From NCBI GenBank assembly GCA_910583745.1, contig CAJTZC010000007.1:1163-65162 (forward strand): a DNA stretch of 64,000 nt, in the 5' to 3' direction. The stretch comes from an uncultured Bacilli bacterium. GTDB lineage: Bacteria > Bacillota_I > Bacilli_A > RF39 > UBA660. This document shows positions 1-64,000 of the stretch, one piece after another. Numbering within the stretch: the stretch's first letter is position 1; the number at the start of each line of letters is the position of its first letter. Below the pieces are notes generated by a model. It saw only the letters and a program-made list of their open reading frames with translations. It did no database searches and had not been told where the DNA came from. A program made the translations under genes and the position numbers.

Positions 1-1352
1 AGGTCGAAGATGTAGTCTGTCGTACGGTTCGGTAGGAGGTCTGCGTATTTTATCGTCGCGACGGATACGATTTTTGCAAGGTTTTCTTTTTCCGATTCTT
101 CTACGTTATCTCCTATCTTTTTTAGACATTCTTCGTATACGGATGCGTAGAGCTTTTTGAGGCTCAACACTCCTCCATCTCTCGTTTTGAAAGGTTTGCC
201 GTCTTTGCCATTCATCGTTCCAAAACCTAGATGGATTAGAGGAATATGTTCTGGCACAATTTTGGTTTTGTATGCAGCACGGAATGCCTGTACGAAGTGT
301 AATTCTTGGCGAATGTCGGTGAAGTACCAAATTTCATCGAGGTCGAAGCGCTTCATACGGGCGTACAAAGTCGCGAGCTCGGTCGTATCGTATAGAACTC
401 CTCCATCGGATTTTTTGAGCATGAAAGGCGGTATCTCTCTCGTATCTCCCTCTTCGTTGACGAAGATGACTTCTGCACCATTGCTCATCTCCGTATAGTT
501 TCCTTTTTCGAGGTAGTCTAATAATTCTGGAATGTATTCATCGGCCGCGGCTTCGCCTTCCCAGAGGTCGAATTCTGCATTCAAAAGGTCATATACATTT
601 TTTATGTCGTCTCCCGATGTTTTGACGATGTGCTTCCAGAGGGCTCTGTACCCTTTTTGCCCTTTTTGTAACTCGACTGTAATCGCACGAGCTTCATTTA
701 AATATTCTTCGTCGGTTTTGGATTTTGCACTGGCACATGGATAGATTTCTGCCAAGTCTTCCGCGGTGACAGGACTGGTGGTCGGATAGTCTCCCTCAAA
801 ATTGTCGTCAAAATACGGTAAGTCGGGCATTCTCTTTTTGATTTCGAGAATGACAAGTCCCATCGGCCTTCCCCAATCTCCTAAGTGAACATCACTGATG
901 GTGTTGTAACCACAGGCCTTTAGCAGCCGCTTTGTCGCTTCGCCGATGTTGGCACTTCTCAGATGTCCGACGTGCAATTCTTTGGCGATGTTTGCTCCCC
1001 CGTAGTCGAGTAAAATCGTCTTACCGTCGCCTTTATAGATGTTTTTTTGCATGTCGTCGTGAATTTGATTCATGTAGTCGATGAGGACTTCATCTGTAAA
1101 CGATATGTTGATAAATCCTGGTCCTGCAACGTTGAGGTTGGTATATTTTGTATTCTTAGATAGTTCTTTCACAATCTGTTCAGCTAAGTCGCGTGGATTG
1201 ATATGATTTCTACCCGCGATGGCCATGCAACCGTTGTACTGGTAGTCGCCGAGTTCAGGTCTGTTGGAAGGCGCGATGGTCACTTCTTCTTGGTATCCTA
1301 TTTTTTCTAAGATATCTTCGATGTCTTTTTTTAAATTCTCTATTAAATACAT
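1..1352 (-). CDS. argS: arginyl-tRNA synthetase, N-terminal ~450 aa; gene continues past the window start
   Basis: Minus-strand ORF running off the left edge. ATG at ~1352 is preceded by AAGGAGTGG. The translation contains DYGGANIAKELHVGHLRS (class I HIGH motif as in E. coli ArgS DYSAPNVAKEMHVGHLRS). It also contains GKDGKPFKTRDGG and KYADLLPNRTTDYIFDL (E. coli KYADLSKNRTTDYIFDW). Confidence 0.9.
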   Translation of the reverse strand, partial: MYLIENLKKDIEDILEKIGYQEEVTIAPSNRPELGDYQYNGCMAIAGRNHINPRDLAEQIVKELSKNTKYTNLNVAGPGFINISFTDEVLIDYMNQIHDDMQKNIYKGDGKTILLDYGGANIAKELHVGHLRSANIGEATKRLLKACGYNTISDVHLGDWGRPMGLVILEIKKRMPDLPYFDDNFEGDYPTTSPVTAEDLAEIYPCASAKSKTDEEYLNEARAITVELQKGQKGYRALWKHIVKTSGDDIKNVYDLLNAEFDLWEGEAAADEYIPELLDYLEKGNYTEMSNGAEVIFVNEEGDTREIPPFMLKKSDGGVLYDTTELATLYARMKRFDLDEIWYFTDIRQELHFVQAFRAAYKTKIVPEHIPLIHLGFGTMNGKDGKPFKTRDGGVLSLKKLYASVYEECLKKIGDNVEESEKENLAKIVSVATIKYADLLPNRTTDYIFD

Positions 1353-1434
1353 ATGTATCCACTCCTTGAAAATAATATTAAACTAATTGGATAAAAAAGG
1401 CAAGAACATTTAAAAAATCGAACCTCAATTCGAT

Positions 1435-2112
1435 TTAAAGTTGCCAATCAATCGGTTTTAAGCCTTTTTCTGTGAGAAAGTTATTCGTCTTGGAGAAAGG
1501 TTTGGAACCGAAGAATCCGTTTCTCGCACTGAATGGCGATGGGTGTGGAGATTCGACGATATAATGGATGGGATTGGTGACATAGAATTTTTTGCTTCTT
1601 GCGAATGAGCCCCAGAGGATAAAGACGACGGGTGTCTCTTTTTCGTTCAGTTTCTTTATGACACTGTCTGTGAAGAACTCCCATCCTAGTGCACTGTGGC
1701 TTCCCGCTTTGTCTTTTTCGACGGTGAGAATGGCATTCAGCATCAACACACCCTCTTTGGCCCATTTTGTGAGGTATCCGCAGTTTGCCGGTTCTCTGAT
1801 GCCTAAGTCGTCGTACATCTCTTTGTATATGTTTTGCAAAGAAGGTGGGACGCGGACTCCCGGTTTTACAGAGAAGGAAAGTCCATGTGCTTCCCCTGTC
1901 CCGTGATAGGGGTCTTGTCCTACGATGACGACTCGCGTATTTTCATAGCTCGTCAGTTTCAGAGCTTCAAAGATGTTTTCTCTAGGTGGGAAAACGGTCT
2001 TCGTCTCGTATTCTTTCTTTGCTAAAACCATTGTGTTGTAAAATTCTTTTGAAGAAGTCACTTCTTCTAGGACTTGGTCCCAATCGTTATGAAATAATTC
2101 CATACTATTCAC
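1435..2112 (-). CDS. ung: uracil-DNA glycosylase
   Basis: 225-aa protein with GQDPYH and HPSPFSA motifs typical of family 1 UDG. Confidence 0.9.
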   Translation of the reverse strand: MNSMELFHNDWDQVLEEVTSSKEFYNTMVLAKKEYETKTVFPPRENIFEALKLTSYENTRVVIVGQDPYHGTGEAHGLSFSVKPGVRVPPSLQNIYKEMYDDLGIREPANCGYLTKWAKEGVLMLNAILTVEKDKAGSHSALGWEFFTDSVIKKLNEKETPVVFILWGSFARSKKFYVTNPIHYIVESPHPSPFSARNGFFGSKPFSKTNNFLTEKGLKPIDWQL

Positions 2113-2550
2113 CTACTTATGATACCTCTCGTTATTGTTTATTTTAAAAGCTCTATATATCTGCTCTAACAGTACTCCCCTAAATAGTCCATGTGGCATC
2201 GTAAAGTCTGAAAACGATAAGAGCATGTCGGCTCGCTTTTTGATGTCTTCGTGAAGTCCTTCGGAGCTTCCAATGATGATGTTTATCGTTCCCGAGATTT
2301 GGAAGATGGAGTCTAGTTTGTCTGCGAAGTTCTTGCTGTCCAGCTTTTCTCCTTTGATATCACAGGCAATCGTAAAGTCTCTATCTTTGATGTGTTTTAA
2401 GATGTTTATCGATTCGCTTTTTAAATCGTTCTCATCTTTCAACTCGACTATATTTATTTTGTGGTATTTATTGATTCTCTTTTTATAGTCTTCTATCATC
2501 TCTTCGAGATATTTCTCTTTGATTTTGCCTAGACAGATAATTTGAATCAT
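2113..2550 (-). CDS. rlmH: 23S rRNA (pseudouridine1915-N3)-methyltransferase RlmH (SPOUT)
   Basis: 145-aa protein. The N-terminus MIQIICLGKIKEKYLEE is RlmH-like. Size and position next to the yycJ-like gene match B. subtilis yydA. Confidence 0.8.
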   Translation of the reverse strand: MIQIICLGKIKEKYLEEMIEDYKKRINKYHKINIVELKDENDLKSESINILKHIKDRDFTIACDIKGEKLDSKNFADKLDSIFQISGTINIIIGSSEGLHEDIKKRADMLLSFSDFTMPHGLFRGVLLEQIYRAFKINNNERYHK

Positions 2551-3311
2551 GCCTCGATACCTTCTGTCTTTTCTTTTTGTCTAGCCACTTCGATGTCGTC
2601 AAAGGTCAGTTCGTACTCTGTCAAAGTTTTTTTAACGGTTCTTAGCGCTTCTTCTTGGGTATTGTTTTCTTTGCTCAAATGGGCAAGAACCACTTTTTTT
2701 GTGTGTGGACCAATCAATTTTGAAAGGTAGAACCCTGCCGAATTGTTGGATAAATGGCCATGGTCGGAAAGAATTCTCGATTTAAGCCATTTGGGGTAGC
2801 TCCCGTTCATCAGCATTTCGACGTCGTGGTTTGCTTCCATCACATAGATGTTTTTATCGTTTAGAAGGTCGAAGTACTTTTGATTGAGGTACCCCGTGTC
2901 GGTCATATAGACCATGGAAGATTTGGCATCTTCGATGAGGTAACCTCTCGAATCGATTGCATCGTGGCTCGTCTTAAACGGAACAATTTTTGTGTTGTGT
3001 ACTTCCAATGCGTCTTCCTTTATTAAAAGATTTTCGTAGTCTTTTAGATAATCCAACTCTTCGAGCATCTTTTCTGTCAGAACGAGGGTCGGACTGTTGT
3101 GTTTTAGAAAAGTCTTTAAGGCTGCGGTGTGGTCACTGTGGGTGTGTGTCATGACAATGTAATCTATATCGTGGGCATCGACTCCCAGCTCTGCAAGTTT
3201 GGTCGTGATGTATTTGGTGTTCATTCCTAAGTCTATCAGTATTTTTGCATCGGGAGTTTCGACATAGGTGGAATTGCCTTCTGAACCCGAGGCGAGGACA
3301 CTCACTAACAT
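2547..3311 (-). CDS. MBL-fold metallo-hydrolase, YycJ/WalJ-like
   Basis: 254-aa protein with the HTHSDH metal-binding motif. In B. subtilis the equivalent gene lies adjacent to yydA. Confidence 0.75.
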   Translation of the reverse strand: MLVSVLASGSEGNSTYVETPDAKILIDLGMNTKYITTKLAELGVDAHDIDYIVMTHTHSDHTAALKTFLKHNSPTLVLTEKMLEELDYLKDYENLLIKEDALEVHNTKIVPFKTSHDAIDSRGYLIEDAKSSMVYMTDTGYLNQKYFDLLNDKNIYVMEANHDVEMLMNGSYPKWLKSRILSDHGHLSNNSAGFYLSKLIGPHTKKVVLAHLSKENNTQEEALRTVKKTLTEYELTFDDIEVARQKEKTEGIEA

Positions 3312-4816
3312 GCGAATGCCGCCTTACATGGATTCAATTTGTTTCCTCCGACATCTCTAATCTCGAAGTGCAAGTGGGTTCCTGTCGAGCTTCCACTGTC
3401 TCCCATGTAACCGATGACTTGTCCTTTGGTCACTGTCTGTCCTTCATTTACAGGAATATTGTTTTTCATATGGGCATAGTAGATGATGAGGCCTTGAGAA
3501 GTCTCAATCTCTAAGTAGTTTCCGTATTGCCCTCCACATGGAGAACCGTAGTAACCTCGGTCTGGGCAACCCTTGTAGGTCTTGATGACGGTTCCTTCGG
3601 TTGCGGAGAATATCGGTGAACCGAATCCACTTCCCGAGATATCTATTCCTCCGTGCAATTTACCCCAACGATATCCAAAATAACTCGTGATGACGTATGG
3701 ACTTATCGTCGGCCAGCCCCAGTCGGTAGAAGAAGCAGCCGGTGGAATATTGCCCCAGTTGTAGGAAGGTCTCGTTCCTTTTACGACGATTTTGCTCACG
3801 GGGTCTGAAAGCGTCGTCGTACTACTTACGAATAGCGTTGTGATGACTCCATTTTTAGAGACGACCTTCTCCGTAACTCTCGCTTTTCCTTTCACGCCTT
3901 GCTGTCTTACGTACGATTCACTCGTCGTCAATTTGTTGTTGGTCTCTGTGACTGTGTCGTATGCGGTCTCGACGTCCGCGATGACTTCTGCTTCTTCGAC
4001 GATGGTAAACTGCGGATTGATGAGGCCTATACTCAATTTTTGGCCTGGACTCAAGAGAGAATTGATGCTCGTGAGACGAGGGTTGGCGATTAAAAGCTCG
4101 GCATTGGAAAGTTTGTTTTCGAATGCCACTGTAGAGACGGTATCGCCTTCTTTTACCGTGTATTCTTCTTGTGGTTCGAGGGTTCCGAATAGCAGATATT
4201 TGGTCAGGTCATCTTGGTTGGTAATGATTTTGTCGTTGACACTCAGATAGCTCTCTTTGATGGTGATTTTCTCATCGAAGTAGATGTTCTGAATCGTCTT
4301 CCCCGTATCTGTTATCTCGACTTGGGTGTCGTTGATATATGCTTGTAATCCCTCGGTCGGTATGAAAGCTTCAATCGCATCGAGTAAGGCAGGCTCTAAA
4401 TCTTCTTTGTTTAAGATGTTGATGTATTTGGCTTCGCCATCGTCTGGTTTTATGGTGATGGTGTATCCTTTAATCGTGAAAGTGCTCTCTTCTTCGATAA
4501 TCTTGTATATCTCATCGACCGATTTGAGGTTCTTGTTGTAGGTGATATATTCTATTGCTTCGAGACCTTCTGGTGGGTAAACTTTCTCGACTTCGAATTC
4601 TTTTTTGATGCTCTCTTGCTCTTGGTCGATGAGGTTGTAGAGGTTGTCTCGGTCTTCGATAAGACCTATTTTTTTACCATCTAAATATACGATGTATACG
4701 TTTTTTGCTTCTTCTCTATGGACTCTTCCGAAGCCCACTACGAATAAAAATATAGTCGTGACTAGAATCAAAAGGATACCAGTCGCATTAATTCGCTTTG
4801 ACATTTTCCATGTCAC
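3305..4816 (-). CDS. membrane-anchored M23 (LytM-type) peptidase
   Basis: 503-aa protein with an N-terminal TM segment. The C-terminal domain carries HGGIDIS and HLHFEIR motifs. Confidence 0.8.
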   Translation of the reverse strand: MTWKMSKRINATGILLILVTTIFLFVVGFGRVHREEAKNVYIVYLDGKKIGLIEDRDNLYNLIDQEQESIKKEFEVEKVYPPEGLEAIEYITYNKNLKSVDEIYKIIEEESTFTIKGYTITIKPDDGEAKYINILNKEDLEPALLDAIEAFIPTEGLQAYINDTQVEITDTGKTIQNIYFDEKITIKESYLSVNDKIITNQDDLTKYLLFGTLEPQEEYTVKEGDTVSTVAFENKLSNAELLIANPRLTSINSLLSPGQKLSIGLINPQFTIVEEAEVIADVETAYDTVTETNNKLTTSESYVRQQGVKGKARVTEKVVSKNGVITTLFVSSTTTLSDPVSKIVVKGTRPSYNWGNIPPAASSTDWGWPTISPYVITSYFGYRWGKLHGGIDISGSGFGSPIFSATEGTVIKTYKGCPDRGYYGSPCGGQYGNYLEIETSQGLIIYYAHMKNNIPVNEGQTVTKGQVIGYMGDSGSSTGTHLHFEIRDVGGNKLNPCKAAFAC

Positions 4817-6152
4817 TCTCCTTTTTCATATCCATGAAATTACTGAAATTCTTTTCAAATAAAAGTTCTATCGTTCCCGTATTACCACTACGGTGTTTTC
4901 CGACGATGAGCTCTGTAACGGACGTATTTCCACTTAAGTCGTGCTTATCGGGATTGTAGTAATCGTCTCTGTAAAGGAACGATACGATGTCCGCGTCCTG
5001 CTCTATCGAACCGGATTCACGGAGGTCACTCATGATAGGTCGTTTATCTTCTCGAAGCTCTACGGCACGAGATAGCTGTGCGAGGGCGATGACGGGCACG
5101 TGTAATTCCAATGCCATCGTCTTTAACGACCGCGATATCTCTGAGACCTCTTGTTGACGGTTTCCTGCGTATCTTGCTCCACCTTGAATCAGCTGGAGGT
5201 AGTCGATGATGACGAGGGCGAGACCTTTTTCTGAATTGGCCAATCGTCGGCATTTTGCTCTTATATCGCTGACGGTGATTCCCGAAGTATCCTCGATGTA
5301 GATGTTGGTCTCTCCGAGTTCACTCATCGCTTCGTTTACTTTTTGCCAGTCTTTGTCGTCGAGTTGTCCCGTCTGGAGTCTCTTCATGTCGATACCGCCG
5401 ACGGAGCCTATCATACGTTGGGCGAGCTGTTCTGCTCCCATCTCCATGTTGAATATTGCGACCGCTTTTGGAGTGGCAAGAGCCGTATTGACGGCGAGGT
5501 TGACTGCAAAGGCCGTTTTACCCATTGCAGGACGAGCTGCAACGATGATTAGCTCGTGTTCGTGCAGACCACTCGTCATAATGTCTAAGTCTGTGAAGCC
5601 CGTAGGCAATCCCGTAATCGCTGAGCCGTTTTGGGCAAGGTATTCCAATCGCGCCTGTGTACTTCTTAAGACTTCACTGATGCTTTTGAATTCTCCCGCT
5701 TTTCGCTCTTTCGTCACTTTGAAAATTTGTTGTTCGGCGATGTCTACTACTTCGTTCGTGTCCTGTGTTTCTTCGTAGGCAGAAGTGGCAATCTCTGTCG
5801 CAGCTTCGATCAGTCTTCTTCTCAGGTATTTTTCTTGCACGATGTTCATGTAGTATTCTACATTCGCAGCACTTACAATCGAATCGACGACATCGGAGAG
5901 GTATTCTATTCCTCCTATGAGGGCGAGCGTATTGTTCTTTTCTAGTTCGTTTGTGAGTGTGGTATAGTCTATCGGTTTTTTGTGTTCATGAAGCTCGAAT
6001 ACCGCTTCGAATATCTTTCTGTTCGCATCGCTAAAAAACATCTCGGGCGATAGATTTTCACACACTTTATCTGCTGCGCTTGGCATCAAGAGACAAGCAC
6101 TAATTACAGACATTTCCGCATCTAAATTTTGTGGCATTTTTCTTGTTGCCAT
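4788..6152 (-). CDS. dnaB: replicative DNA helicase (DnaB family; named DnaC in Bacillus)
   Basis: 454-aa protein. It starts MPQNLDAEMSVISACLL, the DnaB N-terminal signature. It carries the Walker A motif GKTAFAVNLA. It sits immediately downstream of rplI as in Firmicutes. Confidence 0.92.
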   Translation of the reverse strand: MATRKMPQNLDAEMSVISACLLMPSAADKVCENLSPEMFFSDANRKIFEAVFELHEHKKPIDYTTLTNELEKNNTLALIGGIEYLSDVVDSIVSAANVEYYMNIVQEKYLRRRLIEAATEIATSAYEETQDTNEVVDIAEQQIFKVTKERKAGEFKSISEVLRSTQARLEYLAQNGSAITGLPTGFTDLDIMTSGLHEHELIIVAARPAMGKTAFAVNLAVNTALATPKAVAIFNMEMGAEQLAQRMIGSVGGIDMKRLQTGQLDDKDWQKVNEAMSELGETNIYIEDTSGITVSDIRAKCRRLANSEKGLALVIIDYLQLIQGGARYAGNRQQEVSEISRSLKTMALELHVPVIALAQLSRAVELREDKRPIMSDLRESGSIEQDADIVSFLYRDDYYNPDKHDLSGNTSVTELIVGKHRSGNTGTIELLFEKNFSNFMDMKKESDMENVKAN

Positions 6153-6166
6153 ATGTCACACCTCGC

Positions 6167-6604
6167 TTAACAAATATGTACTTTAATCGTCGCGCTTACT
6201 TTTTTATGGAGATTAATTTTGACGTTATACACTCCTAATGTGTCTATCTTCGTATTCATGTCGACCATCTTTTTATCAACGTCGTATCCTCTTTTTTTGA
6301 GTTCTTCACTCAGTTGCTTGCTAGACACTGTTCCGAATAGTCTTCCATCTGCTCCGGATTTGAAAGTGAAACTGAAATCTTCTTTTTCCATTTTTTTCTT
6401 CATTTCCAAGCACTTTGCGATGAGAGCCTCTTCGTCTGCTGCCTTTTTGTCGAGCTCCGTATCTAATCTATTTTTGCTCGTCTTTGTGTAGGGAACGGCG
6501 AGTTTGTTTTTAATGAGGAAGTTCGTCGCATAGCCATCACTTACCTCGATAATGTCGTCTTTTTTTCCTTGTTTTTTGACGTCAGTTAAAAGTATCACTT
6601 TCAT
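6167..6604 (-). CDS. rplI: ribosomal protein L9
   Basis: 145-aa protein beginning MKVILLTDVKKQGKKDDIIEV. Confidence 0.9.
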   Translation of the reverse strand: MKVILLTDVKKQGKKDDIIEVSDGYATNFLIKNKLAVPYTKTSKNRLDTELDKKAADEEALIAKCLEMKKKMEKEDFSFTFKSGADGRLFGTVSSKQLSEELKKRGYDVDKKMVDMNTKIDTLGVYNVKINLHKKVSATIKVHIC

Positions 6605-6696
6605 TTTTACACCTCGTTCTTTACAAGTGATATTATAACAAAAAGATGAAAAAAAAGAAACCTTTTCGGAGGTTTATCTGTTTTTTTGAGCAGTAT

Positions 6697-7149
6697 TCAG
6701 CTATCTATATTGTCTTCTTTTCTGATTTTTATCGGCGGTATGTTTGGCAGTGGATATTCTTTTGCGTTTAAGTTGGATAAATCGGCGCCCGGTTTAAATT
6801 TTGGCAATTCATCATCATCGACGACCATCGCTGTCTGTTCTTTCTTTCTAAAGAAGCACATGACGAGCTGGATTAAAAAGATGAAAATGAGTATGGCTGC
6901 CAGTATTTTTGCATAATTTTGCAGTGTTGCTCCATCGATTGGCAATTGGATATTCGGTATGGAGCTTATCTTGTTTATTCCTTTGCGGTAGGTGATATAG
7001 AGCCATATTACGATGAAAATGTTCAAAATCGGCGTGATAAAGTTTAGCCCTTTCTTAGCCAAATAGCGATGTAAAAATTGGTTGATGATTATCGCGACAA
7101 GTAAAATAAAGATGATTTCTATTCCCGTCACTAAATAAAATCTGTCCAT
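6697..7149 (-). CDS. small polytopic membrane protein of unknown function
   Basis: 150-aa protein with 3-4 hydrophobic segments, lying between rpsR and rplI. The gdpP/yybT gene expected here by synteny is absent. Confidence 0.5.
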   Translation of the reverse strand: MDRFYLVTGIEIIFILLVAIIINQFLHRYLAKKGLNFITPILNIFIVIWLYITYRKGINKISSIPNIQLPIDGATLQNYAKILAAILIFIFLIQLVMCFFRKKEQTAMVVDDDELPKFKPGADLSNLNAKEYPLPNIPPIKIRKEDNIDS

Positions 7150-7261
7150 TTTATTCCTCCTCGTCCTACGATATAGTCTAAAGAAATCTTAACATAAAGT
7201 TTTACTAATTAGTAGGACTATACGACGATTTTAAACCATTTTACACTATTTTTTAAAAAAT

Positions 7262-7288
7262 TGTGTAAAAAAAAAGACCGGTTGGTCT
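7262..7288 (-). terminator. Rho-independent terminator downstream of rpsR
   Basis: Hairpin AGACCAACCGGTCT followed by a T9 run in minus-strand sense. It overlaps the rpsR stop codon. Confidence 0.6.
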
Positions 7289-7502
7289 ATTTTACAAATG
7301 GTATAAGTGCCATGAAACGCGCACGTTTGATTTGTTCTGCGATGTGTCTTTGGTGTTTAGCACATGCTCCAGTCATTCTTCTAGGCATGATTTTACCTTT
7401 TTCATTTATGTATTTTGAAACTATCATCACGTCTTTGTAATCTACGCTTTTTCCAGCACACATTTGACAAATTCTCTTCTTTTTTCTTCCGAATTCAGCC
7501 AT
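7287..7502 (-). CDS. rpsR: ribosomal protein S18
   Basis: 71-aa protein beginning MAEFGRKKKRICQMCAGK. Confidence 0.92.
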   Translation of the reverse strand: MAEFGRKKKRICQMCAGKSVDYKDVMIVSKYINEKGKIMPRRMTGACAKHQRHIAEQIKRARFMALIPFVK

Positions 7503-7519
7503 TATGTATTCTCCCTTCT

Positions 7520-8041
7520 TTAGAATGGTAGGTCGTCATCACTCAATACAACTTCTTCGCCAAAGTCTTTGAAAGGGTCATCTCCTGAGACGTCTGTCGT
7601 CATCGGAGCAGCTTCTTCTCCCGTAGGGAATGGTACGTCATCTTCTGGCATAGGCATAGAACCCATATCCATCGAATCCATTGCTGGCGCTTGGTTTGGA
7701 ACATATGAACCACCTTGTGCACTTGAAGAACGGCTTCCTAAGAATGTAACGTTGTCTGCAATGACTTCGGTCACATATCTTCTAGTTCCATCCTGTGCAT
7801 CGTAACTTCTGGATTGAATTCTTCCTTCAATTCCGACAAGTGAACCTTTTGTACAGAATTTTGCTACATTTTCTGCTTGTCTTCTCCATACGACCACATT
7901 TATAAAGTCTGCTACCCTTTCGCCGTTAGCATTTGGCATTCTATTAACTGCAACTGTGATTCTCGTAGTAGCTATTCCATTTGGAGTAGTTCTAAGTTCT
8001 GGGTCTGCAGTCAATCTTCCCACTAAAATTGTTCTATTCAT
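7520..8041 (-). CDS. ssb: single-stranded DNA-binding protein
   Basis: 173-aa protein with an OB fold (MNRTILVGRLTADPELRTTPNG). It has an acidic C-terminal tail ending DDDLPF. Confidence 0.92.
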   Translation of the reverse strand: MNRTILVGRLTADPELRTTPNGIATTRITVAVNRMPNANGERVADFINVVVWRRQAENVAKFCTKGSLVGIEGRIQSRSYDAQDGTRRYVTEVIADNVTFLGSRSSSAQGGSYVPNQAPAMDSMDMGSMPMPEDDVPFPTGEEAAPMTTDVSGDDPFKDFGEEVVLSDDDLPF

Positions 8042-8050
8042 AATTAACTC

Positions 8051-8341
8051 CTACTCTTCGTCTAATCTTATAATTAAGTGTCTTAAAATGTTTTCGTCCA
8101 ATCCTAAACGACGATCGAGTTCTTTAACAATCTCGGCATTTGCGTTCATATTGAGACAATAGTAAAAACCGTTTTGTTGCTTTTGGATAGTATAGGCAAG
8201 TTTTTTTTGTCCCATATCCTTAAAGCTTGTAACTTCACCCTTCGCGTCTGTTATCAATTTTTTATAACTGTTAGCTAGGTTAGAAGCTGCGTCGCTTTCC
8301 ATCGTAGTTTTAACTATGAACATAAGCTCATACTTTTTCAT
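8051..8341 (-). CDS. rpsF: ribosomal protein S6
   Basis: 96-aa protein beginning MKKYELMFIV, in the rpsF-ssb-rpsR arrangement. Confidence 0.9.
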   Translation of the reverse strand: MKKYELMFIVKTTMESDAASNLANSYKKLITDAKGEVTSFKDMGQKKLAYTIQKQQNGFYYCLNMNANAEIVKELDRRLGLDENILRHLIIRLDEE

Positions 8342-8496
8342 AACTACACCTCCTTTTGGTCTAATCGGCTTTAGACTTACGCTAAAGCAAAGAGATTTTG
8401 CATCTCGAAGGTATTATAGCATTTTCATGAGATAAAAGTCAAACCCTATCGAGCTTTTGTGTAGAAATTTTGTATAGGAGATTGGTCTTTAATGGC

Positions 8497-8517
8497 AAGA
8501 AAAAAAGATGCTGAACA
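8497..8517 (-). terminator. weak Rho-independent terminator after the AbgT gene
   Basis: Hairpin AGATG-CTGAA-CATCT followed by T7 in minus-strand sense. Confidence 0.35.
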
Positions 8518-8528
8518 TCTCGTATTTT

Positions 8529-10067
8529 CTATAAAATGGCACTTGCTCCTATGCCCATCGGAATGCCTATGACATATAACAATACCAAAACGGTAATCCA
8601 GACGAGAGCAGTTACTCCGCCGTATGGCATGATGTCTTTAATCGAATCGATGAGACTTATCGGCTTTTCGTCTTCGCTGTATTTGCTCAAGAACGCGATG
8701 TATATGACATAGTAAGCCATCAAAGGTGTCAATCCATAGGTGACACATTCGCTCGCTCTAAATAGAAGTTGGGCGAATTCAGCCGATAATCCGGCGTTCA
8801 TGAAGACAGGAACTAAGACTCCGCTTAGAATGGACCAAGCCTGTACTGGTGACGGTAAGATAATCGTCACGATGATGCACATCAAGAATGCAGTCAAGAT
8901 GAGAGGAATACCTGTCATGTTCGCGTTGGAAATGAAATTTCCTATCGAAGCCGTGACGACGGTTCCTATTTCGGTCGCTCTGAAGACAGAGATGAATGTC
9001 GACGCAAAGAATATCAAGACGAGCGTACTTCCTATTCCATCTAGAGAGTGCCCTAGATAGTTGCATACTTCTTGGTTATTCTTAATCGTGCCCGCTCCCA
9101 TTCCATAAAAGAGACCACATAGGAAGAAAAATGTCGTAATGACGAATACGAATCCTTGGTTGAAAAAGGAATTGTATCCGAACAGCTTATCGATATATAA
9201 GGTTTGGCTGTAATCCAATAGGTTTCCTGAAAGCGGTAAGCCCGGTATGATGTTGTAGACGAATATTAGAATATAGATAACTCCAATCGTCAAACTGAAG
9301 ATGAGACCTCTCTTTTTCTTTTTGTCTAAATAGAATTCTTCGTGGTCTTCCTCGATTTCATATTTTCCTAATTTTGGCACGATGATTTTTTCTGTAATCA
9401 TCGCGACGAGGATGCTCATCAGGATTGTCATTAAAATCATGATGAAGATGAAAGCGAAGTTGCTTATCGTATACGTCGCATCGAGAGACAAGGCCGCAAG
9501 GTTCGTGTATCCTAACAAGGAAGCATCGATGGAACTCAGGAATATGTTTATACCGGTTCCACACGTCAAGCCTGCGAAGGCCATGATTATTCCTGCCTTG
9601 GGGTTACGCTTTCCGTATTTGAAGAATAAGGCACAGATGGGTATCAACATGATGAAGCTTATGTCACCTATGATGCTGGCAATGACGGTGATGAACGATA
9701 ACACGAGGGTGACGACGAATTTGCTCGTCTTTTGTGTCACTAGGGAGAAGAAGGCTTCTAGGAAACCACTCTTGTCCATAATTCCTATTCCTATTAAGGT
9801 GATTATGAGCATGCTCAAGGGTGCAAAACTTGCAAAATTTGAAACCGATGTCCTAAAAATCATCTTCAATCCAGACAGATTTAAGAGGGAATTTATCAGT
9901 ACCGTCGTCGTCTCTAAATCTCCTCGGACTGTATTGACTGAATTGTAGTTTGCCGATATGCCTAGGCTTCCTAAGATACCGCTTAGTATAATGGTTCCGA
10001 CGATTAAGATGGCAAAAGCCATAATCGGATGCAGAATGATTCTGTTTCTTTTCCGTCGTTTACTCAT
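8529..10067 (-). CDS. AbgT-family transporter (p-aminobenzoyl-glutamate / antimetabolite efflux family)
   Basis: 512-aa polytopic protein. Its C-terminus (AWSILSGVLVPVFMNAGLSAEFAQLLFRAS ... IGIPMGIG) aligns with E. coli AbgT (AIWSILAPIFVPMF...FAQILFRIA...VGLPIGPG). Confidence 0.75.
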   Translation of the reverse strand: MSKRRKRNRIILHPIMAFAILIVGTIILSGILGSLGISANYNSVNTVRGDLETTTVLINSLLNLSGLKMIFRTSVSNFASFAPLSMLIITLIGIGIMDKSGFLEAFFSLVTQKTSKFVVTLVLSFITVIASIIGDISFIMLIPICALFFKYGKRNPKAGIIMAFAGLTCGTGINIFLSSIDASLLGYTNLAALSLDATYTISNFAFIFIMILMTILMSILVAMITEKIIVPKLGKYEIEEDHEEFYLDKKKKRGLIFSLTIGVIYILIFVYNIIPGLPLSGNLLDYSQTLYIDKLFGYNSFFNQGFVFVITTFFFLCGLFYGMGAGTIKNNQEVCNYLGHSLDGIGSTLVLIFFASTFISVFRATEIGTVVTASIGNFISNANMTGIPLILTAFLMCIIVTIILPSPVQAWSILSGVLVPVFMNAGLSAEFAQLLFRASECVTYGLTPLMAYYVIYIAFLSKYSEDEKPISLIDSIKDIMPYGGVTALVWITVLVLLYVIGIPMGIGASAIL

Positions 10068-10251
10068 CTTTCTTCACCACTTTCTTCATCTTTTTGTTGA
10101 ACTCTAATCTATCCATCATTATTTCGTGGTTGCAGCCGCAGCACTTAAGCTTTAGGTCTACCCCTAATCTCGTGATGGACCAGTTTTTAGAACCGCATGC
10201 ATGGGGCTTTTTCATTTCAACTATCGTTCCTATTTTTATTTCATTTTTCAT
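10060..10251 (-). CDS. DUF951-family small protein (YyzM-like)
   Basis: 63-aa protein. Its size, conserved Cys pairs and position near parB match Bacillus yyzM. Confidence 0.6.
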   Translation of the reverse strand: MKNEIKIGTIVEMKKPHACGSKNWSITRLGVDLKLKCCGCNHEIMMDRLEFNKKMKKVVKKDE

Positions 10252-11044
10252 TGTGTACCTCTATTTGAGTGTATGGTATTTTAATTTTGTTTTTGTCGTA
10301 TTTTATCTTAATCATTCTCAAAATCTCTCGCCGATATTCCCAGACTTTGCCTGGACTACAAGCTATTCTAATCCCATAGTCGATGCATGAATCTTTCAGT
10401 TCTACTACACCGATATAGGAAGTTTCTTCTTGGTTCATCGTCGGCCATGTCTTTATTTCTTCTACGATTTCGTTGAGTACTTTTTCGACTTTTTCGATTT
10501 TCTCTTCGTATGCTGTTGGGGCGATTATCAGATTGGACGCCGCTTTCTGTGAGAGATTTTTGACTTCGGTGATGTTTCTGTTCGCGACGATGAGGACTTC
10601 TCCGTCGACATTCATGATTTTCGTCGATTTGAGGCCCAGTTCGATGACTTGTCCTTTGAAGTCGTTTAGATTTATCGTATCTCCGACGACAAAGTAGTTG
10701 TCCATGATAATAGAAGCTCCACTTATGACATCTTTTAAGGTATCTTGTAGCGATAAAGCTCCCACCGCAGACGCAATTCCTAAACTTGCGATGAAGGAAT
10801 TGACGTTTACTCCATATAAATCGAGAATGGAAATTACAGAAATCATGATTATCAAAATTTTTAGAATGTTTTTTAACAGCTCTACGACCGTCTTTTTTCT
10901 CTTTCTATCGAATTCGTTTTTCCCTTTGGAGAAGGCTCTCTCTAAGAGGATTTTGAGAATGCGATAGGCTAAATATGAAAAGATGAGAATGAGAAGGGGC
11001 CCTATCACTTCTTTTTTTAGGAAAATTTCTAAAAACTTGAGCAT
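10241..11044 (-). CDS. small-conductance mechanosensitive channel (MscS family)
   Basis: 267-aa protein with N-terminal TM helices and the MscS beta-domain motif GDTINLNDFKGQVIELGLKSTKI. Confidence 0.8.
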   Translation of the reverse strand: MLKFLEIFLKKEVIGPLLILIFSYLAYRILKILLERAFSKGKNEFDRKRKKTVVELLKNILKILIIMISVISILDLYGVNVNSFIASLGIASAVGALSLQDTLKDVISGASIIMDNYFVVGDTINLNDFKGQVIELGLKSTKIMNVDGEVLIVANRNITEVKNLSQKAASNLIIAPTAYEEKIEKVEKVLNEIVEEIKTWPTMNQEETSYIGVVELKDSCIDYGIRIACSPGKVWEYRREILRMIKIKYDKNKIKIPYTQIEVHNEK

Positions 11045-11046
11045 CT

Positions 11047-11934
11047 TTATTCACCGTCCACGTCTATGTCGATGATTTCGAGAATTCTAGCGAGGTCTTC
11101 GTCGCTGTCAAACGGTATCGTGACTTTTTTTGCTGAGATGGTGACTCTCGTTCCAATTTTTTCACGCATGGCATTCTCATATATCGAATAGATTCTATTT
11201 AAAGGTACTACTCTCGTTATTTTATGTTTTTTGGCAATTTCCGTGCCTTTGGAGATAACTTCTAACTCGCGGACACTCATCCCGTTGTTCACGATGCGGT
11301 ATGCGAGCGCTGTCACGTAGTCTGGGTCTTCCATCTTGGATAAGATTTTGGCATGAGCCATACTTATCTTTTTCTCTGAGACGAGCCTTTTCACTTCTTC
11401 TGGAAGGTTGACTAGACCTAACACGTTCGTGATGTAGCTTCTACTCTTACTCACTTTTTTAGCCAGTTCTTCCTGTGTGATAGAAGTTCTTTTTATCATG
11501 TTTGAATAGGCTTCGGCTTCTTCGATAGGGTTTAAATCTTCTCTTTGAATGTTCTCTAAAAGAGCGACTTCCATCATCTCTTCATCGGTAAAGTCTCTTA
11601 CGATGGCAGGAATTTCTGTGTAACCGGCCAGTTTTGCAGCTTTGGTTCTTCTTTCTCCTGCGACGAGTTCATAGCCTTTGATGCTCTTTTTGACAATGAT
11701 TGGCTGAAAGAGCCCGTGTTCTTTTATCGACTCGGATAATTCTTGTAATTTTTCTTCGTCAAAAACAATTCTCGGCTGAAAGGGATTGCTCCTTATCTCG
11801 CTTATCGGTATGTTTTTAATATCTTTCTCGGTGGCCGAATCGATTATCTCTTTTTCGACACTGTCGAAGTTGATGTTTTCACTGTTGAAAAGTTGTTCTA
11901 GTCCTATGCCTAGAGCTTTTCTTTTAGTTTCCAT
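11047..11934 (-). CDS. parB: chromosome partitioning protein ParB/Spo0J (parS-type)
   Basis: 295-aa protein with the GERRTKAAKLAG arginine patch and an HTH (TQEELAKKVSKSRSYITNVL). The specificity positions recalled from the ParB/Noc literature read R, V, N, A rather than Noc-type Q, K, K, R. It overlaps parA. Confidence 0.85.
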   Translation of the reverse strand: METKRKALGIGLEQLFNSENINFDSVEKEIIDSATEKDIKNIPISEIRSNPFQPRIVFDEEKLQELSESIKEHGLFQPIIVKKSIKGYELVAGERRTKAAKLAGYTEIPAIVRDFTDEEMMEVALLENIQREDLNPIEEAEAYSNMIKRTSITQEELAKKVSKSRSYITNVLGLVNLPEEVKRLVSEKKISMAHAKILSKMEDPDYVTALAYRIVNNGMSVRELEVISKGTEIAKKHKITRVVPLNRIYSIYENAMREKIGTRVTISAKKVTIPFDSDEDLARILEIIDIDVDGE

Positions 11935-12709
11935 CTCTTTCGATTACCTCCTTTGCTAGATTTAAGTATGCTTCAGTGGCTCTACAAAGTGGGTCATATT
12001 CGCATATCGGTTTGCCGTGGCTCGGAGCTTCCACGAGTCGTACCAATCTCGGTATTATCGTATTGAATACTTTGTCTCCGAAGAACTTTCTCACCTGTTC
12101 GACAACTTCTAAGCCCAGATTTGTTCGCGAGTCGAGCAAGGTCAAAAGCACGCCTTCGATGGTAAGATTCGGGTTCAATTTTGTCTGTGTCATGATGATT
12201 GTATTGAGAAGTTGGGCGACTCCTTCGAGAGCAAAGAATTCGCATTGTACTGGAATTAAAACTGAGTTGCTCGCGACGAGGGCATTTAGTGTGTTCAAAC
12301 CCAAAGATGGTGGACAATCGATGATGATGTAGTCGAAATTTTCTTGCACTTTGACGATGGCATTTTTGAGCTGCTCGTTTTTCTTAAATTCTGGGTCTTT
12401 GTATTCCATTTGTATCAATTCTGTGCTGAGACCTGCTAGATTTATCGTCGCCGGCAAAATGAAAAGATTTTTAAACTTGGTCCTTATAATCGCATCGGTG
12501 ATTTCACATTTTCCCGTCAGGACATCGTATGCACTCGCTTGAATCGTTCCCTTGTTAATCCCGAGGCCCGTCGATGCATTTCCCTGTTGGTCTAAGTCGA
12601 TGAGTAAAACCTTTTTGCCGAGTTTTCCTAAAGATGCAGCTAGATTGATACTCGTCGTCGTTTTTCCTACGCCGCCTTTTTGATTAACTAAAGAAATAAT
12701 TTTTGCCAT
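11924..12709 (-). CDS. parA: chromosome partitioning ATPase ParA/Soj
   Basis: Deviant Walker A KGGVGKTT. The probable start is MAKIISLVNQ. The upstream M of the track ORF at 12727 is less likely. Confidence 0.88.
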   Translation of the reverse strand: MAKIISLVNQKGGVGKTTTSINLAASLGKLGKKVLLIDLDQQGNASTGLGINKGTIQASAYDVLTGKCEITDAIIRTKFKNLFILPATINLAGLSTELIQMEYKDPEFKKNEQLKNAIVKVQENFDYIIIDCPPSLGLNTLNALVASNSVLIPVQCEFFALEGVAQLLNTIIMTQTKLNPNLTIEGVLLTLLDSRTNLGLEVVEQVRKFFGDKVFNTIIPRLVRLVEAPSHGKPICEYDPLCRATEAYLNLAKEVIERDGN

Positions 12710-12867
12710 CTCATACCACACCTTCATTAATGTTATTTCTTAAATATTTTACCATATTTATTTTTAGAAGTACATAAGCTTTTCACTAAAATATAAATAT
12801 AAACTGAATAGCCAATCGATTTCATTTTTATTCGTGGTGGTCTTTTTCTATTTTCGGTTTGTGAAGA

Positions 12868-12890
12868 ACAAAAAAAGCAGATTATTCTGC
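12868..12890 (-). terminator. Rho-independent terminator after ftsH
   Basis: Hairpin GCAGAATAATCTGC plus T7 in minus-strand sense, overlapping the ftsH stop. Confidence 0.5.
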
Positions 12891-14780
12891 CTCTTCTGTA
12901 TCGATGGATTCGTCTTTTTTTTCTTCGTATTTTGAAAGTTTTCCTGTCGTGACGAGTTCATCTATTTCTTCTTTTGTAATCGTCTCATGCTCTATGAGCG
13001 TGTCGCTTATCAAAGTGACGAGTTTTTTGTTCTCTTTGATAATTTTTGTCGCTTCTTTGTAGCATGAATCGACGATTTTTCTCACTTCTGTATCGATTTC
13101 TAATGCAACTTGGTCTGAGAAGTTTTTGGCTTTGTCGTAGTCTCTTCCTAAGAAAACGTTTCCTTGTCTCGTCTCTAGTTGGACTGGACCTAAATCACTC
13201 ATTCCGTATTCTGTGACCATGGCACGAGCAATTTTGGTTGCGCGACTGAAGTCGTCGGATGCTCCTGTGGAAATCTCTCCGAATAGGAGTTCTTCACTAA
13301 CGCGTCCTCCAAGAAGACCTACGATTTGGGCAATCAATTCTTTTTTCGTCGCCAAATTCATGTGTTCATCTTTTGGAAGCATCATCGTATAACCGCCGGC
13401 CATTCCACGAGGAATAATCGTGATTTTGTGTACTTCTTGTGCATCTTCGAGTTTGAGACCGATTACGGCGTGACCGGCTTCGTGAAGACTGACAAGTTTC
13501 TTCTCTTTATCTGTTATCTTTCTAGATACTTTTGCTGGTCCCATCAATACGCGGTCTGTCGCTTCGTCGATTTCGTCCATCGTGATGGCTGGTTTATTTC
13601 TTCTTACTGTAAGCAATGCTGCTTCGTTGAGTAAGTTCTCTAAATCGGCTCCACTGAAGCCTGGAGTACGTTTTGACAAGTTTTTAATTTTTACGTCTTT
13701 TGCAAATTTTTTATTTCTAGCATGCACTTCGAGAATCGCTTCTCTCTCCTCTGCGTCTGGTAAGTTGACTGTGACTTGTCTATCGAAACGTCCAGGTCTC
13801 AATAGTGCTGGATCTAAGACGTCAGGTCTATTCGTTGCAGCGATGATGATGATACCTTCGTTTGCTCCGAATCCGTCCATCTCCGTCAAGAGCTGGTTCA
13901 AAGTCTGTTCTCTTTCGTCATGTCCTCCGCCGATTCCTGTACCACGTTGGCGTCCTACGGCATCGATTTCGTCGATGAATATCAAACATGGAGCATTGTG
14001 CTTCGCTTCTTTGAACATATCTCTTACACGGCTCGCACCGACACCGACGAACAATTCGACGAAATCTGAACCACTGATATAATAGAATGGTACGTTCGCT
14101 TCTCCTGCGACAGCCTTCGCTAATAACGTTTTACCTGTTCCTGGAGGACCTACTAGAAGGACTCCCTTTGGTATGCGTGCACCCAATTTTTGGAATTTTT
14201 TAGGGTTCTTTAAGAAGTCTATCAGTTCTGCTACTTCTTCTTTTTCTTCCTTAAGACCTGCTACGTCGGAGAATTTTACTTTTCCTCCGTCGGCATTCAA
14301 TTTTGCTGTGCTGCGTCCGAAATCCATAGATTTGTTGTTGCCACTCGTTATCTTTGAGAATAGATACATCGTCGCAACGACCAAAATGACAATCGGCAAT
14401 ATTTCGAATGCAAGTGTCAAAATTGTACTGTTACCTGGATCTTTGTTTGTCTTTACTTTGAATTCCATCGTGTCTGCGTATGCGAGAACTCTTTCAATCA
14501 GTACGTCAGAGTATGGAACTTCTACTTTGAAGTTCTCGGTCTTTTTGTACCCTTTTAAGTTTCCTTTGATTTCATACACTCCGGAACCTGCGTTAGGAGT
14601 AAGTTCTAATTCCTCGACTTCTCCATTAGTTACTTTTTCGATGAATTCATCGTAGGTAAACTTGTGGGTCTCGTATCGAGAGGCTCCATAGTAGAATACG
14701 GCACCTATCATGAAGGCAATCAATATGCCGTACATCACTAAAGATTTCACCATATTATTGTTATTGTTTCTTTTCATCAA
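12882..14780 (-). CDS. ftsH: ATP-dependent zinc metalloprotease FtsH
   Basis: 632-aa protein with AAA Walker [14 protein letters not shown], the second region of homology, and the zinc motif HEAGHA. Confidence 0.95.
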
Positions 14781-16099
14781 AATTTTCCTTTCTTTGTGTA
14801 CTTAAGTATTATATCATACTTTTGTCCTTTTTCATTATTAAATTTGCTTTTTCGTAAACCTGGAAGCCAAATTATACGGTCTTGAGAGTCTACTAAGATG
14901 GGATAGTCTTCTCTTTGGGACGGAGAAACTTTCTCGTCGATGAAGATATCGCTTATCTTTTTGGTACCAGACATATTTTTTATCGCCACGCGGTCTGTCG
15001 ATTTTCGTGTCCTCACATATAGGGGTAATTCTAAATCTTCAGAATTTAATCTCGTCGTGTAGTTCGATGTGTCGTCCTCGTCCTCGACGATTTCGATGGT
15101 ATCGCCATTCGGAAGGATTGTAATCGGTTCGAGTTTTATGCGGTATTTTTTTGTCGCGGTGGGTCTCTCTATTTTTAGGATGTCGTATTCCCTTAGGGCT
15201 TTGTATCCGAGAGGCAGGTCTAAGGAGAAGTTTTTGTCTTTTTGGATATTTTCTCGTATCGATTCGATGTGGAAAACTTTTAAGTTATCCACAGCATCTC
15301 CATAAATCTTTTTCAACAGGTGCTCCACTATTTTTTTTTGCATGTAATTTTCTTCTTTTTGGAAAAGTGTCAAATCGATTTGATTCGGTTCCTTCAAACA
15401 CCTTATACATGCCTGCTCGACTTGGCTCTCTATAAAGTTCGATGCTTCTTCTATCTCTTCTGAATATTTTAAGAACTTTAAATGTGCCTCTCTATTTTCT
15501 TCTTTTAAAAAGGGGAGCATGCGATGCCTGAATCTGTTTCTCGTGTAGTCGTCTTGTAAGTTTGTCGCATCGAGAACGAACGGAATCTCGTTTTCTTTTA
15601 CATACTCTTCGATTTCTTCTTTTGTATAGAAGATGAGGGGTTTTGCAAAGATAAGTTTTTTTTCTCTATAACACTTTGTAAATCCGGCATAACCCTTTAA
15701 ATAGGAACCTCGCGTCAATCGCATCAGTATGGTCTCCATCAAATCGTCGCAATGATGTGCGGTCATGATATAAGGAGTATCGTATTTTTGAGCGAGCTCC
15801 TTATAAAATGTATATCTTTTCTCTCGGTAGTATGATTCGCTTTGCTTTTGCTTTTTTTCGAGCTCCAATCCTTCAAAAATGATACCTCTTTCTTCGCAGT
15901 ATTGTTTCATAAAGAGGTATTCATCGGCACTCTCTTTTCGTATGTTGTGGTTTACATGTGCACAAATTATTCGATAGTTGTGTCTACATAGAAGGTCTAA
16001 GAGGCACATGGAATCTGGTCCACCCGAACAGCCCAAGATGATGCATTTTTGGCCAATTTGCAATTGTTCTAGGAATTTTATACTTTTGTCCATTCGCAT
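14777..16099 (-). CDS. tilS: tRNA(Ile)-lysidine synthetase
   Basis: 440-aa protein with the PP-loop motif SGGPDS. It lies immediately upstream of ftsH as in Bacillus, but no hpt gene sits between them. Confidence 0.88.
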   Translation of the reverse strand: MRMDKSIKFLEQLQIGQKCIILGCSGGPDSMCLLDLLCRHNYRIICAHVNHNIRKESADEYLFMKQYCEERGIIFEGLELEKKQKQSESYYREKRYTFYKELAQKYDTPYIMTAHHCDDLMETILMRLTRGSYLKGYAGFTKCYREKKLIFAKPLIFYTKEEIEEYVKENEIPFVLDATNLQDDYTRNRFRHRMLPFLKEENREAHLKFLKYSEEIEEASNFIESQVEQACIRCLKEPNQIDLTLFQKEENYMQKKIVEHLLKKIYGDAVDNLKVFHIESIRENIQKDKNFSLDLPLGYKALREYDILKIERPTATKKYRIKLEPITILPNGDTIEIVEDEDDTSNYTTRLNSEDLELPLYVRTRKSTDRVAIKNMSGTKKISDIFIDEKVSPSQREDYPILVDSQDRIIWLPGLRKSKFNNEKGQKYDIILKYTKKGKF

Positions 16100-16251
16100 G
16101 CCCCTTTCATTGAGTTATTCTACATGGTTTGTCCTTTTTTTTCAACTGTTTCTTGTAGAAAAAAAAGAAGATGTCTTCCTTCGTGTATTTCTGTTTCTAA
16201 ATTGCATTCTTTTATTCTGTAAGTTTTTCTCTTCTTCGATGATTTATCGTG

Positions 16252-16611
16252 TCACTCTTTTTCCAAATCTAGGTCGTCGAACGCGCCTAAATCCATCACT
16301 TCAAAGCCTAAGTCTGTCAACATCTCAAGAGCAATCGCACTTCGTCTTCCGCTTCTGCAATAAACTAAAACGGTTTTATCTGTGTCGATGTCAATTGTGT
16401 CGTCGATTTCGTCGTAAGGGACGTTCATAGAGCCTACGACGTGTCCTTCCTCGTATTCTTCTTCGGTGCGAACATCGAGTATCACATAATTGTCCTCTTC
16501 GAGAATTCTTTTTAGCATGTCTTCTTTACTCTCTTTTGATGTATTTCCGCATCCACACATCGACACAAGACACAGCAAAAGGATTATTACTTTCTTTAGC
16601 ATGTTTACCAC
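16252..16611 (-). CDS. rhodanese-domain lipoprotein
   Basis: 119-aa protein with the lipobox LVSMCGC and the rhodanese active-site loop CRSGRRS. Confidence 0.75.
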   Translation of the reverse strand: MVNMLKKVIILLLCLVSMCGCGNTSKESKEDMLKRILEEDNYVILDVRTEEEYEEGHVVGSMNVPYDEIDDTIDIDTDKTVLVYCRSGRRSAIALEMLTDLGFEVMDLGAFDDLDLEKE

Positions 16612-16655
16612 CGTAAAAAATTATACTCGATGACGACGAGAAAGGCAAGATGAAC

Positions 16656-17930
16656 TTAGTCTTTTTTAATGTCTATGAACAGTTTGTTTATATCTAATGT
16701 GCAAATATCCTCTATTTTTTCTTCACATTGGTGATATTTTTTGGCATTTGATTCGAAGAGCGGGATGAGTTGGCCGTCTTTGATTGCCGTCTGCTCTAGC
16801 ATAGGAGGAAATTTATAGACTTTTTTTTGCAGCTGTGCATCAGTGTAGCTTTTCATCTCTTGCGAGTACTCATAGATATGCAAATAGGAGGGGTTGTTTC
16901 TTCCAAATGAAGAACTCAGCAGCATGTATTTAGTGTCGTTTTGCGTATAGAAAGTCAATCCTTGGATTTGGGGAGGGACTTTAAATTCGCCGACATAGAT
17001 TGTGGAAATTTGATTATCTGTCTTTTCTATTTTATATTTTTTTATCGTGCAGTTGTGGGAAATGAGAAAGTTTCCTATATAGAGATAACCGTCGTCGATT
17101 GTCAAATAAGCGATATGGTGTCTTTTAGAATCTTTGTAATAATTCAGTCCTTCTTTTAGATTGTCAAAGGTATATTTAGGGAGTACATCTTTTTTCTCTA
17201 AGAAGTCTTTTGCTTCGTAGGCGACTACTGTGCCTCGTTTGCCGGTTATCCAAATGAGATTGTTTTCTTCATCGTAGGCAATGCCTCCTACATGTGAGCT
17301 CGTCTCTAGCGTGACGATGTTTATGATTTCTCCTTTTGTATTGATAACATAGCATTTTGAATTTTGCTTTTCACTGTTATCATATGCTGTGATTAAGATG
17401 TATTCCTCCATCAGTGTGATGCCTTGTGGTATCATGTCATCGAATATCGGAATGTGTGTATCGCACGCGTTTAATGCTGTGGAAAACTCCGGATATTTTG
17501 TCTGGAGATGTGCATACTTTTCTTTTGAATTTTCTAGGCGCATTTTAAATGAGCAATTGTTGTTTTTTCTCAAATTGAAATATTCTTGTGGTGTTTCCCA
17601 AGTGATGTCGTATTTTTCTTCCATAGGACATGAGGTGATGTCTTCGATGGCATTGGCTGCGATGTAAGCGGCTTCTTCGCTCAGTTCATTTGCTGTATAC
17701 ATATCCTCTAAAATGATGGCCGCATTGGCTCCTTTGGAAAGTATTTCTCTGTAATTCCTTTGTTCTGTAAAGTCTGTCGTATCTTTCCCATTTTTTGTTT
17801 CCATAAGAATGTTGGCGAGGTTTGTCTCAATCTTTCCCTTTATCTCGTCATAACTCTCTTCACTAGCACAGCCAGTGATTAAAATGGCGGAAACGATTAA
17901 AATTGTCCATGTAATTCGTTTTTTCTTCAT
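16656..17930 (-). CDS. lipoprotein of unknown function
   Basis: 424-aa protein with the signal/lipobox ILITGCAS. I recognised no catalytic motif. Confidence 0.5.
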   Translation of the reverse strand: MKKKRITWTILIVSAILITGCASEESYDEIKGKIETNLANILMETKNGKDTTDFTEQRNYREILSKGANAAIILEDMYTANELSEEAAYIAANAIEDITSCPMEEKYDITWETPQEYFNLRKNNNCSFKMRLENSKEKYAHLQTKYPEFSTALNACDTHIPIFDDMIPQGITLMEEYILITAYDNSEKQNSKCYVINTKGEIINIVTLETSSHVGGIAYDEENNLIWITGKRGTVVAYEAKDFLEKKDVLPKYTFDNLKEGLNYYKDSKRHHIAYLTIDDGYLYIGNFLISHNCTIKKYKIEKTDNQISTIYVGEFKVPPQIQGLTFYTQNDTKYMLLSSSFGRNNPSYLHIYEYSQEMKSYTDAQLQKKVYKFPPMLEQTAIKDGQLIPLFESNAKKYHQCEEKIEDICTLDINKLFIDIKKD

Positions 17931-18026
17931 TCGTGCTCCACTTAAAATAACATTTATGTGACCTATTATAACACTTTTTTAGAAAAATCAAATATATATT
18001 GCTAGAAAAACAGTATAAGCTATTAA

Positions 18027-18056
18027 AAGGAGACTTTTGTGTAAGTCTCCTTTTAA
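18027..18056 (-). terminator. Rho-independent terminator after the SDR gene
   Basis: Perfect 11-bp stem AAAGGAGACTT/AAGTCTCCTTT with a T-run in minus-strand sense. It overlaps the stop codon. Confidence 0.55.
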
Positions 18057-18790
18057 GCTCTTGCTGCACCATCTACAGAAAGAATTTCGCCTGTCACATA
18101 GCTTGCGAGGTCGCTTGCTAGAAATAAGAAAGCATTTGCTACGTCGCGTGGCTCACCCATTCTTCCGAGCGGAATCGATTTTATCAGCGGTTCTATCATT
18201 TCTTTTGGAAGATTTGCTACCATATCGGTATTGGTGATACCAGGTGCAACGGCGTTGACTCTTATATTGGCTGGTGCGAGTTCTCTTGCGAGGGATTTGG
18301 TCAGTCCATTGACAGCGAACTTGCTGGTTGGGTAGCCTACTCCTGATGGTTGTCCATATAGGCTGACCATCGAAGAAGTATTTAATATTACTCCTCCACC
18401 GGCTTCTTTCATGTGTGGTACTGTGGCTTTAATCGTATTGAATAAAGCATTGACGTTGAGGCTCATAATATCCTCAAATTCTTTCGAACTCGTCTGTTCT
18501 ATCTTTTTATTAGCTGAAATGCCAGCGTTGTTTACTAAGATGTCAATTTTTCCATATTTTTGGACGATTTCATCCATCGTCTTTTCGACTTCTTCGAAGT
18601 CACTTAAATTTGGGTAATATCCATCGACGCCTCGGTTCTCTTTTTTGAGAGTTTCTAGAGCTTTTTCTACCGATTCTTTTTTTGAACCGAAGAGTATCAC
18701 TTTTGCTCCGTTTTCTTCAAAGGTTCTTACAATCTCTAAACCGATGCCCCGTGTTCCTCCTGTGATTACTGCTATTTTATCTTTTATCAT
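18053..18790 (-). CDS. short-chain dehydrogenase/reductase, FabG-like (3-oxoacyl-ACP reductase family)
   Basis: 245-aa protein with the N-terminal Rossmann motif ITGGTRGIG and an SDR catalytic region. Confidence 0.8.
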   Translation of the reverse strand: MIKDKIAVITGGTRGIGLEIVRTFEENGAKVILFGSKKESVEKALETLKKENRGVDGYYPNLSDFEEVEKTMDEIVQKYGKIDILVNNAGISANKKIEQTSSKEFEDIMSLNVNALFNTIKATVPHMKEAGGGVILNTSSMVSLYGQPSGVGYPTSKFAVNGLTKSLARELAPANIRVNAVAPGITNTDMVANLPKEMIEPLIKSIPLGRMGEPRDVANAFLFLASDLASYVTGEILSVDGAARA

Positions 18791-18878
18791 TCTTTCTCAC
18801 CTTTTCATTTTGATAACGATTTTATTTTGTTTGGTATTATAATTATATCTTTTTTTAAAATATTGTCTATAGATTCGG

Positions 18879-19730
18879 TTATCCTTTTATTAAGAATATG
18901 CTTACTATTATAATCAGTGCGGCGATTATCTTCTTAGGGAGATTTTCTCTCTCTTTTAAGAAAATATATCCTACAAGGACATTACCGATTACTGTCAGGG
19001 TAAATAGAGGTGCGACAGTTGTAACATCGCCAATTTGGTAGGCTTTTAGTTGAGTTATAATCATTAAAGCCCAACATAAGCTTGTCGCAATGATGGCTTT
19101 TTTGTTGCCTTGAATAAATTCGGATTTTATATCTGATAATCTGACTTTTTCTGCTATCGAAATGAATAAAGCCGGAATAAGCAACGTCAGAGCAATATAG
19201 AACGATAGATTAAAATTTTCAGATATGTTGACGTCTAAAAATAGAGCGATAGAAAATGCAATGTTTGCAAGTACTCCTAGAAGAACATACTTATCTAATT
19301 TGTTGTTGCCTTTTTTATAAAATATGAGAATGTTACTGAAAATGATTAAACCAGCTCCGATAATTTTTTTTAGTACAAAAGGTTCTTTGAAAAATAATAA
19401 ACCTGCGAGCATCATAAATACTGTCGATAGTTGTTTAATTATACTAAATGTGGAGGTTTCTAATCCGCTACGAACGGTCGTATTTATTCTATCTGTTATC
19501 GCGTAGAAAATACATGCGACACATAAGAATAAATATATTTTCCAATCTGTTGGAAAGGTAAATTTAAAAAATGGGCAGAACAACAATGCGACGATTCCTG
19601 CAATGAATTGTAATAAAACCGTCAACGTCCCATTACTTTTTGATGTTTTCGTTACGACTTTATAAAACTGTGTATAACCTACTGCCAAAATAATATATAA
19701 AAAAACATATAGAGCCCACATTTTAATCAC
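18879..19730 (-). CDS. DMT/EamA-like 10-TM transporter
   Basis: 283-aa protein with ~10 hydrophobic helices in two halves. Confidence 0.5.
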   Translation of the reverse strand: MIKMWALYVFLYIILAVGYTQFYKVVTKTSKSNGTLTVLLQFIAGIVALLFCPFFKFTFPTDWKIYLFLCVACIFYAITDRINTTVRSGLETSTFSIIKQLSTVFMMLAGLLFFKEPFVLKKIIGAGLIIFSNILIFYKKGNNKLDKYVLLGVLANIAFSIALFLDVNISENFNLSFYIALTLLIPALFISIAEKVRLSDIKSEFIQGNKKAIIATSLCWALMIITQLKAYQIGDVTTVAPLFTLTVIGNVLVGYIFLKERENLPKKIIAALIIIVSIFLIKG

Positions 19731-19810
19731 CTAATAATACTATACACTAAAACTTTTAAAAAGTAATCATTTAAATGAATAAGAGAACAGTGGATATCTC
19801 CTTCTGTTCT

Positions 19811-20242
19811 CTATTTAATTAAGTCGGATAGTTCTTCAGCCATGAGCCAATCTTCGGTTTTTCTTGCAGGTGTGAACGCAATCGGTTCGATTTTTTCTAG
19901 GGAATCGAATTCGATGAGACACATGCATTTCTTTTTGAATTTTTCTTTTTGGCTTTCATCGAGTGCCAATTTGTATTCGTTTTCTTCTAGAATGACGTTT
20001 GCTTCGCTTTGGGTCAGTTTTGTGAAATTTTGTACCTCTGTCACTTTTGCTTTCGCTGTCAACTTGCTGACTCTCTTTTCGAAAAAGTAAAGCTCGTCAT
20101 CAAAAAATACGCGACTATGCGGTAGTTTTCTTCCGTCTGCTGCTCTAATTATCATGGTTTTTTTCCCATTTAAAATTTTGTTTATCGTGCCGTATTTTTC
20201 GTCACAGATTACTACATGTACCATTACTATCTTCCTTTTCAA
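19811..20242 (-). CDS. hypothetical protein, possibly ASCH-domain
   Basis: 143-aa soluble protein containing a GKKTMIIRA segment resembling the ASCH GxKxxExR motif. Confidence 0.35.
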   Translation of the reverse strand: MKRKIVMVHVVICDEKYGTINKILNGKKTMIIRAADGRKLPHSRVFFDDELYFFEKRVSKLTAKAKVTEVQNFTKLTQSEANVILEENEYKLALDESQKEKFKKKCMCLIEFDSLEKIEPIAFTPARKTEDWLMAEELSDLIK

Positions 20243-20310
20243 GTTTTGTCTTTTATCGACATCTTTATAATGATATCATTTATTTTTCCTAGAGACAAGG
20301 ACAATTTTTA

Positions 20311-21819
20311 TCAATCCGTTTTATTTTGAAAAATTCCGTTTGGTGTCAGTGTGTAGACTTCTTCTGCGACTTCCTCGATGTATCTTCTGTCATGAGAAAC
20401 ACTGATAATCGTACCTTTGAATTCCTTGAGAGCTCTGTTTAAAACTGGTGCAGACAGCGGGCTCAGATTTCGCGTCGGTTCGTCTAGGATTAGGACGTTG
20501 CAGCGGTCTAGAGCTAATTTTGCCAAGAACAGCTTTGCTTTAGAGCCGTTACTCAAATTGCTGATTTTTCCGGTCGTCTCTTCAGCAGTAAAGTTCATGC
20601 TTCCTAGTCTGGTACGAGCGATGGTGACCTCTTCTTTATTGCGACCCTTTTTTATGAAATCTAATGCTGTGTCGAATTCATTTAAAATGCTTTCGTAGTC
20701 TTGTGGCATATAGCCGACGTTTATATCTGTGCGGTCTTTCAGCTTTTCATAGATCTTTTTTAGCAAGGTCGTCTTTCCTGTCCCGTTTTTACCTGTTATG
20801 CAGAGATGTGTATCTCCGACAATGTCAAAGGAAATGTTTTTTGCAAGAGTATGTCCAGCGATTTCTAAACGGGACAAGTCGATTCGTGCGACGATTTTCG
20901 ATTTTGGAATGTAGACATCGTCAAAAAAGAAATTGATGTTTTCTTCGACGGCTGGAACTTCTGTCAATTCTTTATCTGCGAGACGTTTTTCCTGCGCTTT
21001 TAATGTGTGCATTTTCTTTTTTAAGAGTTTTGCTCCGAATGGGTCTTGTCTAGAGATGGTATTTTGTCGATATTCGACTTTTTGCATAATCTGTCTAAGC
21101 TTTTCCTCTTTTTTCTCAAATTCCCTTTTTTCAGATTTTGCGAGTTGCGTCTGTTTAGCGAGCAGGGCCACTCTTTTTGCAACATAAGTGCGGTAATCTG
21201 TTCTCTCTAGAGTGTGTCGACATTGTGTTTTGTCGTCGATTTGCTCGATATGCAAAATGGCATTCGCCGTGTTCGATAAAAGCACTTCATCGTGGGAGAC
21301 GAAAATGATGGGCCGGGTGGTTTCATTTATAAATTTTTCGAGCCATTTTAAGGCGTCGAGGTCTAAATCATTCGTCGGTTCGTCTAGTAATAATATATCG
21401 CAGGCGTCTAAAAGTATTTTTAAAATTCCGATTTTGACTTTTTCTCCTCCTGAAAGTTCATCTAGTCTTCTTTCAAGTAGTTCGATGCCGAGGTCCATCT
21501 CTTTCGCGTGACTATATAGTTCTGCAATTTTGGCGTAATATTCGTTTTCATTTTCAAACAGATAGTCGAACACTTTTTTTTCGATATTTTTTTTCGATAT
21601 CGTCTGCTCTAGGTATCCAATAGAGTGACTTTTAAAATCGATGTGACCTTGTATTTCTGCATGTTTACACTCTCCTATCAGCGCTTTTAAAAGTGTCGAT
21701 TTTCCGTTTCCTTCTTCCCCTATTATCGCTAATTTATCTCCCTTGTCTAAAGTAAAAGAGAGATTTTCAATGAGTTTTCTGTCCAAAATAGATATGGACA
21801 AGTTTTTAATTTCTAACAT
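20311..21819 (-). CDS. ABC-F family ATPase (tandem ABC domains, no TM)
   Basis: 502-aa protein. It has two Walker A sites (GEEGNGKST, GKNGTGKTT) and two signature motifs (LSGGEKVK, LSNGSKAK) separated by a charged linker. Confidence 0.85.
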   Translation of the reverse strand: MLEIKNLSISILDRKLIENLSFTLDKGDKLAIIGEEGNGKSTLLKALIGECKHAEIQGHIDFKSHSIGYLEQTISKKNIEKKVFDYLFENENEYYAKIAELYSHAKEMDLGIELLERRLDELSGGEKVKIGILKILLDACDILLLDEPTNDLDLDALKWLEKFINETTRPIIFVSHDEVLLSNTANAILHIEQIDDKTQCRHTLERTDYRTYVAKRVALLAKQTQLAKSEKREFEKKEEKLRQIMQKVEYRQNTISRQDPFGAKLLKKKMHTLKAQEKRLADKELTEVPAVEENINFFFDDVYIPKSKIVARIDLSRLEIAGHTLAKNISFDIVGDTHLCITGKNGTGKTTLLKKIYEKLKDRTDINVGYMPQDYESILNEFDTALDFIKKGRNKEEVTIARTRLGSMNFTAEETTGKISNLSNGSKAKLFLAKLALDRCNVLILDEPTRNLSPLSAPVLNRALKEFKGTIISVSHDRRYIEEVAEEVYTLTPNGIFQNKTD

Positions 21820-21989
21820 TTTTATGCCTCCTAATTTGTGGCATAATTTTAAAGTATATGCCTAACTTATTGTTGGCATTCTCATGTTCCCACCTCCGTG
21901 CGTTTTATTTTTTTCTTATTGGCATCTCTAAAAACCATCAACAGTATAGTCATTTCTTATTTATTTTATGAAATGTTAAGTGACTTAAT

Positions 21990-22025
21990 AAGAAAAATCC
22001 ACGAAACACTTGAGGCTTCGAGGAT
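21990..22025 (-). terminator. terminator downstream of rpsI
   Basis: Hairpin AAUCCUCGAAG...UUUCGUGGAUU followed by UUUUU in minus-strand sense. Confidence 0.45.
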
Positions 22026-22042
22026 TTATATTGTACGTAATA

Positions 22043-22465
22043 CTATCTCTTACTAAATTGTGGTGCTCTACGCGCTTTTTTAAGACCTGGTTTTTTACGT
22101 TCTTTAATTCTAGAATCTCTAGTAATAAATCCTTCAGCCTTCAAAAGTTTACGATATGAGTCTTCTCTGGTTTGGTCTGTTTCTGAATCATATGCAAGTA
22201 AGCATTTTGTGATTCCTAGTCTGATTGCGCCTGTTTGACCATTGAAACCGCCGCCTTTGACAGTTACATCGATGTCAAAAGTGTTTTCGTTATTTGTGAT
22301 TACGAGTGGTTGGCGTAAGTCCATGACTAAAGTAGCAAAAGGCATGTATTCGTTTACATCTTGTCCATTTACTGTTATTTTACCAGAACCTGATACCATT
22401 CTAACTTGAGCAATGGCTTGTTTTCTACGTCCTGTAGCTGTTATAACTTTCTTATTCATAAACAC
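22043..22465 (-). CDS. rpsI: ribosomal protein S9
   Basis: C-terminus KKARRAPQFSKR. The track ORF begins with GTG read as M; the true start is probably the third codon (MNKKVITATGRRK, ATG near 22459). Confidence 0.9.
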   Translation of the reverse strand: MFMNKKVITATGRRKQAIAQVRMVSGSGKITVNGQDVNEYMPFATLVMDLRQPLVITNNENTFDIDVTVKGGGFNGQTGAIRLGITKCLLAYDSETDQTREDSYRKLLKAEGFITRDSRIKERKKPGLKKARRAPQFSKR

Positions 22466-22469
22466 CCTC

Positions 22470-22901
22470 CTATCGTACGCTTATCTTCTCAGGCTTTTGT
22501 GCCATTTGTTCGTGCTCACTTCCAGCATAAACAAATAACTTCTTGCCCATTTGACGGCCAAGTCTTCCATGTGGAAGCATACCTTTGATCGCTCTTTCTA
22601 CCATTTCTTCTGGATAGTTTTCAACCATCTCTTTCGCAGTTCTCTCGCGAAGTCCTCCTGGGAATCCTGAGTGGTTGTAATACATCTTGTCTTCTAACTT
22701 TTTACCCGTTAATTTGATTTTAGACGCATTGATTACGATTACATAATCTCCTGTATCTACGTGTGGAGTGTATGTAACCTTGTGTTTACCTCTTAGTATC
22801 GTCGCTGCTTTCGTTGCAAGACGTCCTAAAGTCTCGCCTTCTGCATCGATTAGATACCATTTACGGTCAATGTTTTCTTTTTTTTGCATAAATGTTTCCA
22901 T
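22470..22901 (-). CDS. rplM: ribosomal protein L13
   Basis: The probable start is [28 protein letters not shown]. The track ORF begins 15 codons upstream at a GTG. The sequence aligns to B. subtilis L13. Confidence 0.88.
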
Positions 22902-23107
22902 AATTCTTTTCCTTTCACCGACTTTAAAATTCTCGAAACTTCCCACATTCCTAAAATTTTTGCAGTCAAATAAAATGTACCGATTAAAATTATATGAGAA
23001 AATACCTTAAAAGTCAACACAATATTTGAGCTTCAAGGTGTTTTTATATAATCTGTTTTACCAATTTAGTAAAAAAGACGAAAAAAACTCCTGCGAGAGA
23101 TTTTGGA

Positions 23108-23833
23108 TTAGTAGATAAGATCAACTAGGTAGAGACCACTTGCGGGTGCTGGGCTATACTCGACCACTTTTTTTCCTGTTTCTAACATTTTTGCAATCGC
23201 CTCTTTCTCTAAAACACCGCTTCCCACGAGGACCAAAGTCGCGACGATATTTCTCACCATGTAAGTATAGAATGCTTTTCCTTTTATATAGATTTCTATC
23301 GTGTCAGAAGTTTTCATTATTTCAATGGAATCGATAATGCTGTCGCAGGTATCGTGTTTTCCTGTGACAAAGGCTCTGTAATTGTGGGGGCCTAATAATA
23401 TGGACGATGCCTCTTTCATCTTATCCATATTTAAAGGTTTGTTGTAGTTGAAAACGTAGTCGTTTTTGATGGGGTCGTATGATCCTATGTTGATTGTGTA
23501 TTTGTATGTTTTCTTTTTGATGGAAAACCTCGCGTGAAAGTTTTCGTCGTCGATGTATTCACAAGATTTGACATATAAATATGGCGACGTGGAGCGATTT
23601 AAGTATCCTTTCAGTTTGTACGGGTCTATATTTTTTTGTAGTTCGAATGAACAGACTTGGTTTATGGCGTGAACTCCCTTATCCGTTCTTCCTGAAGAGA
23701 CGACTTTTACCGGTTGTTCATTGCACATTTCTAGAACTTTTTCGAGTTCGCCTTGGATAGTATTTTCGTTTTTTAGTTTTTGAAGCCCGTGGTATTTTGA
23801 GCCGTCATATGAAATCGTTATTTTGTATTTCAT
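23108..23833 (-). CDS. truA: tRNA pseudouridine(38-40) synthase
   Basis: 241-aa protein beginning MKYKITISYDGSKYHGLQ, with the catalytic motif SGRTDKGVHA. Confidence 0.9.
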   Translation of the reverse strand: MKYKITISYDGSKYHGLQKLKNENTIQGELEKVLEMCNEQPVKVVSSGRTDKGVHAINQVCSFELQKNIDPYKLKGYLNRSTSPYLYVKSCEYIDDENFHARFSIKKKTYKYTINIGSYDPIKNDYVFNYNKPLNMDKMKEASSILLGPHNYRAFVTGKHDTCDSIIDSIEIMKTSDTIEIYIKGKAFYTYMVRNIVATLVLVGSGVLEKEAIAKMLETGKKVVEYSPAPASGLYLVDLIY

Positions 23834-24474
23834 CGACGCTTCACATCTCGATAAATTGCTTTTAGCAAATCGCTTGGGTCTTTATATTTGTGGAGGTCTG
23901 CTCCTCGCTTGTTAGCCATTTCTGCAAATTTTCCGGTTTCAGTTAGATCGGGCATGGCGGAGAAATCTTTGTTGTTGTACGTAATTTTATTGTCCTTTAT
24001 AATGATGTATTTGTCGGAGTAATTTACGATGTTGTCGAGTTTGTTCGTCGTAAATAAAATGTTTTGTCCACTCGCTTTGGCATGGGAGCGCATCTTTTTT
24101 AAGACAGTGTTAAGGTCTTTCCAATTTAGAACTGAATCGATAGAGTCAAGCACGATGACGCGAGCGTCGGATACACAAACTTTGATTATTAAAATTTTTA
24201 AAAGTTCGCTTTCCGATAGAGTTCCAAGTTTTCTCTTTTGTAATTCTTTGCTTATTTCAAATTCTAAAAGCAATTCTGGAATGAATTTTTTTCTATCCCG
24301 GTGCGTTTTCAGCTTTAGAAACCACATCACGGGAAGGTTTTTGTTGTAAGTCAGTGTTCGTATATCGGGAATCGTGTTGTCGAGAAAAGATCCATCTTCG
24401 TCATATACTCCAGACAATTCATTCGTGTTGTATATTTTGTCGTCTAGTCTAAAGCTCGAATATTTTATTTCCAT
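23830..24474 (-). CDS. degenerate ABC-ATPase-like protein lacking Walker A
   Basis: 214-aa protein. It has signature-like LSESELLKILIIKV, Walker-B-like RVIVLDSID and an H-loop region FTTNKLDN. No P-loop is present. Confidence 0.5.
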   Translation of the reverse strand: MEIKYSSFRLDDKIYNTNELSGVYDEDGSFLDNTIPDIRTLTYNKNLPVMWFLKLKTHRDRKKFIPELLLEFEISKELQKRKLGTLSESELLKILIIKVCVSDARVIVLDSIDSVLNWKDLNTVLKKMRSHAKASGQNILFTTNKLDNIVNYSDKYIIIKDNKITYNNKDFSAMPDLTETGKFAEMANKRGADLHKYKDPSDLLKAIYRDVKRR

Positions 24475-25250
24475 ATTGTCTTCACCAACTTTTCCATGTC
24501 TGTATATAGTTTTTTCAAAATTTCATAGTGTCCCAGTTCGATGCTCAGTTCGACGGCAAGGGGTAAGCGGAAGCCTAACCTTTTTAATAAAGTATCTGTC
24601 TTTAACACAGAGTTCGTACTTCCTTCTAAGATGAGTACGAAATTTTCTAAGACATATAATTTGTTGCCATAGATGGCTTGGTTTAAATCCGTCGTGACAT
24701 TGAGTACGGTGATTTTATTTTTCTTTACGAACTCGAAAAATTTTTCTAAATCGCTTTTATAGAGGTTTGCGAGGACATTGTCTAGAGCGAGGACTTTCGG
24801 CTCGACGATTAAAAAACGCAGTACCTTGATGAGGTTTTTTTGCCTCTTATTTAACTCTTTTATCTTTGTCTCCAAGAGATTTTCTATATCGAAAAATTTG
24901 CTGAGGCGATTGATACGCAAGTCGATTTCTCCCTGTGAAAGTCCGATGCGTTCGATATACTTTTTTAACTCGTCGACGACTGTCTCACAGGTTAAAGGTA
25001 AATCGAAAATGACGATTATCTCTTTTTGCAGTTCTCTCACATCGTGTTTCTTAATGTTAATGCCTTTATAATAAAGAGAATCGTTCGGCAGGCGTTTGCA
25101 CAACATCTTTAGTAAAGTCGTCTTTCCACTTCCCGAAGGACCTATCAATGTGACGATGTCTTCTTCTAATATTTCCATGTTAAAATCGACAAATGCATTC
25201 GTGTTATTGTAAGCAAAATTTGTGTTTCTAAATTCTATCAACTTCTCCAT
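24465..25250 (-). CDS. ABC ATPase with intact Walker A but degenerate signature and Walker B
   Basis: 261-aa protein with GPSGSGKTTLLKML. The signature motif is replaced by LNKRQKNLIK. Walker B reads VLALDN (D-N instead of D-E). Confidence 0.6.
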   Translation of the reverse strand: MEKLIEFRNTNFAYNNTNAFVDFNMEILEEDIVTLIGPSGSGKTTLLKMLCKRLPNDSLYYKGINIKKHDVRELQKEIIVIFDLPLTCETVVDELKKYIERIGLSQGEIDLRINRLSKFFDIENLLETKIKELNKRQKNLIKVLRFLIVEPKVLALDNVLANLYKSDLEKFFEFVKKNKITVLNVTTDLNQAIYGNKLYVLENFVLILEGSTNSVLKTDTLLKRLGFRLPLAVELSIELGHYEILKKLYTDMEKLVKTIWK

Positions 25251-25287
25251 AATGTACCTCTTTTTTACTGTATATTATACCATATAT

Positions 25288-25926
25288 TTATCTATATATT
25301 AAAGTTATTTTCTTGTTTTTTACCGCGATGATTTCTTCGTCTTTTAGATTTTTGATTTCTCTCATCATGGCACTTCTATCGACAGAGAGATATTCTGCAA
25401 GCATGGTAAATGTGAATGGCAAATCTATCGTATTCGAAGCTTGCTCTTTTTCCAAAATGTGAAAGTACTCTAAGAGCTTTTCGCGAATTGTCCTTTTATT
25501 TAAAACTTCGATTCTGCGATTGTAACTGTTAACCTTTTTTACGAGAATTTCAATCATGTTTTCGATGATGGTTTCTCGGTTGAGAAGACGCAATCCCGAT
25601 TTTCCGATGAGACGGTCGTATTCTACAAACAGGACTTCGCAATCTGTCGTCGAGATGACGGACAGCTCTTCGTTCATGTAGTCGGAAAAGCAACCTCCAA
25701 ATAAATCGTTTTTTTCTAGTTCGGCGACGATGGTGCGATTGCCGTTGTAATCTATTCTTATGAGAGAGGAAGAACCCTCGACGAGTATGCCGACATCGCT
25801 CGCATTGTTCAAATTTGACAGAATTGTCATGTCTTTTTTAAACGAAACTTTTCGACCGTTAAGACTTTTAATCGTCGCTTCTATTTCGTCTTCGGGAATG
25901 TTTTTAAATAGACTTATCTCTCTCAT
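25288..25926 (-). CDS. Crp/Fnr-family transcriptional regulator
   Basis: 212-aa protein with an N-terminal cNMP-binding-like beta-roll and a C-terminal HTH (LPFTFTMLAEYLSVDRSAMMREIKNLKDE). Confidence 0.7.
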   Translation of the reverse strand: MREISLFKNIPEDEIEATIKSLNGRKVSFKKDMTILSNLNNASDVGILVEGSSSLIRIDYNGNRTIVAELEKNDLFGGCFSDYMNEELSVISTTDCEVLFVEYDRLIGKSGLRLLNRETIIENMIEILVKKVNSYNRRIEVLNKRTIREKLLEYFHILEKEQASNTIDLPFTFTMLAEYLSVDRSAMMREIKNLKDEEIIAVKNKKITLIYR

Positions 25927-26022
25927 CAGTACTCTCCCCTATAAATTAAGTATAATAGGGCTTGCGAGATAATGCAATATCTTTTTTGTTAAAATTATGT
26001 TATTATGAGATTGGTGATGTAT

Positions 26023-27744
26023 ATGAAAATCGTCAAACGGGATGGACGCACGGTCGAATACAACAGCGATAAAATTCGTGTCGCGATTGGGAAAGCGAAT
26101 TGTGAAGTCAGTGAACAAGAGAGATTGAGCGACGAGGGTATCAACTCTATCATCGATTATATAGAATCTTTAGATAGAAAGCGCATGCTCGTCGAGGATA
26201 TACAGGATATTATAGAAGAAAAAATCATGGAGATGGGAAAATACAGTCTCGCGAAAAAGTATATTATTTACAGATATAAACGCTCTGTCATCAGACAGAC
26301 CAATACGACCGACGCATCGATTTTAGCTATATTAAAAAACAATTCTTATGGCGACGGAGAATGTTTGGTCGTGAATAGGCAGCGAGATGTCATGGCTGGC
26401 GAGGCGAGCAAGGATTTGGCTTATAGATTGTTGTTGCCTCAAAATGTCGTCGCGGCCGAAAAGGAGAATCGCATCAAATTTTGTAATGTCGAGTATTTTA
26501 CTGAGCCGAGCATCGAAAGTGTCAAAGTCAATTTGCAAGATATGTTCGAGAAGGGCACGGTTATAAATGGAGTAAAAATTGACGAGCCTAAGAGTTTCCA
26601 ATCGGCGTGTAATGTGCTCGTCGAAATTATCTCTTCCCTTTCGTTTTGTCAAAACGGAAGCATCTATGTCGATTTGAAAGATTTGTTCAAATATTACAAT
26701 ATGTCGTATGAAAAAAAGTACGAAATTTACAAGTCTTTAATGAGAGATACGCTTACGAATGAACAGATTTGCGCAGTCACGGAGACACAAGTTTTCTTGG
26801 AAGTGAAATCGGGTATTCAGACTATCTTCTATCAGACGAATACGATTCCGCTTTCTAATGGACTCGAACCGCAAGTGTATTTCTTGATAGACCAAAAGGA
26901 TATTACCTGCCAAGCGGAGGAGAAAATCGTCTTCGAATTTATACGTCAGAAAACTTTGGGAATAAAGGATGAGAAGGACAATTATCGTATCACGCGATAT
27001 CCTATGGTCATCTACTCTCTCGACGAGGGGTATGAGAACAGTGCGTGTGGTTATTTGGCGAGTGAACTTTTAAACTCTGAAGCAGATTATATCGTCATGA
27101 ATGAAAAAAGATTTAACGATTTTAGAAAGACCTGCGAGAGATTTAATCAGGGTTCCATTATTTTGAATTTGGCTAACTTAGCTCTCTTGGCGAAAAAAGA
27201 TGATGATGAAGACTTCTTATCGTTATTAGAAGAAAATCTCGGCTATTGTTATGAAGGGTTCTTATGTAGAAATCACAATCTACAAGGCGTGTACAGCGAT
27301 AAGAGTCCTCTACATTGGAGGCATGGGGCGATTGCAAGGCTCGATTCGATGGAAAAGATAGATTCTTATTTACGTAGAGAGTATTCGACTTTGACTTTGG
27401 TCGTCGCGGGGTTCGAGGCCTGTGTCAAGATATTGGGCGAAGAATACAAGACAAAAATACGCGACCTCATCGTGAAAACTTTAAAGATGTGGAACAACGA
27501 CAATTCTTTTGAAATCGTGTTGTCGAATTACTTTGAAGAAGGTGTTCTCGAGAAGATGTATTTAAAGGATGAAAGTGAACTAAAAAAATATGGCATTGCA
27601 TCTCTTTTGGATACTGCGGAATTTATGAATAATGAGTATTTCAAAAATGGAAATCTCTACCTTTGCATTAAGGACAAATCCATTCTTTTCGAAAAAGGGA
27701 TTTTGGAGAGTCATTGGATTATAAAAAAGTCTTCTAGCGAGTAG
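26023..27744 (+). CDS. NrdD-like (class III RNR homologue) ATP-cone protein lacking the glycyl-radical C-terminus; probable pseudo-enzyme
   Basis: ATP-cone MKIVKRDGRTVEYNSDKIRVAI. RQRDVMAGEASKDLAYRLLLPQNVVAAEKENRIKFCNVEYF aligns with E. coli NrdD TQRDLLAGIVAKHYARQHLLPRDVVQAHERGDIHYHDLDY, with HYHDLD degenerated. IDEPKSFQSACNVLVEI aligns with IEPPKSISTATAVTAQI. There is no RVCGY and no CxxC...CxxC. The RBS GGTGA sits 5 nt before the ATG at 26023; the track ORF starts at 26005. Confidence 0.65.
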   Translation: MKIVKRDGRTVEYNSDKIRVAIGKANCEVSEQERLSDEGINSIIDYIESLDRKRMLVEDIQDIIEEKIMEMGKYSLAKKYIIYRYKRSVIRQTNTTDASILAILKNNSYGDGECLVVNRQRDVMAGEASKDLAYRLLLPQNVVAAEKENRIKFCNVEYFTEPSIESVKVNLQDMFEKGTVINGVKIDEPKSFQSACNVLVEIISSLSFCQNGSIYVDLKDLFKYYNMSYEKKYEIYKSLMRDTLTNEQICAVTETQVFLEVKSGIQTIFYQTNTIPLSNGLEPQVYFLIDQKDITCQAEEKIVFEFIRQKTLGIKDEKDNYRITRYPMVIYSLDEGYENSACGYLASELLNSEADYIVMNEKRFNDFRKTCERFNQGSIILNLANLALLAKKDDDEDFLSLLEENLGYCYEGFLCRNHNLQGVYSDKSPLHWRHGAIARLDSMEKIDSYLRREYSTLTLVVAGFEACVKILGEEYKTKIRDLIVKTLKMWNNDNSFEIVLSNYFEEGVLEKMYLKDESELKKYGIASLLDTAEFMNNEYFKNGNLYLCIKDKSILFEKGILESHWIIKKSSSE

Positions 27745-29596
27745 AAGACTTCTTTTTGTTTTGGTTTAGTAGCGCTAAGGTCATCGGCAATGTCGATATA
27801 AATGGAAGTGCATATCTGAAATAAGCATTTGCAGGGCTTGCGACGCATACTAGAATTAATGAAAGTGCGGGCAAGAGGACCAAAATCCATTTTTTGTTCT
27901 TATTTACTAAGAGGCAGCCGACTAAGTACATATAGAACCAGACGGTGAAACCGATGTTGACATATAGTCCTAGAAGTGGGAAATACTGATAGGCGTTTCC
28001 GAATCCGGCAAGTGCAGTTCTAAGACCAGAAAGAGCATTAAAATGATAGTCGAAACCTGCTTCTTCTAATTTTGTGTTGTAATCTGCGTAGAGATACCAA
28101 CGTACTGTATTTGGGTAGAAGTAGCCGTACATGTTGTTTATGGTTGCATCGATGTAGATTATCGGCCTTTTTAGCAGATACTTGAACCACATGGCAAAGT
28201 ATTCTTTCAATTCCTCATCTGTGGTGTATTTGTTATAGGTATTTTTGACTCGATCTGCCAGTTCAGGGTCATATTCTTTTTTTATCGTCTCATAATTTAA
28301 AATTTTTGCGATAAGTTCTTTATCTTTTTCTTCGATAATGTCTTCGTCTTTTTGTATAAGAGCCGCGGTTTGTTGAAATGGTATCGATAAAACTTCGCGT
28401 ATGCTGGTCGGGGTTATTTTGAGCGTCGGCAAGAGGACTTTTGAATATCCTAAATAACTTAAGAGGACTGTAGCGAGGACGACAGCGGTCGCTTTTCGAT
28501 TCTCTTTTACGATGAAGCAGAATGGTAAACTCAGCAGTATGGTGTATATACCATTGTTTCGAGAGAGAAATAAGAATATAGAAATCCCTATCATTGCAAG
28601 GACGTTTTTACGGTCGTATTTGTGTTTTATGAGCTCGTAAAGTTTTATCGTATATAACATTATCCATAGAGTGAAGAATGTATCTTTGTTTGTCGATAAG
28701 GAATAAAACGGAAAGATAGGTACGAGTGCATAGACTCCGATGATGAATAACAGTATCTTGTTCGGTACTCCCTCTCTTTTGAGAAATTTTATCGAATAAG
28801 CAAGAGTGCAAATCATGCAGGTTATTTGTATGGCACTGTAGAGGAAAAGACCTAAGTTGACATTCTCTATCGTGACACCAAGTTTAAAGCAACCGCCTAA
28901 CAACAAAGTGTGTATAATCGGATTGAAATTTGTGATGGTCACCGTAGGGTCTAACATGATGACACTGTCCCAATATCTATTGTGTATACCCATGAATTCT
29001 TTTATCTGATTCGCTGGGTCGTAACCCATGACAGCGGGATAAAAGGCTATTATATAAGGAAGATAGCAAACGAGTAGCGCGATGCACGTAAATTTAAATG
29101 GGTGTTTATCTAAGTAATCGGTAAATTTTGAACCTTTGAATTCGCCAACTTTGCATGCTATCATTTTGTCATATAACACATTTAAGGCAGTATATATTAA
29201 AGGATAGAGACCTATAAATTTGGCGATTGAAATGATTAAGAAAGCTGCATTTCCGTATACGAGATAGGCCCCGTCCGTCGTATCGAAACTGTAACCGAAT
29301 ATCAACAATAAGGTAAACATCGTACTCAGTACTTTAAAAGGCATTCTCGATTTGTTTTGTCCTTTAAATTTTTGGTAAAAAAGATATATGGCAAAGGTTA
29401 CAATCGCATACACCAGTATATCGACATCGTGTCTCGTGTATACGATTATTTTCTTCGGGTCTAATTTAAACATCAGAGCAAAGCAGCCGCATATTGCAAG
29501 GAATAGATATAGAGGTGTTTTAAGCTTTTTTGCTATTTCTGTTTTTTTTACATTTTTTTTCATATGTTTCCTCTTTTCTTGTTTTAAGTATAGCAC
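27734..29596 (-). CDS. large polytopic membrane protein, possibly a GT-C-type glycosyltransferase-like protein
   Basis: 620-aa protein with more than 12 hydrophobic helices spread along its whole length. No soluble catalytic motif was recognised. Confidence 0.35.
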   Translation of the reverse strand: MLYLKQEKRKHMKKNVKKTEIAKKLKTPLYLFLAICGCFALMFKLDPKKIIVYTRHDVDILVYAIVTFAIYLFYQKFKGQNKSRMPFKVLSTMFTLLLIFGYSFDTTDGAYLVYGNAAFLIISIAKFIGLYPLIYTALNVLYDKMIACKVGEFKGSKFTDYLDKHPFKFTCIALLVCYLPYIIAFYPAVMGYDPANQIKEFMGIHNRYWDSVIMLDPTVTITNFNPIIHTLLLGGCFKLGVTIENVNLGLFLYSAIQITCMICTLAYSIKFLKREGVPNKILLFIIGVYALVPIFPFYSLSTNKDTFFTLWIMLYTIKLYELIKHKYDRKNVLAMIGISIFLFLSRNNGIYTILLSLPFCFIVKENRKATAVVLATVLLSYLGYSKVLLPTLKITPTSIREVLSIPFQQTAALIQKDEDIIEEKDKELIAKILNYETIKKEYDPELADRVKNTYNKYTTDEELKEYFAMWFKYLLKRPIIYIDATINNMYGYFYPNTVRWYLYADYNTKLEEAGFDYHFNALSGLRTALAGFGNAYQYFPLLGLYVNIGFTVWFYMYLVGCLLVNKNKKWILVLLPALSLILVCVASPANAYFRYALPFISTLPMTLALLNQNKKKSSTR

Positions 29597-29635
29597 GATT
29601 GGAAAAAACCTAAAAGAAAAAGTAGCAAAAAAATG

Positions 29636-29941
29636 CTACTCGACTATTCTAATGATTATTTCTCCATTTTTTGAATATAGGTATTTTTCTCTTGCAAATC
29701 TCGCGATGTAATCCGGATCTTGAAGTTTTACTATGTCTCCGGACAGAGTCTCTTCTTCTTCTAGAAGGTCTGTATATTTTTCTTCTAGTTCAGCTTTCGA
29801 TTGGTAATTGGCAAATATTTTTGGCCAGTAATAATACATTTTGCAGCCGAATAGAGATAGCAATCCGACGATGACAAGCAAGTACATTTTCATTCTTCTT
29901 TTTTCTTTTCTCGTTCTTTTCATATCCAGCCTCCCTTGCAT
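29636..29941 (-). CDS. divIC: septum formation initiator, DivIC/FtsB family
   Basis: 101-aa protein with an N-terminal TM, a coiled coil, and the conserved DPDYIARFAREKYLYSKNGEII end motif. Confidence 0.8.
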   Translation of the reverse strand: MQGRLDMKRTRKEKRRMKMYLLVIVGLLSLFGCKMYYYWPKIFANYQSKAELEEKYTDLLEEEETLSGDIVKLQDPDYIARFAREKYLYSKNGEIIIRIVE

Positions 29942-29948
29942 TATAGCA

Positions 29949-30227
29949 TTAAGACTTTTTGTGTTTCAACAGTTTGATTTTTGTTTTTATAAACTTTACA
30001 CAAATTTTACTGGTCACGAGGCCCGATAAAAAAGTGGCTATAAAATAGATGTGAAATTTTCCATCGTTGAGATGATATAAAATGAACATGAAAATGGCAG
30101 TCATCAGTGGAAAGATTATATAGCATAGAAGAGATTTTTTTCTAAGGAAAAATTCATACGTTGTCATCAAAATGAAACCGAATAGAAAGAAAGCTAAAAA
30201 CGACAGGAGTTGTATGTGAACTGTCAT
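29949..30227 (-). CDS. yabQ: YabQ-like small membrane protein (spore cortex biosynthesis)
   Basis: 92-aa protein with 3 TMs, sitting between yabP and divIC as in B. subtilis. Confidence 0.55.
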   Translation of the reverse strand: MTVHIQLLSFLAFFLFGFILMTTYEFFLRKKSLLCYIIFPLMTAIFMFILYHLNDGKFHIYFIATFLSGLVTSKICVKFIKTKIKLLKHKKS

Positions 30228-30511
30228 TTGAACAACTTATTAAAAATGCTTCCTTCTGTACTTTTGGCATTGTCATCGAGATAGGAGACACTGTCGATGT
30301 GACCTTTAATCGATACATTTCCTTCTAGAGTATCTAGTTTTATCATTTCGAGTCCAGAACCTTTTATCAGCATGCCGCCCAAATTTGTGTTTAGCAAGAA
30401 TTCTTCATTGTCGAAACTTTCTATTTTACGAACCCCCGTTATGACAATGCTTTTTCTTTCATTTAGACTAACTATGTGGTTTACGCTGGTGTTTTCTACT
30501 ATTCTATCCAT
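30224..30511 (-). CDS. yabP: sporulation protein YabP
   Basis: 95-aa protein (VSLNERKSIVITGVRKIESFDNEEF...LIKGSGLEM) typical of the YabP family. Confidence 0.75.
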   Translation of the reverse strand: MDRIVENTSVNHIVSLNERKSIVITGVRKIESFDNEEFLLNTNLGGMLIKGSGLEMIKLDTLEGNVSIKGHIDSVSYLDDNAKSTEGSIFNKLFK

Positions 30512-30551
30512 GATTTATCACCTACACCATTATATGAAAAAAAGAAGATAA

Positions 30552-30851
30552 TTAGTCTTCTTTTTCCTCTGTTTGGTCTTCATCAGGTAAATCTTTTATT
30601 CTGTTGTATTCCTCTATAATCGCATCGTTGAACATTGCTCTCGTTTCTTCGTTTACAGGATGACAAGAATCGTGATATTGACCGTCCAATCCTTTTTTGC
30701 TTGGCATTGCTGCAAATAGAGAACCGTCTGCTCTTTCGATAATTCTGATGTGTTCGATTGCGAAGCAGTCATCTAATTCGACGTATGCAGAACCTTTCAT
30801 TCTAGGATTTCCATTTTCGACTTTACGTACTGATACTTTTGTTATCTTCAT
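30552..30851 (-). CDS. spoVG: septation/regulatory protein SpoVG
   Basis: 99-aa protein MKITKVSVRKVENGNPRMKGSAYVELDDCFAIEHIRIIE, strongly SpoVG-like. Confidence 0.92.
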   Translation of the reverse strand: MKITKVSVRKVENGNPRMKGSAYVELDDCFAIEHIRIIERADGSLFAAMPSKKGLDGQYHDSCHPVNEETRAMFNDAIIEEYNRIKDLPDEDQTEEKED

Positions 30852-30956
30852 AATACACTCTCTTTCTAAGTCTTAACTATCTTCATTTTATAATATATGA
30901 GGGAAAATTGCAAGAAAATTCTCTATTTAATCGAATATAACTCGTCTTGAAATATA

Positions 30957-32394
30957 TTAAGGATTGTAGTTTTTCATCAGCATCTTAGGCAACACTTTTT
31001 TTATTTTAGATGAACAATATCTAGTTACCAATATATTGAGAAGGACTGCTAAGACTAAGATGAGAAGTATTCGACCTGGTTTTATCGGTACTAAGTTCAT
31101 ATAGAAACCCAAGGAATTTTTAGCGATGTAATCTATCGGGAATTTTGTGACAATAAAGATGAGTGTTGCATACATAAATGTCGAGCATGTAATTATTAGT
31201 GATTCGATTAAGAATGTCGCCATGATTTTAATATTAGAAATTCCGAACGTTTTGAGAAAACCGATTTCTTTTTTATGGGTATCGATGCTGTCTAAAATAT
31301 AATTTGTGAGGAATATAACAGTGAGTATTTCTACAAATATTTGGAATGTAGATAAAATGTAAGTGTACTCTTTTACGGTCTCTTCTATGAGTTTATATGC
31401 AGGTTTTATTTTTTTATTTACTGTATTTGTTTTTAATTCGGATTTATTTTCCGCTAAAAATTTCATACCACGATTTAAGTTTGTCGAGACCGTCTCCGGC
31501 GATTTCTTTGATAAGTGACCACGTAAGTCCAAAATTTTTCTTCATTGTGGCAAATCCTTTTTTAGCTGTTTCGCATGCGTCTCCATTCGTCTCGCATACT
31601 TTTGTTGCCACATCTAGATAAGCTTTTACAATTTCGTTTTTTATATTTGTATAAACTTTGTTCGTAGTTGAAGTGATGCTTTCTTTATAGTCTGGGAAAT
31701 ACTTCTCTATTTTTTCATCAAAATAAAGTGCTGCGTTTAGTACTTTTAATTTGGCACTTAAGGTTAAATCTTTGAACTTTTGTCCCTTTATAGTACCATC
31801 ATAGAAGATGAAGTCTACGACTGTGATAAATCCGTTTTTTAAATCTTCTTTTATCGATGAAGCAGAAAATTCTTTCTCTAATTTCTCTACGTATTCGAGG
31901 ACGTCTTCGTCTGCAGAATTTTTATCTGCTTTTTCGGTCGTTTTATTTTCAATTTTTTTTGTGGTTGTCGATTTTGTTTCATTTGGTACAGTCGGCTCTG
32001 TTTTTTCTTCTTCAACATTGGTGTTACTCTTTAACAAAATGATGTCTTTTGCCATAATCGTCTTTAGAACACTGTCTTCGTCGATGTCCTTATCTCTATA
32101 AATAATTCTAATTTCGTCTCCGATTGCAAAGCTATCGACGACATTTTGTATTAGGTAATCTTCACTCGTATTTTCTACGATGATGTATTTTTCTCCTACA
32201 ACAATGATTTTTCCTGTCATTTCGTTTTCATGATTTTTACCAATGGTTACTAGATATATAATTATAGCGATAAGGAAAATTGTTATCGATGATAATGTGA
32301 TTAGTAAAATGTTTTTTGTTTGATTGCTCATATGAATGCACCTCCAGAGGTATGTCTTTGTGTAGATTATATGGCAATTGTCGTTTTTTTGCAA
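30957..32394 (-). pseudogene. FtsX/DUF1430-like ABC permease split by a frameshift into 316-aa and 191-aa ORFs
   Basis: The upstream ORF has one N-terminal TM plus a ~280-aa extracytoplasmic domain. The downstream ORF has the 3-4 TM FtsX-type C-terminal domain (GFLKTFGISNIKIM). The two overlap by 89 nt in different frames (31444-31532). Confidence 0.55.
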
Positions 32395-32400
32395 TATGTA

Positions 32401-33138
32401 TCAATTTATTTTTAATTTATCTAAATCACTTATGCGTTTGTCTTCTTTAGAACTCAGTAAAATAGAAATTATTAAAATAATGATTAATGTGATGAGTAAT
32501 CTGTAATCTATTTGGTAGATGTTGTAATAAGTTTGAATTGTACCTACATAGCTCAAAAGGAAATAGGAAAAATAGGTGGCATTGTAAGCTATAAAGAATA
32601 GCGAACTGTAGATGAGTCCATATATGATTCCTAATAACATCAGTACTCTGTTTTTTTGAAAGCCCATGATTTTATAAAGCGATAAGTCTTTTTGAATGCT
32701 TAGTAAATAGTTTAATGTAAAGATAAAGACGAGCGTAAAAATTGTAAAAATAATTATAACGGAGATTATCTTAAATATAATCGAATTGTTTTCTGTGTTT
32801 GATACTTGCACACTTTGGGTCCCTATTTCTTGAGCGTATTGGCATTCTTCCATAAATCTATTTCGTTCTTCGTATGTGAGGAAAATGACCATAAACTTTC
32901 CATCTTCTAGTATATCTGCAGCTTCTATTTCGTATTCTTTTAAATAAGAATAATCTTCCGTTTTACTCTTAAAGTATAATGTTCTGTAGTCTGCTTTTTT
33001 AAATTCCTCTTTGACCAAATTTTCTTGGTATCTTAATAAAAGAGTTATGGCGGAATATCCGAGTAATAATATAAATATAATGAGACAATTTCGGAAAAGT
33101 AATTTTTTGTCTGTTAGTCCTTTTAAAATTAACTTCAT
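32401..33138 (-). CDS. bacteriocin-associated membrane protein, short FtsX/DUF1430-like paralogue
   Basis: 245-aa protein with an N-terminal TM and a C-terminal helix cluster. Its YKIMGFQKNR motif resembles LYKALGFTKKD of the neighbouring permease. Confidence 0.5.
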   Translation of the reverse strand: MKLILKGLTDKKLLFRNCLIIFILLLGYSAITLLLRYQENLVKEEFKKADYRTLYFKSKTEDYSYLKEYEIEAADILEDGKFMVIFLTYEERNRFMEECQYAQEIGTQSVQVSNTENNSIIFKIISVIIIFTIFTLVFIFTLNYLLSIQKDLSLYKIMGFQKNRVLMLLGIIYGLIYSSLFFIAYNATYFSYFLLSYVGTIQTYYNIYQIDYRLLITLIIILIISILLSSKEDKRISDLDKLKIN

Positions 33139-33142
33139 TGTT

Positions 33143-34354
33143 TTACTCCTTTGTAAGTTCTTTGACTGTGAATCTGTCGATGATTTTTGTATGACGTTTT
33201 ATTAGGTAGTATATTATTGTAAATAGAATTGCTAGGAAAATCGTTGTAGCTATTAAATCGATTTTAACAATGTTGGTAATATACGCCTGTGCTGAGTAAT
33301 AGTAGTATATTCTCAATGCAATTGCTCCTATAAAAGTTACGATTAGCACGATGGACAGAGCTAGAATAAAGGACTGCAAAATTTGAAATAATATTACTTT
33401 TTGGGTGTCTTTTTTGGTAAAACCTAATGCTTTATAAAGTGTCATCGTTTTGTAATTTTCTTTTATATAATTTTTTAAATAGATTATAAATATGAATATA
33501 TTGATTATCATTATTATGATGGCTTCGATTGTGATTATAGCAAGTAATTTTTTATCAAAAGTTAAGTCGCGGGTAAAAGTTACTAGAGTTAACCCTGAGA
33601 GTGCTTTTACTGTTTTTTCAATATCAAAATTGCTTTTTAAATATATGTTCCCTCCCCAACTTTTGTTCCAGACTTCTATTATTTCTGGAATCATTTTGTC
33701 AAATTCACTTTCTTTAATATAGCAAGTCTGTGGAGACATGGTTATTTCTGAATTAAAAGTTCCTACTAGTTTATATTCTCTTTCGATATAATCTTTTACA
33801 AAGCCTCCCGCTTTATGTTTTCTAAATCGAACTTGGAGAGTCGTGCCTATATAGTCTTTCATGTCAAAGCTATTATTAATTCCTCCTGCATTTTCTGAAG
33901 CAGGAGCAAAGAATAATTTTTTTGAACAGATTATTTCATCCTCGTTTTTTAGGTTTCTTCCATCGATGATTACTTCGTTGTCTGGCGAATTATAAGGAAT
34001 TGCACTTTTGACTGTTAATAGAACATTCGTCGGCATTTTGGGAAGGTTTAGCATGTTTATTTCATAGTATGGGACATCCTGTTCCAAGAATTTAACGACA
34101 TAGTCTGTTTCACGGACAAGCTTTTTAACTCTTTCTAATTCTTCTTCACTATGTGGTCTTACTCCTACCCCCCTAGTTTGGTATTCATTTTTTAACAGGC
34201 TGTTGAGTTTATTGCTCGACGATTTATGGTATGAAAATGGAAGTATAATCATAAAAAGCATTATTGTTATTACAGATGTTAAGATTATGTGTCTTACTCT
34301 TCTTTTTTTATTGTTTTTCTTTGCTAACTTAAACGCATCTTTATTTGATATCAT
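33143..34354 (-). CDS. FtsX-like/DUF1430 ABC permease (bacteriocin immunity/export-associated)
   Basis: 403-aa protein with a TM1, large extracytoplasmic domain, 3 C-terminal TMs topology. It is translationally coupled to the upstream ATPase. Confidence 0.7.
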   Translation of the reverse strand: MISNKDAFKLAKKNNKKRRVRHIILTSVITIMLFMIILPFSYHKSSSNKLNSLLKNEYQTRGVGVRPHSEEELERVKKLVRETDYVVKFLEQDVPYYEINMLNLPKMPTNVLLTVKSAIPYNSPDNEVIIDGRNLKNEDEIICSKKLFFAPASENAGGINNSFDMKDYIGTTLQVRFRKHKAGGFVKDYIEREYKLVGTFNSEITMSPQTCYIKESEFDKMIPEIIEVWNKSWGGNIYLKSNFDIEKTVKALSGLTLVTFTRDLTFDKKLLAIITIEAIIIMIINIFIFIIYLKNYIKENYKTMTLYKALGFTKKDTQKVILFQILQSFILALSIVLIVTFIGAIALRIYYYYSAQAYITNIVKIDLIATTIFLAILFTIIYYLIKRHTKIIDRFTVKELTKE

Positions 34355-35015
34355 CGCTTAACACCCCATCATTTAAGAAGAAAATTTTGTCAGCATAGTT
34401 TTTTATAATTTCATTGTGTGATACGACTATGACATACTTTCCTTCTTTACTTATGTTTTTTAACATTTTAAACACTTCTATTTCTGTTTTGGAATCTAGA
34501 TTTCCCGTCGGCTCATCGGCGATGATTATCTGTGGGTCATTGATGAGAGCTCTTGCGATGGCTACTCTTTGACATTCGCCTCCTGATAATTCATGAGGAT
34601 AATGGTTTACCCTGCCTTTGAGACCTAGTTTGTCTAGAAGCTCGATTGCTTTTTTTATTCTTTCTTCCTTTTTTATATCGTTGTTTATCAGTGTTGGCAA
34701 GATTACATTTTCGAGGGCTGTAAGTTTATCTTCTAAATAATACGATTGAAACACAAAACCTATATGTCGATTTCTGAATAACGCTTGTTCTTTTTCAGAT
34801 AAATGTAAAACATCTGTTTCCTCGATTTTATAGGTTCCATGTGTCGGTCTGTCCATAAGGCCCAGAATATTTATGAGGGTGGTTTTACCACTTCCGCTTC
34901 GGCCCATGATAGCTGTAAGTTCCCCTTTTTGAAAGCTTACTGTTATGTCTTTCAGAGCTTGTACTTCGTTCATCTTTCCTCGATTGTAAATTTTGGTGAT
35001 ATTTTCTAATTTCAT
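34341..35015 (-). CDS. ABC transporter ATP-binding protein (MacB/LolD-like)
   Basis: 224-aa protein with Walker A GRSGSGKTT, signature LSGGECQRVAIARAL and Walker B IIIADEPT. Confidence 0.9.
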   Translation of the reverse strand: MKLENITKIYNRGKMNEVQALKDITVSFQKGELTAIMGRSGSGKTTLINILGLMDRPTHGTYKIEETDVLHLSEKEQALFRNRHIGFVFQSYYLEDKLTALENVILPTLINNDIKKEERIKKAIELLDKLGLKGRVNHYPHELSGGECQRVAIARALINDPQIIIADEPTGNLDSKTEIEVFKMLKNISKEGKYVIVVSHNEIIKNYADKIFFLNDGVLSDDIK

Positions 35016-35059
35016 TTTACACTTCTCTTTCTTTTTGTTTTTAATTTTTTTAATGAAAC

Positions 35060-35082
35060 TAAGGGTGATTGTATCACCCTTA
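35060..35082 (-). terminator. intergenic hairpin between the bacteriocin gene and the ABC genes (possible attenuator)
   Basis: Perfect 9-bp stem TAAGGGTGA-TTGTA-TCACCCTTA followed by a weakly U-rich tract. Confidence 0.35.
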
Positions 35083-35087
35083 ATCCT

Positions 35088-35510
35088 TTAATCTTTCCAG
35101 TAATTGTATCTGACATTAATGCCGCCTTTTACATGATCTCCGTAAGTCTTAGTAACGTATTCATATTCTCCTGTTGCTAATGAAGCAGATTTTGTTTCAC
35201 TTTCTCCAGCAGTTGGCGAATAAATTATGACTTCAGTTTGTTTTTGCATAATGCCAAACAACATTTTTTTGTTTGCTGTTAGATTAACGTAACTTATTTC
35301 TGCATTTCTTCCGTCCGAAGCATCTACATAAAGATTTAATTCTTGTTTAGCAGAAACTGTGTTGACATTTTTATCGCCTTTTGCACTATATCCAGGATTT
35401 AAATCAAATTGATAAAAATATAGAGAGAATCCGCTGTCAGCTAGTGCTACTAATGGTAAAATTAATAAAGCTATTCCACTTATTGCTAATGCAATATACC
35501 ATTTTTTCAT
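35088..35510 (-). CDS. secreted lactococcin-972-family bacteriocin-like protein
   Basis: 140-aa protein with the signal peptide MKKWYIALAISGIALLILPLVALA. The mature part is Ser/Thr/Tyr-rich and beta-rich and ends ...VRYNYWKD (Lcn972 ends ...FYYNFW). It is followed by an ABC ATPase plus DUF1430-type permeases as in Lcn972 loci. Confidence 0.5.
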   Translation of the reverse strand: MKKWYIALAISGIALLILPLVALADSGFSLYFYQFDLNPGYSAKGDKNVNTVSAKQELNLYVDASDGRNAEISYVNLTANKKMLFGIMQKQTEVIIYSPTAGESETKSASLATGEYEYVTKTYGDHVKGGINVRYNYWKD

Positions 35511-35861
35511 AGTTGTTCTCCTTTCTAGTTAAACGACATATTAGCAAGTGTACACAAATAAAATTGTTCGTTTACATTTTTATTTTATGCACTTACTTGC
35601 TATAAGGCAAGTTCTTTCGCCCGCTTTTTGTCTCGTTTAAGTAGCATAAATTGTTTTAATAAAAAAATGCATAATAAATTTATATGATAAATTAAACGTA
35701 CTATTATAGTTTTTTTAATTAAATCACATGTGCAAGTTAAAATTTGAATGTTTTTCTTCCATGAAAAAAGACTAAAAAAATTAGTTTTTTAAGTTTTCAA
35801 CAGGACAATCTTTATTTGTAATATTTAAATTGTATTAAAATGTAGTTTAATTTTTTTAATT

Positions 35862-36096
35862 AGCTTCATTGATTTACTCCTTTGTCAGTTCTTTGACTGT
35901 GAATCTGTCGATGATTTTTGTATGACGTTTTATTAGGTAGAATATTATAGTAAATAGAATCGCTAGAAAAATCGTTGTTACGAATCCTTCCGCTTTATGT
36001 TTTTTGAAACGAACTTGGAGAGTCGTACCTATATAGTCTTTCATGTCAAAGCTGTTATTAATTCCCCCTGCATTTTCTGAAGGTGGAGCAAAATAG
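35862..36096 (-). pseudogene. remnant of a second permease gene copy with an internal deletion
   Basis: 35862-35989 is ~90% identical to 33131-33258, the 3' end of the 403-aa permease plus the start of the next gene (MKL...). 35990-36096 matches 33800-33908, an internal permease segment. About 540 bp between the two pieces is missing. Confidence 0.7.
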
Positions 36097-36356
36097 GTTC
36101 TATCTTAATCTTTCCTTGCGGTATTGTTTCTCTTTAAATTTCATTTTCTCTTTTGGTTATTTATACCTTATGTCAATATATCTTTCTTCAATAGTAATGA
36201 ATTTTAACAATTAAGTCTATATTCAATGATTTATTCTTAAAAAAATTTTTTATGCTTTAAGTTTAAATATCCTAATGCTTTCTTATATTTTTATAAATAA
36301 AAACTTCGTTTCCAAAGTTAAAAACGAGGTTTTATCTATTAATAGTTTAGTTTATT

Positions 36357-36569
36357 TTAAATAAAAGTAATTTCAACATCTTTGCTGATAAGTTCTGAAT
36401 AACTAAAACTTCGTATTGAGTCTGCAAGTTCCACGGTAAATATTTGTGGATAAATTTCTTTAAGCGTTCCAATGAATTTATCTGTTTTATTACGCATTCC
36501 ATAAACTTTTACCATCACTCTCTCGCCCTTATGTGGTAAGAGATTTTCTCTTATTACAAGTGGATTCAT
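36357..36569 (-). CDS. veg: Veg protein (DUF1021)
   Basis: 70-aa protein aligning with B. subtilis Veg (...YPQIFTVELADS..SFSYSELISKDVEITF). It lies downstream of yabG as in Bacillus. Confidence 0.8.
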   Translation of the reverse strand: MNPLVIRENLLPHKGERVMVKVYGMRNKTDKFIGTLKEIYPQIFTVELADSIRSFSYSELISKDVEITFI

Positions 36570-37345
36570 TGTCTAGGGTAACCGACATACATGACGCCGT
36601 TTCCCATTATTCCCCCCATTCCATCTCGACCGTATTTGGTCCTTTCTAATAGTTCTAGCAAGTCAATTTCCTCATTTCTTTTGGTTAATGCAACAGCGAC
36701 AGCGATGATTGCTGGGTCTAATGCATGTATGTTGACGCGTTTGGGACTCGATGCATAGTTCGCTCCTGCTTTTATTATCTCTTCGTAGTTGCTTTGGCAA
36801 GCTCCGGCAATGATTATCAATTTTTCATGGCTCGATTCGTAGTTTCTAGCAGCACGAACACTCTTTATAAAATTAAGTGAGTTTTGGTAGTTTTTTGAAT
36901 CGTGTTCATTTCCCTTTTTTTTAAAGTAAGCGTCGTGTCCGGTGATGATTACTATGTCTGGTTTGTATTCGACTAAGTACCTTCCTATGCAATTTGGCAA
37001 ATCACTTTCTTTTACATTTTTTCCCACCGCTTTGACTCCCGTTTTATCATAGAAGTCTAAGCAGCGGTTAAGATAATCAGCGTCGCCATCGAAATGCAAA
37101 ATTTTGCCAGGTAGATAAAAAAATTCGTCTCTGTCTAAAAGTAGACAGTCGCGAACTCTTTCCGTGTAATCTTCTTTATCAGCTTCCACGATTACTTTCT
37201 CTAAATCTAGAAGTGGACTGTCAGCATATAACCGGACGTCTACACCTTTTAGGTAATAAACACCATTTTGAATGTTTAAAACTTTAAATACTGTGTCGTG
37301 ATTATAACTCTTTCTCGTGACGAGGTCCCCTTTTTTAATTTCCAT
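36566..37345 (-). CDS. yabG: sporulation-specific protease YabG
   Basis: 259-aa protein with the conserved YabG core (DIVIITGHDAY...IIAGACQSNYE...HALDP). Confidence 0.8.
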   Translation of the reverse strand: MEIKKGDLVTRKSYNHDTVFKVLNIQNGVYYLKGVDVRLYADSPLLDLEKVIVEADKEDYTERVRDCLLLDRDEFFYLPGKILHFDGDADYLNRCLDFYDKTGVKAVGKNVKESDLPNCIGRYLVEYKPDIVIITGHDAYFKKKGNEHDSKNYQNSLNFIKSVRAARNYESSHEKLIIIAGACQSNYEEIIKAGANYASSPKRVNIHALDPAIIAVAVALTKRNEEIDLLELLERTKYGRDGMGGIMGNGVMYVGYPRQ

Positions 37346-37689
37346 TTTATAACACCCGTTTAAACATATGAGTAAAACTCTTTTTATATGCTTAAGAATT
37401 TTTTGGAATCAAACATAATGTTTCATATAATCTTTCATAAAAAATAAAAGCTTTTTAATCTATACAATTAAATAATAAAATGCGTCTTTTTTGCGACAGA
37501 ATGCGCCGAATTATGTACAGACAAAAGGAATAAAAAATGTTATTTTAGATATGTAAGACATCAAGAGTAGTCGTAGTGGCTTCAAAATAGAAGGCGAAAT
37601 AAAAGAAAATATATTATAAAACAAAAATAAGGGAATTTTTTAGAAAGAGGTAACCTGAAAACAAAAAATAAATTTATTTTAGAAAAAAT

Positions 37690-38960
37690 AAAAAAAGGGC
37701 TGACTTCCCCTTACCCCAAGTTAAAATCAAAATTTAACTATTCAATTAAGGCATTCAGATTGATTAAATTAATCAGTTCATTAGATGTAAGACCTAAAGA
37801 TAATAATTGTTTAAGAGATTGATTAAGATTATTTTTAGTGTATTTAATTCTATCTTCATCAGATGTTTCTGCAGCTGCTAAATCAGTAGGATTCCAAGTT
37901 TTTCCCGTTGATAACATATGATAGATAGCAACTAAAATCTTTCTAGCAATTGCAATATAAGTACGTTTTTTACCACGACGTTTAGAAATTTTATCAAATT
38001 TATCTGCATAATAAGTGTTAGTTTTATCTTTAACAGCAGATTCATTACATCCAGGAGCAAGACCAGCCCAAGCTGATAAACGATAGTGATTAGAAAATTG
38101 GGACATATCAACACCAATTTCTGAAATAATCGTAATTGCAGAATTTCTATTAATACCAGGAATAGTCATGAGAAGATTTGCAATGTTTATCTAAAGAGTT
38201 TATAATATCTTCATCTGAGAAAGAATCATCGCTAATGATGGTATTAATAATAGATTGACTAGATTTACCAAAAATATCAGAAAATACCATATCTAACTTG
38301 CAATTACCAACAGTAAGAGCATTAGTATATCTATTTTTCTCAGATGTTCTATTACAGGTAAGTTTGTAAATATAACGGGTAAATTCTCTCAAGATTCTAA
38401 AATCTTTTGATGGAATAAAACTAGAACGGACAATACCTAATTTAAACAAGTCTGCAATCCATTTTGCATCCTTGTTATCGTCTTTCTCACCTTTGATAAC
38501 TGCTACCCATTTAGGATTGGCAACGACGACATTAGAAATATAATCTTCTAATGCATTGTATACAGGAATATAGTACTTACCCGTAGATTCCATACATACA
38601 TTATCACAGTCGTTTTCTATTAACCAATTTCTAAATTCGATTAGAGAATTATTAAAGGTAGAAAAACGTTTTTTTAGATATCTAGGTGTTTGGTTAGATG
38701 AATCACAGATTACAGCAACAATAAAAGATTTGTGAACATCAACGCCACATGCTTTTGAATAAATAACTTTCATATAAATTTCCTTTCAAAAAAATTTTGA
38801 GGGAGTGAGTTGTCTATGCAGTTAACACTAAGAATTAACTAAAGTCAATGATTAACCTACAGCCTCAAAAGGACTACTTATGCGTGCTTGAAATAACTGC
38901 ATTTGCACTGCTTAAAATACTGATTTAATCTGTGAGTTACAGGAAGTCTGCAACTCCTCC
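37690..38960 (-). mobile_element. IS110-family insertion sequence; boundaries approximate
   Basis: It contains a DEDD-type N-terminal transposase domain and a C-terminal Transposase_20 domain. The ~190-bp 5' region is more GC-rich than its surroundings. I saw no terminal inverted repeats, as is usual for IS110. Confidence 0.6.
37738..38773 (-). pseudogene. IS110-family transposase split into 207-aa and 143-aa ORFs by a frameshift near 38150-38170
   Basis: The N-terminal ORF MKVIYSKACGVDVHKSFIV has the DEDD motif start. The C-terminal ORF carries the Transposase_20 core. The two overlap by 20 nt. IS110 is not known to use programmed frameshifting. Confidence 0.6.
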
Positions 38961-39077
38961 TCCCGTGCTTTGTAGAACACACTCCTTCAGGGTTGTATTA
39001 TATAGAAAAATAAATTTATTACAAGTTTTCTTAGCTATGTGTGCCTTAAAGGCGAGCCTCTAGCGAGGCAGAAAGGA

Positions 39078-39830
39078 ATGAAGCTTAAAATGAAAAGAAA
39101 AATTATATTATCATCACTCATAGCGATTGGCATGGGAGTAAACTTAACTATTGTTGAAGCGAAAGATTGCACAGAAATATATGCAGCTCCACATGTATAT
39201 CAAGTGGCACCTTATGTGAATACTACACGGGATGGTTTATATACGTCATACGATAGTTGTTATGGTTCAAATACAGAAGTATGGTTTAGTGATATGACTC
39301 ATTTTTGCGCGACTTTAAGTGCTTTATTATTTGAATACGCCGATGGGAATCAAGAAGCGCTGGACACACTTTCAAACATATATGCAGGTTGGGGTGGAGA
39401 TGTGTTAAGTTTCACTGCTAATATTGAAAAAGCTCAAAAAGATGGCGAAAAAGATTTATTAGACTGGGCAAAAAAGAAAATAGGTACTAGTGGCACGAGA
39501 TTTTCTCGCTCTGATTACTGTGCAGATATTGATGCTATAAATATATCTAGGAAAATTAAAAACGGAATATCTTTACCAATAGCCTTCAAGACGTATTTTA
39601 AACCTTTATTTAGTAGTGAAACGCCAGAAGCGTTAAAGAGAACTGGTATATGGTTCCCGGTAATGGGAAATTCCTATTTTGATGAAATTTGTGAACTCTT
39701 AAAACAAGATGAAACAAGAATTTTTGCAAACTTATTAGCAAAATCTGATGGAGTTAATTCAAAATATATATCAATAGCAATAGATGCATTTAAATATTAC
39801 GTTAATAAAGAATATGTTGCAGGAAGATAA
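39078..39830 (+). CDS. secreted protein of unknown function (signal peptide, 4 Cys)
   Basis: The RBS AAAGGA precedes ATG at 39078. The signal peptide is MKLKMKRKIILSSLIAIGMGVNLTIVEA. I recognised no family motif. Confidence 0.5.
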   Translation: MKLKMKRKIILSSLIAIGMGVNLTIVEAKDCTEIYAAPHVYQVAPYVNTTRDGLYTSYDSCYGSNTEVWFSDMTHFCATLSALLFEYADGNQEALDTLSNIYAGWGGDVLSFTANIEKAQKDGEKDLLDWAKKKIGTSGTRFSRSDYCADIDAINISRKIKNGISLPIAFKTYFKPLFSSETPEALKRTGIWFPVMGNSYFDEICELLKQDETRIFANLLAKSDGVNSKYISIAIDAFKYYVNKEYVAGR

Positions 39831-39925
39831 GCCTGCTTCTTTATTTAATGCTCAAAGTCCTTAAAAATTGCACTAGACATAAATTACGGAACTCGGTATA
39901 CTACAAAGTACAAAGAGGTGCTTTT

Positions 39926-40591
39926 ATGAATTCTAAAAATTTGATAATAAATACTATTTGTTTTATATTTTTAAGTATTATAACGTATGTTTATATTTGT
40001 TGTAACAACTCTTTTATAACTACGCCTGATGGAACTGTTTATACAGACGCATGGGACAGAATCTTCCTAACCCCTAAAATCAAAGAGGATATAAATTTTT
40101 TCCTTTCTACTGATATATTTACTTTCGATGATGGTACTATAAGTGATACAGCAAAAATATATATTTCTGTTTCAGAGAGACATCATAGAGTAACTGGAAC
40201 GTTAGAAATTACTGGAACTTTCGTTGATATACTATCAATAGAAAAACTTTTCAACGATTTAAATTTAATTACTAGTACTAACAGGCTTAATAGTATTTTA
40301 GAATTTTTTCCAACCGAAATAAATATGAAAGATATGTGTGGTTATATTAACCAAAAAGAAAAGACATTCGAAATAAACTTAATGGAGGATTTATTATTAA
40401 ATCCAACTGGATTAGATATTAAACTTCATAATGTGGAGCTTCATAAAATTTTCTCTGAAGCAAACAAAAAGCAACTAAAAAATATTAGAAATCTTTTTCT
40501 TAAAATTGAATTTATTAATTTATTTATATTAATATTTTTAACTGTCCTTAGCAAAAATGTAAAAAGATTGTTCGTTAATTTTAACAAATAA
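39926..40591 (+). CDS. N-terminally anchored membrane protein of unknown function
   Basis: The RBS AGAGGTG precedes ATG at ~39926. A single TM (LIINTICFIFLSIITYVYICC) is followed by a ~190-aa extracytoplasmic domain. Confidence 0.45.
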   Translation: MNSKNLIINTICFIFLSIITYVYICCNNSFITTPDGTVYTDAWDRIFLTPKIKEDINFFLSTDIFTFDDGTISDTAKIYISVSERHHRVTGTLEITGTFVDILSIEKLFNDLNLITSTNRLNSILEFFPTEINMKDMCGYINQKEKTFEINLMEDLLLNPTGLDIKLHNVELHKIFSEANKKQLKNIRNLFLKIEFINLFILIFLTVLSKNVKRLFVNFNK

Positions 40592-40935
40592 CTACTTATC
40601 TTATTTTTACTTATTTAAATGCGCCTTTAATTTGTCATGGATATAGTCAAAATTATGTTATAAATGATATGACTCGCCATGTAATCCAGTTTGAATTTTA
40701 TCTAGTAAGATATAGTCATCGTCTAAAATTCTAAACAATAATCCACATTCACTAATATCAAAGTTTCTCAAAGATAATATAGGTAATTATATAACAGTAA
40801 AATGCTCTTTACAAGATATGACTTGCAATCCAGAAAAGAGTGCACAGTAAATGCACTCTTCAAATTGTAAACGAAGTGGTATATTCAAAATGAATATGCT
40901 ACTTTTTTTGCTAATAAAAGAACTGTTGAATATGT

Positions 40936-41700
40936 TTAATTTTCTACACTTATTTTTACTTCAATTATTTTGGAATTGTTTTCGCTATCCTTATATTCTA
41001 CATTGGCTTTTAAGTTTTTTAAATCTTTATACGTGTTATTTTTATTAAATTTACCTACATAATTTGTATGAAAACTTTCTAAAAATTCGTTAATATACTT
41101 ATCACCTTTATCGCTTTCTAAAATATGTGATACTAAAATGTTATCGTTTATATAAAATGTTATTTTGACATAATCGGTTTTTATTTCCTGGGTTGTACCT
41201 GTGTATATATCTGAATACAGCAAACTATTTACATTTATTATAAAATCCTCTTTATTATAAATGACAGTTCCTGAAATAGCAAAATCGCTGTTTTGTTCAT
41301 CATGAGAAAAATTCATTATTCTATATTTGTAATAATCTGTTCTTAGTAAAGTAAACGCGAAAGCACAAATTAAGATTATAACTATACTTAAAAAGATTTT
41401 TGTGATTTTATTTTTATATAGTTTATTATAAAATTTAATGGCTTCTATGTTTATATCCTGATTATCCTTTTCTTTTCTCGATATTTTTTCGCCCTGAATA
41501 ATTTCCTCAATCGAAGTATCCAATGTTTTTGCAAGTGGGCTTAATAACGCAATATCAGGAGAACTTAATCCCCTTTCCCACTTCGATATTGTTCTTCGGT
41601 CTATCCCTCCCAAGAGTTCTCCTAGTTTTTCTTGTGTTATATTTTTTTCTTTTCTTAACTCCGCAATAAAATTTCCCATTTTGATAAAATCCATCTTCAT
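40936..41700 (-). CDS. XRE-family HTH regulator with a TM segment and extracytoplasmic domain
   Basis: The N-terminal HTH_3 is FIAELRKEKNITQEKLGELLGGIDRRTISKWERG. A TM helix spans ~residues 105-125. A ~130-aa C-terminal domain follows. Confidence 0.7.
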   Translation of the reverse strand: MKMDFIKMGNFIAELRKEKNITQEKLGELLGGIDRRTISKWERGLSSPDIALLSPLAKTLDTSIEEIIQGEKISRKEKDNQDINIEAIKFYNKLYKNKITKIFLSIVIILICAFAFTLLRTDYYKYRIMNFSHDEQNSDFAISGTVIYNKEDFIINVNSLLYSDIYTGTTQEIKTDYVKITFYINDNILVSHILESDKGDKYINEFLESFHTNYVGKFNKNNTYKDLKNLKANVEYKDSENNSKIIEVKISVEN

Positions 41701-41862
41701 CTCGTCCTTTTTTATATATTAACACAGATTGATTTAAAATACAAAAAATGCTTTGAAACTTTTCTAGGCTTCATTACGGTGATATTGTAATTTTGCAAAT
41801 AATATCATTAAATTTATTTGTGCCGAGAATTAACCATATTAAAAAAACCCAAATGGGTTCCT

Positions 41863-44556
41863 TTAATTTACTGTGAACTTTTTCGTAAGCGTCACATTTT
41901 TTTCATCTTTATCTATTGTGCGAATTGTCAATTGATATTCACCAGTTGTTAAAACGTGGTTTAGTAGTTCTATGCTTAGATGATTAGGTATGTCATTATT
42001 GATTGAATATAATATCTTAGATGGAAGTGAACCATCTTGAACAACAGATAATTCGATATCGTCTGATGTTATCCAGCCTATTGCTTCATTAAAATCGATT
42101 GAAATAGACTTGTTGTTTTTTACTTCGAAATTAGTGATTTTTAATGTGCTTCCACTTGGGTCTGGTTCTTCTGGATTGACATAAGCTGGTATCTTGTAAT
42201 GGTCTACAAAGCCTACTCTATAATTTCCCGCGTCATCGACGAACAATGCCCATAATCTCGTATTGTTTGTAACAGTGATACCTGTTAAATCGACAGTTAA
42301 TGTATTTGGACCTTCGTGCAATTTTTGTTGTTTACTCGATATAGCGCCTGTCAAAACATCTGAAGCGAATGGGGTGGTAGAATTATAATCGTAGATAGCA
42401 CCATTCCATTCGTAAACGCCATAATATATCATGCCCGCTTCGTCGGAGTTAAAACTTAAAGAAGCAGAATTTTCATTTGGTCTTGTGACATTGTCTACTG
42501 CGCCTCTGATTACAGGTGGGTCGAAATGTGAGACAAAGCTCGATTCGATGCTCTCCGTATCAGAGATGTCGATTTTCACTCTGTATTTGTTGTCTTTGTG
42601 TCCATAATTATCAGGGACTACTAAGATATAAGTTAGTAGGTCTGGACTTACTGTGAATTTCGCATTTTTCGTAGTGAGGTTTGATTCCTGTGGACATATA
42701 ATTTCAAAGTCTTGTAATGTCAAAGCTTTTTTTGGAGCTTTATTCAGTTTGAAGACAAATCGGTTTGTTATCTCTTCTGCAGCATAAACTATTTGGTATT
42801 CACTCGTAGAAGGTTCCGTCACTTGATTTGTTATTTCGAAAGGACCTTTTACTGCTGAAGTATTATTAAAATAGCCTTCTATGACATAATAAAGATTGTA
42901 TGATTTGCCTTCTTCTAAATTTGTAATGCCGACAGAATTATAGCCGACTTTTACTCGTTCAGATTTGCCGTTTGCTTTGATAGATTCTGGAGTGAATGTT
43001 CCTCTTGCCGAAGCATCCTCAATCATATAGTAAAGAATACCACCTTCGTCGACTCCATACATTTCTAATGTTGCTTCTGTGTTCGAAATTCTATCTATCA
43101 CAACTTTATTGACTGTAGGATTCGCATAGTCTGTATCGAACTCTCTACTTATAATGTTTCCATTTGGAAGTGTGATGTAGAGTTCATAAGAATCATTTTT
43201 ATAATAGGAAGTGGAAAGTGTGTATGTCATATCGTCTTTGGTCGTCAAGTTGAATAGAGAGATACTCTTTCCCTTTGTACAGATTACAGACACATCGTTC
43301 AACGTCAATTTTGTGGCTTTACTTAAAGTAAATGTTACACTGCTTTGTGAAGTGGAATGTACATCAGTAAGAGTGATATCGTTTTCTTTTCGGATAAGAA
43401 CATTGTCGACGTCTGTATCCAATTCAGGTTTATTGATGACTTCTGCATAAATCAGCGTATCGTTTGCAGATATTTTTGCATTGGTAATCGTGCCATTTCC
43501 TGAAACAGTACTGTTGTTTCCTCTATTTTCGAAGTTCGTAATGTTGCTCGAACTACTAATTCTTATCGAACTGCTGGATTCATTCACAAAGTTTTCCACA
43601 TTGGATGTGACAACTATTGTAGAGTTGCTACCATTGTTAGTAAGGTTTGTCACTGAATTATTTATATTGACTGTTCCGTTAGTATTTAAAGTAACATTTT
43701 CACTTGGAATATTTAACACGACTTCTGTACCGTCTGTTACTTGAATATTAGCAACTTTGCTCGTGCCATTGATTTCGACGTTGCCACTGATAGCGATGTC
43801 TTGTACTGTACTTCCTGTACCAAAGTTGACGGTTGGCCCTTCTAAAGCTTTATTCATTTGGAAAAGTGATTTGGATCTGAATAAGCGTGCGAACATTGTA
43901 GGTGTATCTGCTGATATTTCAAGAGAGTTAATCTTAGAATTTACTACGTCTAATTGATAATTGTTCGGCTTTTCTAACGTCATTTTGGTCGTAACTTCTA
44001 CGTCTTCTAACGTTATTCTTACATTTTTTTCAATATCAGAACTTATAATCAATGTTCCATATTTTTTGTTTTTTAGTGAGACGACTCCATTTTCGACCAT
44101 GCTGTTTGTCACTTTGAACGCGTCTACCAACTCCGGTGTATCTGGTTCCGTTGGCTGGTCAGGGTTTACTGGTTTATCAGGCTCAGTAGGCTTTTCAGGA
44201 ACATCCGGGTTTTCCGGCACGTTTGGTTCTGATGGTTCTTGTGGCTTAGAAGGAACATTTGGCTTGTTTCCAGTAGATGAACCAGGTTTATTCGGTTTAG
44301 AAGTGTCTGGGTTTGATACTACTGGCTTTTTTTCGTCCTCTTGGTCTTCCCCTTCCTCTTCAGTTTGAGTGGAATCATCAGGAATGGTACCTTTGTCAGG
44401 TTCCTTGTCGTCATTTTGAACTGGGTCCTTTTTATCAGGTATCGATTGAGGCGGATTCTCCTCTAATTTTTTGTTGTGGTTTATTGCAAGAAATGCACCA
44501 CCACTTATTATTCCAATTGTAATTATAGTAGCTATAATTGCATTTTTGATTTTCAT
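41863..44556 (-). CDS. large cell-surface protein
   Basis: 897-aa protein with an N-terminal signal-anchor, a Pro/Glu/Asp-rich linker (PEKPTEPDKPVNPDQPTEPDTPE), then a long beta-rich, Asn/Thr/Ser-rich region with internal repeats. No LPXTG motif is present. Confidence 0.6.
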   Translation of the reverse strand: MKIKNAIIATIITIGIISGGAFLAINHNKKLEENPPQSIPDKKDPVQNDDKEPDKGTIPDDSTQTEEEGEDQEDEKKPVVSNPDTSKPNKPGSSTGNKPNVPSKPQEPSEPNVPENPDVPEKPTEPDKPVNPDQPTEPDTPELVDAFKVTNSMVENGVVSLKNKKYGTLIISSDIEKNVRITLEDVEVTTKMTLEKPNNYQLDVVNSKINSLEISADTPTMFARLFRSKSLFQMNKALEGPTVNFGTGSTVQDIAISGNVEINGTSKVANIQVTDGTEVVLNIPSENVTLNTNGTVNINNSVTNLTNNGSNSTIVVTSNVENFVNESSSSIRISSSSNITNFENRGNNSTVSGNGTITNAKISANDTLIYAEVINKPELDTDVDNVLIRKENDITLTDVHSTSQSSVTFTLSKATKLTLNDVSVICTKGKSISLFNLTTKDDMTYTLSTSYYKNDSYELYITLPNGNIISREFDTDYANPTVNKVVIDRISNTEATLEMYGVDEGGILYYMIEDASARGTFTPESIKANGKSERVKVGYNSVGITNLEEGKSYNLYYVIEGYFNNTSAVKGPFEITNQVTEPSTSEYQIVYAAEEITNRFVFKLNKAPKKALTLQDFEIICPQESNLTTKNAKFTVSPDLLTYILVVPDNYGHKDNKYRVKIDISDTESIESSFVSHFDPPVIRGAVDNVTRPNENSASLSFNSDEAGMIYYGVYEWNGAIYDYNSTTPFASDVLTGAISSKQQKLHEGPNTLTVDLTGITVTNNTRLWALFVDDAGNYRVGFVDHYKIPAYVNPEEPDPSGSTLKITNFEVKNNKSISIDFNEAIGWITSDDIELSVVQDGSLPSKILYSINNDIPNHLSIELLNHVLTTGEYQLTIRTIDKDEKNVTLTKKFTVN

Positions 44557-44681
44557 TTTATTACATCCTCCATATCATATTTTCACATATTTTTTCTCTT
44601 CTGTCAAATAATTATGAATCAAGATGACATTCTATTCGTACTATAGAAAAAACCTCCAGTTTCAACTGAATGGTTTGTGTC

Positions 44682-45443
44682 TTATTCGTTCGGATTTTTT
44701 TGTTGTAGTGCGAAAATCTTTCCAAAATTTTCACTGAGTCTTTCTGACTCTTCTAACGAAAAACCTTTTTCAGCAAAGTAGCTTGGAAGGTTTCCAGTCT
44801 CGTATAATTGTTGCAAATACATTCTATCTTTATAGAGTTTACTTATCATTCTAAGTCTTTTTATCATATTGTTTCTTATGGTCTTATTATAATCTTCTAA
44901 ACTTTGCCATGGCTCTTCTGTCGTATATGATAGTGGAGCATCTTCACTGGTTAGTCTGTCTTTTTCCGCTTCCAATTGGCAAATCGCTTGATTTAATTCT
45001 AAAATCTGAGCTTCAAGGACTGGAATTCTATTTTTATTGTTAAAGAATCTTTTAATGACTAATATAGGTGTGCCTACTGATACGATTACTATTGTCGCTA
45101 AAAGAGGAGCTGACGTAAAAATCAATTCTGTGAGTGTCATCTGCATCTCTTTGGCAAAATCTGCTATATCTAATCCTATTTTACCTGTAATTAACCAAAA
45201 CGCTAAAATCTCTAGGACTAGAACAGCTAGCTTGCCTTTAGAAGTGGAAGATTTACTGCCTTCTAACTCTTTTTGGAGAGAGTCAATTTTTGTTTTTAAA
45301 CATTCTAACTCGTTTTCTATTTTTATTATTTCTACTGCATATTTAGTAGATGGAACCTTTCGTGGTCCATTGTCGTCATTAATATATATTGTTTCGTTCG
45401 ATTTTTTGTATTCGTTATTCATAATTTTTACTCCTGTTCTCAT
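44682..45443 (-). CDS. coiled-coil membrane protein, paralogue family member 1
   Basis: 253-aa protein. An N-terminal ~80-aa soluble region (MNNEYKKSNETIYIND...) is followed by 2 TMs and a C-terminal coiled coil. It has the same architecture as the next gene. Confidence 0.5.
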   Translation of the reverse strand: MRTGVKIMNNEYKKSNETIYINDDNGPRKVPSTKYAVEIIKIENELECLKTKIDSLQKELEGSKSSTSKGKLAVLVLEILAFWLITGKIGLDIADFAKEMQMTLTELIFTSAPLLATIVIVSVGTPILVIKRFFNNKNRIPVLEAQILELNQAICQLEAEKDRLTSEDAPLSYTTEEPWQSLEDYNKTIRNNMIKRLRMISKLYKDRMYLQQLYETGNLPSYFAEKGFSLEESERLSENFGKIFALQQKNPNE

Positions 45444-45454
45444 AAAAAAAGATT

Positions 45455-46315
45455 TTAATTCTGTTTTGAATTGTCCGTTGGTTGCATTAAAAATCTTTTT
45501 TCTAACGTTTCTTTAATCGTTTCTACATCTGTCCCCATGATTGTTCCTGGAGATAGTAATGAATCAATTTCCGCTCCTTGTAGCAGCTCCCTTAAAGTTT
45601 CGCGTATTTCTTCTAAATCGTTTATTTTTCTCAATCTAGCCAAGATGCTTTCTTCCAGTTGACGATTGTAGTCTGCAAGAGAAATTACTTGGTCCGATGG
45701 TGTTATTTCTGTTGTCTCTTTCGAAGTGAGATGTTGCTCTAAATCCGCTTTTCGTGTCTCTAACTTTTTTAGTTCACTTTCTAAATTGGTTATTTCCTCT
45801 TCTAACTGTACGGCTTGTAGTTCACTTTTTCGGTACTCTTTTTTTCCTTTATATATTGTCCAGCTAGCAATTGATATACCTAAGATTAGTAATCCTATCG
45901 TTTGAGCTTGATGATGTTGGAATGCATATAACAGATTGTACCATTCGTCGACTTCCGCATTGAACCATGGAAAGAGACATGCGATAAATAACGTTGTTAA
46001 TGGATATAATGGGGCTAGAAGTAGGGGGCTATATTTTGCACTTGGCGTTAAATCTTTCTTAGTTCTTCGATAACTCTCTTTTTTTTGTTTTAATGTTGTT
46101 TTTTTCTCTTCGATGGCAAGAGACAGTTTATCTAAGAAAAGATTTAAAAGTCCTTCGTTTAAATTTTCCAACCTTAATCTGGTATCAGCATCCGGTGTAT
46201 CTTGAATTTCACTTAGTGTACCTTTGTCTGAACTTACTATGATGCTTCCGTCTGCTTTTTTGTATTCTTGATTCATTTTATTTAACTCGCCTTTCTTCGG
46301 GATGTATGCTAACAC
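45455..46315 (-). CDS. coiled-coil membrane protein, paralogue family member 2
   Basis: 286-aa protein (MNQEYKKADGSIIVSSD...) with 2 TMs and the coiled coil LQAVQLEEEITNLESELKKLETRKADLEQ. Confidence 0.5.
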   Translation of the reverse strand: MLAYIPKKGELNKMNQEYKKADGSIIVSSDKGTLSEIQDTPDADTRLRLENLNEGLLNLFLDKLSLAIEEKKTTLKQKKESYRRTKKDLTPSAKYSPLLLAPLYPLTTLFIACLFPWFNAEVDEWYNLLYAFQHHQAQTIGLLILGISIASWTIYKGKKEYRKSELQAVQLEEEITNLESELKKLETRKADLEQHLTSKETTEITPSDQVISLADYNRQLEESILARLRKINDLEEIRETLRELLQGAEIDSLLSPGTIMGTDVETIKETLEKRFLMQPTDNSKQN

Positions 46316-46396
46316 ACAAAAAAAAATTTGTCAACTTTTTTAAGTGTAATTGATTTTGATGGCAGATACCGACCATTGTGAAATTTTAGAACTGTT

Positions 46397-47200
46397 TTAA
46401 TAGGATATTGGACCGTCAGTAGGTTGCACTGAAAATCTTTTTTCTAATGTTTCTTTAATCGTTGCTACATCTGTCCCCATGATTGTTCCTGGAGATAGTA
46501 ATGAATCAATTTCCGTTCCTTGTAGCAGCTCCCTTAAGGTTTCGCGTATTTCTTCTAAATCGTTTATTTTTCTCAATCTATTCAGGAGGCTTTTCTCAAG
46601 TTGCCGATAGTATTCTGCTAGAAATGTTGTCGTTTCGTCTGGTTTTATTTCTGTTGTCTCCTTCGAAGCGAGATATTGCTTTAGATCTGCTTTTTGTGTC
46701 TCTAACTTTTTTAGTTCACTTTCTAAATCGGAAATTTCCTCTTCTAACTGAGCGGCTTGTAGTTCACTTTTTCGGTACTCTTTTTTTCCTATATATATTA
46801 CCAAGCCAGCAATTGATATACCTAAGATTAGTAATCCTATCGTTTGAGCTTGATGATGTTGGAATGCATATAACAGATTGTACCATTCGTCGACTTCCGC
46901 ATTGAACCATGGAAAGAGACATGCGATAAATAACGTCTCTAATGGGAATATTAATGAGTAAATTGTTAATTTATACTTTGTCCATGGTGTTAAATCTTTC
47001 TTAGTTCTCCGATAACTTTCTTTTTTTGTTTTATCGATGGCAAGAGACAGTTTATCTAAGAAGAGATTTAAAAGCCCTTCGTTTAAATTTTCAAACTTTA
47101 ATCTGGTATCAGCATCCGGTGTATCTTGAATCTTACTTAATGTACCTTTGTCTGAACTATAATGTTTTCGTCTGTTTTTTGGTATTCTTGATTCATATTT
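46397..47200 (-). pseudogene. decayed tandem duplicate of the 286-aa coiled-coil membrane protein gene
   Basis: 46397-46804 encodes a 135-aa ORF ~85% identical to the C-terminal half of the upstream paralogue. DNA at 46805-47200 is ~90% identical to 45855-46300 but carries small deletions that break the N-terminal reading frame. Confidence 0.65.
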
Positions 47201-47256
47201 TTCAACTCACTTCTTTTGTGGTACATATAGTATATCATTTCAGTTAAATTATCAAG

Positions 47257-47901
47257 TTAAATTTCTTCTAGCATTATCGTCTTGAATAAATTCACTAAAT
47301 TTTCTGCATAGAGTTCGCCTTTCCCGCCGATTTCTTTTTCTAGGGTGCAACTCTCCAACTCTGCGAGGGCTTCTTTCTCTGTCAAAGTTTTGTTATAAAC
47401 TCTTTGCGAAGTCATTGCGTCGTAAGAATCGACGATTCCCAATATTTTTGCTCCGATGCTCAAGTCTTGAAGACCATTGGGGTAGCCACTTCCGTCAATC
47501 CTTTCGTGATGTTCTTTGATTATTGCAATTATATGCTCGTTCAAAATGCCATTTAAAATCTCTTCTGATTTTTGGCAATGGGTTTTGATAATGTCGAATT
47601 CCTCGTCAGTTAGTCTACTGCGTTTTCCGATTATTTCTTTTGAAATACAATGTTTCCCGATGTCGTGAAAAAGAGCTGCAAAATATATTTCGATTTGTGC
47701 CTCTATATCGAGTTGCAGTCTTTCTGCCAATTTCTTGGAAAGATATGCGACACGGAGGGAATGTCCACTTTCGATTTCCTCTGTTCTTTCAATTTCTTCA
47801 TTCCACTCTAACAAATCGGCAATTCTTTCGAATGCCGACGGAGTCTTTGCTATATTTTTATGGGTTAACATCTCTTGTAAGAGTTTTTGCTCTTTTGTCA
47901 T
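47257..47901 (-). CDS. HD-GYP domain protein (putative c-di-GMP phosphodiesterase)
   Basis: 214-aa protein with HDIGK and HHERIDGSGYPNGL motifs. Confidence 0.8.
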   Translation of the reverse strand: MTKEQKLLQEMLTHKNIAKTPSAFERIADLLEWNEEIERTEEIESGHSLRVAYLSKKLAERLQLDIEAQIEIYFAALFHDIGKHCISKEIIGKRSRLTDEEFDIIKTHCQKSEEILNGILNEHIIAIIKEHHERIDGSGYPNGLQDLSIGAKILGIVDSYDAMTSQRVYNKTLTEKEALAELESCTLEKEIGGKGELYAENLVNLFKTIMLEEI

Positions 47902-47905
47902 TGGG

Positions 47906-48709
47906 TTATTTCCTTTCTGTGGTGTTTGTGAGGTCTATGAATGTTTCCAGGTCTAATTCTTCTGCTCTGGAACTTAAATCATAGCCATGTTTTCTAAGTG
48001 TCTTCTGTACTTTTGCTAAATCGTAGTTTTTCAGGTTGTTATTAATCGTCTTTCTTTTAAATTGAAATGAATCTTTTAGCAACTGTTTAAATCTATCGTA
48101 GTCGAGATTCACTTTTGCTTTTTTTGATAATTTTAGTACGGCACTGTCGACGGCTGGGACGGGACGAAAATTTTTTCTGCCGACTTCTGTGACAATCTTT
48201 ATATTATAATGGTAGTTCAGTAGGACGGTCATGTAACCGTATTCTCTCGTTTTAGGCTTTGCCATAAATCGGTCTGCCACCTCTTTTTGAACCATTATCA
48301 CTATTTCTTCTGGCTCTAAAGCGAATTCTACGATTCTATCCAGTATAGGCGTCGTAATGTAGTAAGGCAAATTTCCTATGATAAATAATCTTTGGTAATG
48401 ATATGCTCTCAATATGGAAATTATGTCTGCTGATAAAAAGTCTTCGTATACTATTCTTGTCTTTTCATCTTCTAAAGGAGAAAGATATTTCTCGACTTCC
48501 CGGTCAATTTCGAATGCGATGAGAGGACAGTTGTATTTCTTAAGTTTTTTAGTAAGGGCTCCTCCACCTGGACCGATTTCTAGAATCAAGTCTTCCTCGG
48601 TCGGATTGATTGCATCGACGATTTTATCAGAGATTGTCTCTGAAGTTAGAAAGTTTTGACCATATTTTTTTTTGAATTTAAAGCTAGACATCGATTTCAC
48701 CGTCCTCAT
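47906..48709 (-). CDS. rsmA: 16S rRNA (adenine1518/1519-N6)-dimethyltransferase
   Basis: 267-aa protein with FKFKKKYGQNFL and the SAM-binding motif LEIGPGGGALT. Confidence 0.9.
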   Translation of the reverse strand: MRTVKSMSSFKFKKKYGQNFLTSETISDKIVDAINPTEEDLILEIGPGGGALTKKLKKYNCPLIAFEIDREVEKYLSPLEDEKTRIVYEDFLSADIISILRAYHYQRLFIIGNLPYYITTPILDRIVEFALEPEEIVIMVQKEVADRFMAKPKTREYGYMTVLLNYHYNIKIVTEVGRKNFRPVPAVDSAVLKLSKKAKVNLDYDRFKQLLKDSFQFKRKTINNNLKNYDLAKVQKTLRKHGYDLSSRAEELDLETFIDLTNTTERK

Positions 48710-48739
48710 CCTATTTTTGCTTTTGTGAAAAAAAGAACA

Positions 48740-49288
48740 TCACGTTCTCTCTCGTTTCCAACCAAATCTCAGTACGTCGTAGTTTATTTTTCTTCTGCCG
48801 ACTTTCGTAAGGGCTGTTGCATTAGAATCTACGAGTAAGTCTAGAGATGTCCCTGTCACTCCTCGATCCAAAACGATTGCTGTAATCTCTCCTGTATTCG
48901 ATACAGTATCGTTTTTAAAGCGGACTATTGATCCACAAGGAAGGCTGCTAGAAGAAGCGACGATGCGAACGGTTCCATACTGGCTATCGGAATACTCTGT
49001 CGTTCCATCTAAAACATTTTGTCCAGTACAGCCAAGTCTGCCACTACAAAGTGGGCAATTGGCTACGTATCCTGTAAGAGTGCCTGTATAGCTATCTAAA
49101 ACTTGGTTTAAATCTTCGTACTTAAAGTTGTCTATTACTTTTGCCATTGCGTTGAGATTTAAGTTTTTGTTGAGATTAATATTTGAAGTCGTTGCAACGC
49201 TTGTGATGCTACTATTTTGGAAACACAATATAGTTCCAACTAATATACAAGTGCAACCAATTTTATATAGTGTTCGTATGTTTTTCAT
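48740..49288 (-). CDS. 3D-domain (MltA-like) cell-wall-binding protein, YabE-like but short
   Basis: 182-aa protein with a signal/TM and a C-terminal 3D-domain-like region (AIVLDRGVTGTSLDLL). Confidence 0.55.
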   Translation of the reverse strand: MKNIRTLYKIGCTCILVGTILCFQNSSITSVATTSNINLNKNLNLNAMAKVIDNFKYEDLNQVLDSYTGTLTGYVANCPLCSGRLGCTGQNVLDGTTEYSDSQYGTVRIVASSSSLPCGSIVRFKNDTVSNTGEITAIVLDRGVTGTSLDLLVDSNATALTKVGRRKINYDVLRFGWKRERT

Positions 49289-49329
49289 TTAGACTACTCC
49301 TTATATAAGACAGTTTATCATATTGTACG

Positions 49330-50076
49330 TCAAATGTCAAAAAGGTCATGTACATTTTGTTCGGTAATGTTCGACAAATCCTCTAACGTTATTCCTAGGA
49401 CTTCGCTTATAAATTTAGCAATATGGAGAACATTTTTTGGTTCGTTTTTTGTTCCACGAAGTGGTTCTGGTGACAAGTACGGACTGTCGGTTTCAAAAAG
49501 TATAGCTTCTAGAGGTATTTCTTTGAGAATTTCTTTCAGTTTTGCGTTTTTAAATGTTGTCACTCCACCAAAACCGAGTTTGTATCCCATTTTTAAATAG
49601 ATTTTTGCCGTTTCGAGGCTTCCAGTGAAGCAGTGGATGCTGCCTTTGACTGCAGGGAATTTTTTTAAGGTATTTATCGTATCGAGTGTGGCATCTCTCG
49701 AATGGATAATGACAGGTTTCGAATACTTTTCTGCTAGTTTCAGTTGTTCCTCGAGGAGATTCAACTGGGTTTCTCTGTCATATCCTTCATAATGATAGTC
49801 GAGACCGATTTCTCCTATCGCGACGACTTCATGGATATGCTCTTCTATAAAAGCTAAGTTTTCTTTTGTAAAATCTTCTGTGGAATCGGGATGAATACCT
49901 ATCGCGCCGTATAGAGAGTCGTATTTTCTAGAAAGTTCTAGAACTTCTTCTGAAGTTTGGCGATTGCTTCCATTGTTTATCATCTTATGAATTCCAGTAT
50001 CCTTAGCATCTTTTATCACTTTATCGATATTGTCATAATCCTCTTCTAATATATGGCAGTGCGTGTCTGTAAACAT
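49330..50076 (-). CDS. tatD: TatD-family metal-dependent DNase/hydrolase (YabD-like)
   Basis: 248-aa protein beginning MFTDTHCHI, with TatD-type HxH and later metal ligands. Confidence 0.88.
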   Translation of the reverse strand: MFTDTHCHILEEDYDNIDKVIKDAKDTGIHKMINNGSNRQTSEEVLELSRKYDSLYGAIGIHPDSTEDFTKENLAFIEEHIHEVVAIGEIGLDYHYEGYDRETQLNLLEEQLKLAEKYSKPVIIHSRDATLDTINTLKKFPAVKGSIHCFTGSLETAKIYLKMGYKLGFGGVTTFKNAKLKEILKEIPLEAILFETDSPYLSPEPLRGTKNEPKNVLHIAKFISEVLGITLEDLSNITEQNVHDLFDI

Positions 50077-50177
50077 ATTGAATTCCTTCTTTTGATTTCA
50101 TTATATACAATTATGCCTTTGTTGTCTAGATTGGTTTTTGACGATATAAAAAATTGTAGAGCTCTTTTCTACAATCT

Positions 50178-51707
50178 TTATTGTTCTTTTTGAATTCTCT
50201 CAAATAAAGGTTTTGGAGAATCGGTCACTTGGTAAGTTTGATTTTCTATAAATTTAGCCTCTTCAAATCTCGTGTTTTGGCTATTTAGGTATTTTTCTAC
50301 TTTTGCAGTGCTTTCAGGCATGAAAGGTTTGAGTAGAATGTTTGTTACTCTTATCGCCTCAAGTAAATTATATAATACGGTTTCCAATCGGTCTTTTTTT
50401 GTTTCGTCTTTTGCCAAAGTCCAAGGCGTCGTATCATCGATATATTTGTTGCTTGCACGAAGTACGTCAAAAATGGATTCTAGTACTTTCGAAACTTGCA
50501 ATTCTTCTATCTTGGCGTCTGTATCTTTTTTCAGATTGTCTATCGCTTCTATGAATGGAGTATCGATTTCTTCTGTTGTATGTGGGTTTGTAATGTTTCC
50601 ATTGAAATACTTGTTTGCCATTCCAATCGTTCTATTCACTAAATTACCCCATACATTGGCGAGGTCACTGTTTATTCTGGCTATTAAAGCATCTTCAGAG
50701 AAGTTTCCGTCTGAACCGAATGGAATTTCTCTCAAGGAAAAGTATCTTACAGCATCTGCACTATATAAATCGATGTATTCGCGTGGATCTTTGTAGTTTC
50801 CGACACTTTTTGCAATTTTCGCTCCATCGATGACCAACCAACCGTGGCCGAACACTTTTTTTGGAAGTGGTAAGTCTAGGGCCATTAGGATAATTGGCCA
50901 AATAATCGTATGAAATCTCACTATTTCTTTGCCGACGATGTGCACGTCTGCAGGCCAGAATTTTTTGAACAGCGTTTCGTCGTCCGAATTATATCCTAGA
51001 GCTGTGATGTAGTTGCTCAATGCGTCGAGCCAAACGTATACGACGTGCTTTTCATCAAACGTTACGGGGATACCCCATGAGAAACTCGTTCTAGAGACGC
51101 ATAAGTCTTCCAAACCAGGTTTTAAGAAATTATTGACCATCTCGTTTTTGCGCGATTCGGGCTGAATAAACTCTGGATGAGCTTCGATGTACTCTTCCAA
51201 ACGTTTTTGGTATTTAGATAGTCTTAGGAAATAGGCTTCTTCGCTTACTTCTTGTACCTCTCTATGGCAGTCTGGACAGTTTCCATCGACGAGTTGTGAC
51301 TCCGTCCAAAATGACTCGCATGGTGTACAGTATTTTCCTCTGTACTCTCCTTTGTAGATATCTCCTTGATCGTACAACTGTTTAAAAATCTTTTGGACTG
51401 CATCGACGTGATCTTCATCCGTGGTTCTTATGAAACGGTCATAGGTTATTCCAAGTTTTTTCCACAAATCTTTGGCATTATCGACGATTTTATCGATATA
51501 TTCCTTAGGTTCAAGACCTGCCTCAGAAGCCTTTTTTTCTATCTTTTGTCCGTGTTCATCGCTTCCTGTCAAGAAGTATGTGTCGAATCCATCTAGTTTT
51601 TTGTATCTAGCGAGTGAATCCGCGATTATCGTACTATAACAGTGGCCTATGTGAAAGTTGGCGGAAGGATAATAAATCGGTGTCGTAATATAAAATTTTT
51701 TTTCCAT
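50178..51707 (-). CDS. metG: methionyl-tRNA synthetase (short form without the C-terminal tRNA-binding extension)
   Basis: It carries the HIGH motif YPSANFHIGHCYS, Zn knuckle Cys residues and KMSKS-equivalent KIAKSVGN. The probable start is MEKKFYITTPIYY at ~51707, preceded by AAAGAGGAA. The track ORF extends 45 codons upstream through the leader. Confidence 0.88.
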   Translation of the reverse strand: MEKKFYITTPIYYPSANFHIGHCYSTIIADSLARYKKLDGFDTYFLTGSDEHGQKIEKKASEAGLEPKEYIDKIVDNAKDLWKKLGITYDRFIRTTDEDHVDAVQKIFKQLYDQGDIYKGEYRGKYCTPCESFWTESQLVDGNCPDCHREVQEVSEEAYFLRLSKYQKRLEEYIEAHPEFIQPESRKNEMVNNFLKPGLEDLCVSRTSFSWGIPVTFDEKHVVYVWLDALSNYITALGYNSDDETLFKKFWPADVHIVGKEIVRFHTIIWPIILMALDLPLPKKVFGHGWLVIDGAKIAKSVGNYKDPREYIDLYSADAVRYFSLREIPFGSDGNFSEDALIARINSDLANVWGNLVNRTIGMANKYFNGNITNPHTTEEIDTPFIEAIDNLKKDTDAKIEELQVSKVLESIFDVLRASNKYIDDTTPWTLAKDETKKDRLETVLYNLLEAIRVTNILLKPFMPESTAKVEKYLNSQNTRFEEAKFIENQTYQVTDSPKPLFERIQKEQ

Positions 51708-51711
51708 AAAA

Positions 51712-51945
51712 TGTTCCTCTTTTCTATATAAAAAAACATGAACTAAAGGACGAATATAAAATCCGCGGTACCACCTTAATTCATGTTTTATCATGCACTT
51801 TAACTTTTTAACGCGAGTTAGACGTTTGGACTCCAAAGCCATGTTCGGCGATTTTCATTATCGTCTTCCACCAACCGACGACTCTCTATAAAATCCGAGC
51901 GCTTACTCTCTTCTTCTCTGTCCAATGTGTATTAAATATATCACA
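51712..51945 (-). promoter_or_regulatory. T-box riboswitch leader of metG
   Basis: The minus-strand sense contains AAUUAAGGUGGUACCGCGG, the conserved T-box antiterminator sequence. It is followed by a terminator hairpin (AAACAUGAAUUAAGG...CCUUUAGUUCAUGUUUUUUU) just upstream of the metG RBS. A GAACAUGGC segment is a candidate Met (AUG) specifier. Confidence 0.75.
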
Positions 51946-51959
51946 CTTTTTTTTGTAAA

Positions 51960-52484
51960 TCAATAATTGTTTAAGTTTGTCTCTATTAAGTTTTTGAATA
52001 TTTTGATAATTTCTTGATTTTTGACTTCTCCAGAGGTGGAATATTCTATGATAAGTCCAGACCTATCGTTATCGACAATGATAGGAACGATATTTGCGCG
52101 ACCTTTAATTTCGCAGTCTCCTATTTTGTAATTTATCTCGCTGTTTTTTTCTTCCTGGCAAGAGAGGACGAGTGTTTCTAAAGTAGAATCTAGAGGAATC
52201 GTGTCGAGCGAGGTGTTTGTCGCCGCAATAATCTTTTCTCTATCTGTAATAATATATGAATATCCTGCGATTCTATTCCCTATGTCTATTAGGTGTCTGA
52301 TGAATTCGATTATATCTGGTAGAGAGGAATACTTTCTTATTCTAATCTCGCCGTTATCGATAAAAACTTCAAGAGGTTCGTTATCTTTAATATGTAGCTT
52401 TTTTCTTATATCTTTAGGAATGACTATTCTTCCCAATTCATCGATTCTTCGTATGTTACTATTCTGTGTCAAAATTATCACCAA
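51960..52484 (-). CDS. spoVT: stage V sporulation protein T-like regulator (AbrB-type N-domain + GAF-like domain)
   Basis: 174-aa protein. The N-terminal SpoVT/AbrB swapped-hairpin motif is IDELGRIVIPKDIRKKL. Its length and its position downstream of mfd match B. subtilis. Confidence 0.75.
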   Translation of the reverse strand: MVIILTQNSNIRRIDELGRIVIPKDIRKKLHIKDNEPLEVFIDNGEIRIRKYSSLPDIIEFIRHLIDIGNRIAGYSYIITDREKIIAATNTSLDTIPLDSTLETLVLSCQEEKNSEINYKIGDCEIKGRANIVPIIVDNDRSGLIIEYSTSGEVKNQEIIKIFKNLIETNLNNY

Positions 52485-52519
52485 CCATTATTATTTTAAT
52501 AAAATTTGCAATATTTATA

Positions 52520-55500
52520 CTAGTTTATCTGTTCAATAATTGCATTTAAAAGTTCAAATAGATAGTAAATATAATTCTTTTTTAATAGAGATGTCACGAG
52601 GGTGATGGATATTTCCTTGTTTTTATAACTTATTTCAAATTTAGGACAGATACTGTAGCTCTGCAGGAAGAGTTTCTCCCCGTCTATCTTGTTCGATACT
52701 TCTTCTGGAAGTACGACTGTCACTTTGTTTTGAAGTTGGAGCAATTTTTTAACTCCTAATCTATCGAGGAAGCCTTCTACACACTTTTTGAGCATGTATA
52801 TCTCTAGCTCTTCATCAATTTTACCAAAACGATCTTCGAGCTCCGCTTTGACATTTTGGAAGTCCGTTCTGTCGTTTATTGTGTTTATCATTTTGTGAAT
52901 TTCAATTTTAATGTTCTCATCGCTGACATAGTCGTTTGATATGTATGTACTCGCATGGAGAGATGGGCCTGTTTCTTCTTTGTTTTCGATTTCGTCGCCC
53001 GACAAGCGTTTGACTTCTTCATCGACCATCTTTGTATACAAATCTAAACCCACGGCATCGATGAAACCAGCTTGTTCGCTTCCCAAGAAATCTCCTGCTC
53101 CTCTTATAGCGAGGTCTCTCATAGCGATTTTGTATCCACTTCCCAATTCTGTAAACTCTTTTATCGAGTCGAGACGTCTCATGGCTGTTTCAGTGAGCAC
53201 CTTCGCAGGGTTGTACATTAAATAGGCGTATGCAATCTTATCGCTTCTTCCGACTCGGCCTCTTATCTGATAAAGTTGACTTAGTCCAAATTTATCGGAG
53301 TCGATGATTATAATCGTATTAACGTTCGGAATGTCGATTCCTGTCTCTATAATCGTCGTACAAATTAGTATGTCGTAGTCGCCTTTTATAAATGATTCCA
53401 TGATGTTCCCAAGTTCTTCGGAAGACATCTGTCCGTGACCACATATTATATTGGCCTCTGGTATTAGCTTTTGCAATTTGTTTTTGAAACGCTCCAATTC
53501 GTTTATGGAATTTATCAAAATGAACGTTTGTCCGTTTCGAGTAAGTTCTTTATATATGGCATCTCTCATGATGAGGTCGTTTTCTTCTATAACGTAAGTT
53601 TGTATCGGATAGCGGTTAATTGGAGGCGTATCTAAGACGGAGAGGCTTCTCAGTCCACTCATTGCCATTTTGAGCGTTCTCGGAATCGGTGTTGCCGATA
53701 AGGTTAAAACGTTGACGTCGTTTTTGATTTTTTTAATCTTTTCTTTATGAGTGACACCGAAACGCTGTTCTTCGTCGATGACGAGTAAGCCTAATTTTTT
53801 GTATTCGATTTGGTCGTTTAACAATTTGTGTGTTCCTATGATGATATCGATTTTTCCTTCTCTCAATTCATTCAGTATTCTCGTGACATTTTTTTGAGAA
53901 ACGTAGCGGTTTAAGAGTGCAATCTTTATTGGAAAATCTTTAAATCTTTCGAGAGCACTCGTATATTGTTGCTTAGAAAGAATCGTCGTCGGGCATAAGT
54001 ACGCGACTTGGTATCCATTTATCACAGCTTTAAACATAGCTCGAAAGGCGACTTCTGTCTTTCCGTATCCTACATCTCCGCAAAGCAGTCTATCCATCGG
54101 AGCGGTCTGTTTTAGGTCAGCATCGATTTCTTTGATTGTTTTTTCTTGGTCTCTCGTTAGGGCATAAGGGAAATCTAAGGCAAATTTTATTTCTTCTTCA
54201 TAATCTTTATAGGCAGGACCTTGAATTTTGTTTCGGCTCGAGTAGAGTTCGATTAATTCGCCCGAGATGTCTCGTATTTTTTTTCTGGTTTCGTTTTTCT
54301 TTTTTGCCCAAGCTGCACTGTTCAATTTACTCAGTTTTATCGAAGTTCCTGGGTTAGAAGCGTATTTGTAAAGTTTGTCTATACCGTCAATTGGTACATA
54401 TACCTTGTCATTTCCTTGATATTCTAATTCTATGTAATCGCGTGTATAGCCACCGCTCGTCAGGGTCTTTAAACCTCTATAAATACCTATTCCGTGCGCT
54501 TCGTGTACAATGTAATCTCCTTGTGTCAAGTCACTGAATGATTTTATTTTTCTACCTATTTTTATCGAATTTCTGTACTTTATCTCTTTTTTTATCGTCT
54601 TGTCTATATCGTTTGGCGTTATTAAAACATATTTATCGAAGATAAATCCTTTATAAAGCTTCTTCTCAATGATGTTTATTTTTCCTATGAATAATTTCTC
54701 TTCATTTGTGAGGTATGTCTCTTCGAAGAGTTCTTGTATCGTGTGTATTTGATTTTGTGTCTCTAAGGCGAAGATAATCGTATTCTTTTTTAGTTCTTTT
54801 AAGCAGAAGGCTTTTAAGTCTTGCATATTGGAGTTGAAATTATCTACAGATTTCGAGCTATATGCGAGGGCATTTTTATCGTTGTAGGCGTTTATCGTAT
54901 CGACTTTATATGTCTTTGCAGGGTTCATTTTCTCGTACTCGAACATATAATCGGTGTTTGGGTCGATTTCTTTACTCGTCTTGTACTCAAAAATATCTTT
55001 TTGGAGGTTGATATACGAATTCTTTATTTGCGACTCGTCTATCAAGAATAGCGTTTGGTTTCCAAGGTAGTCTAACAACGAATTTGGTGTATCAGAGATG
55101 CTCTCATTGAATTTTCTCAATTCTGCTTTGTCTAGGACTTTGGTCGACCTCTGTGTCTCTTCGTCGAACTCTTTGATGGACTCGATTTCTTCGTCAAAGA
55201 ATTCTATTCGTATTGGTTTTATAGCATCTACTGGAAAAATATCTATGATATACCCCCGAACAGCATATTCTCCTGTTACTGTTACCAGTGAGTCTCTCTT
55301 GTATCCAAACTCTTCTAATTTGGTCAAAATTATTTCCCGGGAAATAATTTGGGAGGAGGGGTCTATTATTAAGCTCTGCTCTTCCTCTAAATTCGGCAGG
55401 TATTTTAAATAACCCATCAAAGATGTGACCACTATGTGTTTCTTTTTATTTTTCTTGAGCTGTTCTAGGGTTTCTAAACGCTTCATTTTTAAATCGGGAG

Positions 55501-55750
55501 ATACGGCGATGGCCACAGATGTTAAAAAGTCATCCATGGGAAAAAACAGAACATCGTCTGTATATGCCTGTAACATTTTATAGAAATTGTTTGCTTCGTA
55601 GAGAGAACTTGTTAAAATGAGCACGTTTTCGTCGTTTTTTTGAAAGTAATTAAACATATAGAGTGCACTCAGTTCTTTCGTAAGTCCATATACGTTGCAA
55701 TTAGGTCTATATTCAAATTTATCTGTAACAAATTTCATTTTAATCACCAT
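52520..55750 (-). CDS. mfd: transcription-repair coupling factor
   Basis: 1076-aa protein with a UvrB-homology N-terminal region, an RNAP-interacting domain and superfamily-2 helicase motifs (LCGDVGYGKTEVA, LLVIDEEQRFGV). Confidence 0.95.
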   Translation of the reverse strand: MVIKMKFVTDKFEYRPNCNVYGLTKELSALYMFNYFQKNDENVLILTSSLYEANNFYKMLQAYTDDVLFFPMDDFLTSVAIAVSPDLKMKRLETLEQLKKNKKKHIVVTSLMGYLKYLPNLEEEQSLIIDPSSQIISREIILTKLEEFGYKRDSLVTVTGEYAVRGYIIDIFPVDAIKPIRIEFFDEEIESIKEFDEETQRSTKVLDKAELRKFNESISDTPNSLLDYLGNQTLFLIDESQIKNSYINLQKDIFEYKTSKEIDPNTDYMFEYEKMNPAKTYKVDTINAYNDKNALAYSSKSVDNFNSNMQDLKAFCLKELKKNTIIFALETQNQIHTIQELFEETYLTNEEKLFIGKINIIEKKLYKGFIFDKYVLITPNDIDKTIKKEIKYRNSIKIGRKIKSFSDLTQGDYIVHEAHGIGIYRGLKTLTSGGYTRDYIELEYQGNDKVYVPIDGIDKLYKYASNPGTSIKLSKLNSAAWAKKKNETRKKIRDISGELIELYSSRNKIQGPAYKDYEEEIKFALDFPYALTRDQEKTIKEIDADLKQTAPMDRLLCGDVGYGKTEVAFRAMFKAVINGYQVAYLCPTTILSKQQYTSALERFKDFPIKIALLNRYVSQKNVTRILNELREGKIDIIIGTHKLLNDQIEYKKLGLLVIDEEQRFGVTHKEKIKKIKNDVNVLTLSATPIPRTLKMAMSGLRSLSVLDTPPINRYPIQTYVIEENDLIMRDAIYKELTRNGQTFILINSINELERFKNKLQKLIPEANIICGHGQMSSEELGNIMESFIKGDYDILICTTIIETGIDIPNVNTIIIIDSDKFGLSQLYQIRGRVGRSDKIAYAYLMYNPAKVLTETAMRRLDSIKEFTELGSGYKIAMRDLAIRGAGDFLGSEQAGFIDAVGLDLYTKMVDEEVKRLSGDEIENKEETGPSLHASTYISNDYVSDENIKIEIHKMINTINDRTDFQNVKAELEDRFGKIDEELEIYMLKKCVEGFLDRLGVKKLLQLQNKVTVVLPEEVSNKIDGEKLFLQSYSICPKFEISYKNKEISITLVTSLLKKNYIYYLFELLNAIIEQIN
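55330..55347. promoter_or_regulatory. isolated Noc-binding-site-type palindrome inside the mfd coding sequence
   Basis: A perfect TTATTTCCCGGGAAATAA sits within the longer palindrome AAATTATTTCCCGGGAAATAATTT. It is identical to the type-B motif of the array at 61.9-62.9 kb. Confidence 0.6.
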
Positions 55751-56291
55751 AATTGTAATTTTGCGTTTCTAAAATTTTCCCTCGAATAAATAAGTCGATA
55801 ATCTTTTCTGAGTCAGCAATAATTTCTTTGAGTACTTCTGCTTCTTTTTTAGAGAATTTTCCTAATACGTAGTCTTTTGTATCCCAGCTTTTGTCATTAG
55901 AGATTCCGATTTTATATTGGTAGAATTTTTGGCTACCTAGAGAGCTTATGATAGATTTTATTCCATTATCTCCACCTGAGGAACTGTCAAATTTTATCCT
56001 CGCATGCCCTAGTTTTAAATCTAAATCGTCACGTATGATTAGCACGTCTTTTAAGTCTACTTTAAAATATTCACAGTAGGGTCTTACGACTGTTCCTGAC
56101 AAATTCATATAGCTTTGTGGTTTAAGGAAAATCACTTTTTCCCCTTCTATGTTTTTTTGTATATAGAGACCGTTGAATTTTTGACTAAATCTGTCGTTTT
56201 TGCAGTAATTGTCTATAACCATAAAACCGACATTGTGTCGTGTGTTCTCGTATTCTTTTCCAGGATTACCTAATCCACATATTATCTTCAT
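55740..56291 (-). CDS. pth: peptidyl-tRNA hydrolase
   Basis: 183-aa protein beginning MKIICGLGNPGKEYENTRHNVGF. Confidence 0.92.
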   Translation of the reverse strand: MKIICGLGNPGKEYENTRHNVGFMVIDNYCKNDRFSQKFNGLYIQKNIEGEKVIFLKPQSYMNLSGTVVRPYCEYFKVDLKDVLIIRDDLDLKLGHARIKFDSSSGGDNGIKSIISSLGSQKFYQYKIGISNDKSWDTKDYVLGKFSKKEAEVLKEIIADSEKIIDLFIRGKILETQNYNYGD

Positions 56292-56986
56292 CTACTGTCC
56301 TCCTTAAATATTCCTTTGTATGTCTTAAGGGATTCTACTTCATATGATTTTATTTTTAAATCACTTTTTTTATATTTTGATGCTTGCATGAGAAAAAATT
56401 CGGCATCTTTGCCTTTTTTTGTGTTAATAATTGCTATTTTCCTTATTCCGAACTTTTGTGTTTCTAAAATTTTAATAGCATCAAGCAATCTATCGACTCT
56501 ATGAACCATGTAAAATGTGCCGTTTTCTTTCAGATTTTTCTTTGCAGAGATGATGACTTCTTCTAAAGTTAAAAGCATTTCATGGCGCGCATTTCTTTTT
56601 ATCTCGTTTTCAGTTGTTTGCGAGTTTTGAGTCACTTTAAAGTATGGCGGATTTGCTAATACAGTGTCGTATTTTTCGCTTGAAGTATATATTCTTGCAT
56701 CAGCATTTAAGACTTTTATTTGATTATCTAGCTCATTTTCTGTGACACTTTTCTTTGCTAACTCGAAAATTTCTTCTTGAATTTCGAGTGCATCGATAGA
56801 GATTTCTTTCTTTTTTGTCGTCAATATCATCGGAATGGGTGCGTTTCCCGTGCATAAATCGAGAATTTTGTCATGCCGTCTTAACTCAGTGAATTCCCCT
56901 AAGAGTATGGAGTCTAAACTGAATTTGAAATATTTAGGATTTTGATAGATTTTTAAACCATAATCGTATAAATCATTGCATTCCAT
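56288..56986 (-). CDS. SAM-dependent methyltransferase, YabB/TrmN6-like (tRNA m6A)
   Basis: 232-aa protein with NPPY and a methyltransferase fold. It is adjacent to yaaT and holB as yabB is in B. subtilis. Confidence 0.65.
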   Translation of the reverse strand: MECNDLYDYGLKIYQNPKYFKFSLDSILLGEFTELRRHDKILDLCTGNAPIPMILTTKKKEISIDALEIQEEIFELAKKSVTENELDNQIKVLNADARIYTSSEKYDTVLANPPYFKVTQNSQTTENEIKRNARHEMLLTLEEVIISAKKNLKENGTFYMVHRVDRLLDAIKILETQKFGIRKIAIINTKKGKDAEFFLMQASKYKKSDLKIKSYEVESLKTYKGIFKEDSR

Positions 56987-57750
56987 CAGTCTAAAGTCAC
57001 TTCTTCCGTCGTGTTTTCTCCTGTTTTGACGACATATTTTTTATTCAATATGTCTATTTCTTTGACCTCTGCTTCTGAGCTTTTGTGTGGTACTTTTTCT
57101 CCTACTTTTGGCAAAATTTTTCTGTTTTCTTCATATAAATCGTTTTCGTAGGTAAAGCAACACAGTAAACGACCGCATGCTCCATTTATCTTTGTCGGAT
57201 TTAGGGAGATGTTTTGATTTTTTACCATGTTTATATTTATCGAATTTACAGTTTTTAAACAGCTCTTACAGCACAAAACTCGACCACACAACCCGATTCC
57301 TCCTATTTCCTTAGCTTTATCTCTTACTCCGATTTGGTGCAGTTCGATTCTCGTGTGGTAACGACCCGCGAGCTCTTTGACGAGTTCTCTAAAATCTACT
57401 CTTTCATCGGAGATGAAATTGAATAGAAGCACTTTTTTGTCCAACGAGAAGCTGGCATCGATTAAATTCATGTTTAGCTTTAGTTTTTTTACTAATTCCT
57501 TAGTATCTAAAAGAGCTTTATTTGCATCTTTTATATTTCTCAGATATTTGTTGTATTCTTCCTCCGTCGCAGTCGATAGAATCTTTTTAAGACTTTTGTA
57601 CTTTTCAGAAGGTTCTACTCTTTCGACGACACCTAATTGTCTTCCTTTTTCCGTCTCAACGATAACTTTTGTGTTCTTAGAATAGGCTTCTTCTGAACAA
57701 AAGTTGTAAGCTTTGCCATCATTTTTAAATTTAACTCCTACAATATACAT
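56986..57750 (-). CDS. ricT: PSP1-domain protein RicT/YaaT
   Basis: 254-aa protein with a Cys-rich region (CGRVLCCKSCLK...CGRLLCC) typical of YaaT. Confidence 0.8.
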   Translation of the reverse strand: MYIVGVKFKNDGKAYNFCSEEAYSKNTKVIVETEKGRQLGVVERVEPSEKYKSLKKILSTATEEEYNKYLRNIKDANKALLDTKELVKKLKLNMNLIDASFSLDKKVLLFNFISDERVDFRELVKELAGRYHTRIELHQIGVRDKAKEIGGIGLCGRVLCCKSCLKTVNSININMVKNQNISLNPTKINGACGRLLCCFTYENDLYEENRKILPKVGEKVPHKSSEAEVKEIDILNKKYVVKTGENTTEEVTLD

Positions 57751-58562
57751 TATTTCACGTCCTTCAATTCGATAAAAACTTTTTCTAGTAGAAGGTCTTT
57801 GTTCATATTCTCAGAGAGTTTATTGAATGTCTTATTTAAATAATGACTTTTTCTAATCAACTGACTATACGTATTGTTTTTGGCCAATTTTTCTAATAGA
57901 TTTTTATCGAGTCCTTTTTCTTTCGTCAAGTTACACGCTGTATTATAATAGTTTTTTAGCAGTTTTTCAACGATTTTGAAATTTTCTTTGAGAATATCTT
58001 CGTCACTTTTTATTTTTGAAAACTCGACATGGTCTCTATTTTCTATACTTTCTATCAACTTTTTTACTTTATCATGTAAATCATCCGGGACAGTAAGGTC
58101 GTTAGAAACATCGTATATCAACGTCAATTGTTCGCATCGACTCTTTATAGTTGGGAGTATTAAATCTGCATTCGATGTTAAAAGGAAACCTATAACATTA
58201 TCATTTGGTTCTTCGATTGTCTTTAGGAGCTTATTCGCAGCGATTGGATTTAGTTTTTCTGCTTCCGCTATCACGTAAAAAATGTGGTCCGAGAGAATCG
58301 GTTTGGTCTTAACTCTATCTTGTAATGCGTGGATTGAGTCCTTTTTTATATCTTTTCCTTCCGGTCTTACGATTATCAACTCTAGATAGGTTTCATTTTC
58401 TACCTGTATTGAAACATTTTCATCGTTAAGAATTTTTTTGATTAGATTTTTAACATTTTTTAAAGCTGATTCTTGGTCGTTTGTTTCCACCAAAAAAACG
58501 TGGGAATTATTATTCTCACTGAACTCTTTTTCTAGGACTGCTATTTTTGTGTTCGTTTTCAT
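57750..58562 (-). CDS. holB: DNA polymerase III delta-prime subunit
   Basis: 270-aa AAA+-like clamp-loader subunit, located between yaaT and recR-side genes as in Bacillus. Confidence 0.7.
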   Translation of the reverse strand: MKTNTKIAVLEKEFSENNNSHVFLVETNDQESALKNVKNLIKKILNDENVSIQVENETYLELIIVRPEGKDIKKDSIHALQDRVKTKPILSDHIFYVIAEAEKLNPIAANKLLKTIEEPNDNVIGFLLTSNADLILPTIKSRCEQLTLIYDVSNDLTVPDDLHDKVKKLIESIENRDHVEFSKIKSDEDILKENFKIVEKLLKNYYNTACNLTKEKGLDKNLLEKLAKNNTYSQLIRKSHYLNKTFNKLSENMNKDLLLEKVFIELKDVK

Positions 58563-58786
58563 AGTTACCTCGTTATATCATTAAAAGTCCCACCAAAATG
58601 AATAACCCTGGAAATCCTAATAAGGAGACAGTTCCTATGGTATAAACATTGAGGGGTATGAAGAGGCTTAAACTTTCCATAATTATATTGAAACTGTATA
58701 GGATTGTAAATGCAAATATCATTTTTTTTATTAGCATATAAACTATTTTCATATCTATCAGTTAATAATATGGCGATTGTGTTTTT

Positions 58787-59389
58787 TTATGCCACTTCTT
58801 TTCTATCGTATAGTGCTCTTTCGAGAGTCAGGATGTCTAAGTAGTCTAATTCTGCTCCCATAGGGATGCCATACGATAATCTCGTAATCTTTATATTCTC
58901 TCTGTTGAGGACTTTATTAATGTATAGTGTCGTCGTGTCACCTTCAATCGTCGGTCTTAAAGCGATGATGACTTCTGCATCGTTCAATTCTTTGCATCTA
59001 GTAATCAGCTTTGAAATGTTTAAATCGTCGGGATTGACTCCATCTATCGGCGAAATTAAACCTCCGAGCACGTGGTATACACCTCCGAACTTTCCCGTTT
59101 TTTCAAACATAAAGATGCTTTTGTAATCTTCTACAACGCATATTAAATTGTGATTGCGGTTTTCATCTGTACATATCGAACAGGTGTTTTGGTCTGTAAG
59201 GTGTCCACATATCTCGCAATTTCTAAGAGTTTTATCGATTTTATCGATGGCGACAGAAAAGTCTTTTAAATCCTCTTTTTCAAGTTTTATAAGCGCTAAA
59301 GCATATCTTTCTGCAGTACGCTCTCCTATTCCTGGCAATTTTTTAAAGTATTCTATAAGTGTCTCTAGCAATTCGGGATAGATGTTCAT
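58787..59389 (-). CDS. recR: recombination protein RecR
   Basis: 200-aa protein with an HhH (LPGIGERTAERYA), a C4 zinc finger (CEICGHLTDQNTCSIC) and a Toprim domain. Confidence 0.92.
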   Translation of the reverse strand: MNIYPELLETLIEYFKKLPGIGERTAERYALALIKLEKEDLKDFSVAIDKIDKTLRNCEICGHLTDQNTCSICTDENRNHNLICVVEDYKSIFMFEKTGKFGGVYHVLGGLISPIDGVNPDDLNISKLITRCKELNDAEVIIALRPTIEGDTTTLYINKVLNRENIKITRLSYGIPMGAELDYLDILTLERALYDRKEVA

Positions 59390-59390
59390 C

Positions 59391-59687
59391 TTATAATAAA
59401 CCGCCGAGTTGCTTGCTGTAAGGACCTAGCTTATTTTCGATTTCTTTGTCAATTGCTTGAATTCCATTGTTAATGGCAATGGTAATCATGTCTGCGAGCA
59501 TCTCTTTCTCTTCGTTTAAATCGCCTGTATGGGTAATTTCAATCTTGATGATTTGCTTTCTACCATTCATCGTGACTTTCACCCACTCGGATTCTCCAAC
59601 GAATGTAGATTTGTATATTTCCTCCTGTTTTTTTGTGATTTCTCTTTGCATTTTTTGGGCTTGTGCCATTATGTTTTGCACGTTCAT
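59391..59687 (-). CDS. ybaB: nucleoid-associated protein YbaB/EbfC
   Basis: 98-aa protein beginning MNVQNIMAQAQKMQREITKKQEE. Confidence 0.88.
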   Translation of the reverse strand: MNVQNIMAQAQKMQREITKKQEEIYKSTFVGESEWVKVTMNGRKQIIKIEITHTGDLNEEKEMLADMITIAINNGIQAIDKEIENKLGPYSKQLGGLL

Positions 59688-59699
59688 ATTTTTTTCCTC

Positions 59700-61286
59700 C
59701 TAAGATATTTCTATTACTTTTTCTGTGAACAGCGTGTCCAGCTGTCCTTTCATCTCTGCTCCATCGTCTTTTGGTGCAGGTTCTTCTATGTATTCATATT
59801 TTATTTTCTTTATGCGATTATTTTTAAATTTTTCTTTCTGTTGTATCCATTCTTCGTTTGTGATAGCGACAACTTTTGTCGTAATTTCCTTTTTCTTAAG
59901 ACTTTTCTCTATCTCTTCTCTTTTAATATTAAAGAGATTTGCCAAAGAATCTTCTTCTGCTGTGAAAATGGTGTACTTATCTGACGCTGCAACTGGTGTG
60001 TAATTTTGTACTACTATCGTACTAATTTTTTTGTTTTCTAAGTTATTCCATATATTTAGTACTTCATTCAACGCCTCTTTGTTTACGTCCACAAAGCAGT
60101 TGTTAATCCTTATTTCGCTTAAAGAAAGAGCTTTATTTTCTTCTTCTATTGGTGGCGTCTCTCTGTCTTGTTCTCTTTTTAGCTCTAGTTTTGGTTCTGG
60201 TATTTTTGTCGATACAGTTGGATGTGGCGAACTGTTATCTACTAAAGAATTACCGTTTATAAGTTCTAGAAAGCTTATTTTTATCATCGTAAAAACGTTT
60301 TCATTTATTCTTGCGTCGACATAGCAGCTGTTTAAGTTCCTGATTAATTTATTTAAAAGCTCAAATTTGTATCGTTTTTCTTTGCCAAGCTTAATCTGTA
60401 TAGCAACATTTTCATAAAATTTTATCATCTTTTTTATAATTTTTTGTGCGTTTGTTCCTGCATCTTCAAAACTGTCTATCGCTGAAACGATGAGCTCTGG
60501 CTTGTTTTGAACAGTTGCATTTAGCAGTTCTTCGATGTTTTTATTCGATATGATATTATAATTAGAAAGTATGCTTTCCGCCGTGATTCGAGCTGTCGTC
60601 TTGGACATTTGATCCAGTATGCTCAAAGCATCACGAACACAGCCTTCACTCAGTGCATAGATTTCCTCATAAGCTTCTTCATCGCACTCGATTGATTCTT
60701 CTTTACAGATATCTTTTAGATGATTTATTAAATCTACTCTATTTATCTTTTTAAAATCGTATCTTTGACATCGAGACAATATTGTAATTGGAACTTTGTA
60801 TACCTCCGTAGTAGCAAGGATAAATATCGCATGCCCTGGCGGTTCCTCTAAGGTTTTAAGTAGTGCATTGAAAGCTCCGGTTGATAGCATGTGTACTTCA
60901 TCAATAATATATATTTTGAATTTGGATGATGCGGGCGCTAATGTAATATTGTTTCTCAGCTCTCTGATTTCGTCTACCCCATTATTCGAAGCGGCGTCGA
61001 TTTCTATTACATCTGGAGTCGTATTGAAATTTAGGCAATTCTCACATTCTCCACAGGCTTCGCCATCTTTTAAATTAGTACAATTTATCGCTTTAGCGAG
61101 TATTTTGGCTGTCGATGTTTTACCAGTCCCACGGGGACCAGTAAATATGTAGGCATGGGAAAAAGTATTGTTGGATACGCTATTTTTTAACGTATCTATG
61201 ATGCTTTTTTGGCCTATAACTCGATTAAAATTTGAAGGCCTATATTTTCGATATAATACTTTGTATGACATCTCAACCATCTCCAA
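59700..61286 (-). CDS. dnaX: DNA polymerase III subunits gamma/tau
   Basis: 528-aa protein with AAA+ Walker A GPRGTGKTS, the Zn-binding module CGECENC and the SRC motif. Confidence 0.92.
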   Translation of the reverse strand: MEMVEMSYKVLYRKYRPSNFNRVIGQKSIIDTLKNSVSNNTFSHAYIFTGPRGTGKTSTAKILAKAINCTNLKDGEACGECENCLNFNTTPDVIEIDAASNNGVDEIRELRNNITLAPASSKFKIYIIDEVHMLSTGAFNALLKTLEEPPGHAIFILATTEVYKVPITILSRCQRYDFKKINRVDLINHLKDICKEESIECDEEAYEEIYALSEGCVRDALSILDQMSKTTARITAESILSNYNIISNKNIEELLNATVQNKPELIVSAIDSFEDAGTNAQKIIKKMIKFYENVAIQIKLGKEKRYKFELLNKLIRNLNSCYVDARINENVFTMIKISFLELINGNSLVDNSSPHPTVSTKIPEPKLELKREQDRETPPIEEENKALSLSEIRINNCFVDVNKEALNEVLNIWNNLENKKISTIVVQNYTPVAASDKYTIFTAEEDSLANLFNIKREEIEKSLKKKEITTKVVAITNEEWIQQKEKFKNNRIKKIKYEYIEEPAPKDDGAEMKGQLDTLFTEKVIEIS

Positions 61287-61325
61287 TTTAATTATAACAA
61301 ATTGATTTTATTAAATCTAGTTTTA

Positions 61326-61748
61326 TTATCGTTTGTCTTTAAAAAATGTCTGTATATCTTTCATGTATTTCTCTTTTTCTGGCCCTTCAAATACTACTGT
61401 TTCAAAATTAGAACATTTGTATTGTTTTTTATAAGTATAGCGGGGCACTAAATAGTAAATATTTTTTAAGCGAGCCTCCTTTATAACGGCCTTACACATA
61501 TCACATGGCTCAAGAGTAATAAGCATACATTTGTTCTGTAAGTTCCATTCTTTTAATTTGCGATTCGCTTTTTCTATGGCTATGATTTCAGCGTGGTCAG
61601 TTGTTTTTTTACTTGCATTTCTTTTGTTATATCCACAGCTAATAATTCCGCTTTCATCAAATATTATCGCACTTACAGGGAACTCATCATTTTGTAGGGA
61701 TTTTTCAGCTAATTTGAATAGTTTTTTCCACAGTTTGTTTTCTATCAT
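61326..61748 (-). CDS. tadA: tRNA-specific adenosine deaminase
   Basis: It carries CDA-fold motifs HAEIIAIE and PCDMCKAVI. The probable start is MIENKLWKK at ~61748, preceded by GGAGG. The track ORF begins 8 codons upstream. Confidence 0.88.
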   Translation of the reverse strand: MIENKLWKKLFKLAEKSLQNDEFPVSAIIFDESGIISCGYNKRNASKKTTDHAEIIAIEKANRKLKEWNLQNKCMLITLEPCDMCKAVIKEARLKNIYYLVPRYTYKKQYKCSNFETVVFEGPEKEKYMKDIQTFFKDKR

Positions 61749-61761
61749 AGTATTCCTCCAA

Positions 61762-61855
61762 AATAAAAGCACACACGAAGTCTCATCTTATGGCTGCTAT
61801 TTTCCAATCCTGACCAGGTTCGACAATTGTTCGTTGTGCGTTATAAGTATATCAC
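61762..61855 (-). ncRNA. ffs: signal recognition particle RNA (small 4.5S/ffs-type, domain IV hairpin)
   Basis: The minus-strand sense ...CCUGGUCAGGAUUGGAAAAUAGCAGCCAUAAGAUGAGAC...GUGUGUGC matches the conserved E. coli 4.5S core CCAGGUCAGGUCCGGAAGGAAGCAGCCAAGGCAGAUGAC...GUGUGC, including the GGAA tetraloop. A U-run lies at the 3' end, directly before the tadA RBS. Confidence 0.7.
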
Positions 61856-61904
61856 ATAGAATAGGGGAATACAACCCAAAGTTTTCCACAGTTATTTTTT
61901 GAAA

Positions 61905-61922
61905 TTATTTCCCGGGAAATAA
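61905..61922. promoter_or_regulatory. NBS-type site B1
   Basis: TTATTTCCCGGGAAATAA, within the 24-bp perfect palindrome AAATTATTTCCCGGGAAATAATTT. Confidence 0.8.
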
Positions 61923-61961
61923 TTTAGACAAAAAATGCAATTTGGCAAAATGGGTTTTCTG

Positions 61962-61979
61962 ATGTTCCACGTGGAACAT
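61962..61979. promoter_or_regulatory. parS-type site A1
   Basis: ATGTTCCACGTGGAACAT (contains TGTTCCACGTGGAACA). Confidence 0.8.
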
Positions 61980-62050
61980 TTAAATCTACAATTTAATACT
62001 AAAGTATTTTATCTTTGAATCAATCATTTAAAATAGGCGATTTTATTGCT

Positions 62051-62068
62051 ATGTTCCACGTGGAACAT
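62051..62068. promoter_or_regulatory. parS-type site A2
   Basis: ATGTTCCACGTGGAACAT, within the 22-bp palindrome CTATG...CATAG. Confidence 0.8.
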
Positions 62069-62130
62069 AGATAGTATATATACATGTTAAGAAGCATTTT
62101 TTAAAAATATGGCACTAAATATATGGAATT

Positions 62131-62148
62131 TTATTTCCCAGGAAATAA
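62131..62148. promoter_or_regulatory. NBS-type site B2 (imperfect)
   Basis: TTATTTCCCAGGAAATAA; one central position deviates (CCCAGG for CCCGGG). Confidence 0.6.
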
Positions 62149-62222
62149 AATTGGCTGCACTATAGCAAAAACAATCTTTTAAAACTCACTAATAATGCGA
62201 TTTCGATAACAAGTGTGCAGTA

Positions 62223-62240
62223 ATGTTCCACGTGGAACAT
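62223..62240. promoter_or_regulatory. parS-type site A3
   Basis: ATGTTCCACGTGGAACAT, followed 3 nt later by TGTGGATAA. Confidence 0.8.
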
Positions 62241-62243
62241 TAC

Positions 62244-62252
62244 TGTGGATAA
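62244..62252 (-). promoter_or_regulatory. DnaA box 1 (perfect TTATCCACA on minus strand)
   Basis: TGTGGATAA on the plus strand. Confidence 0.6.
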
Positions 62253-62295
62253 AAAAAGATTTTTTAAATAATAATCACTAAATATGACCTCAAAA

Positions 62296-62313
62296 TTATT
62301 TCCCGGGAAATAA
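62296..62313. promoter_or_regulatory. NBS-type site B3
   Basis: TTATTTCCCGGGAAATAA. Confidence 0.8.
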
Positions 62314-62352
62314 TTGTTCTTTTTTCGCGTTATTGAAGTATGCAATATTACA

Positions 62353-62370
62353 ATGTTCCACGTGGAACAT
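62353..62370. promoter_or_regulatory. parS-type site A4
   Basis: ATGTTCCACGTGGAACAT, followed by TGTGGAAAA (a one-mismatch DnaA box). Confidence 0.8.
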
Positions 62371-62449
62371 TGTGGAAAAGTCGAAAAATTTAACATTTTT
62401 CAAACAATACATAATAAATTAAATACAAAACAGTATTTTTTACAGTTAA

Positions 62450-62467
62450 ATGTTTCACGTGAAACAT
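62450..62467. promoter_or_regulatory. parS-type site A5 (exact consensus)
   Basis: ATGTTTCACGTGAAACAT contains TGTTTCACGTGAAACA. Confidence 0.85.
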
Positions 62468-62567
62468 ATAATAGGCAAGAATCTAAGCGTTTTTATAAAA
62501 ATCTAATTTAATTGTACAATCGAAAAGCAAATCACTCTTCATTAAACAGTTTAACCAGGTTATAACA

Positions 62568-62585
62568 ATGTTTCACGTGGAACAT
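62568..62585. promoter_or_regulatory. parS-type site A6
   Basis: ATGTTTCACGTGGAACAT (hybrid half-sites). Confidence 0.8.
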
Positions 62586-62588
62586 TGT

Positions 62589-62597
62589 TGTGGATAA
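62589..62597 (-). promoter_or_regulatory. DnaA box 2 (perfect)
   Basis: TGTGGATAA, 3 nt after site A6. Confidence 0.6.
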
Positions 62598-62644
62598 AAA
62601 AAGATTTTTTAAATAATAATCAATCACTAAATATGACCTCAAAA

Positions 62645-62662
62645 TTATTTCCCGGGAAATAA
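62645..62662. promoter_or_regulatory. NBS-type site B4
   Basis: TTATTTCCCGGGAAATAA. Confidence 0.8.
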
Positions 62663-62701
62663 TTGTTCTTTTTTCACGTTATTGAAGTATGCAATATTAC
62701 A

Positions 62702-62719
62702 ATGTTCCACGTGAAACAT
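62702..62719. promoter_or_regulatory. parS-type site A7 (identical to the B. subtilis spo0J parS)
   Basis: ATGTTCCACGTGAAACAT contains TGTTCCACGTGAAACA. Confidence 0.85.
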
Positions 62720-62722
62720 TGC

Positions 62723-62731
62723 TGTGGATAA
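62723..62731 (-). promoter_or_regulatory. DnaA box 3 (perfect)
   Basis: TGTGGATAA, 3 nt after site A7. Confidence 0.6.
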
Positions 62732-62771
62732 CTTAATTTGGATTCTTAAATAAATCATTTTTGTAATAATT

Positions 62772-62789
62772 TTATTTCCCGGGAAATAA
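62772..62789. promoter_or_regulatory. NBS-type site B5
   Basis: TTATTTCCCGGGAAATAA, within the 22-bp palindrome TTTTATTTCCCGGGAAATAAAA. Confidence 0.8.
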
Positions 62790-62826
62790 AACAGGATAAT
62801 ATATGGAATTAATTTTGTAATTTGGA

Positions 62827-62844
62827 ATGTTCCACGTGGAACAT
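62827..62844. promoter_or_regulatory. parS-type site A8
   Basis: ATGTTCCACGTGGAACAT. Confidence 0.8.
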
Positions 62845-62883
62845 CAGAAAACTCATTTTGCCAAATTGCAATTTCTGTCCAAA

Positions 62884-62901
62884 TTATTTCCCGGGAAATA
62901 A
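62884..62901. promoter_or_regulatory. NBS-type site B6
   Basis: TTATTTCCCGGGAAATAA, within the 24-bp palindrome AAATTATTTCCCGGGAAATAATTT. Confidence 0.8.
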
Positions 62902-62921
62902 TTTCAAAATAAAAAATGGCT

Positions 62922-64000
62922 TTATTCGCCATTTTCTTCTATTTTTGGAACGTTTTCCACAGTTTGTTCTTCTAAAGGTGTCGTTTCTTCAGTCTCAGCA
63001 GCTTCTTCAGAATCTTTTTCAACAACACTTATCGATGATACCCATTGATTTTCTTTAAGGTTGATTAGTCTAACACCTTGAGCATTTCTGCCCAATTGAG
63101 AAATCGAAGTGGTTTCTAGTCTTATTACCATACCCGAATCGGTTATGATTACGATGTCTTTGTTGTCATCCACAATTTTAAATGAAGCGATATTTCCGTT
63201 CTTTTCAGTAACGTTCAATGCTTTAACACCTTTGCTGCCACGACGGGTCTCTCTAAATTCACGAACAAATGTTCGTTTTCCGTAACCTTTCTCTGTAACG
63301 ATGAGGATATTTGTATCCAAGTCACATACTTCTGCACAGATACATTCTCCATCAGGCATCGTTATTCCACGGACTCCTGAAGCGGTTCTACCCATGATGC
63401 GAACTTCCGATTCGTCGAACAATACTGCACGACCATTCGATGAGCCTAACATAATTTTGTTTTCACCATTCGTCTTTTTGACTTCTATCAATTCATCATT
63501 CTCTTTAAGTGTTATACATAGTTTACCATTTTGACGAATGTTAGCAAATTCGTCAATACTTGTACGCTTTACAACACCTTTTTTAGTGGCAAATAGAAGG
63601 AATTTCGCTGCATCTTCGTTGCTTACCTTGATGATTGAGTTTACAAGCTCATCTTTTTCAATCTGTAAAAGGTTTATGATTGGTAATCCTTTATGCTGTC
63701 TAGCAAATTCTGGTATTTCGTAACCCTTTATACGGTATACTTTACCTTTATTTGTAAAGAATAGTATGTAATCATGTGTAGATACATTTACCATCAGCTT
63801 AACGTTGTCTTCTTCGTTGGTTGACATTCCTTTGATGCCTACACCTCCGCGATTCTGTGTTTTATAGGTGTTTGCTGCGACACGTTTGATATAACCCTTG
63901 TCAGTTAATGTAATGATGCTGTTTTCTTCTGGTATCAAGGATTCATCTTCTATGAAGTCTACTGCTGTCATATCAATTTTAGTACGACGTTCATCTCCAT
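62922..64000 (-). CDS. gyrA: DNA gyrase subunit A, C-terminal domain (partial; gene continues beyond the right window edge)
   Basis: It shows the beta-pinwheel repeat pattern typical of the GyrA CTD (ITLTDKGYIKRV..., VKLMVNVSTHDYILFFTNKGKVYRIKGYEIPE, QGVRLINLKENQWV) and an acidic tail. The track ORF M at 63971 is internal. Confidence 0.85.
   Translation of the reverse strand, partial: GDERRTKIDMTAVDFIEDESLIPEENSIITLTDKGYIKRVAANTYKTQNRGGVGIKGMSTNEEDNVKLMVNVSTHDYILFFTNKGKVYRIKGYEIPEFARQHKGLPIINLLQIEKDELVNSIIKVSNEDAAKFLLFATKKGVVKRTSIDEFANIRQNGKLCITLKENDELIEVKKTNGENKIMLGSSNGRAVLFDESEVRIMGRTASGVRGITMPDGECICAEVCDLDTNILIVTEKGYGKRTFVREFRETRRGSKGVKALNVTEKNGNIASFKIVDDNKDIVIITDSGMVIRLETTSISQLGRNAQGVRLINLKENQWVSSISVVEKDSEEAAETEETTPLEEQTVENVPKIEENGE

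Follow-up and report, generated by a model that had tools for sequence, protein, structure and literature searches.

Interleaved parS and Noc-binding palindromes beside gyrA form a candidate two-protein centromere in uncultured gut Bacilli

ParB and Noc serve in textbooks as the example of how a DNA clamp, once duplicated, divided into two jobs, each on its own set of sites. Arrays of partition sites are known from plasmids, such as sopC of F, a tandem centromere of 12 x 43-bp repeats with one SopB site each, and in Bacillus subtilis the RacA/ram system represents an origin-proximal cluster of sites through which a second DNA-binding protein anchors the origin during sporulation. Origin-proximal parS clusters of 20–23 sites have been described in Streptomyces coelicolor and Listeria innocua (review PMC7333895), so that the view of the earlier sequence-only reading, in which the parS sites of known chromosomes are single and scattered, does not hold, and what is new at the locus described here is only the interleaving of parS with Noc-binding sites (NBS). 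The NBS of this locus, TATTTCCCGGGAAATA, is the 16-bp oligonucleotide of the Noc biochemistry papers (PMC8429893, PMC4331003, PMC7383237). Literature searches, within the library covered, for mixed arrays, for RF39 together with ParB and for the NBS 16-mer returned just the known Noc and ParB papers and no description of a mixed array, in agreement with the earlier statement that such an array is undescribed. We propose, with a probability of about 0.68, that the array is an origin-proximal centromere in which two CTP-dependent DNA clamps, paralogues of each other, would load at interleaved sites.

Composition of the mixed array

The parS pattern TGTTNCACGTGNAACA has eight matches with no mismatch in the window (the whole 64,000-nt stretch of DNA that was analysed), all of them within 61963–62843, against a chance expectation of 0.14 per window, and none of 100 shuffles gave eight. 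The NBS was observed as five exact copies and one copy with a single mismatch (CCCAGG, 62132) within 61906–62900, against a chance expectation of 0.01 for the 64-kb window, and for both site types combined the interval 61906–62900 holds eight parS and six NBS versus about 0.1 expected by chance. These are the numbers of sites that the sequence-only reading had given; the exact parS consensus and the spo0J parS that it had named were found as TGTTTCACGTGAAACA at 62451 and TGTTCCACGTGAAACA at 62703, and its assignment of the palindromes to ParB-type parS and Noc-type NBS is borne out by their match to the canonical sequences. The sites follow each other in the order N P P N P N P P P N P N P N (N, NBS; P, parS) at centre-to-centre distances of 55–118 bp, and the array is flanked, as had been claimed, by gyrA on one side and by the SRP RNA gene and tadA on the other. 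The features of the locus are as follows.

55331–55346: lone exact NBS within the coding sequence of mfd, its 26-nt context (55324–55349) identical to array NBS copies
61326–61748, minus strand: tadA (ATG start at 61748), then dnaX-ybaB-recR
61760–61845, minus strand: small SRP RNA, directly downstream of the array
61892–62914: whole mixed parS/NBS array, non-coding, G+C 27% (window 36%)
61892–61991: left arm of an inverted repeat, 100 nt, 90% complementary to 62815–62914, with one NBS and one parS
61906–61921: NBS 1, TATTTCCCGGGAAATA, exact, about 60 nt 5' of the SRP RNA 5' end
61963–61978: parS 1, TGTTCCACGTGGAACA
62052–62067: parS 2, TGTTCCACGTGGAACA
62132–62147: NBS 2, TATTTCCCAGGAAATA, variant with one mismatch
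62207–62372: copy 1 of a direct duplication of about 165 bp (parS, DnaA box, NBS, parS)
62224–62239: parS 3, TGTTCCACGTGGAACA, then a perfect DnaA box at 62244–62252
62297–62312: NBS 3, exact
62354–62369: parS 4, TGTTCCACGTGGAACA, then a one-mismatch DnaA box at 62371–62379
62451–62466: parS 5, TGTTTCACGTGAAACA, full consensus
62552–62721: copy 2 of the direct duplication, 94–98% identical to copy 1
62569–62584: parS 6, TGTTTCACGTGGAACA, then a perfect DnaA box at 62589–62597
62646–62661: NBS 4, exact
62703–62718: parS 7, TGTTCCACGTGAAACA, then a perfect DnaA box at 62723–62731
62773–62788: NBS 5, exact
62815–62914: right arm of the inverted repeat, 100 nt, with one NBS and one parS
62828–62843: parS 8, TGTTCCACGTGGAACA
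62885–62900: NBS 6, exact
62922–64000, minus strand: gyrA, 3' part, with a terminator-like hairpin (62913–62935) at the stop codon

In the window, the array combines an inverted repeat and a direct duplication into a degenerate mosaic in which Tandem Repeats Finder reported nothing, and it differs in this from the clean tandem arrays seen in relatives. The only ORFs within it encode 78 and 95 aa, the 95-aa one being without a Pfam match, in line with the claimed lack of ORF support, and Rfam at gathering thresholds detected no RNA family inside the array. Outside the array, no parS was found in the window or in the loci L126 and L131. The window also carries yabP, yabG, spoVG and spoVT-like genes.

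Conservation, spacing and competing explanations

Mixed parS/NBS clusters were detected by pattern scan in at least 119 genome stretches, these counts covering arrays with at least one NBS–parS pair as the scan demanded, and in about 111 of the 119 listed stretches, from species-level MAGs of uncultured gut Bacilli, the cluster occupies the same slot between gyrA and tadA-dnaX. The GyrA proteins of the array-bearing relatives are 51–75% identical to that of the window, and in a circular long-read MAG a 126-bp unit that holds one NBS and one parS is present in 5.6 tandem copies. The positions left free by the search pattern rebuild full 16–18-bp palindromes in 76–100% of the sites of the listed arrays. 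The array had been presented as exceptional, which its recurrence in about 111 MAGs contradicts; given these MAGs, the GyrA range and the circular long-read genome, it is a conserved feature of the clade rather than an assembly artefact, and we read the recurrence, which under the sequence-only reading's own criterion would render the array unremarkable, as conservation of an undescribed feature.

The presence of NBS in these arrays might also be explained by a centromere of parS only, in which Noc would bind the NBS as it does at dispersed sites, without cooperation with ParB and without any joint function. The two site types differ by two bases per half-site, so that NBS could arise by mutation in an amplifying parS array, and many of the arrays are amplified in tandem, a process that multiplies any content of the unit; moreover, the listed arrays contain 1–13 NBS, while parS are always multiple, and the array of the relative L130, with six parS and just one NBS, implies that NBS may be dispensable for centromere function. 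NBS, which are typically scattered round the chromosome and sparser towards the terminus, were also observed outside the arrays, at about 1 per 16 kb of origin-proximal DNA. However, NBS are roughly 60-fold denser in the arrays than in this flanking DNA (277 exact cores in ~69 kb of listed arrays versus 47 in 750 kb outside), full 16–24-bp palindromes are kept exact across species as distant as the GyrA identities indicate, and NBS and parS are phased on the helix, all of which makes the parS-only explanation unlikely.

For this phasing, the dyad distances of adjacent NBS and parS in the listed arrays peak near 25, 36, 48.5, 57.5, 68.5 and 78 bp (R = 0.27, n = 292, p about 5e-10, kinship ignored), and one distance per locus gives a median R of 0.25 (p about 1e-3, kinship likewise ignored). 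Distances beyond the range forced by the search are still phased (R = 0.21, p = 0.002), and NBS–NBS neighbours are rare, with 30 of 609 adjacencies in the listed arrays. As the centres of neighbouring NBS and parS lie at half-integer helical turns, the spacing argues for joint occupancy and suggests that both proteins may occupy the array simultaneously, from opposite sides of the double helix.

The location of the array, between the terminator-like hairpin of gyrA and the SRP RNA gene and among flanking genes that are all co-oriented, is consistent as well with a transcriptional control region, where bound ParB-family proteins would repress or insulate SRP RNA-tadA-dnaX-ybaB-recR in a KorB-like manner or would end gyrBA read-through, and in a Negativicutes MAG a small NBS and parS cluster is located in the rsmG-noc intergenic region, just upstream of noc-parA-parB. 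This explanation is nevertheless quite improbable, since 14 sites over 1 kb far exceed the need of an operator, the cluster of some species lies between tadA and dnaX instead of upstream of tadA, and promoter-like matches in the array region stay at background, with 8 versus 8.8 expected from shuffles.

The distance to the origin was assessed through the same-species locus L131, where oriC is represented by DnaA-box clusters on both sides of dnaA (9754–9893 and 11439–11502); the array starts ~7.5–9 kb from oriC, and the claimed distance of a few kb on the gyrA side thus corresponds to about 8 kb. A replication-control element, acting by DnaA titration or by coupling ParB and Noc to initiation and analogous to datA, DnaA-box clusters or S. 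aureus Noc, could be suspected from the three perfect and three one-mismatch DnaA boxes (TTATCCACA) in the array of the window, four of which begin 3–6 nt past a parS, and from perfect boxes being ~4.6-fold denser inside than outside the listed arrays of the clade; S. aureus Noc is reported to control replication initiation (PMC5540599). However, just 8% of the listed related arrays have at least one perfect DnaA box, and two of the three perfect boxes of the window fall in the one recent ~165-bp duplication, so that such an element is very improbable here. On the 8% figure, a conserved DnaA-box cluster or datA-like element was rejected and DnaA boxes were dropped as a general explanation.

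One short-read metagenome contig (ENA ERR3199540_561) matches the window at 100% identity. Both edges of the array recur in independent assemblies, which cover only its outer ~520 bp towards tadA and ~60–145 bp towards gyrA and then stop inside it, so the copy number in 62273–62855 rests on one short-read assembly. The array, if the proposal holds, would explain the breaks of short-read assemblies beside gyrA in these abundant gut bacteria. An assembly artefact, which had been named as an outcome that would overturn the finding, or an inserted mobile repeat might be imagined from these breaks, from the single contig that spans the array and from its 100-nt inverted-repeat ends, but with both edges present in independent runs, a like array in the same syntenic position of about 111 listed independent MAGs including the circular long-read genome, and no second copy of array sequence in the window except the NBS palindrome itself, it deserves almost no credence. 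As a mobile repeat element the array was rejected, its position being fixed in the listed MAGs instead of showing dispersed copies or variable insertion sites.

The ParB and Noc-like proteins

For the reading as a centromere of two proteins, the genes of the ParB-family members were examined. Both ParB and ParA are encoded in the window:

11047–11934, minus strand: parB, 295 aa, ParB_N and HTH_ParB, best solved relatives Spo0J/ParB
11924–12727, minus strand: parA, 267 aa

The specificity positions of this ParB (Caulobacter numbering) are R173/V179/N184/A201. It is expected to prefer parS because the invariant parS-type R173 is present; K or R is absent at 179 and 184, and position 201 is A, where extant ParBs are reported with an invariant G. 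A second ParB-family gene, rsmG or mnmG was not found in the window by tblastn, hence noc is not in the window. The Noc of the clade was located by a search with the DnaA of L001 followed by reading of the contigs across oriC, and in the same species its orthologue was found at L131:1130–2308, adjoining rsmG, across oriC from the array. The Noc paralogue that the sequence-only reading had proposed to look for is therefore encoded in this species, in addition to the ParB and ParA of the window (11047–12727). In both L131 and L130 the Noc-like gene directly follows rsmG (gidB) near oriC, and in L130 this gene, oriC and the array are all on one 1.03-Mb contig.

The Noc-like protein of L131 shares 47% identity with B. 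subtilis Noc, and among solved structures the three Noc entries match it best. Its specificity residues Q173/K179/N184/R201 (Q-K-N-R) are of NBS type and are the same in 112 of the 117 Noc-like proteins of relatives; position 184 is N and not K. According to Jalal et al. 2020 (PMC7383237), a single permissive K together with Q173 and R201 is enough for specificity to NBS, and the corresponding residue rule reads Q173, K179 and/or K184, R201. The CTP-pocket motifs GERR and ENxQR are invariant in the alignment of both ParB and the Noc-like protein, and the C-terminal 35 aa of the latter align with B. subtilis Noc, the AlphaFold C-terminal domain having a pLDDT of 92–95. The scores against TIGR04285 (NCBIfam Noc) are 298 and 295 bits, below the curated 315 and compared with 374 for B. 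subtilis Noc, and the match covers profile positions 1–200 of 255, stopping at the disordered insert; the clade's proteins carry a long acidic disordered linker of 100–570 aa, in which the motifs FNPF and ETFDMFG are conserved. When B. subtilis Noc was searched against 5.8 billion proteins, the best 120 matches listed were all from Bacillaceae. The Noc-like protein belongs to a large undescribed subfamily.

The N-terminus of the clade's Noc is short, with 14–19 residues ahead of PNRFQPR versus 36–56 in the canonical sequences compared, which are those of Bacillaceae, and the ATG of the Noc-like gene is preceded, 21 nt upstream, by an in-frame TAA. In the alignment with the N-delta-26 crystal construct 7NG0, the match starts at residue 2 of the construct; since the protein begins where that experimental truncation begins, it is without the amphipathic helix, and both the N-terminal membrane-targeting helix (alpha1) and alpha2 are missing. 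The membrane tether that had been suggested for this array is not supported, because canonical Noc needs this helix for membrane binding.

The proposed centromere and its comparison with known systems

In the centromere proposed here, ParB, encoded with ParA in the window, would nucleate on the eight parS palindromes and close into clamps, giving a partition complex on which ParA, and presumably SMC, would act, while the Noc-type paralogue encoded beside rsmG across oriC would nucleate on the six NBS between the parS sites. This Noc, which lacks the membrane-targeting helices and carries an acidic disordered linker, is probably not a membrane tether for DNA; it would more likely form another protein layer on the ParB complex and serve there either as a platform for recruitment or as an obstacle to the sliding of ParB. 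We infer the binding events, their CTP dependence, the co-occupancy and the cellular role from sequence. Further, and on balance doubtful, the clade's Noc may act as a further centromere protein, assembled jointly with ParB on the phased array, rather than a membrane-tethering nucleoid-occlusion factor, and this helix-less NBS-specific form may preserve, or have returned to, the stage after the switch of DNA specificity without the grafted amphipathic helix.

The clade mixes both site types at its presumed centromere, with a Noc partner that is without the feature defining its known mechanism. If the proposal is true, it would reveal a second design for bacterial centromeres, in which two CTP-dependent clamps share an array, and the known functional range of Noc would be widened; it would bear on how Noc function evolved, a question raised in the ParABS review, and would provide short natural DNA and protein pairs for in vitro tests of two sliding clamps on shared DNA (roadblock, co-condensation, recruitment). 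A helix-less Noc as second centromere protein would likewise be a natural system for how a ParB duplicate gained a new function.

In comparison with known systems, F sopC resembles the array in its head-to-tail units that each hold a site for a partition protein and in a copy number that varies between strains, whereas the array is chromosomal, has chromosomal-type parS and holds in each unit a separate site type for each of two paralogous proteins. With RacA/ram, it shares a second site-specific protein concentrated at the origin region beside ParB as an addition to the centromere; however, RacA is unrelated to ParB, and ram sites are spread across hundreds of kb, without alternation with parS at 25–80 bp. 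The clustered parS of S. coelicolor and L. innocua are alike in having multiple canonical 16-bp parS near oriC, a cognate ParA and ParB in the genome and a presumed role in ParB loading and origin segregation, but the array of the window packs its sites into ~1 kb of one intergenic region, the arrays of relatives are often perfect tandem repeats, and the clade interleaves, with helical phasing, sites for a second ParB-family protein. B. subtilis Noc and its NBS agree with the clade in the identical 16-bp NBS, the rsmG-adjacent gene, Q173/K179/R201, the Noc-type C-terminal domain, the best solved matches being Noc, and some dispersed NBS, such as the one inside mfd; in contrast to them, the clade's protein has its disordered linker and no alpha1 or alpha2, and its NBS are concentrated together with parS in an array next to oriC.

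Composition and position of the mixed array

The array of ParB sites (parS) and Noc-binding sites (NBS) proposed by the sequence-only reading is real, with eight exact parS and six NBS occurring far beyond chance expectation. The parS motif (TGTTNCACGTGNAACA) gave eight matches in the 64-kb window even with up to two mismatches permitted, all exact and all within 61963–62843 (0.14 expected by chance), and NBS (TATTTCCCGGGAAATA, the 16-mer of the Noc biochemistry papers) gave five exact matches and one CCCAGG variant within 61906–62900 (0.01 expected by chance). The sites follow the order N P P N P N P P P N P N P N (N, NBS; P, parS) at dyad-to-dyad distances of 55–118 bp. The G+C content is 27% in the array vs 36% in the window, and the reported lack of ORF support holds, as the array contains just two ORFs, of 78 and 95 aa, the latter without a match in a family search. 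The Rfam search of the array found no RNA family inside it, and a terminator-like hairpin at its edge overlaps the gyrA stop codon. A clean tandem repeat was not found in the window's array, the structure of which is a mosaic.

Features of the array and of the wider window (window coordinates; strand where assigned)
11047–11934, minus strand: ParB, nearest solved relatives Spo0J/ParB
11924–12727: ParA
51743–51927, minus strand: T-box leader (108 bits), preceding a gene for a class-I tRNA synthetase of 554 aa
61760–61845: small SRP RNA (Rfam), adjoining the array
61882–61890 and 62953–62961: one-mismatch DnaA boxes flanking the array
61892–61991: left inverted-repeat arm, 100 nt, with one NBS and one parS
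62815–62914: right inverted-repeat arm, 100 nt, 90% complementary to the left arm, with one NBS and one parS
62207–62372 and 62552–62721: direct duplication of ~165 bp in the array middle
62244–62252, 62371–62379, 62589–62597 and 62723–62731: DnaA boxes after parS sites

The array lies in the order dnaA-dnaN-comK-recF-gyrB-gyrA-[array]-SRP RNA-tadA-dnaX-ybaB-recR, with every gene in the same orientation. In L131, a same-species locus spanning oriC (gyrA DNA 99.4% identical to the window's; DnaA 100% identical to that of locus L001), DnaA-box clusters were observed upstream of dnaA and in the dnaA-dnaN interval, so the array start is placed ~7.5–9 kb from the predicted oriC, in agreement with the proximity first suggested. 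No additional parS was detected in the window, L126 or L131, which jointly cover ~80 kb around oriC. The comK-family gene between dnaN and recF is kept within the dnaA-gyrA cluster throughout the clade (L001 2652–3149; 21 related loci), an unusual fixed position for this competence regulator.

The window matches ENA contig ERR3199540_561, assembled from short metagenomic reads, at 100% identity, and other samples with an identical tadA include a mouse gut metagenome. Independent assemblies of other runs confirm ~520 bp on the tadA side and 60–145 bp on the gyrA side and then end inside the array, and the unit copy number in 62273–62855 comes from a single assembly. In strain L006 (mouse gut, DRR014786) ~71 bp are missing, leaving one unit fewer and two parS units merged. 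Short-read assemblies of several samples break within the array (L002, L004, L006 and L131–L133 against window 61700–63000); array copy number differs between strains, and such arrays fragment MAGs beside gyrA.

Elsewhere in the window, a further exact NBS (55331) stands alone in the mfd coding sequence, where its 26-nt context (55324–55349; TCAAAATTATTTCCCGGGAAATAATT) is identical to that of array copies, which suggests that the recognition site may exceed 16 bp. An IS110-family transposase (37738–38773, minus strand), split into ORFs of 207 and 143 aa, is probably a frameshifted pseudogene. Sporulation-associated genes (yabP, spoVG, yabG protease, AbrB/SpoVT-like; window 29949–30851 and 36566–37345; L001 19277–19789) are present; complete genomes of other lineage members are only ~1.5 Mb. 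Pfam gave no match for ORFs of 897 aa (41863–44556) and 424 aa (16656–17930).

Distribution and site arrangement across related genomes

When 185,579 species genomes were scanned for NBS and parS cores separated by 35–65 nt, a pair requirement that renders parS-only arrays invisible, at least 119 genome stretches matched, against a chance estimate well below one. Multi-site mixed clusters were present in nearly all of them, and in ~111 the cluster adjoins gyrA and/or tadA-dnaX, the same slot as in the window. The mixed array as a class is therefore not an assembly artefact. As GyrA and TadA of these matches are only 51–75% and 30–57% identical to the window proteins, the array-bearing lineage is, judged by protein identity, a deep clade. 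The listed matches are all uncultured MAGs labelled Bacilli, Erysipelotrichaceae, Tenericutes, Mollicutes or Mycoplasma sp., mostly from gut or rumen (mouse, human, rabbit, ruminants and chicken), and include two complete genomes of ~1.52 Mb each. Many related arrays are clean tandem repeats in which each unit holds one NBS and one parS, such as a 126-bp unit present 5.6 times in a circular long-read MAG and an 80-bp unit present 12.8 times. The full palindromes A-TGTTTCACGTGAAACA-T and TTATTTCCCGGGAAATAA were retained at pattern-free positions in 76–100% of sites, and the arrays (~69 kb) contain 443 parS and 277 exact NBS cores, compared with 31 parS and 47 NBS in the 750 kb outside. Outside the clade, the rsmG-noc intergenic region of an Acidaminococcales MAG (Negativicutes; L098 5950–6065) contains a full NBS together with two parS-like sites (GTTTCACGTGCAAC) and a half NBS; downstream lie a Noc-like gene of the Q-K-R-R type and then parA-parB.

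Site adjacencies comprised 407 mixed, 172 parS-parS and 30 NBS-NBS, with alternation above random ordering. Distances between adjacent NBS and parS dyads in 111 related loci and the window peak at ~25, 36, 48.5, 57.5, 68.5 and 78 bp, each corresponding to a half-integer number of helical repeats; in the window, 5/10 adjacent pairs lie 55–57 bp apart. With kinship ignored, the phasing reached a Rayleigh R of 0.27 (n=292, p ~5e-10), and R = 0.21 (p = 0.002) at distances beyond the range forced by the search; restricting each locus to a single distance gave a median R of 0.25 (p ~1e-3), and the jittered-null maximum was 0.15. The parS-parS distances showed no phasing (R = 0.09). As NBS-parS distances are phased and parS-parS distances are not, the relative rotation of the two proteins, on opposite DNA faces, may be under selection, in a phasing test that ignores kinship. 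A passenger role for the NBS copies within a parS array is plausible, as their number varies between arrays, from 1 to 13 (six parS and one NBS in the relative L130), but this fits poorly with the ~60-fold NBS enrichment, the exact conservation and the phasing. The site arrangement argues for joint use of parS and NBS.

ParB, and a Noc-like protein encoded beside rsmG

The parAB genes adjoin tilS-ftsH on the right replichore, followed by rpsF-ssb-rpsR-rplI-dnaB (window 7287–14780). In B. subtilis, that segment lies on the left side of oriC, and noc was therefore predicted to be kept beside rsmG, left of oriC; a translocation appears to have separated noc from parAB. The contigs spanning oriC bore this out, as L131 and L130 both show rpmH-rnpA-yidC-jag-mnmE-mnmG-rsmG followed by a ParB_N+HTH_ParB protein of 392 or 368 aa; the noc search proposed earlier thus yielded an NBS-type gene in the same species, and in L130 gene and array share one 1.03-Mb contig.

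The window ParB has R-V-N-A at the four specificity positions, with the parS-type arginine present and the permissive lysine absent. These positions were defined, and the glycine G201 reported as invariant in extant ParBs, by Jalal et al. 2020 (Caulobacter numbering; PMC7383237); the window ParB has alanine at the G201 equivalent and lysine at the next conserved contact, R204, and its GERR and ENxQR CTP motifs are intact. The Noc-like protein carries Q-K-N-R, and Q173, R201 and one permissive lysine are enough for NBS specificity (PMC7383237). It shares 47% identity with B. subtilis Noc and has a Noc-type C-terminal domain, its best matches among solved structures are the three Noc entries with ParB entries behind, and its score against the NCBI Noc model, 298 bits, falls short of the 315 cut-off.

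Helices alpha1 (amphipathic) and alpha2 are predicted to be absent from the protein, since its ATG is preceded by an in-frame stop 21 nt away, only 14–19 residues precede PNRFQPR in 117 relatives vs 36–56 in 117 Bacillaceae Noc, and its alignment with the N-delta-26 crystal construct starts at residue 2 of the latter. AlphaFold gave pLDDT <50 for most of residues 201–350, with confident domains on either side, and the short linker motifs FNPF and ETFDMFG are common to near relatives. Linkers across the subfamily are 100–570 aa long, disordered and rich in E, N, P and S. The best 150 representatives (50% identity) from a 1.84-billion-protein library were all of the Noc-like type, with Q-K-[N/S/T/A]-R, a short N-terminus and a median length of 464 aa. 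By these predicted features, the Noc-like proteins (L131:1130–2308; P0241–P0507) are a large, unnamed Noc subfamily.

Probable function and comparison with known systems

The array is most likely an origin-proximal centromere, on which ParB would load at parS and build the partition complex used by ParA, and the Noc-type paralogue would load on the interleaved NBS. The long acidic linker with its conserved short motifs could recruit partners or form a steric or condensate layer, and site-bound dimers could hold the sliding clamps of the other protein inside the array. Membrane tethering, one of the roles that the sequence-only reading considered, is unlikely because the clade's Noc has neither helix alpha1 nor alpha2 in its predicted sequence. 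A transcriptional operator of SRP RNA-tadA-dnaX is improbable, as there are more sites than needed and the array does not keep one fixed place with respect to tadA. DnaA boxes 3–6 nt after four parS sites, three of them perfect, could indicate a DnaA-linked control element, which is less probable still, as the boxes are species-specific, a perfect one occurring in only 8% of related arrays. An artefact or mobile element is ruled out by synteny and the long-read genome.

Clustered parS, NBS and Noc are each known singly; the premise of single parS sites was too strong, as clusters are already described (review PMC7333895). The searchable literature yielded no description of dense interleaving of parS and NBS, in line with the earlier claim of an undescribed composite array, nor of a mixed array with the same location throughout a deep clade, of NBS-parS helical phasing or of a helix-less, long-linker Noc subfamily. 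An NBS-specific, helix-less Noc at a putative centromere bears directly on how Noc evolved, because amphipathic-helix grafting has been suggested as the origin of Noc function (PMC7333895). Canonical Noc has N-terminal membrane-targeting helices, of which the Noc-like subfamily appears to have none, and, unlike canonical Noc, the subfamily carries a disordered insert between the DNA-binding and C-terminal domains.

Follow-up and report, generated by a model that had tools for sequence, protein, structure and literature searches.

Probable DnaA boxes beside parS sites in an origin-proximal centromere array of an uncultured Bacilli bacterium

Between gyrA and tadA, an uncultured Bacilli bacterium carries short elements, TGTGGATAA, that are probably genuine DnaA boxes kept by selection beside parS, and the array in which they lie would thereby combine a centromere with a DnaA-box cluster. 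How bacteria keep replication initiation in step with segregation and division has long been asked. Several links are known, namely, Soj with DnaA, the synergy of Spo0J with DnaA-box clusters (DBCs), DnaA at parS in Caulobacter, and Noc in Staphylococcus aureus; most of them are genetic, and their mechanisms are vague. An entire lineage of uncultured gut Bacilli retains a dense parS array, in part with Noc-binding sites (NBS), at one fixed locus, and the recurrence of the same arrangement in many related species points to a hard-wired link between the start of replication and segregation.

The array was found in a window of 64,000 nucleotides, which is the whole stretch of DNA that was analyzed, and the DNA examined for this organism came to ~83 kb when a second contig of the same species (L209) was included. 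It is the entire intergenic region (61892..62914) from the gyrA stop codon to the SRP RNA and tadA genes and packs eight parS sites, six NBS-type palindromes, and DnaA boxes into ~1.1 kb. The 3' part of gyrA (62922..64000, minus strand) borders one side. Directly downstream of the array lies a small SRP RNA gene (61760..61845, minus strand; RF00169, 52.8 bits against a gathering score of 40), followed by a gene for a TadA-like deaminase (61326..61748, minus strand) and dnaX. On contig L001, an identical array sits 7.6 to 8.8 kb downstream of dnaA, and comK, recF, gyrB, and gyrA intervene between the array and dnaA-dnaN. The array is bounded by an inverted repeat, the left arm of which (61892..61991, 100 nt) consists of an NBS, 42 nt, and a parS, and the right arm of which (62815..62914) is 90% complementary to the left. 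Internally, a segment holding a parS-box junction, an NBS, and a parS is directly duplicated on the plus strand (62207..62372 and 62552..62721), the copies being 345 to 349 nt apart and 83% identical in their first part and 98% in their second (repeat families D5/D6). Rfam gave no match inside the array, and its only matches in the window were a T-box and the SRP RNA.

The array has the makings of a ParB/parS centromere. The 16-bp palindrome TGTTNCACGTGNAACA occurs eight times exactly against 0.14 expected, the sites are origin proximal, and parA and parB are encoded in the same window. No box accompanies parS 1 (61963..61978; TGTTCCACGTGGAACA), parS 2 (62052..62067), parS 5 (62451..62466; TGTTTCACGTGAAACA), or parS 8 (62828..62843). 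A perfect box lies beside parS 3 (62224..62239), parS 6 (62569..62584), and parS 7 (62703..62718), and a one-mismatch box lies beside parS 4 (62354..62369). The parB gene (11047..11934, minus strand) encodes a parS-type ParB with a KSR motif and parS-type helix-turn-helix residues, and the solved structure that matches the product best is that of B. subtilis Spo0J (6sdk, 198 bits). This protein is presumed to be the reader of the parS sites. Upstream of parB is a gene for a ParA/Soj-like ATPase (11924..12727, minus strand).

Interleaved with parS is a second type of palindrome, overlooked by the original prediction, that is the NBS consensus ATTTCCCGGGAAAT. It is found at 61907..61920, 62298..62311, 62647..62660, 62774..62787, and 62886..62899, and with one mismatch (ATTTCCCAGGAAAT) at 62133..62146; over the window, seven sites with at most one mismatch were counted against 0.02 expected. 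An NBS half-site is distinguished by A as its first base and C as its sixth, and Noc proteins are distinguished by the specificity residues Q173/K179 or K184/R201 (PMC7383237). The contig of the same species that carries dnaA also encodes, next to rsmG, a Noc-type ParB paralogue that has the pattern SQ...K...R and has solved Noc structures as its best matches. The palindrome occurs together with a paralogue that bears the Noc specificity residues. The paralogue differs from known Noc proteins in that its NCBIfam Noc score, 298 bits, is just below the cutoff of 315, it has no counterpart of the ~25 residues with which the solved Noc chains begin, and it ends in a long low-complexity tail.

The sequence TGTGGATAA is the complement of the DnaA-box consensus 9-mer TTATCCACA, and three exact matches occur in the array. 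All read TTATCCACA on the minus strand, and each lies 4 nt from its parS: 62244..62252 beside parS 3, 62589..62597 beside parS 6, and 62723..62731 beside parS 7. A one-mismatch box, TTTTCCACA, occupies the minus strand at 62371..62379, where the plus strand reads TGTGGAAAA, and is 1 nt from parS 4. Another TTTTCCACA box (61882..61890, plus strand) marks the edge of the array, so that three perfect and two one-mismatch boxes share 1.1 kb at a distance of 7.5 kb from oriC. The original prediction had placed the four parS-linked boxes correctly and rightly assigned all of them to one strand. It had also claimed that each begins exactly 3 nt after a parS, and that spacing holds for the perfect boxes, which lie 3 nt past the 18-mer ATGTT..AACAT (4 nt past the 16-mer), but not for the box at 62371, which begins 1 nt past the 16-mer.

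The variants beside parS are those found at the origin. The rpmH-dnaA and dnaA-dnaN spacers of L209 carry typical box clusters; the former holds three TTATCCACA, two TTATCAACA, and one TTTTCCACA, and the latter holds one TTATCCACA, for four perfect boxes at oriC versus three in the array. When the dnaA-flanking intergenic regions of 58 species were compared with the rest of the loci, TTATCCACA was enriched 43-fold and TTATCAACA 19-fold, and these are the two variants that neighbor parS. In one species (L080), oriC has no TTATCCACA and seven TTATCAACA, and the parS neighbor is TTATCAACA. Even the minor parS-side variants of L212 and L118 (CTATCCACA, TTGTCCACA, TTATTCACA, ATATCCACA, and TTATACACA) are enriched at oriC. 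One-to-one covariation of the preferred oriC variant with the parS-side variant was considered and rejected, as only a shared repertoire was seen.

The juxtaposition recurs well outside this organism. The parS array is kept in ~80 related uncultured gut Bacilli at the one locus between gyrA and tadA. Among 79 species, all of them uncultured metagenome-assembled genomes picked by GyrA homology alone, boxes lie 1 to 4 nt outside a parS in 24, and these 24 fall in at least five clades of a neighbor-joining GyrA tree that is rough and was used for clade counting alone. Either TGTGGATAA or TGTTGATAA starts 1 to 4 nt outside a parS at 41 sites against 0.43 expected from offsets 8 to 35, although the number of sites is an overcount, since arrays contain tandem duplications and the species share ancestry, and the species counts are safer. 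Within arrays, 49 of 66 boxes are within 6 nt of a parS, and box density is 1.36 per kb, compared to 0.26 per kb in the background and 7.66 per kb at oriC. The ACA end of the box nearly always faces parS, with the opposite polarity seen six times. Association of the box with NBS rather than parS was also considered and rejected, as no box was within 15 nt of an NBS in 81 genome loci.

Conservation is seen even where the surrounding DNA has changed beyond recognition. The original prediction had set beforehand that the box should prove more than a passenger of duplication, and its juxtaposition with parS indeed recurs in relatives with unalignable surroundings. In L005, the TadA protein is identical and the array is unalignable, and a box-like element accompanies each of the three parS sites, always on one and the same side, with gaps of 5 to 6 nt. 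In the clade of L059, L023, L072, and L073, box and parS are kept while the flanks have fully diverged. Boxes accompany five of eight parS sites in L212 (DnaA 91% identical; gap 0), three of four in L216 (DnaA 86% identical), seven of eight in L118 (gap 1), and five of nine in L121 (gaps 7 to 8), and the TTTTCCACA-A-parS junction of 62371 is also present in L214. In all 14 genomes with at least two composites, the boxes within each genome are on the same side of parS, while clades differ in which side of parS, relative to oriC, carries the box. The gap ranges from 0 to 8 nt across species, and the number of boxes per genome ranges from 0 to 7. Because spacing varies and the side differs, one stereospecific or oriC-directed mechanism cannot account for every case. 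Moreover, the composite is patchy; 55 of the 79 species lack it, as do some of the nearest relatives (L009/L215, L217, and L218/L012), and thus it cannot be essential.

A few metagenomic relatives (L093, L101, L126, and L147) carry the most compact arrangement, a 44-bp module of parS-T-TGTGGATAA-AATT-NBS in three to five repeats, with 3 to 4 bp between box and Noc site. A metagenome scan returned low-GC arrays with a gap of 1 and, in other taxa, a broad class with gaps of 7 to 12, but because the scan admitted only cases with a box no more than 30 nt from parS, it has no baseline and speaks to neither enrichment nor generality.

Could the boxes be a functionless chance occurrence amplified by internal duplication? 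Two of the three perfect boxes, 62244 and 62589, are not independent, since a single unit was duplicated and each of its copies holds one of them. The other parS-linked boxes, at 62371 and 62723, however, lie just beyond the end of the duplicated segment and are separate junctions, as their spacers differ (AACATTGTGGAAAA versus AACATTGCTGTGGATAA). The window has five perfect boxes against 0.49 expected from dinucleotide shuffles, three of them in the array; the probability of at least two perfect boxes in 500 bp is 7e-6, and that of at least two within 6 nt of one of the eight parS sites is 3.7e-7, such that chance is disfavored at ~4e-7 even with only two independent junctions counted. The boxes were predicted to be more than coincidence, and these numbers agree. 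As the architecture is also shared by 24 of the 79 species and by strains whose arrays cannot be aligned, chance is effectively refuted. It is unlikely, though less remote, that the motif is not read by DnaA and is instead an asymmetric extension of the ParB site, such as a third degenerate half-site, or a look-alike site for some other factor. TGTGGATAA has GTGGA..A in common with the parS half-site GTGGAACA, so half-site duplication is a possible source of that variant, and ParB-related constraint does reach slightly past the 16-mer, the first base outside parS being T in 96% of sites. The commonest parS neighbor, TGTTGATAA, is nevertheless unlike the half-site, and the set of variants beside parS is the set enriched at oriC. 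Furthermore, none of 52 box-bearing parS sites has a box on both sides, and this one-sidedness about a symmetric site argues against an extended symmetric ParB site, a reading that was rejected. Finally, the box-parS distance of 0 to 8 nt exceeds what one ParB-DNA interface would tolerate.

Two other explanations accept DnaA as the reader and assign the boxes another task. At several of the B. subtilis DBCs, DnaA is known to act as a transcription factor (PMC3245932), and the boxes might be DnaA operators for SRP RNA, tadA, and dnaX or for transcripts internal to the array, with closeness to parS incidental. The TTTTCCACA box at 61882, ~40 nt upstream of the SRP RNA 5' end, would suit such a role and is kept in L007, L212, and L214. 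We consider operators quite unlikely, however, as the parS-adjacent boxes are 400 to 900 nt away from the SRP RNA gene and the role leaves the peak at offsets of 1 to 4 nt and the polarity relative to parS unexplained. Promoter-like sites between 61700 and 63000 were at shuffle level (8 versus 8.1), and on the same count, a promoter reading of TGGATA/TTGATA was rejected. Alternatively, the array might be part of an auxiliary origin, a third box cluster that loops to the clusters flanking dnaA, with parS embedded. Its position ~7.5 kb from dnaN and its possession of about as many perfect boxes as oriC fit that idea, as does the finding of parS inside dense DnaA-box clusters in unrelated metagenomic taxa. 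Whereas an oriC has a dense box cluster plus an unwinding element next to dnaA, the boxes of the array are single and dispersed at intervals of 130 to 350 bp, and inspection of the sequence alongside them gave no convincing unwinding element or DnaA-trio run; a short TAATAATAA run 16 nt from the boxes is unremarkable in AT-rich DNA. Moreover, many relatives have a parS array without any boxes, yet the dnaA-flanking clusters are always there. We therefore regard an auxiliary origin as very unlikely and favor DnaA boxes that are maintained for their position beside parS.

How boxes maintained beside parS might work can be outlined from their geometry. We infer that DnaA binds the array boxes, and geometry together with conservation suggests that its binding may be coupled to that of ParB. 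The array would then serve as a ParB/parS centromere that alternates with sites for a Noc-type paralogue and to which an origin-proximal DnaA-box cluster has been added. Domain IV of DnaA would sit on the box with the ACA end toward parS, beside the place where ParB dimers would load as CTP clamps and stimulate ParA/Soj. The spread in spacing from species to species speaks against one rigid complex of DnaA and ParB, and because spacing is variable while side and polarity are fixed, a relation of proximity or steric interference is favored. DnaA held at the centromere might be titrated away from oriC, as at the B. subtilis DBCs or Escherichia coli datA. The occupancy of boxes by DnaA and the loading or one-sided sliding of ParB could also affect each other, and through such mutual influence the potential for initiation would depend on the state of the segregation complex. 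Any direction of regulation at the array is purely hypothetical.

Perhaps the array is a cis hub in which DnaA docks between or beside the CTP-clamp loading sites of ParB (parS) and of the Noc-type protein (NBS), and in which clamp loading or sliding evicts DnaA, traps it, or is blocked by it. We offer this idea tentatively and think it possible rather than probable. The 44-bp parS-box-NBS module would be its extreme form. If the hub were real, initiation, segregation, and nucleoid occlusion would be coupled by site-to-site contact on DNA, beyond the diffusible ParA/Soj, and the way in which Noc in S. aureus and Spo0J in B. subtilis control initiation, so far unexplained, might gain a physical basis. 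An initiator site beside a ParB loading site, repeated and fixed in polarity, also defines a DNA substrate of 26 to 44 bp on which cooperative binding, mutual exclusion, and clamp roadblocks could be tested directly with DnaA, ParB-CTP, and Noc-CTP.

The original prediction likened the array to the B. subtilis DBCs and to datA, which is described as having five high-affinity boxes (PMC3245932). The likeness is partial. Like them, the array would be an origin-proximal group of strong boxes outside oriC, those of the DBCs and datA being proposed to titrate or inactivate DnaA. It does not extend to their form, as the DBCs and datA are tight clusters with no physical tie to parS, whereas the parS-linked boxes of the array are one per parS and 130 to 350 bp apart, and many relatives have one or none. 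In B. subtilis, deletion of the DBCs and deletion of spo0J are synergistic, acting via Soj and DnaA (PMC3245932). Noc of S. aureus acts as a brake on DnaA-dependent initiation through a route yet to be explained (PMC5540599). The consensus sequences of parS, NBS, and the DnaA box in B. subtilis are the same as those of the array. The array resembles the nucleoid occlusion systems of Bacillus and Staphylococcus in its NBS consensus palindrome and its paralogue with Noc specificity residues, but known NBS sites lie dispersed across the chromosome, while those of the array are interleaved with parS at one locus.

Centromeres that also bind an initiator are known from other bacteria. ParB and DnaA are reported to interact directly in Deinococcus radiodurans and Vibrio cholerae (PMC13438810). 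According to the accounts cited, rctA/parS2 of V. cholerae chromosome 2 and the cisII/cisMP repeats of D. radiodurans are centromeres bound both by ParB and by the initiator of the replicon, an instance of replication-segregation cross talk in cis (PMC6399470; PMC7671480). The Vibrio initiator is RctB, in contrast to the canonical DnaA boxes of the array, and the Deinococcus elements are described as direct repeats that precede parAB on secondary replicons and act as origins. The array instead pairs canonical parS with canonical DnaA boxes on the main chromosome, away from the origin. Another near parallel is Caulobacter crescentus, in which, as a review reports, DnaA binds boxes in the parS region and enables segregation (PMC6399470, on Mera et al. 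2014). There too, initiator sites lie within the centromere region, near but outside the origin, the same domain IV/DnaA-box recognition is used as at the origin, and the arrangement is read as coupling initiation to segregation. Caulobacter is an alphaproteobacterium in which binding and function have been demonstrated, while the array belongs to uncultured Bacilli and is known as sequence. Compared to Caulobacter as the review describes it, the array and its counterparts place a box 0 to 4 nt from individual parS sites, with fixed polarity and iterated in a dense array, and in some of its relatives, the box is fused with a Noc-binding site.

The boxes in the array recur at parS. The non-coding array (61892-62914) lies between the gyrA stop codon (62922, minus strand) and the small SRP RNA gene (61760-61845, Rfam RF00169), which is followed by tadA and dnaX. 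It holds eight exact copies of the parS palindrome TGTTNCACGTGNAACA, against 0.14 expected in the whole window, and a direct duplication with a unit of ~347 nt. Perfect DnaA boxes, TGTGGATAA, occur at 62244, 62589, and 62723 and a one-mismatch box, TGTGGAAAA, at 62371, all on one strand and each after a parS, as the original prediction held. That prediction also placed every box exactly 3 nt after parS, and this figure is not shared by the four, as the 16-mer parS is followed by 4 nt at the perfect boxes and by 1 nt at the imperfect one. Boxes 62244 and 62589 belong to the two copies of the duplicated unit, and 62371 and 62723 lie just beyond the end of the duplication with different spacers. 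Five perfect boxes are present in the 64 kb against 0.49 expected from dinucleotide shuffles, and the probabilities of at least two in 500 bp (7e-6) and of at least two no more than 6 nt from any of the eight parS (3.7e-7) bear out the claim that the boxes are no chance occurrence. A further perfect box is at 36445, and an inverted pair 8 nt apart lies within the tilS coding region at 15268-15293 (TTTTCCACA, minus strand; perfect TTATCCACA, plus strand).

The composite of parS and box recurs across the lineage. A GyrA-based scan, one genome per species, yielded 80 loci, all MAGs of uncultured gut Bacilli or "Tenericutes" with 61-82% identity in the GyrA C terminus, nearly all with a parS array directly downstream of gyrA. 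Among 700 outward parS flanks from 79 species, TGTGGATAA or TGTTGATAA, the two main box variants, starts at offsets 1-4 in 41 cases (24 species), against 0.43 predicted from offsets 8-35, and the inverse polarity occurs there in six. Boxes within 6 nt of parS account for 49 of the 66 in-array boxes. In the 79 species, no Noc-binding-site (NBS) flank had a box closer than 15 nt, no parS had boxes on both sides, and all 14 genomes with at least two composites keep one side throughout. That side is always gyrA/oriC proximal in the window's clade and distal in other clades. At least five clades of a rough tree contain the composite, and one of them is almost completely filled by it; in that clade, box and parS are kept and the flanks have diverged past recognition. 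We note that short-read assemblies of this species (L002-L008, L209-L211) repeatedly end inside the array or at its edge; thus, the locus is often missing or truncated in MAGs, and absence calls are biased.

Closer relatives were found by a DnaA search and strains by an identical TadA protein. At 91% DnaA identity (L212), a box lies at gap 0 beside five of eight parS; at 86% (L216), beside three of four, with gaps of 1, 0, and 0; and at 89% (L214), one TTTTCCACA at gap 1 reproduces the junction of window 62371. No parS-adjacent box was found in three others (L215, L217, and L218). Strain L007 keeps the TTATCCACA-GTAA-parS junction, and strain L005, whose array cannot be aligned to the window's, has all three parS accompanied by a box-like element, 5-6 nt away and always on the same side. 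The recurrence in 24 of 79 species and in the L005 array speaks against a chance box amplified by the window's duplication. In strain L006 (L006:54-85), the parS beside the conserved box is altered symmetrically at both ends, AGTTCCACGTGGAACT, keeping the palindrome and breaking the consensus.

A metagenome scan for parS-N{0,30}-TGTGGATAA, run without a baseline and hence giving no enrichment figure, returned 80 loci. Low-GC arrays adjoining gyrA, tadA, or dnaX have gap-1 composites, at seven of eight parS in locus L118. Four loci of very low GC (0.19-0.25; L093, L101, L126, and L147) carry downstream of gyrA a 44-bp tripartite module, TGTTTCACGTGAAACA-T-TGTGGATAA-AATT-ATTTCCCGGGAAAT (e.g., L101:209-253), in which a ParB site and a Noc-type site enclose the box. 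The module is present in three to five copies per array in L093, L101, and L147 and in L126 once with a perfect box and once with the TTATTCACA variant. Unrelated taxa with GC of 0.4-0.69 have parS embedded in DnaA-box clusters, with 7-12 nt between parS and a box (L096, L100, L103, L120, L138, L141, L148, L166, and others), and close parS/DnaA-box proximity may be widespread. In L138, two perfect boxes flank parS symmetrically, each at 12 nt.

The sequence of the element points to DnaA. Across 58 species, the intergenic regions that flank dnaA most often contain TTATCCACA (enriched 43-fold relative to the remainder of the loci), TTATCAACA (19-fold), and TTATTCACA, and these are the variants beside parS. 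The origin of locus L080 has no TTATCCACA and seven TTATCAACA, and TTATCAACA also lies beside two of its parS. Moreover, boxes at successive parS of L212 and L118 have drifted among CTATCCACA, TTGTCCACA, TTATTCACA, ATATCCACA, and TTATACACA, every one of them oriC enriched. The shared oriC/parS variant set makes the strongest computational case for an element read by DnaA rather than by ParB or an unknown factor, and we infer that DnaA binds the parS-adjacent boxes. At the species' own oriC, dnaA is preceded by three perfect boxes, two TTATCAACA, and one TTTTCCACA, and a fourth perfect box lies between dnaA and dnaN; thus, array and origin hold nearly equal numbers of perfect boxes (three and four).

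The array is also a Noc-type locus. A second palindrome, ATTTCCCGGGAAAT, is present in six copies, all exact except for one that has a single mismatch, and sites of this type number seven in the window against 0.02 expected, six across 61907-62899 and one at 55332-55345. ATTTCCCGGGAAAT carries A1/C6, the bases setting NBS apart from parS, and by these bases is the NBS consensus. The window encodes parA and a parS-type parB (11047-12727). A second contig of the species, L209 (DnaA 100% identical), covers the origin's other side in the order rpmH-rnpA-yidC-jag-...-mnmE-mnmG-rsmG and then, adjoining rsmG left of oriC, a 392-aa Noc-type ParB paralogue (L209:1130-2308, minus strand). Thus, ParB and Noc-type sites are interleaved in the array, and their cognate proteins are present. 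Among solved structures, those of Noc are the paralogue's best match (194 bits, versus 169 for Spo0J). Its helix-turn-helix has SQ...K...R, corresponding to Q173, K179, and R201, the residues that set Noc specificity (PMC7383237), and its score on the NCBIfam Noc model, 298 bits, is slightly below the cut-off of 315. The paralogue lacks the first ~25 residues of solved Noc chains, the membrane-targeting helix region, and has a ~190-aa low-complexity C-terminal tail and so may not be a membrane-tethering Noc. The perfect NBS at 55332-55345 sits within the mfd coding region, and in relatives an NBS is found at the matching position, 6-7 kb beyond gyrA, which indicates conservation at the DNA level inside the gene. 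A T-box leader (51743-51927; RF00230, 108 bits) is upstream of a tRNA-synthetase-like open reading frame (50178-51842).

An identical contig extending the window, L001, gives the order dnaA-dnaN-comK-recF-gyrB-gyrA-array-tadA-dnaX, which places the array 7.6-8.8 kb downstream of dnaA. The ComK-family gene between dnaN and recF (L001:2652-3149, past the window end) is kept in close relatives. A 100-nt inverted repeat forms the two ends of the array (61892-61991 and 62815-62914; 90% complementary), each arm an NBS, 42 nt, and a parS. Inversion of the whole array through this repeat could occur and may account for the clade differences in box side relative to oriC. The array ends of L009 show the same NBS-parS...parS-NBS order.

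Could the boxes serve another purpose? An extended ParB site is contradicted, as the boxes are one-sided and their gap to parS is variable. DnaA operators for the SRP RNA, tadA, and dnaX genes would leave the offset peak at parS unexplained, but a TTTTCCACA box at 61882-61890, ~40 nt upstream of the SRP RNA 5' end and kept in L007, L212, and L214, may be such a site, through which DnaA may control that promoter. A promoter role for the boxes themselves was not supported, and pure chance with duplication is excluded. An auxiliary origin is unlikely because relatives retain the array without boxes. The composite is patchy across species, and its function is thus probably modulatory rather than essential.

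At the level of sequence, the comparisons establish that selection keeps a motif of the DnaA-box class just outside parS, confined to a single side and with its ACA end toward parS. The gap varies by up to 8 nt among species with side and polarity fixed, which favors coupling by proximity or steric effects rather than a single rigid complex. On this view, the centromere would hold DnaA and so titrate it from oriC, and DnaA occupancy would affect, and be affected by, the loading or one-sided sliding of the ParB clamp. The original prediction of a DBC- or datA-like cluster with coupled DnaA and ParB binding is partly supported: the boxes are nonrandom, keep their architecture across relatives, and match the oriC type, but DnaA binding, its coupling to ParB, and any datA-like function are putative. 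In B. subtilis, DBCs titrate DnaA, and losing them acts synergistically with losing Spo0J, by way of Soj (PMC3245932). ParB has been reported to contact DnaA directly in Deinococcus and Vibrio (PMC13438810), and in S. aureus, Noc holds back the initiation that depends on DnaA (PMC5540599). Caulobacter DnaA binds boxes in the parS region, enabling segregation (PMC6399470), and is a precedent for initiator boxes in a parS region, as in this array. Initiator sites at a centromere are thus already known; what is new is the near-zero fixed juxtaposition, its iteration within a parS/NBS array, and its lineage-wide recurrence.
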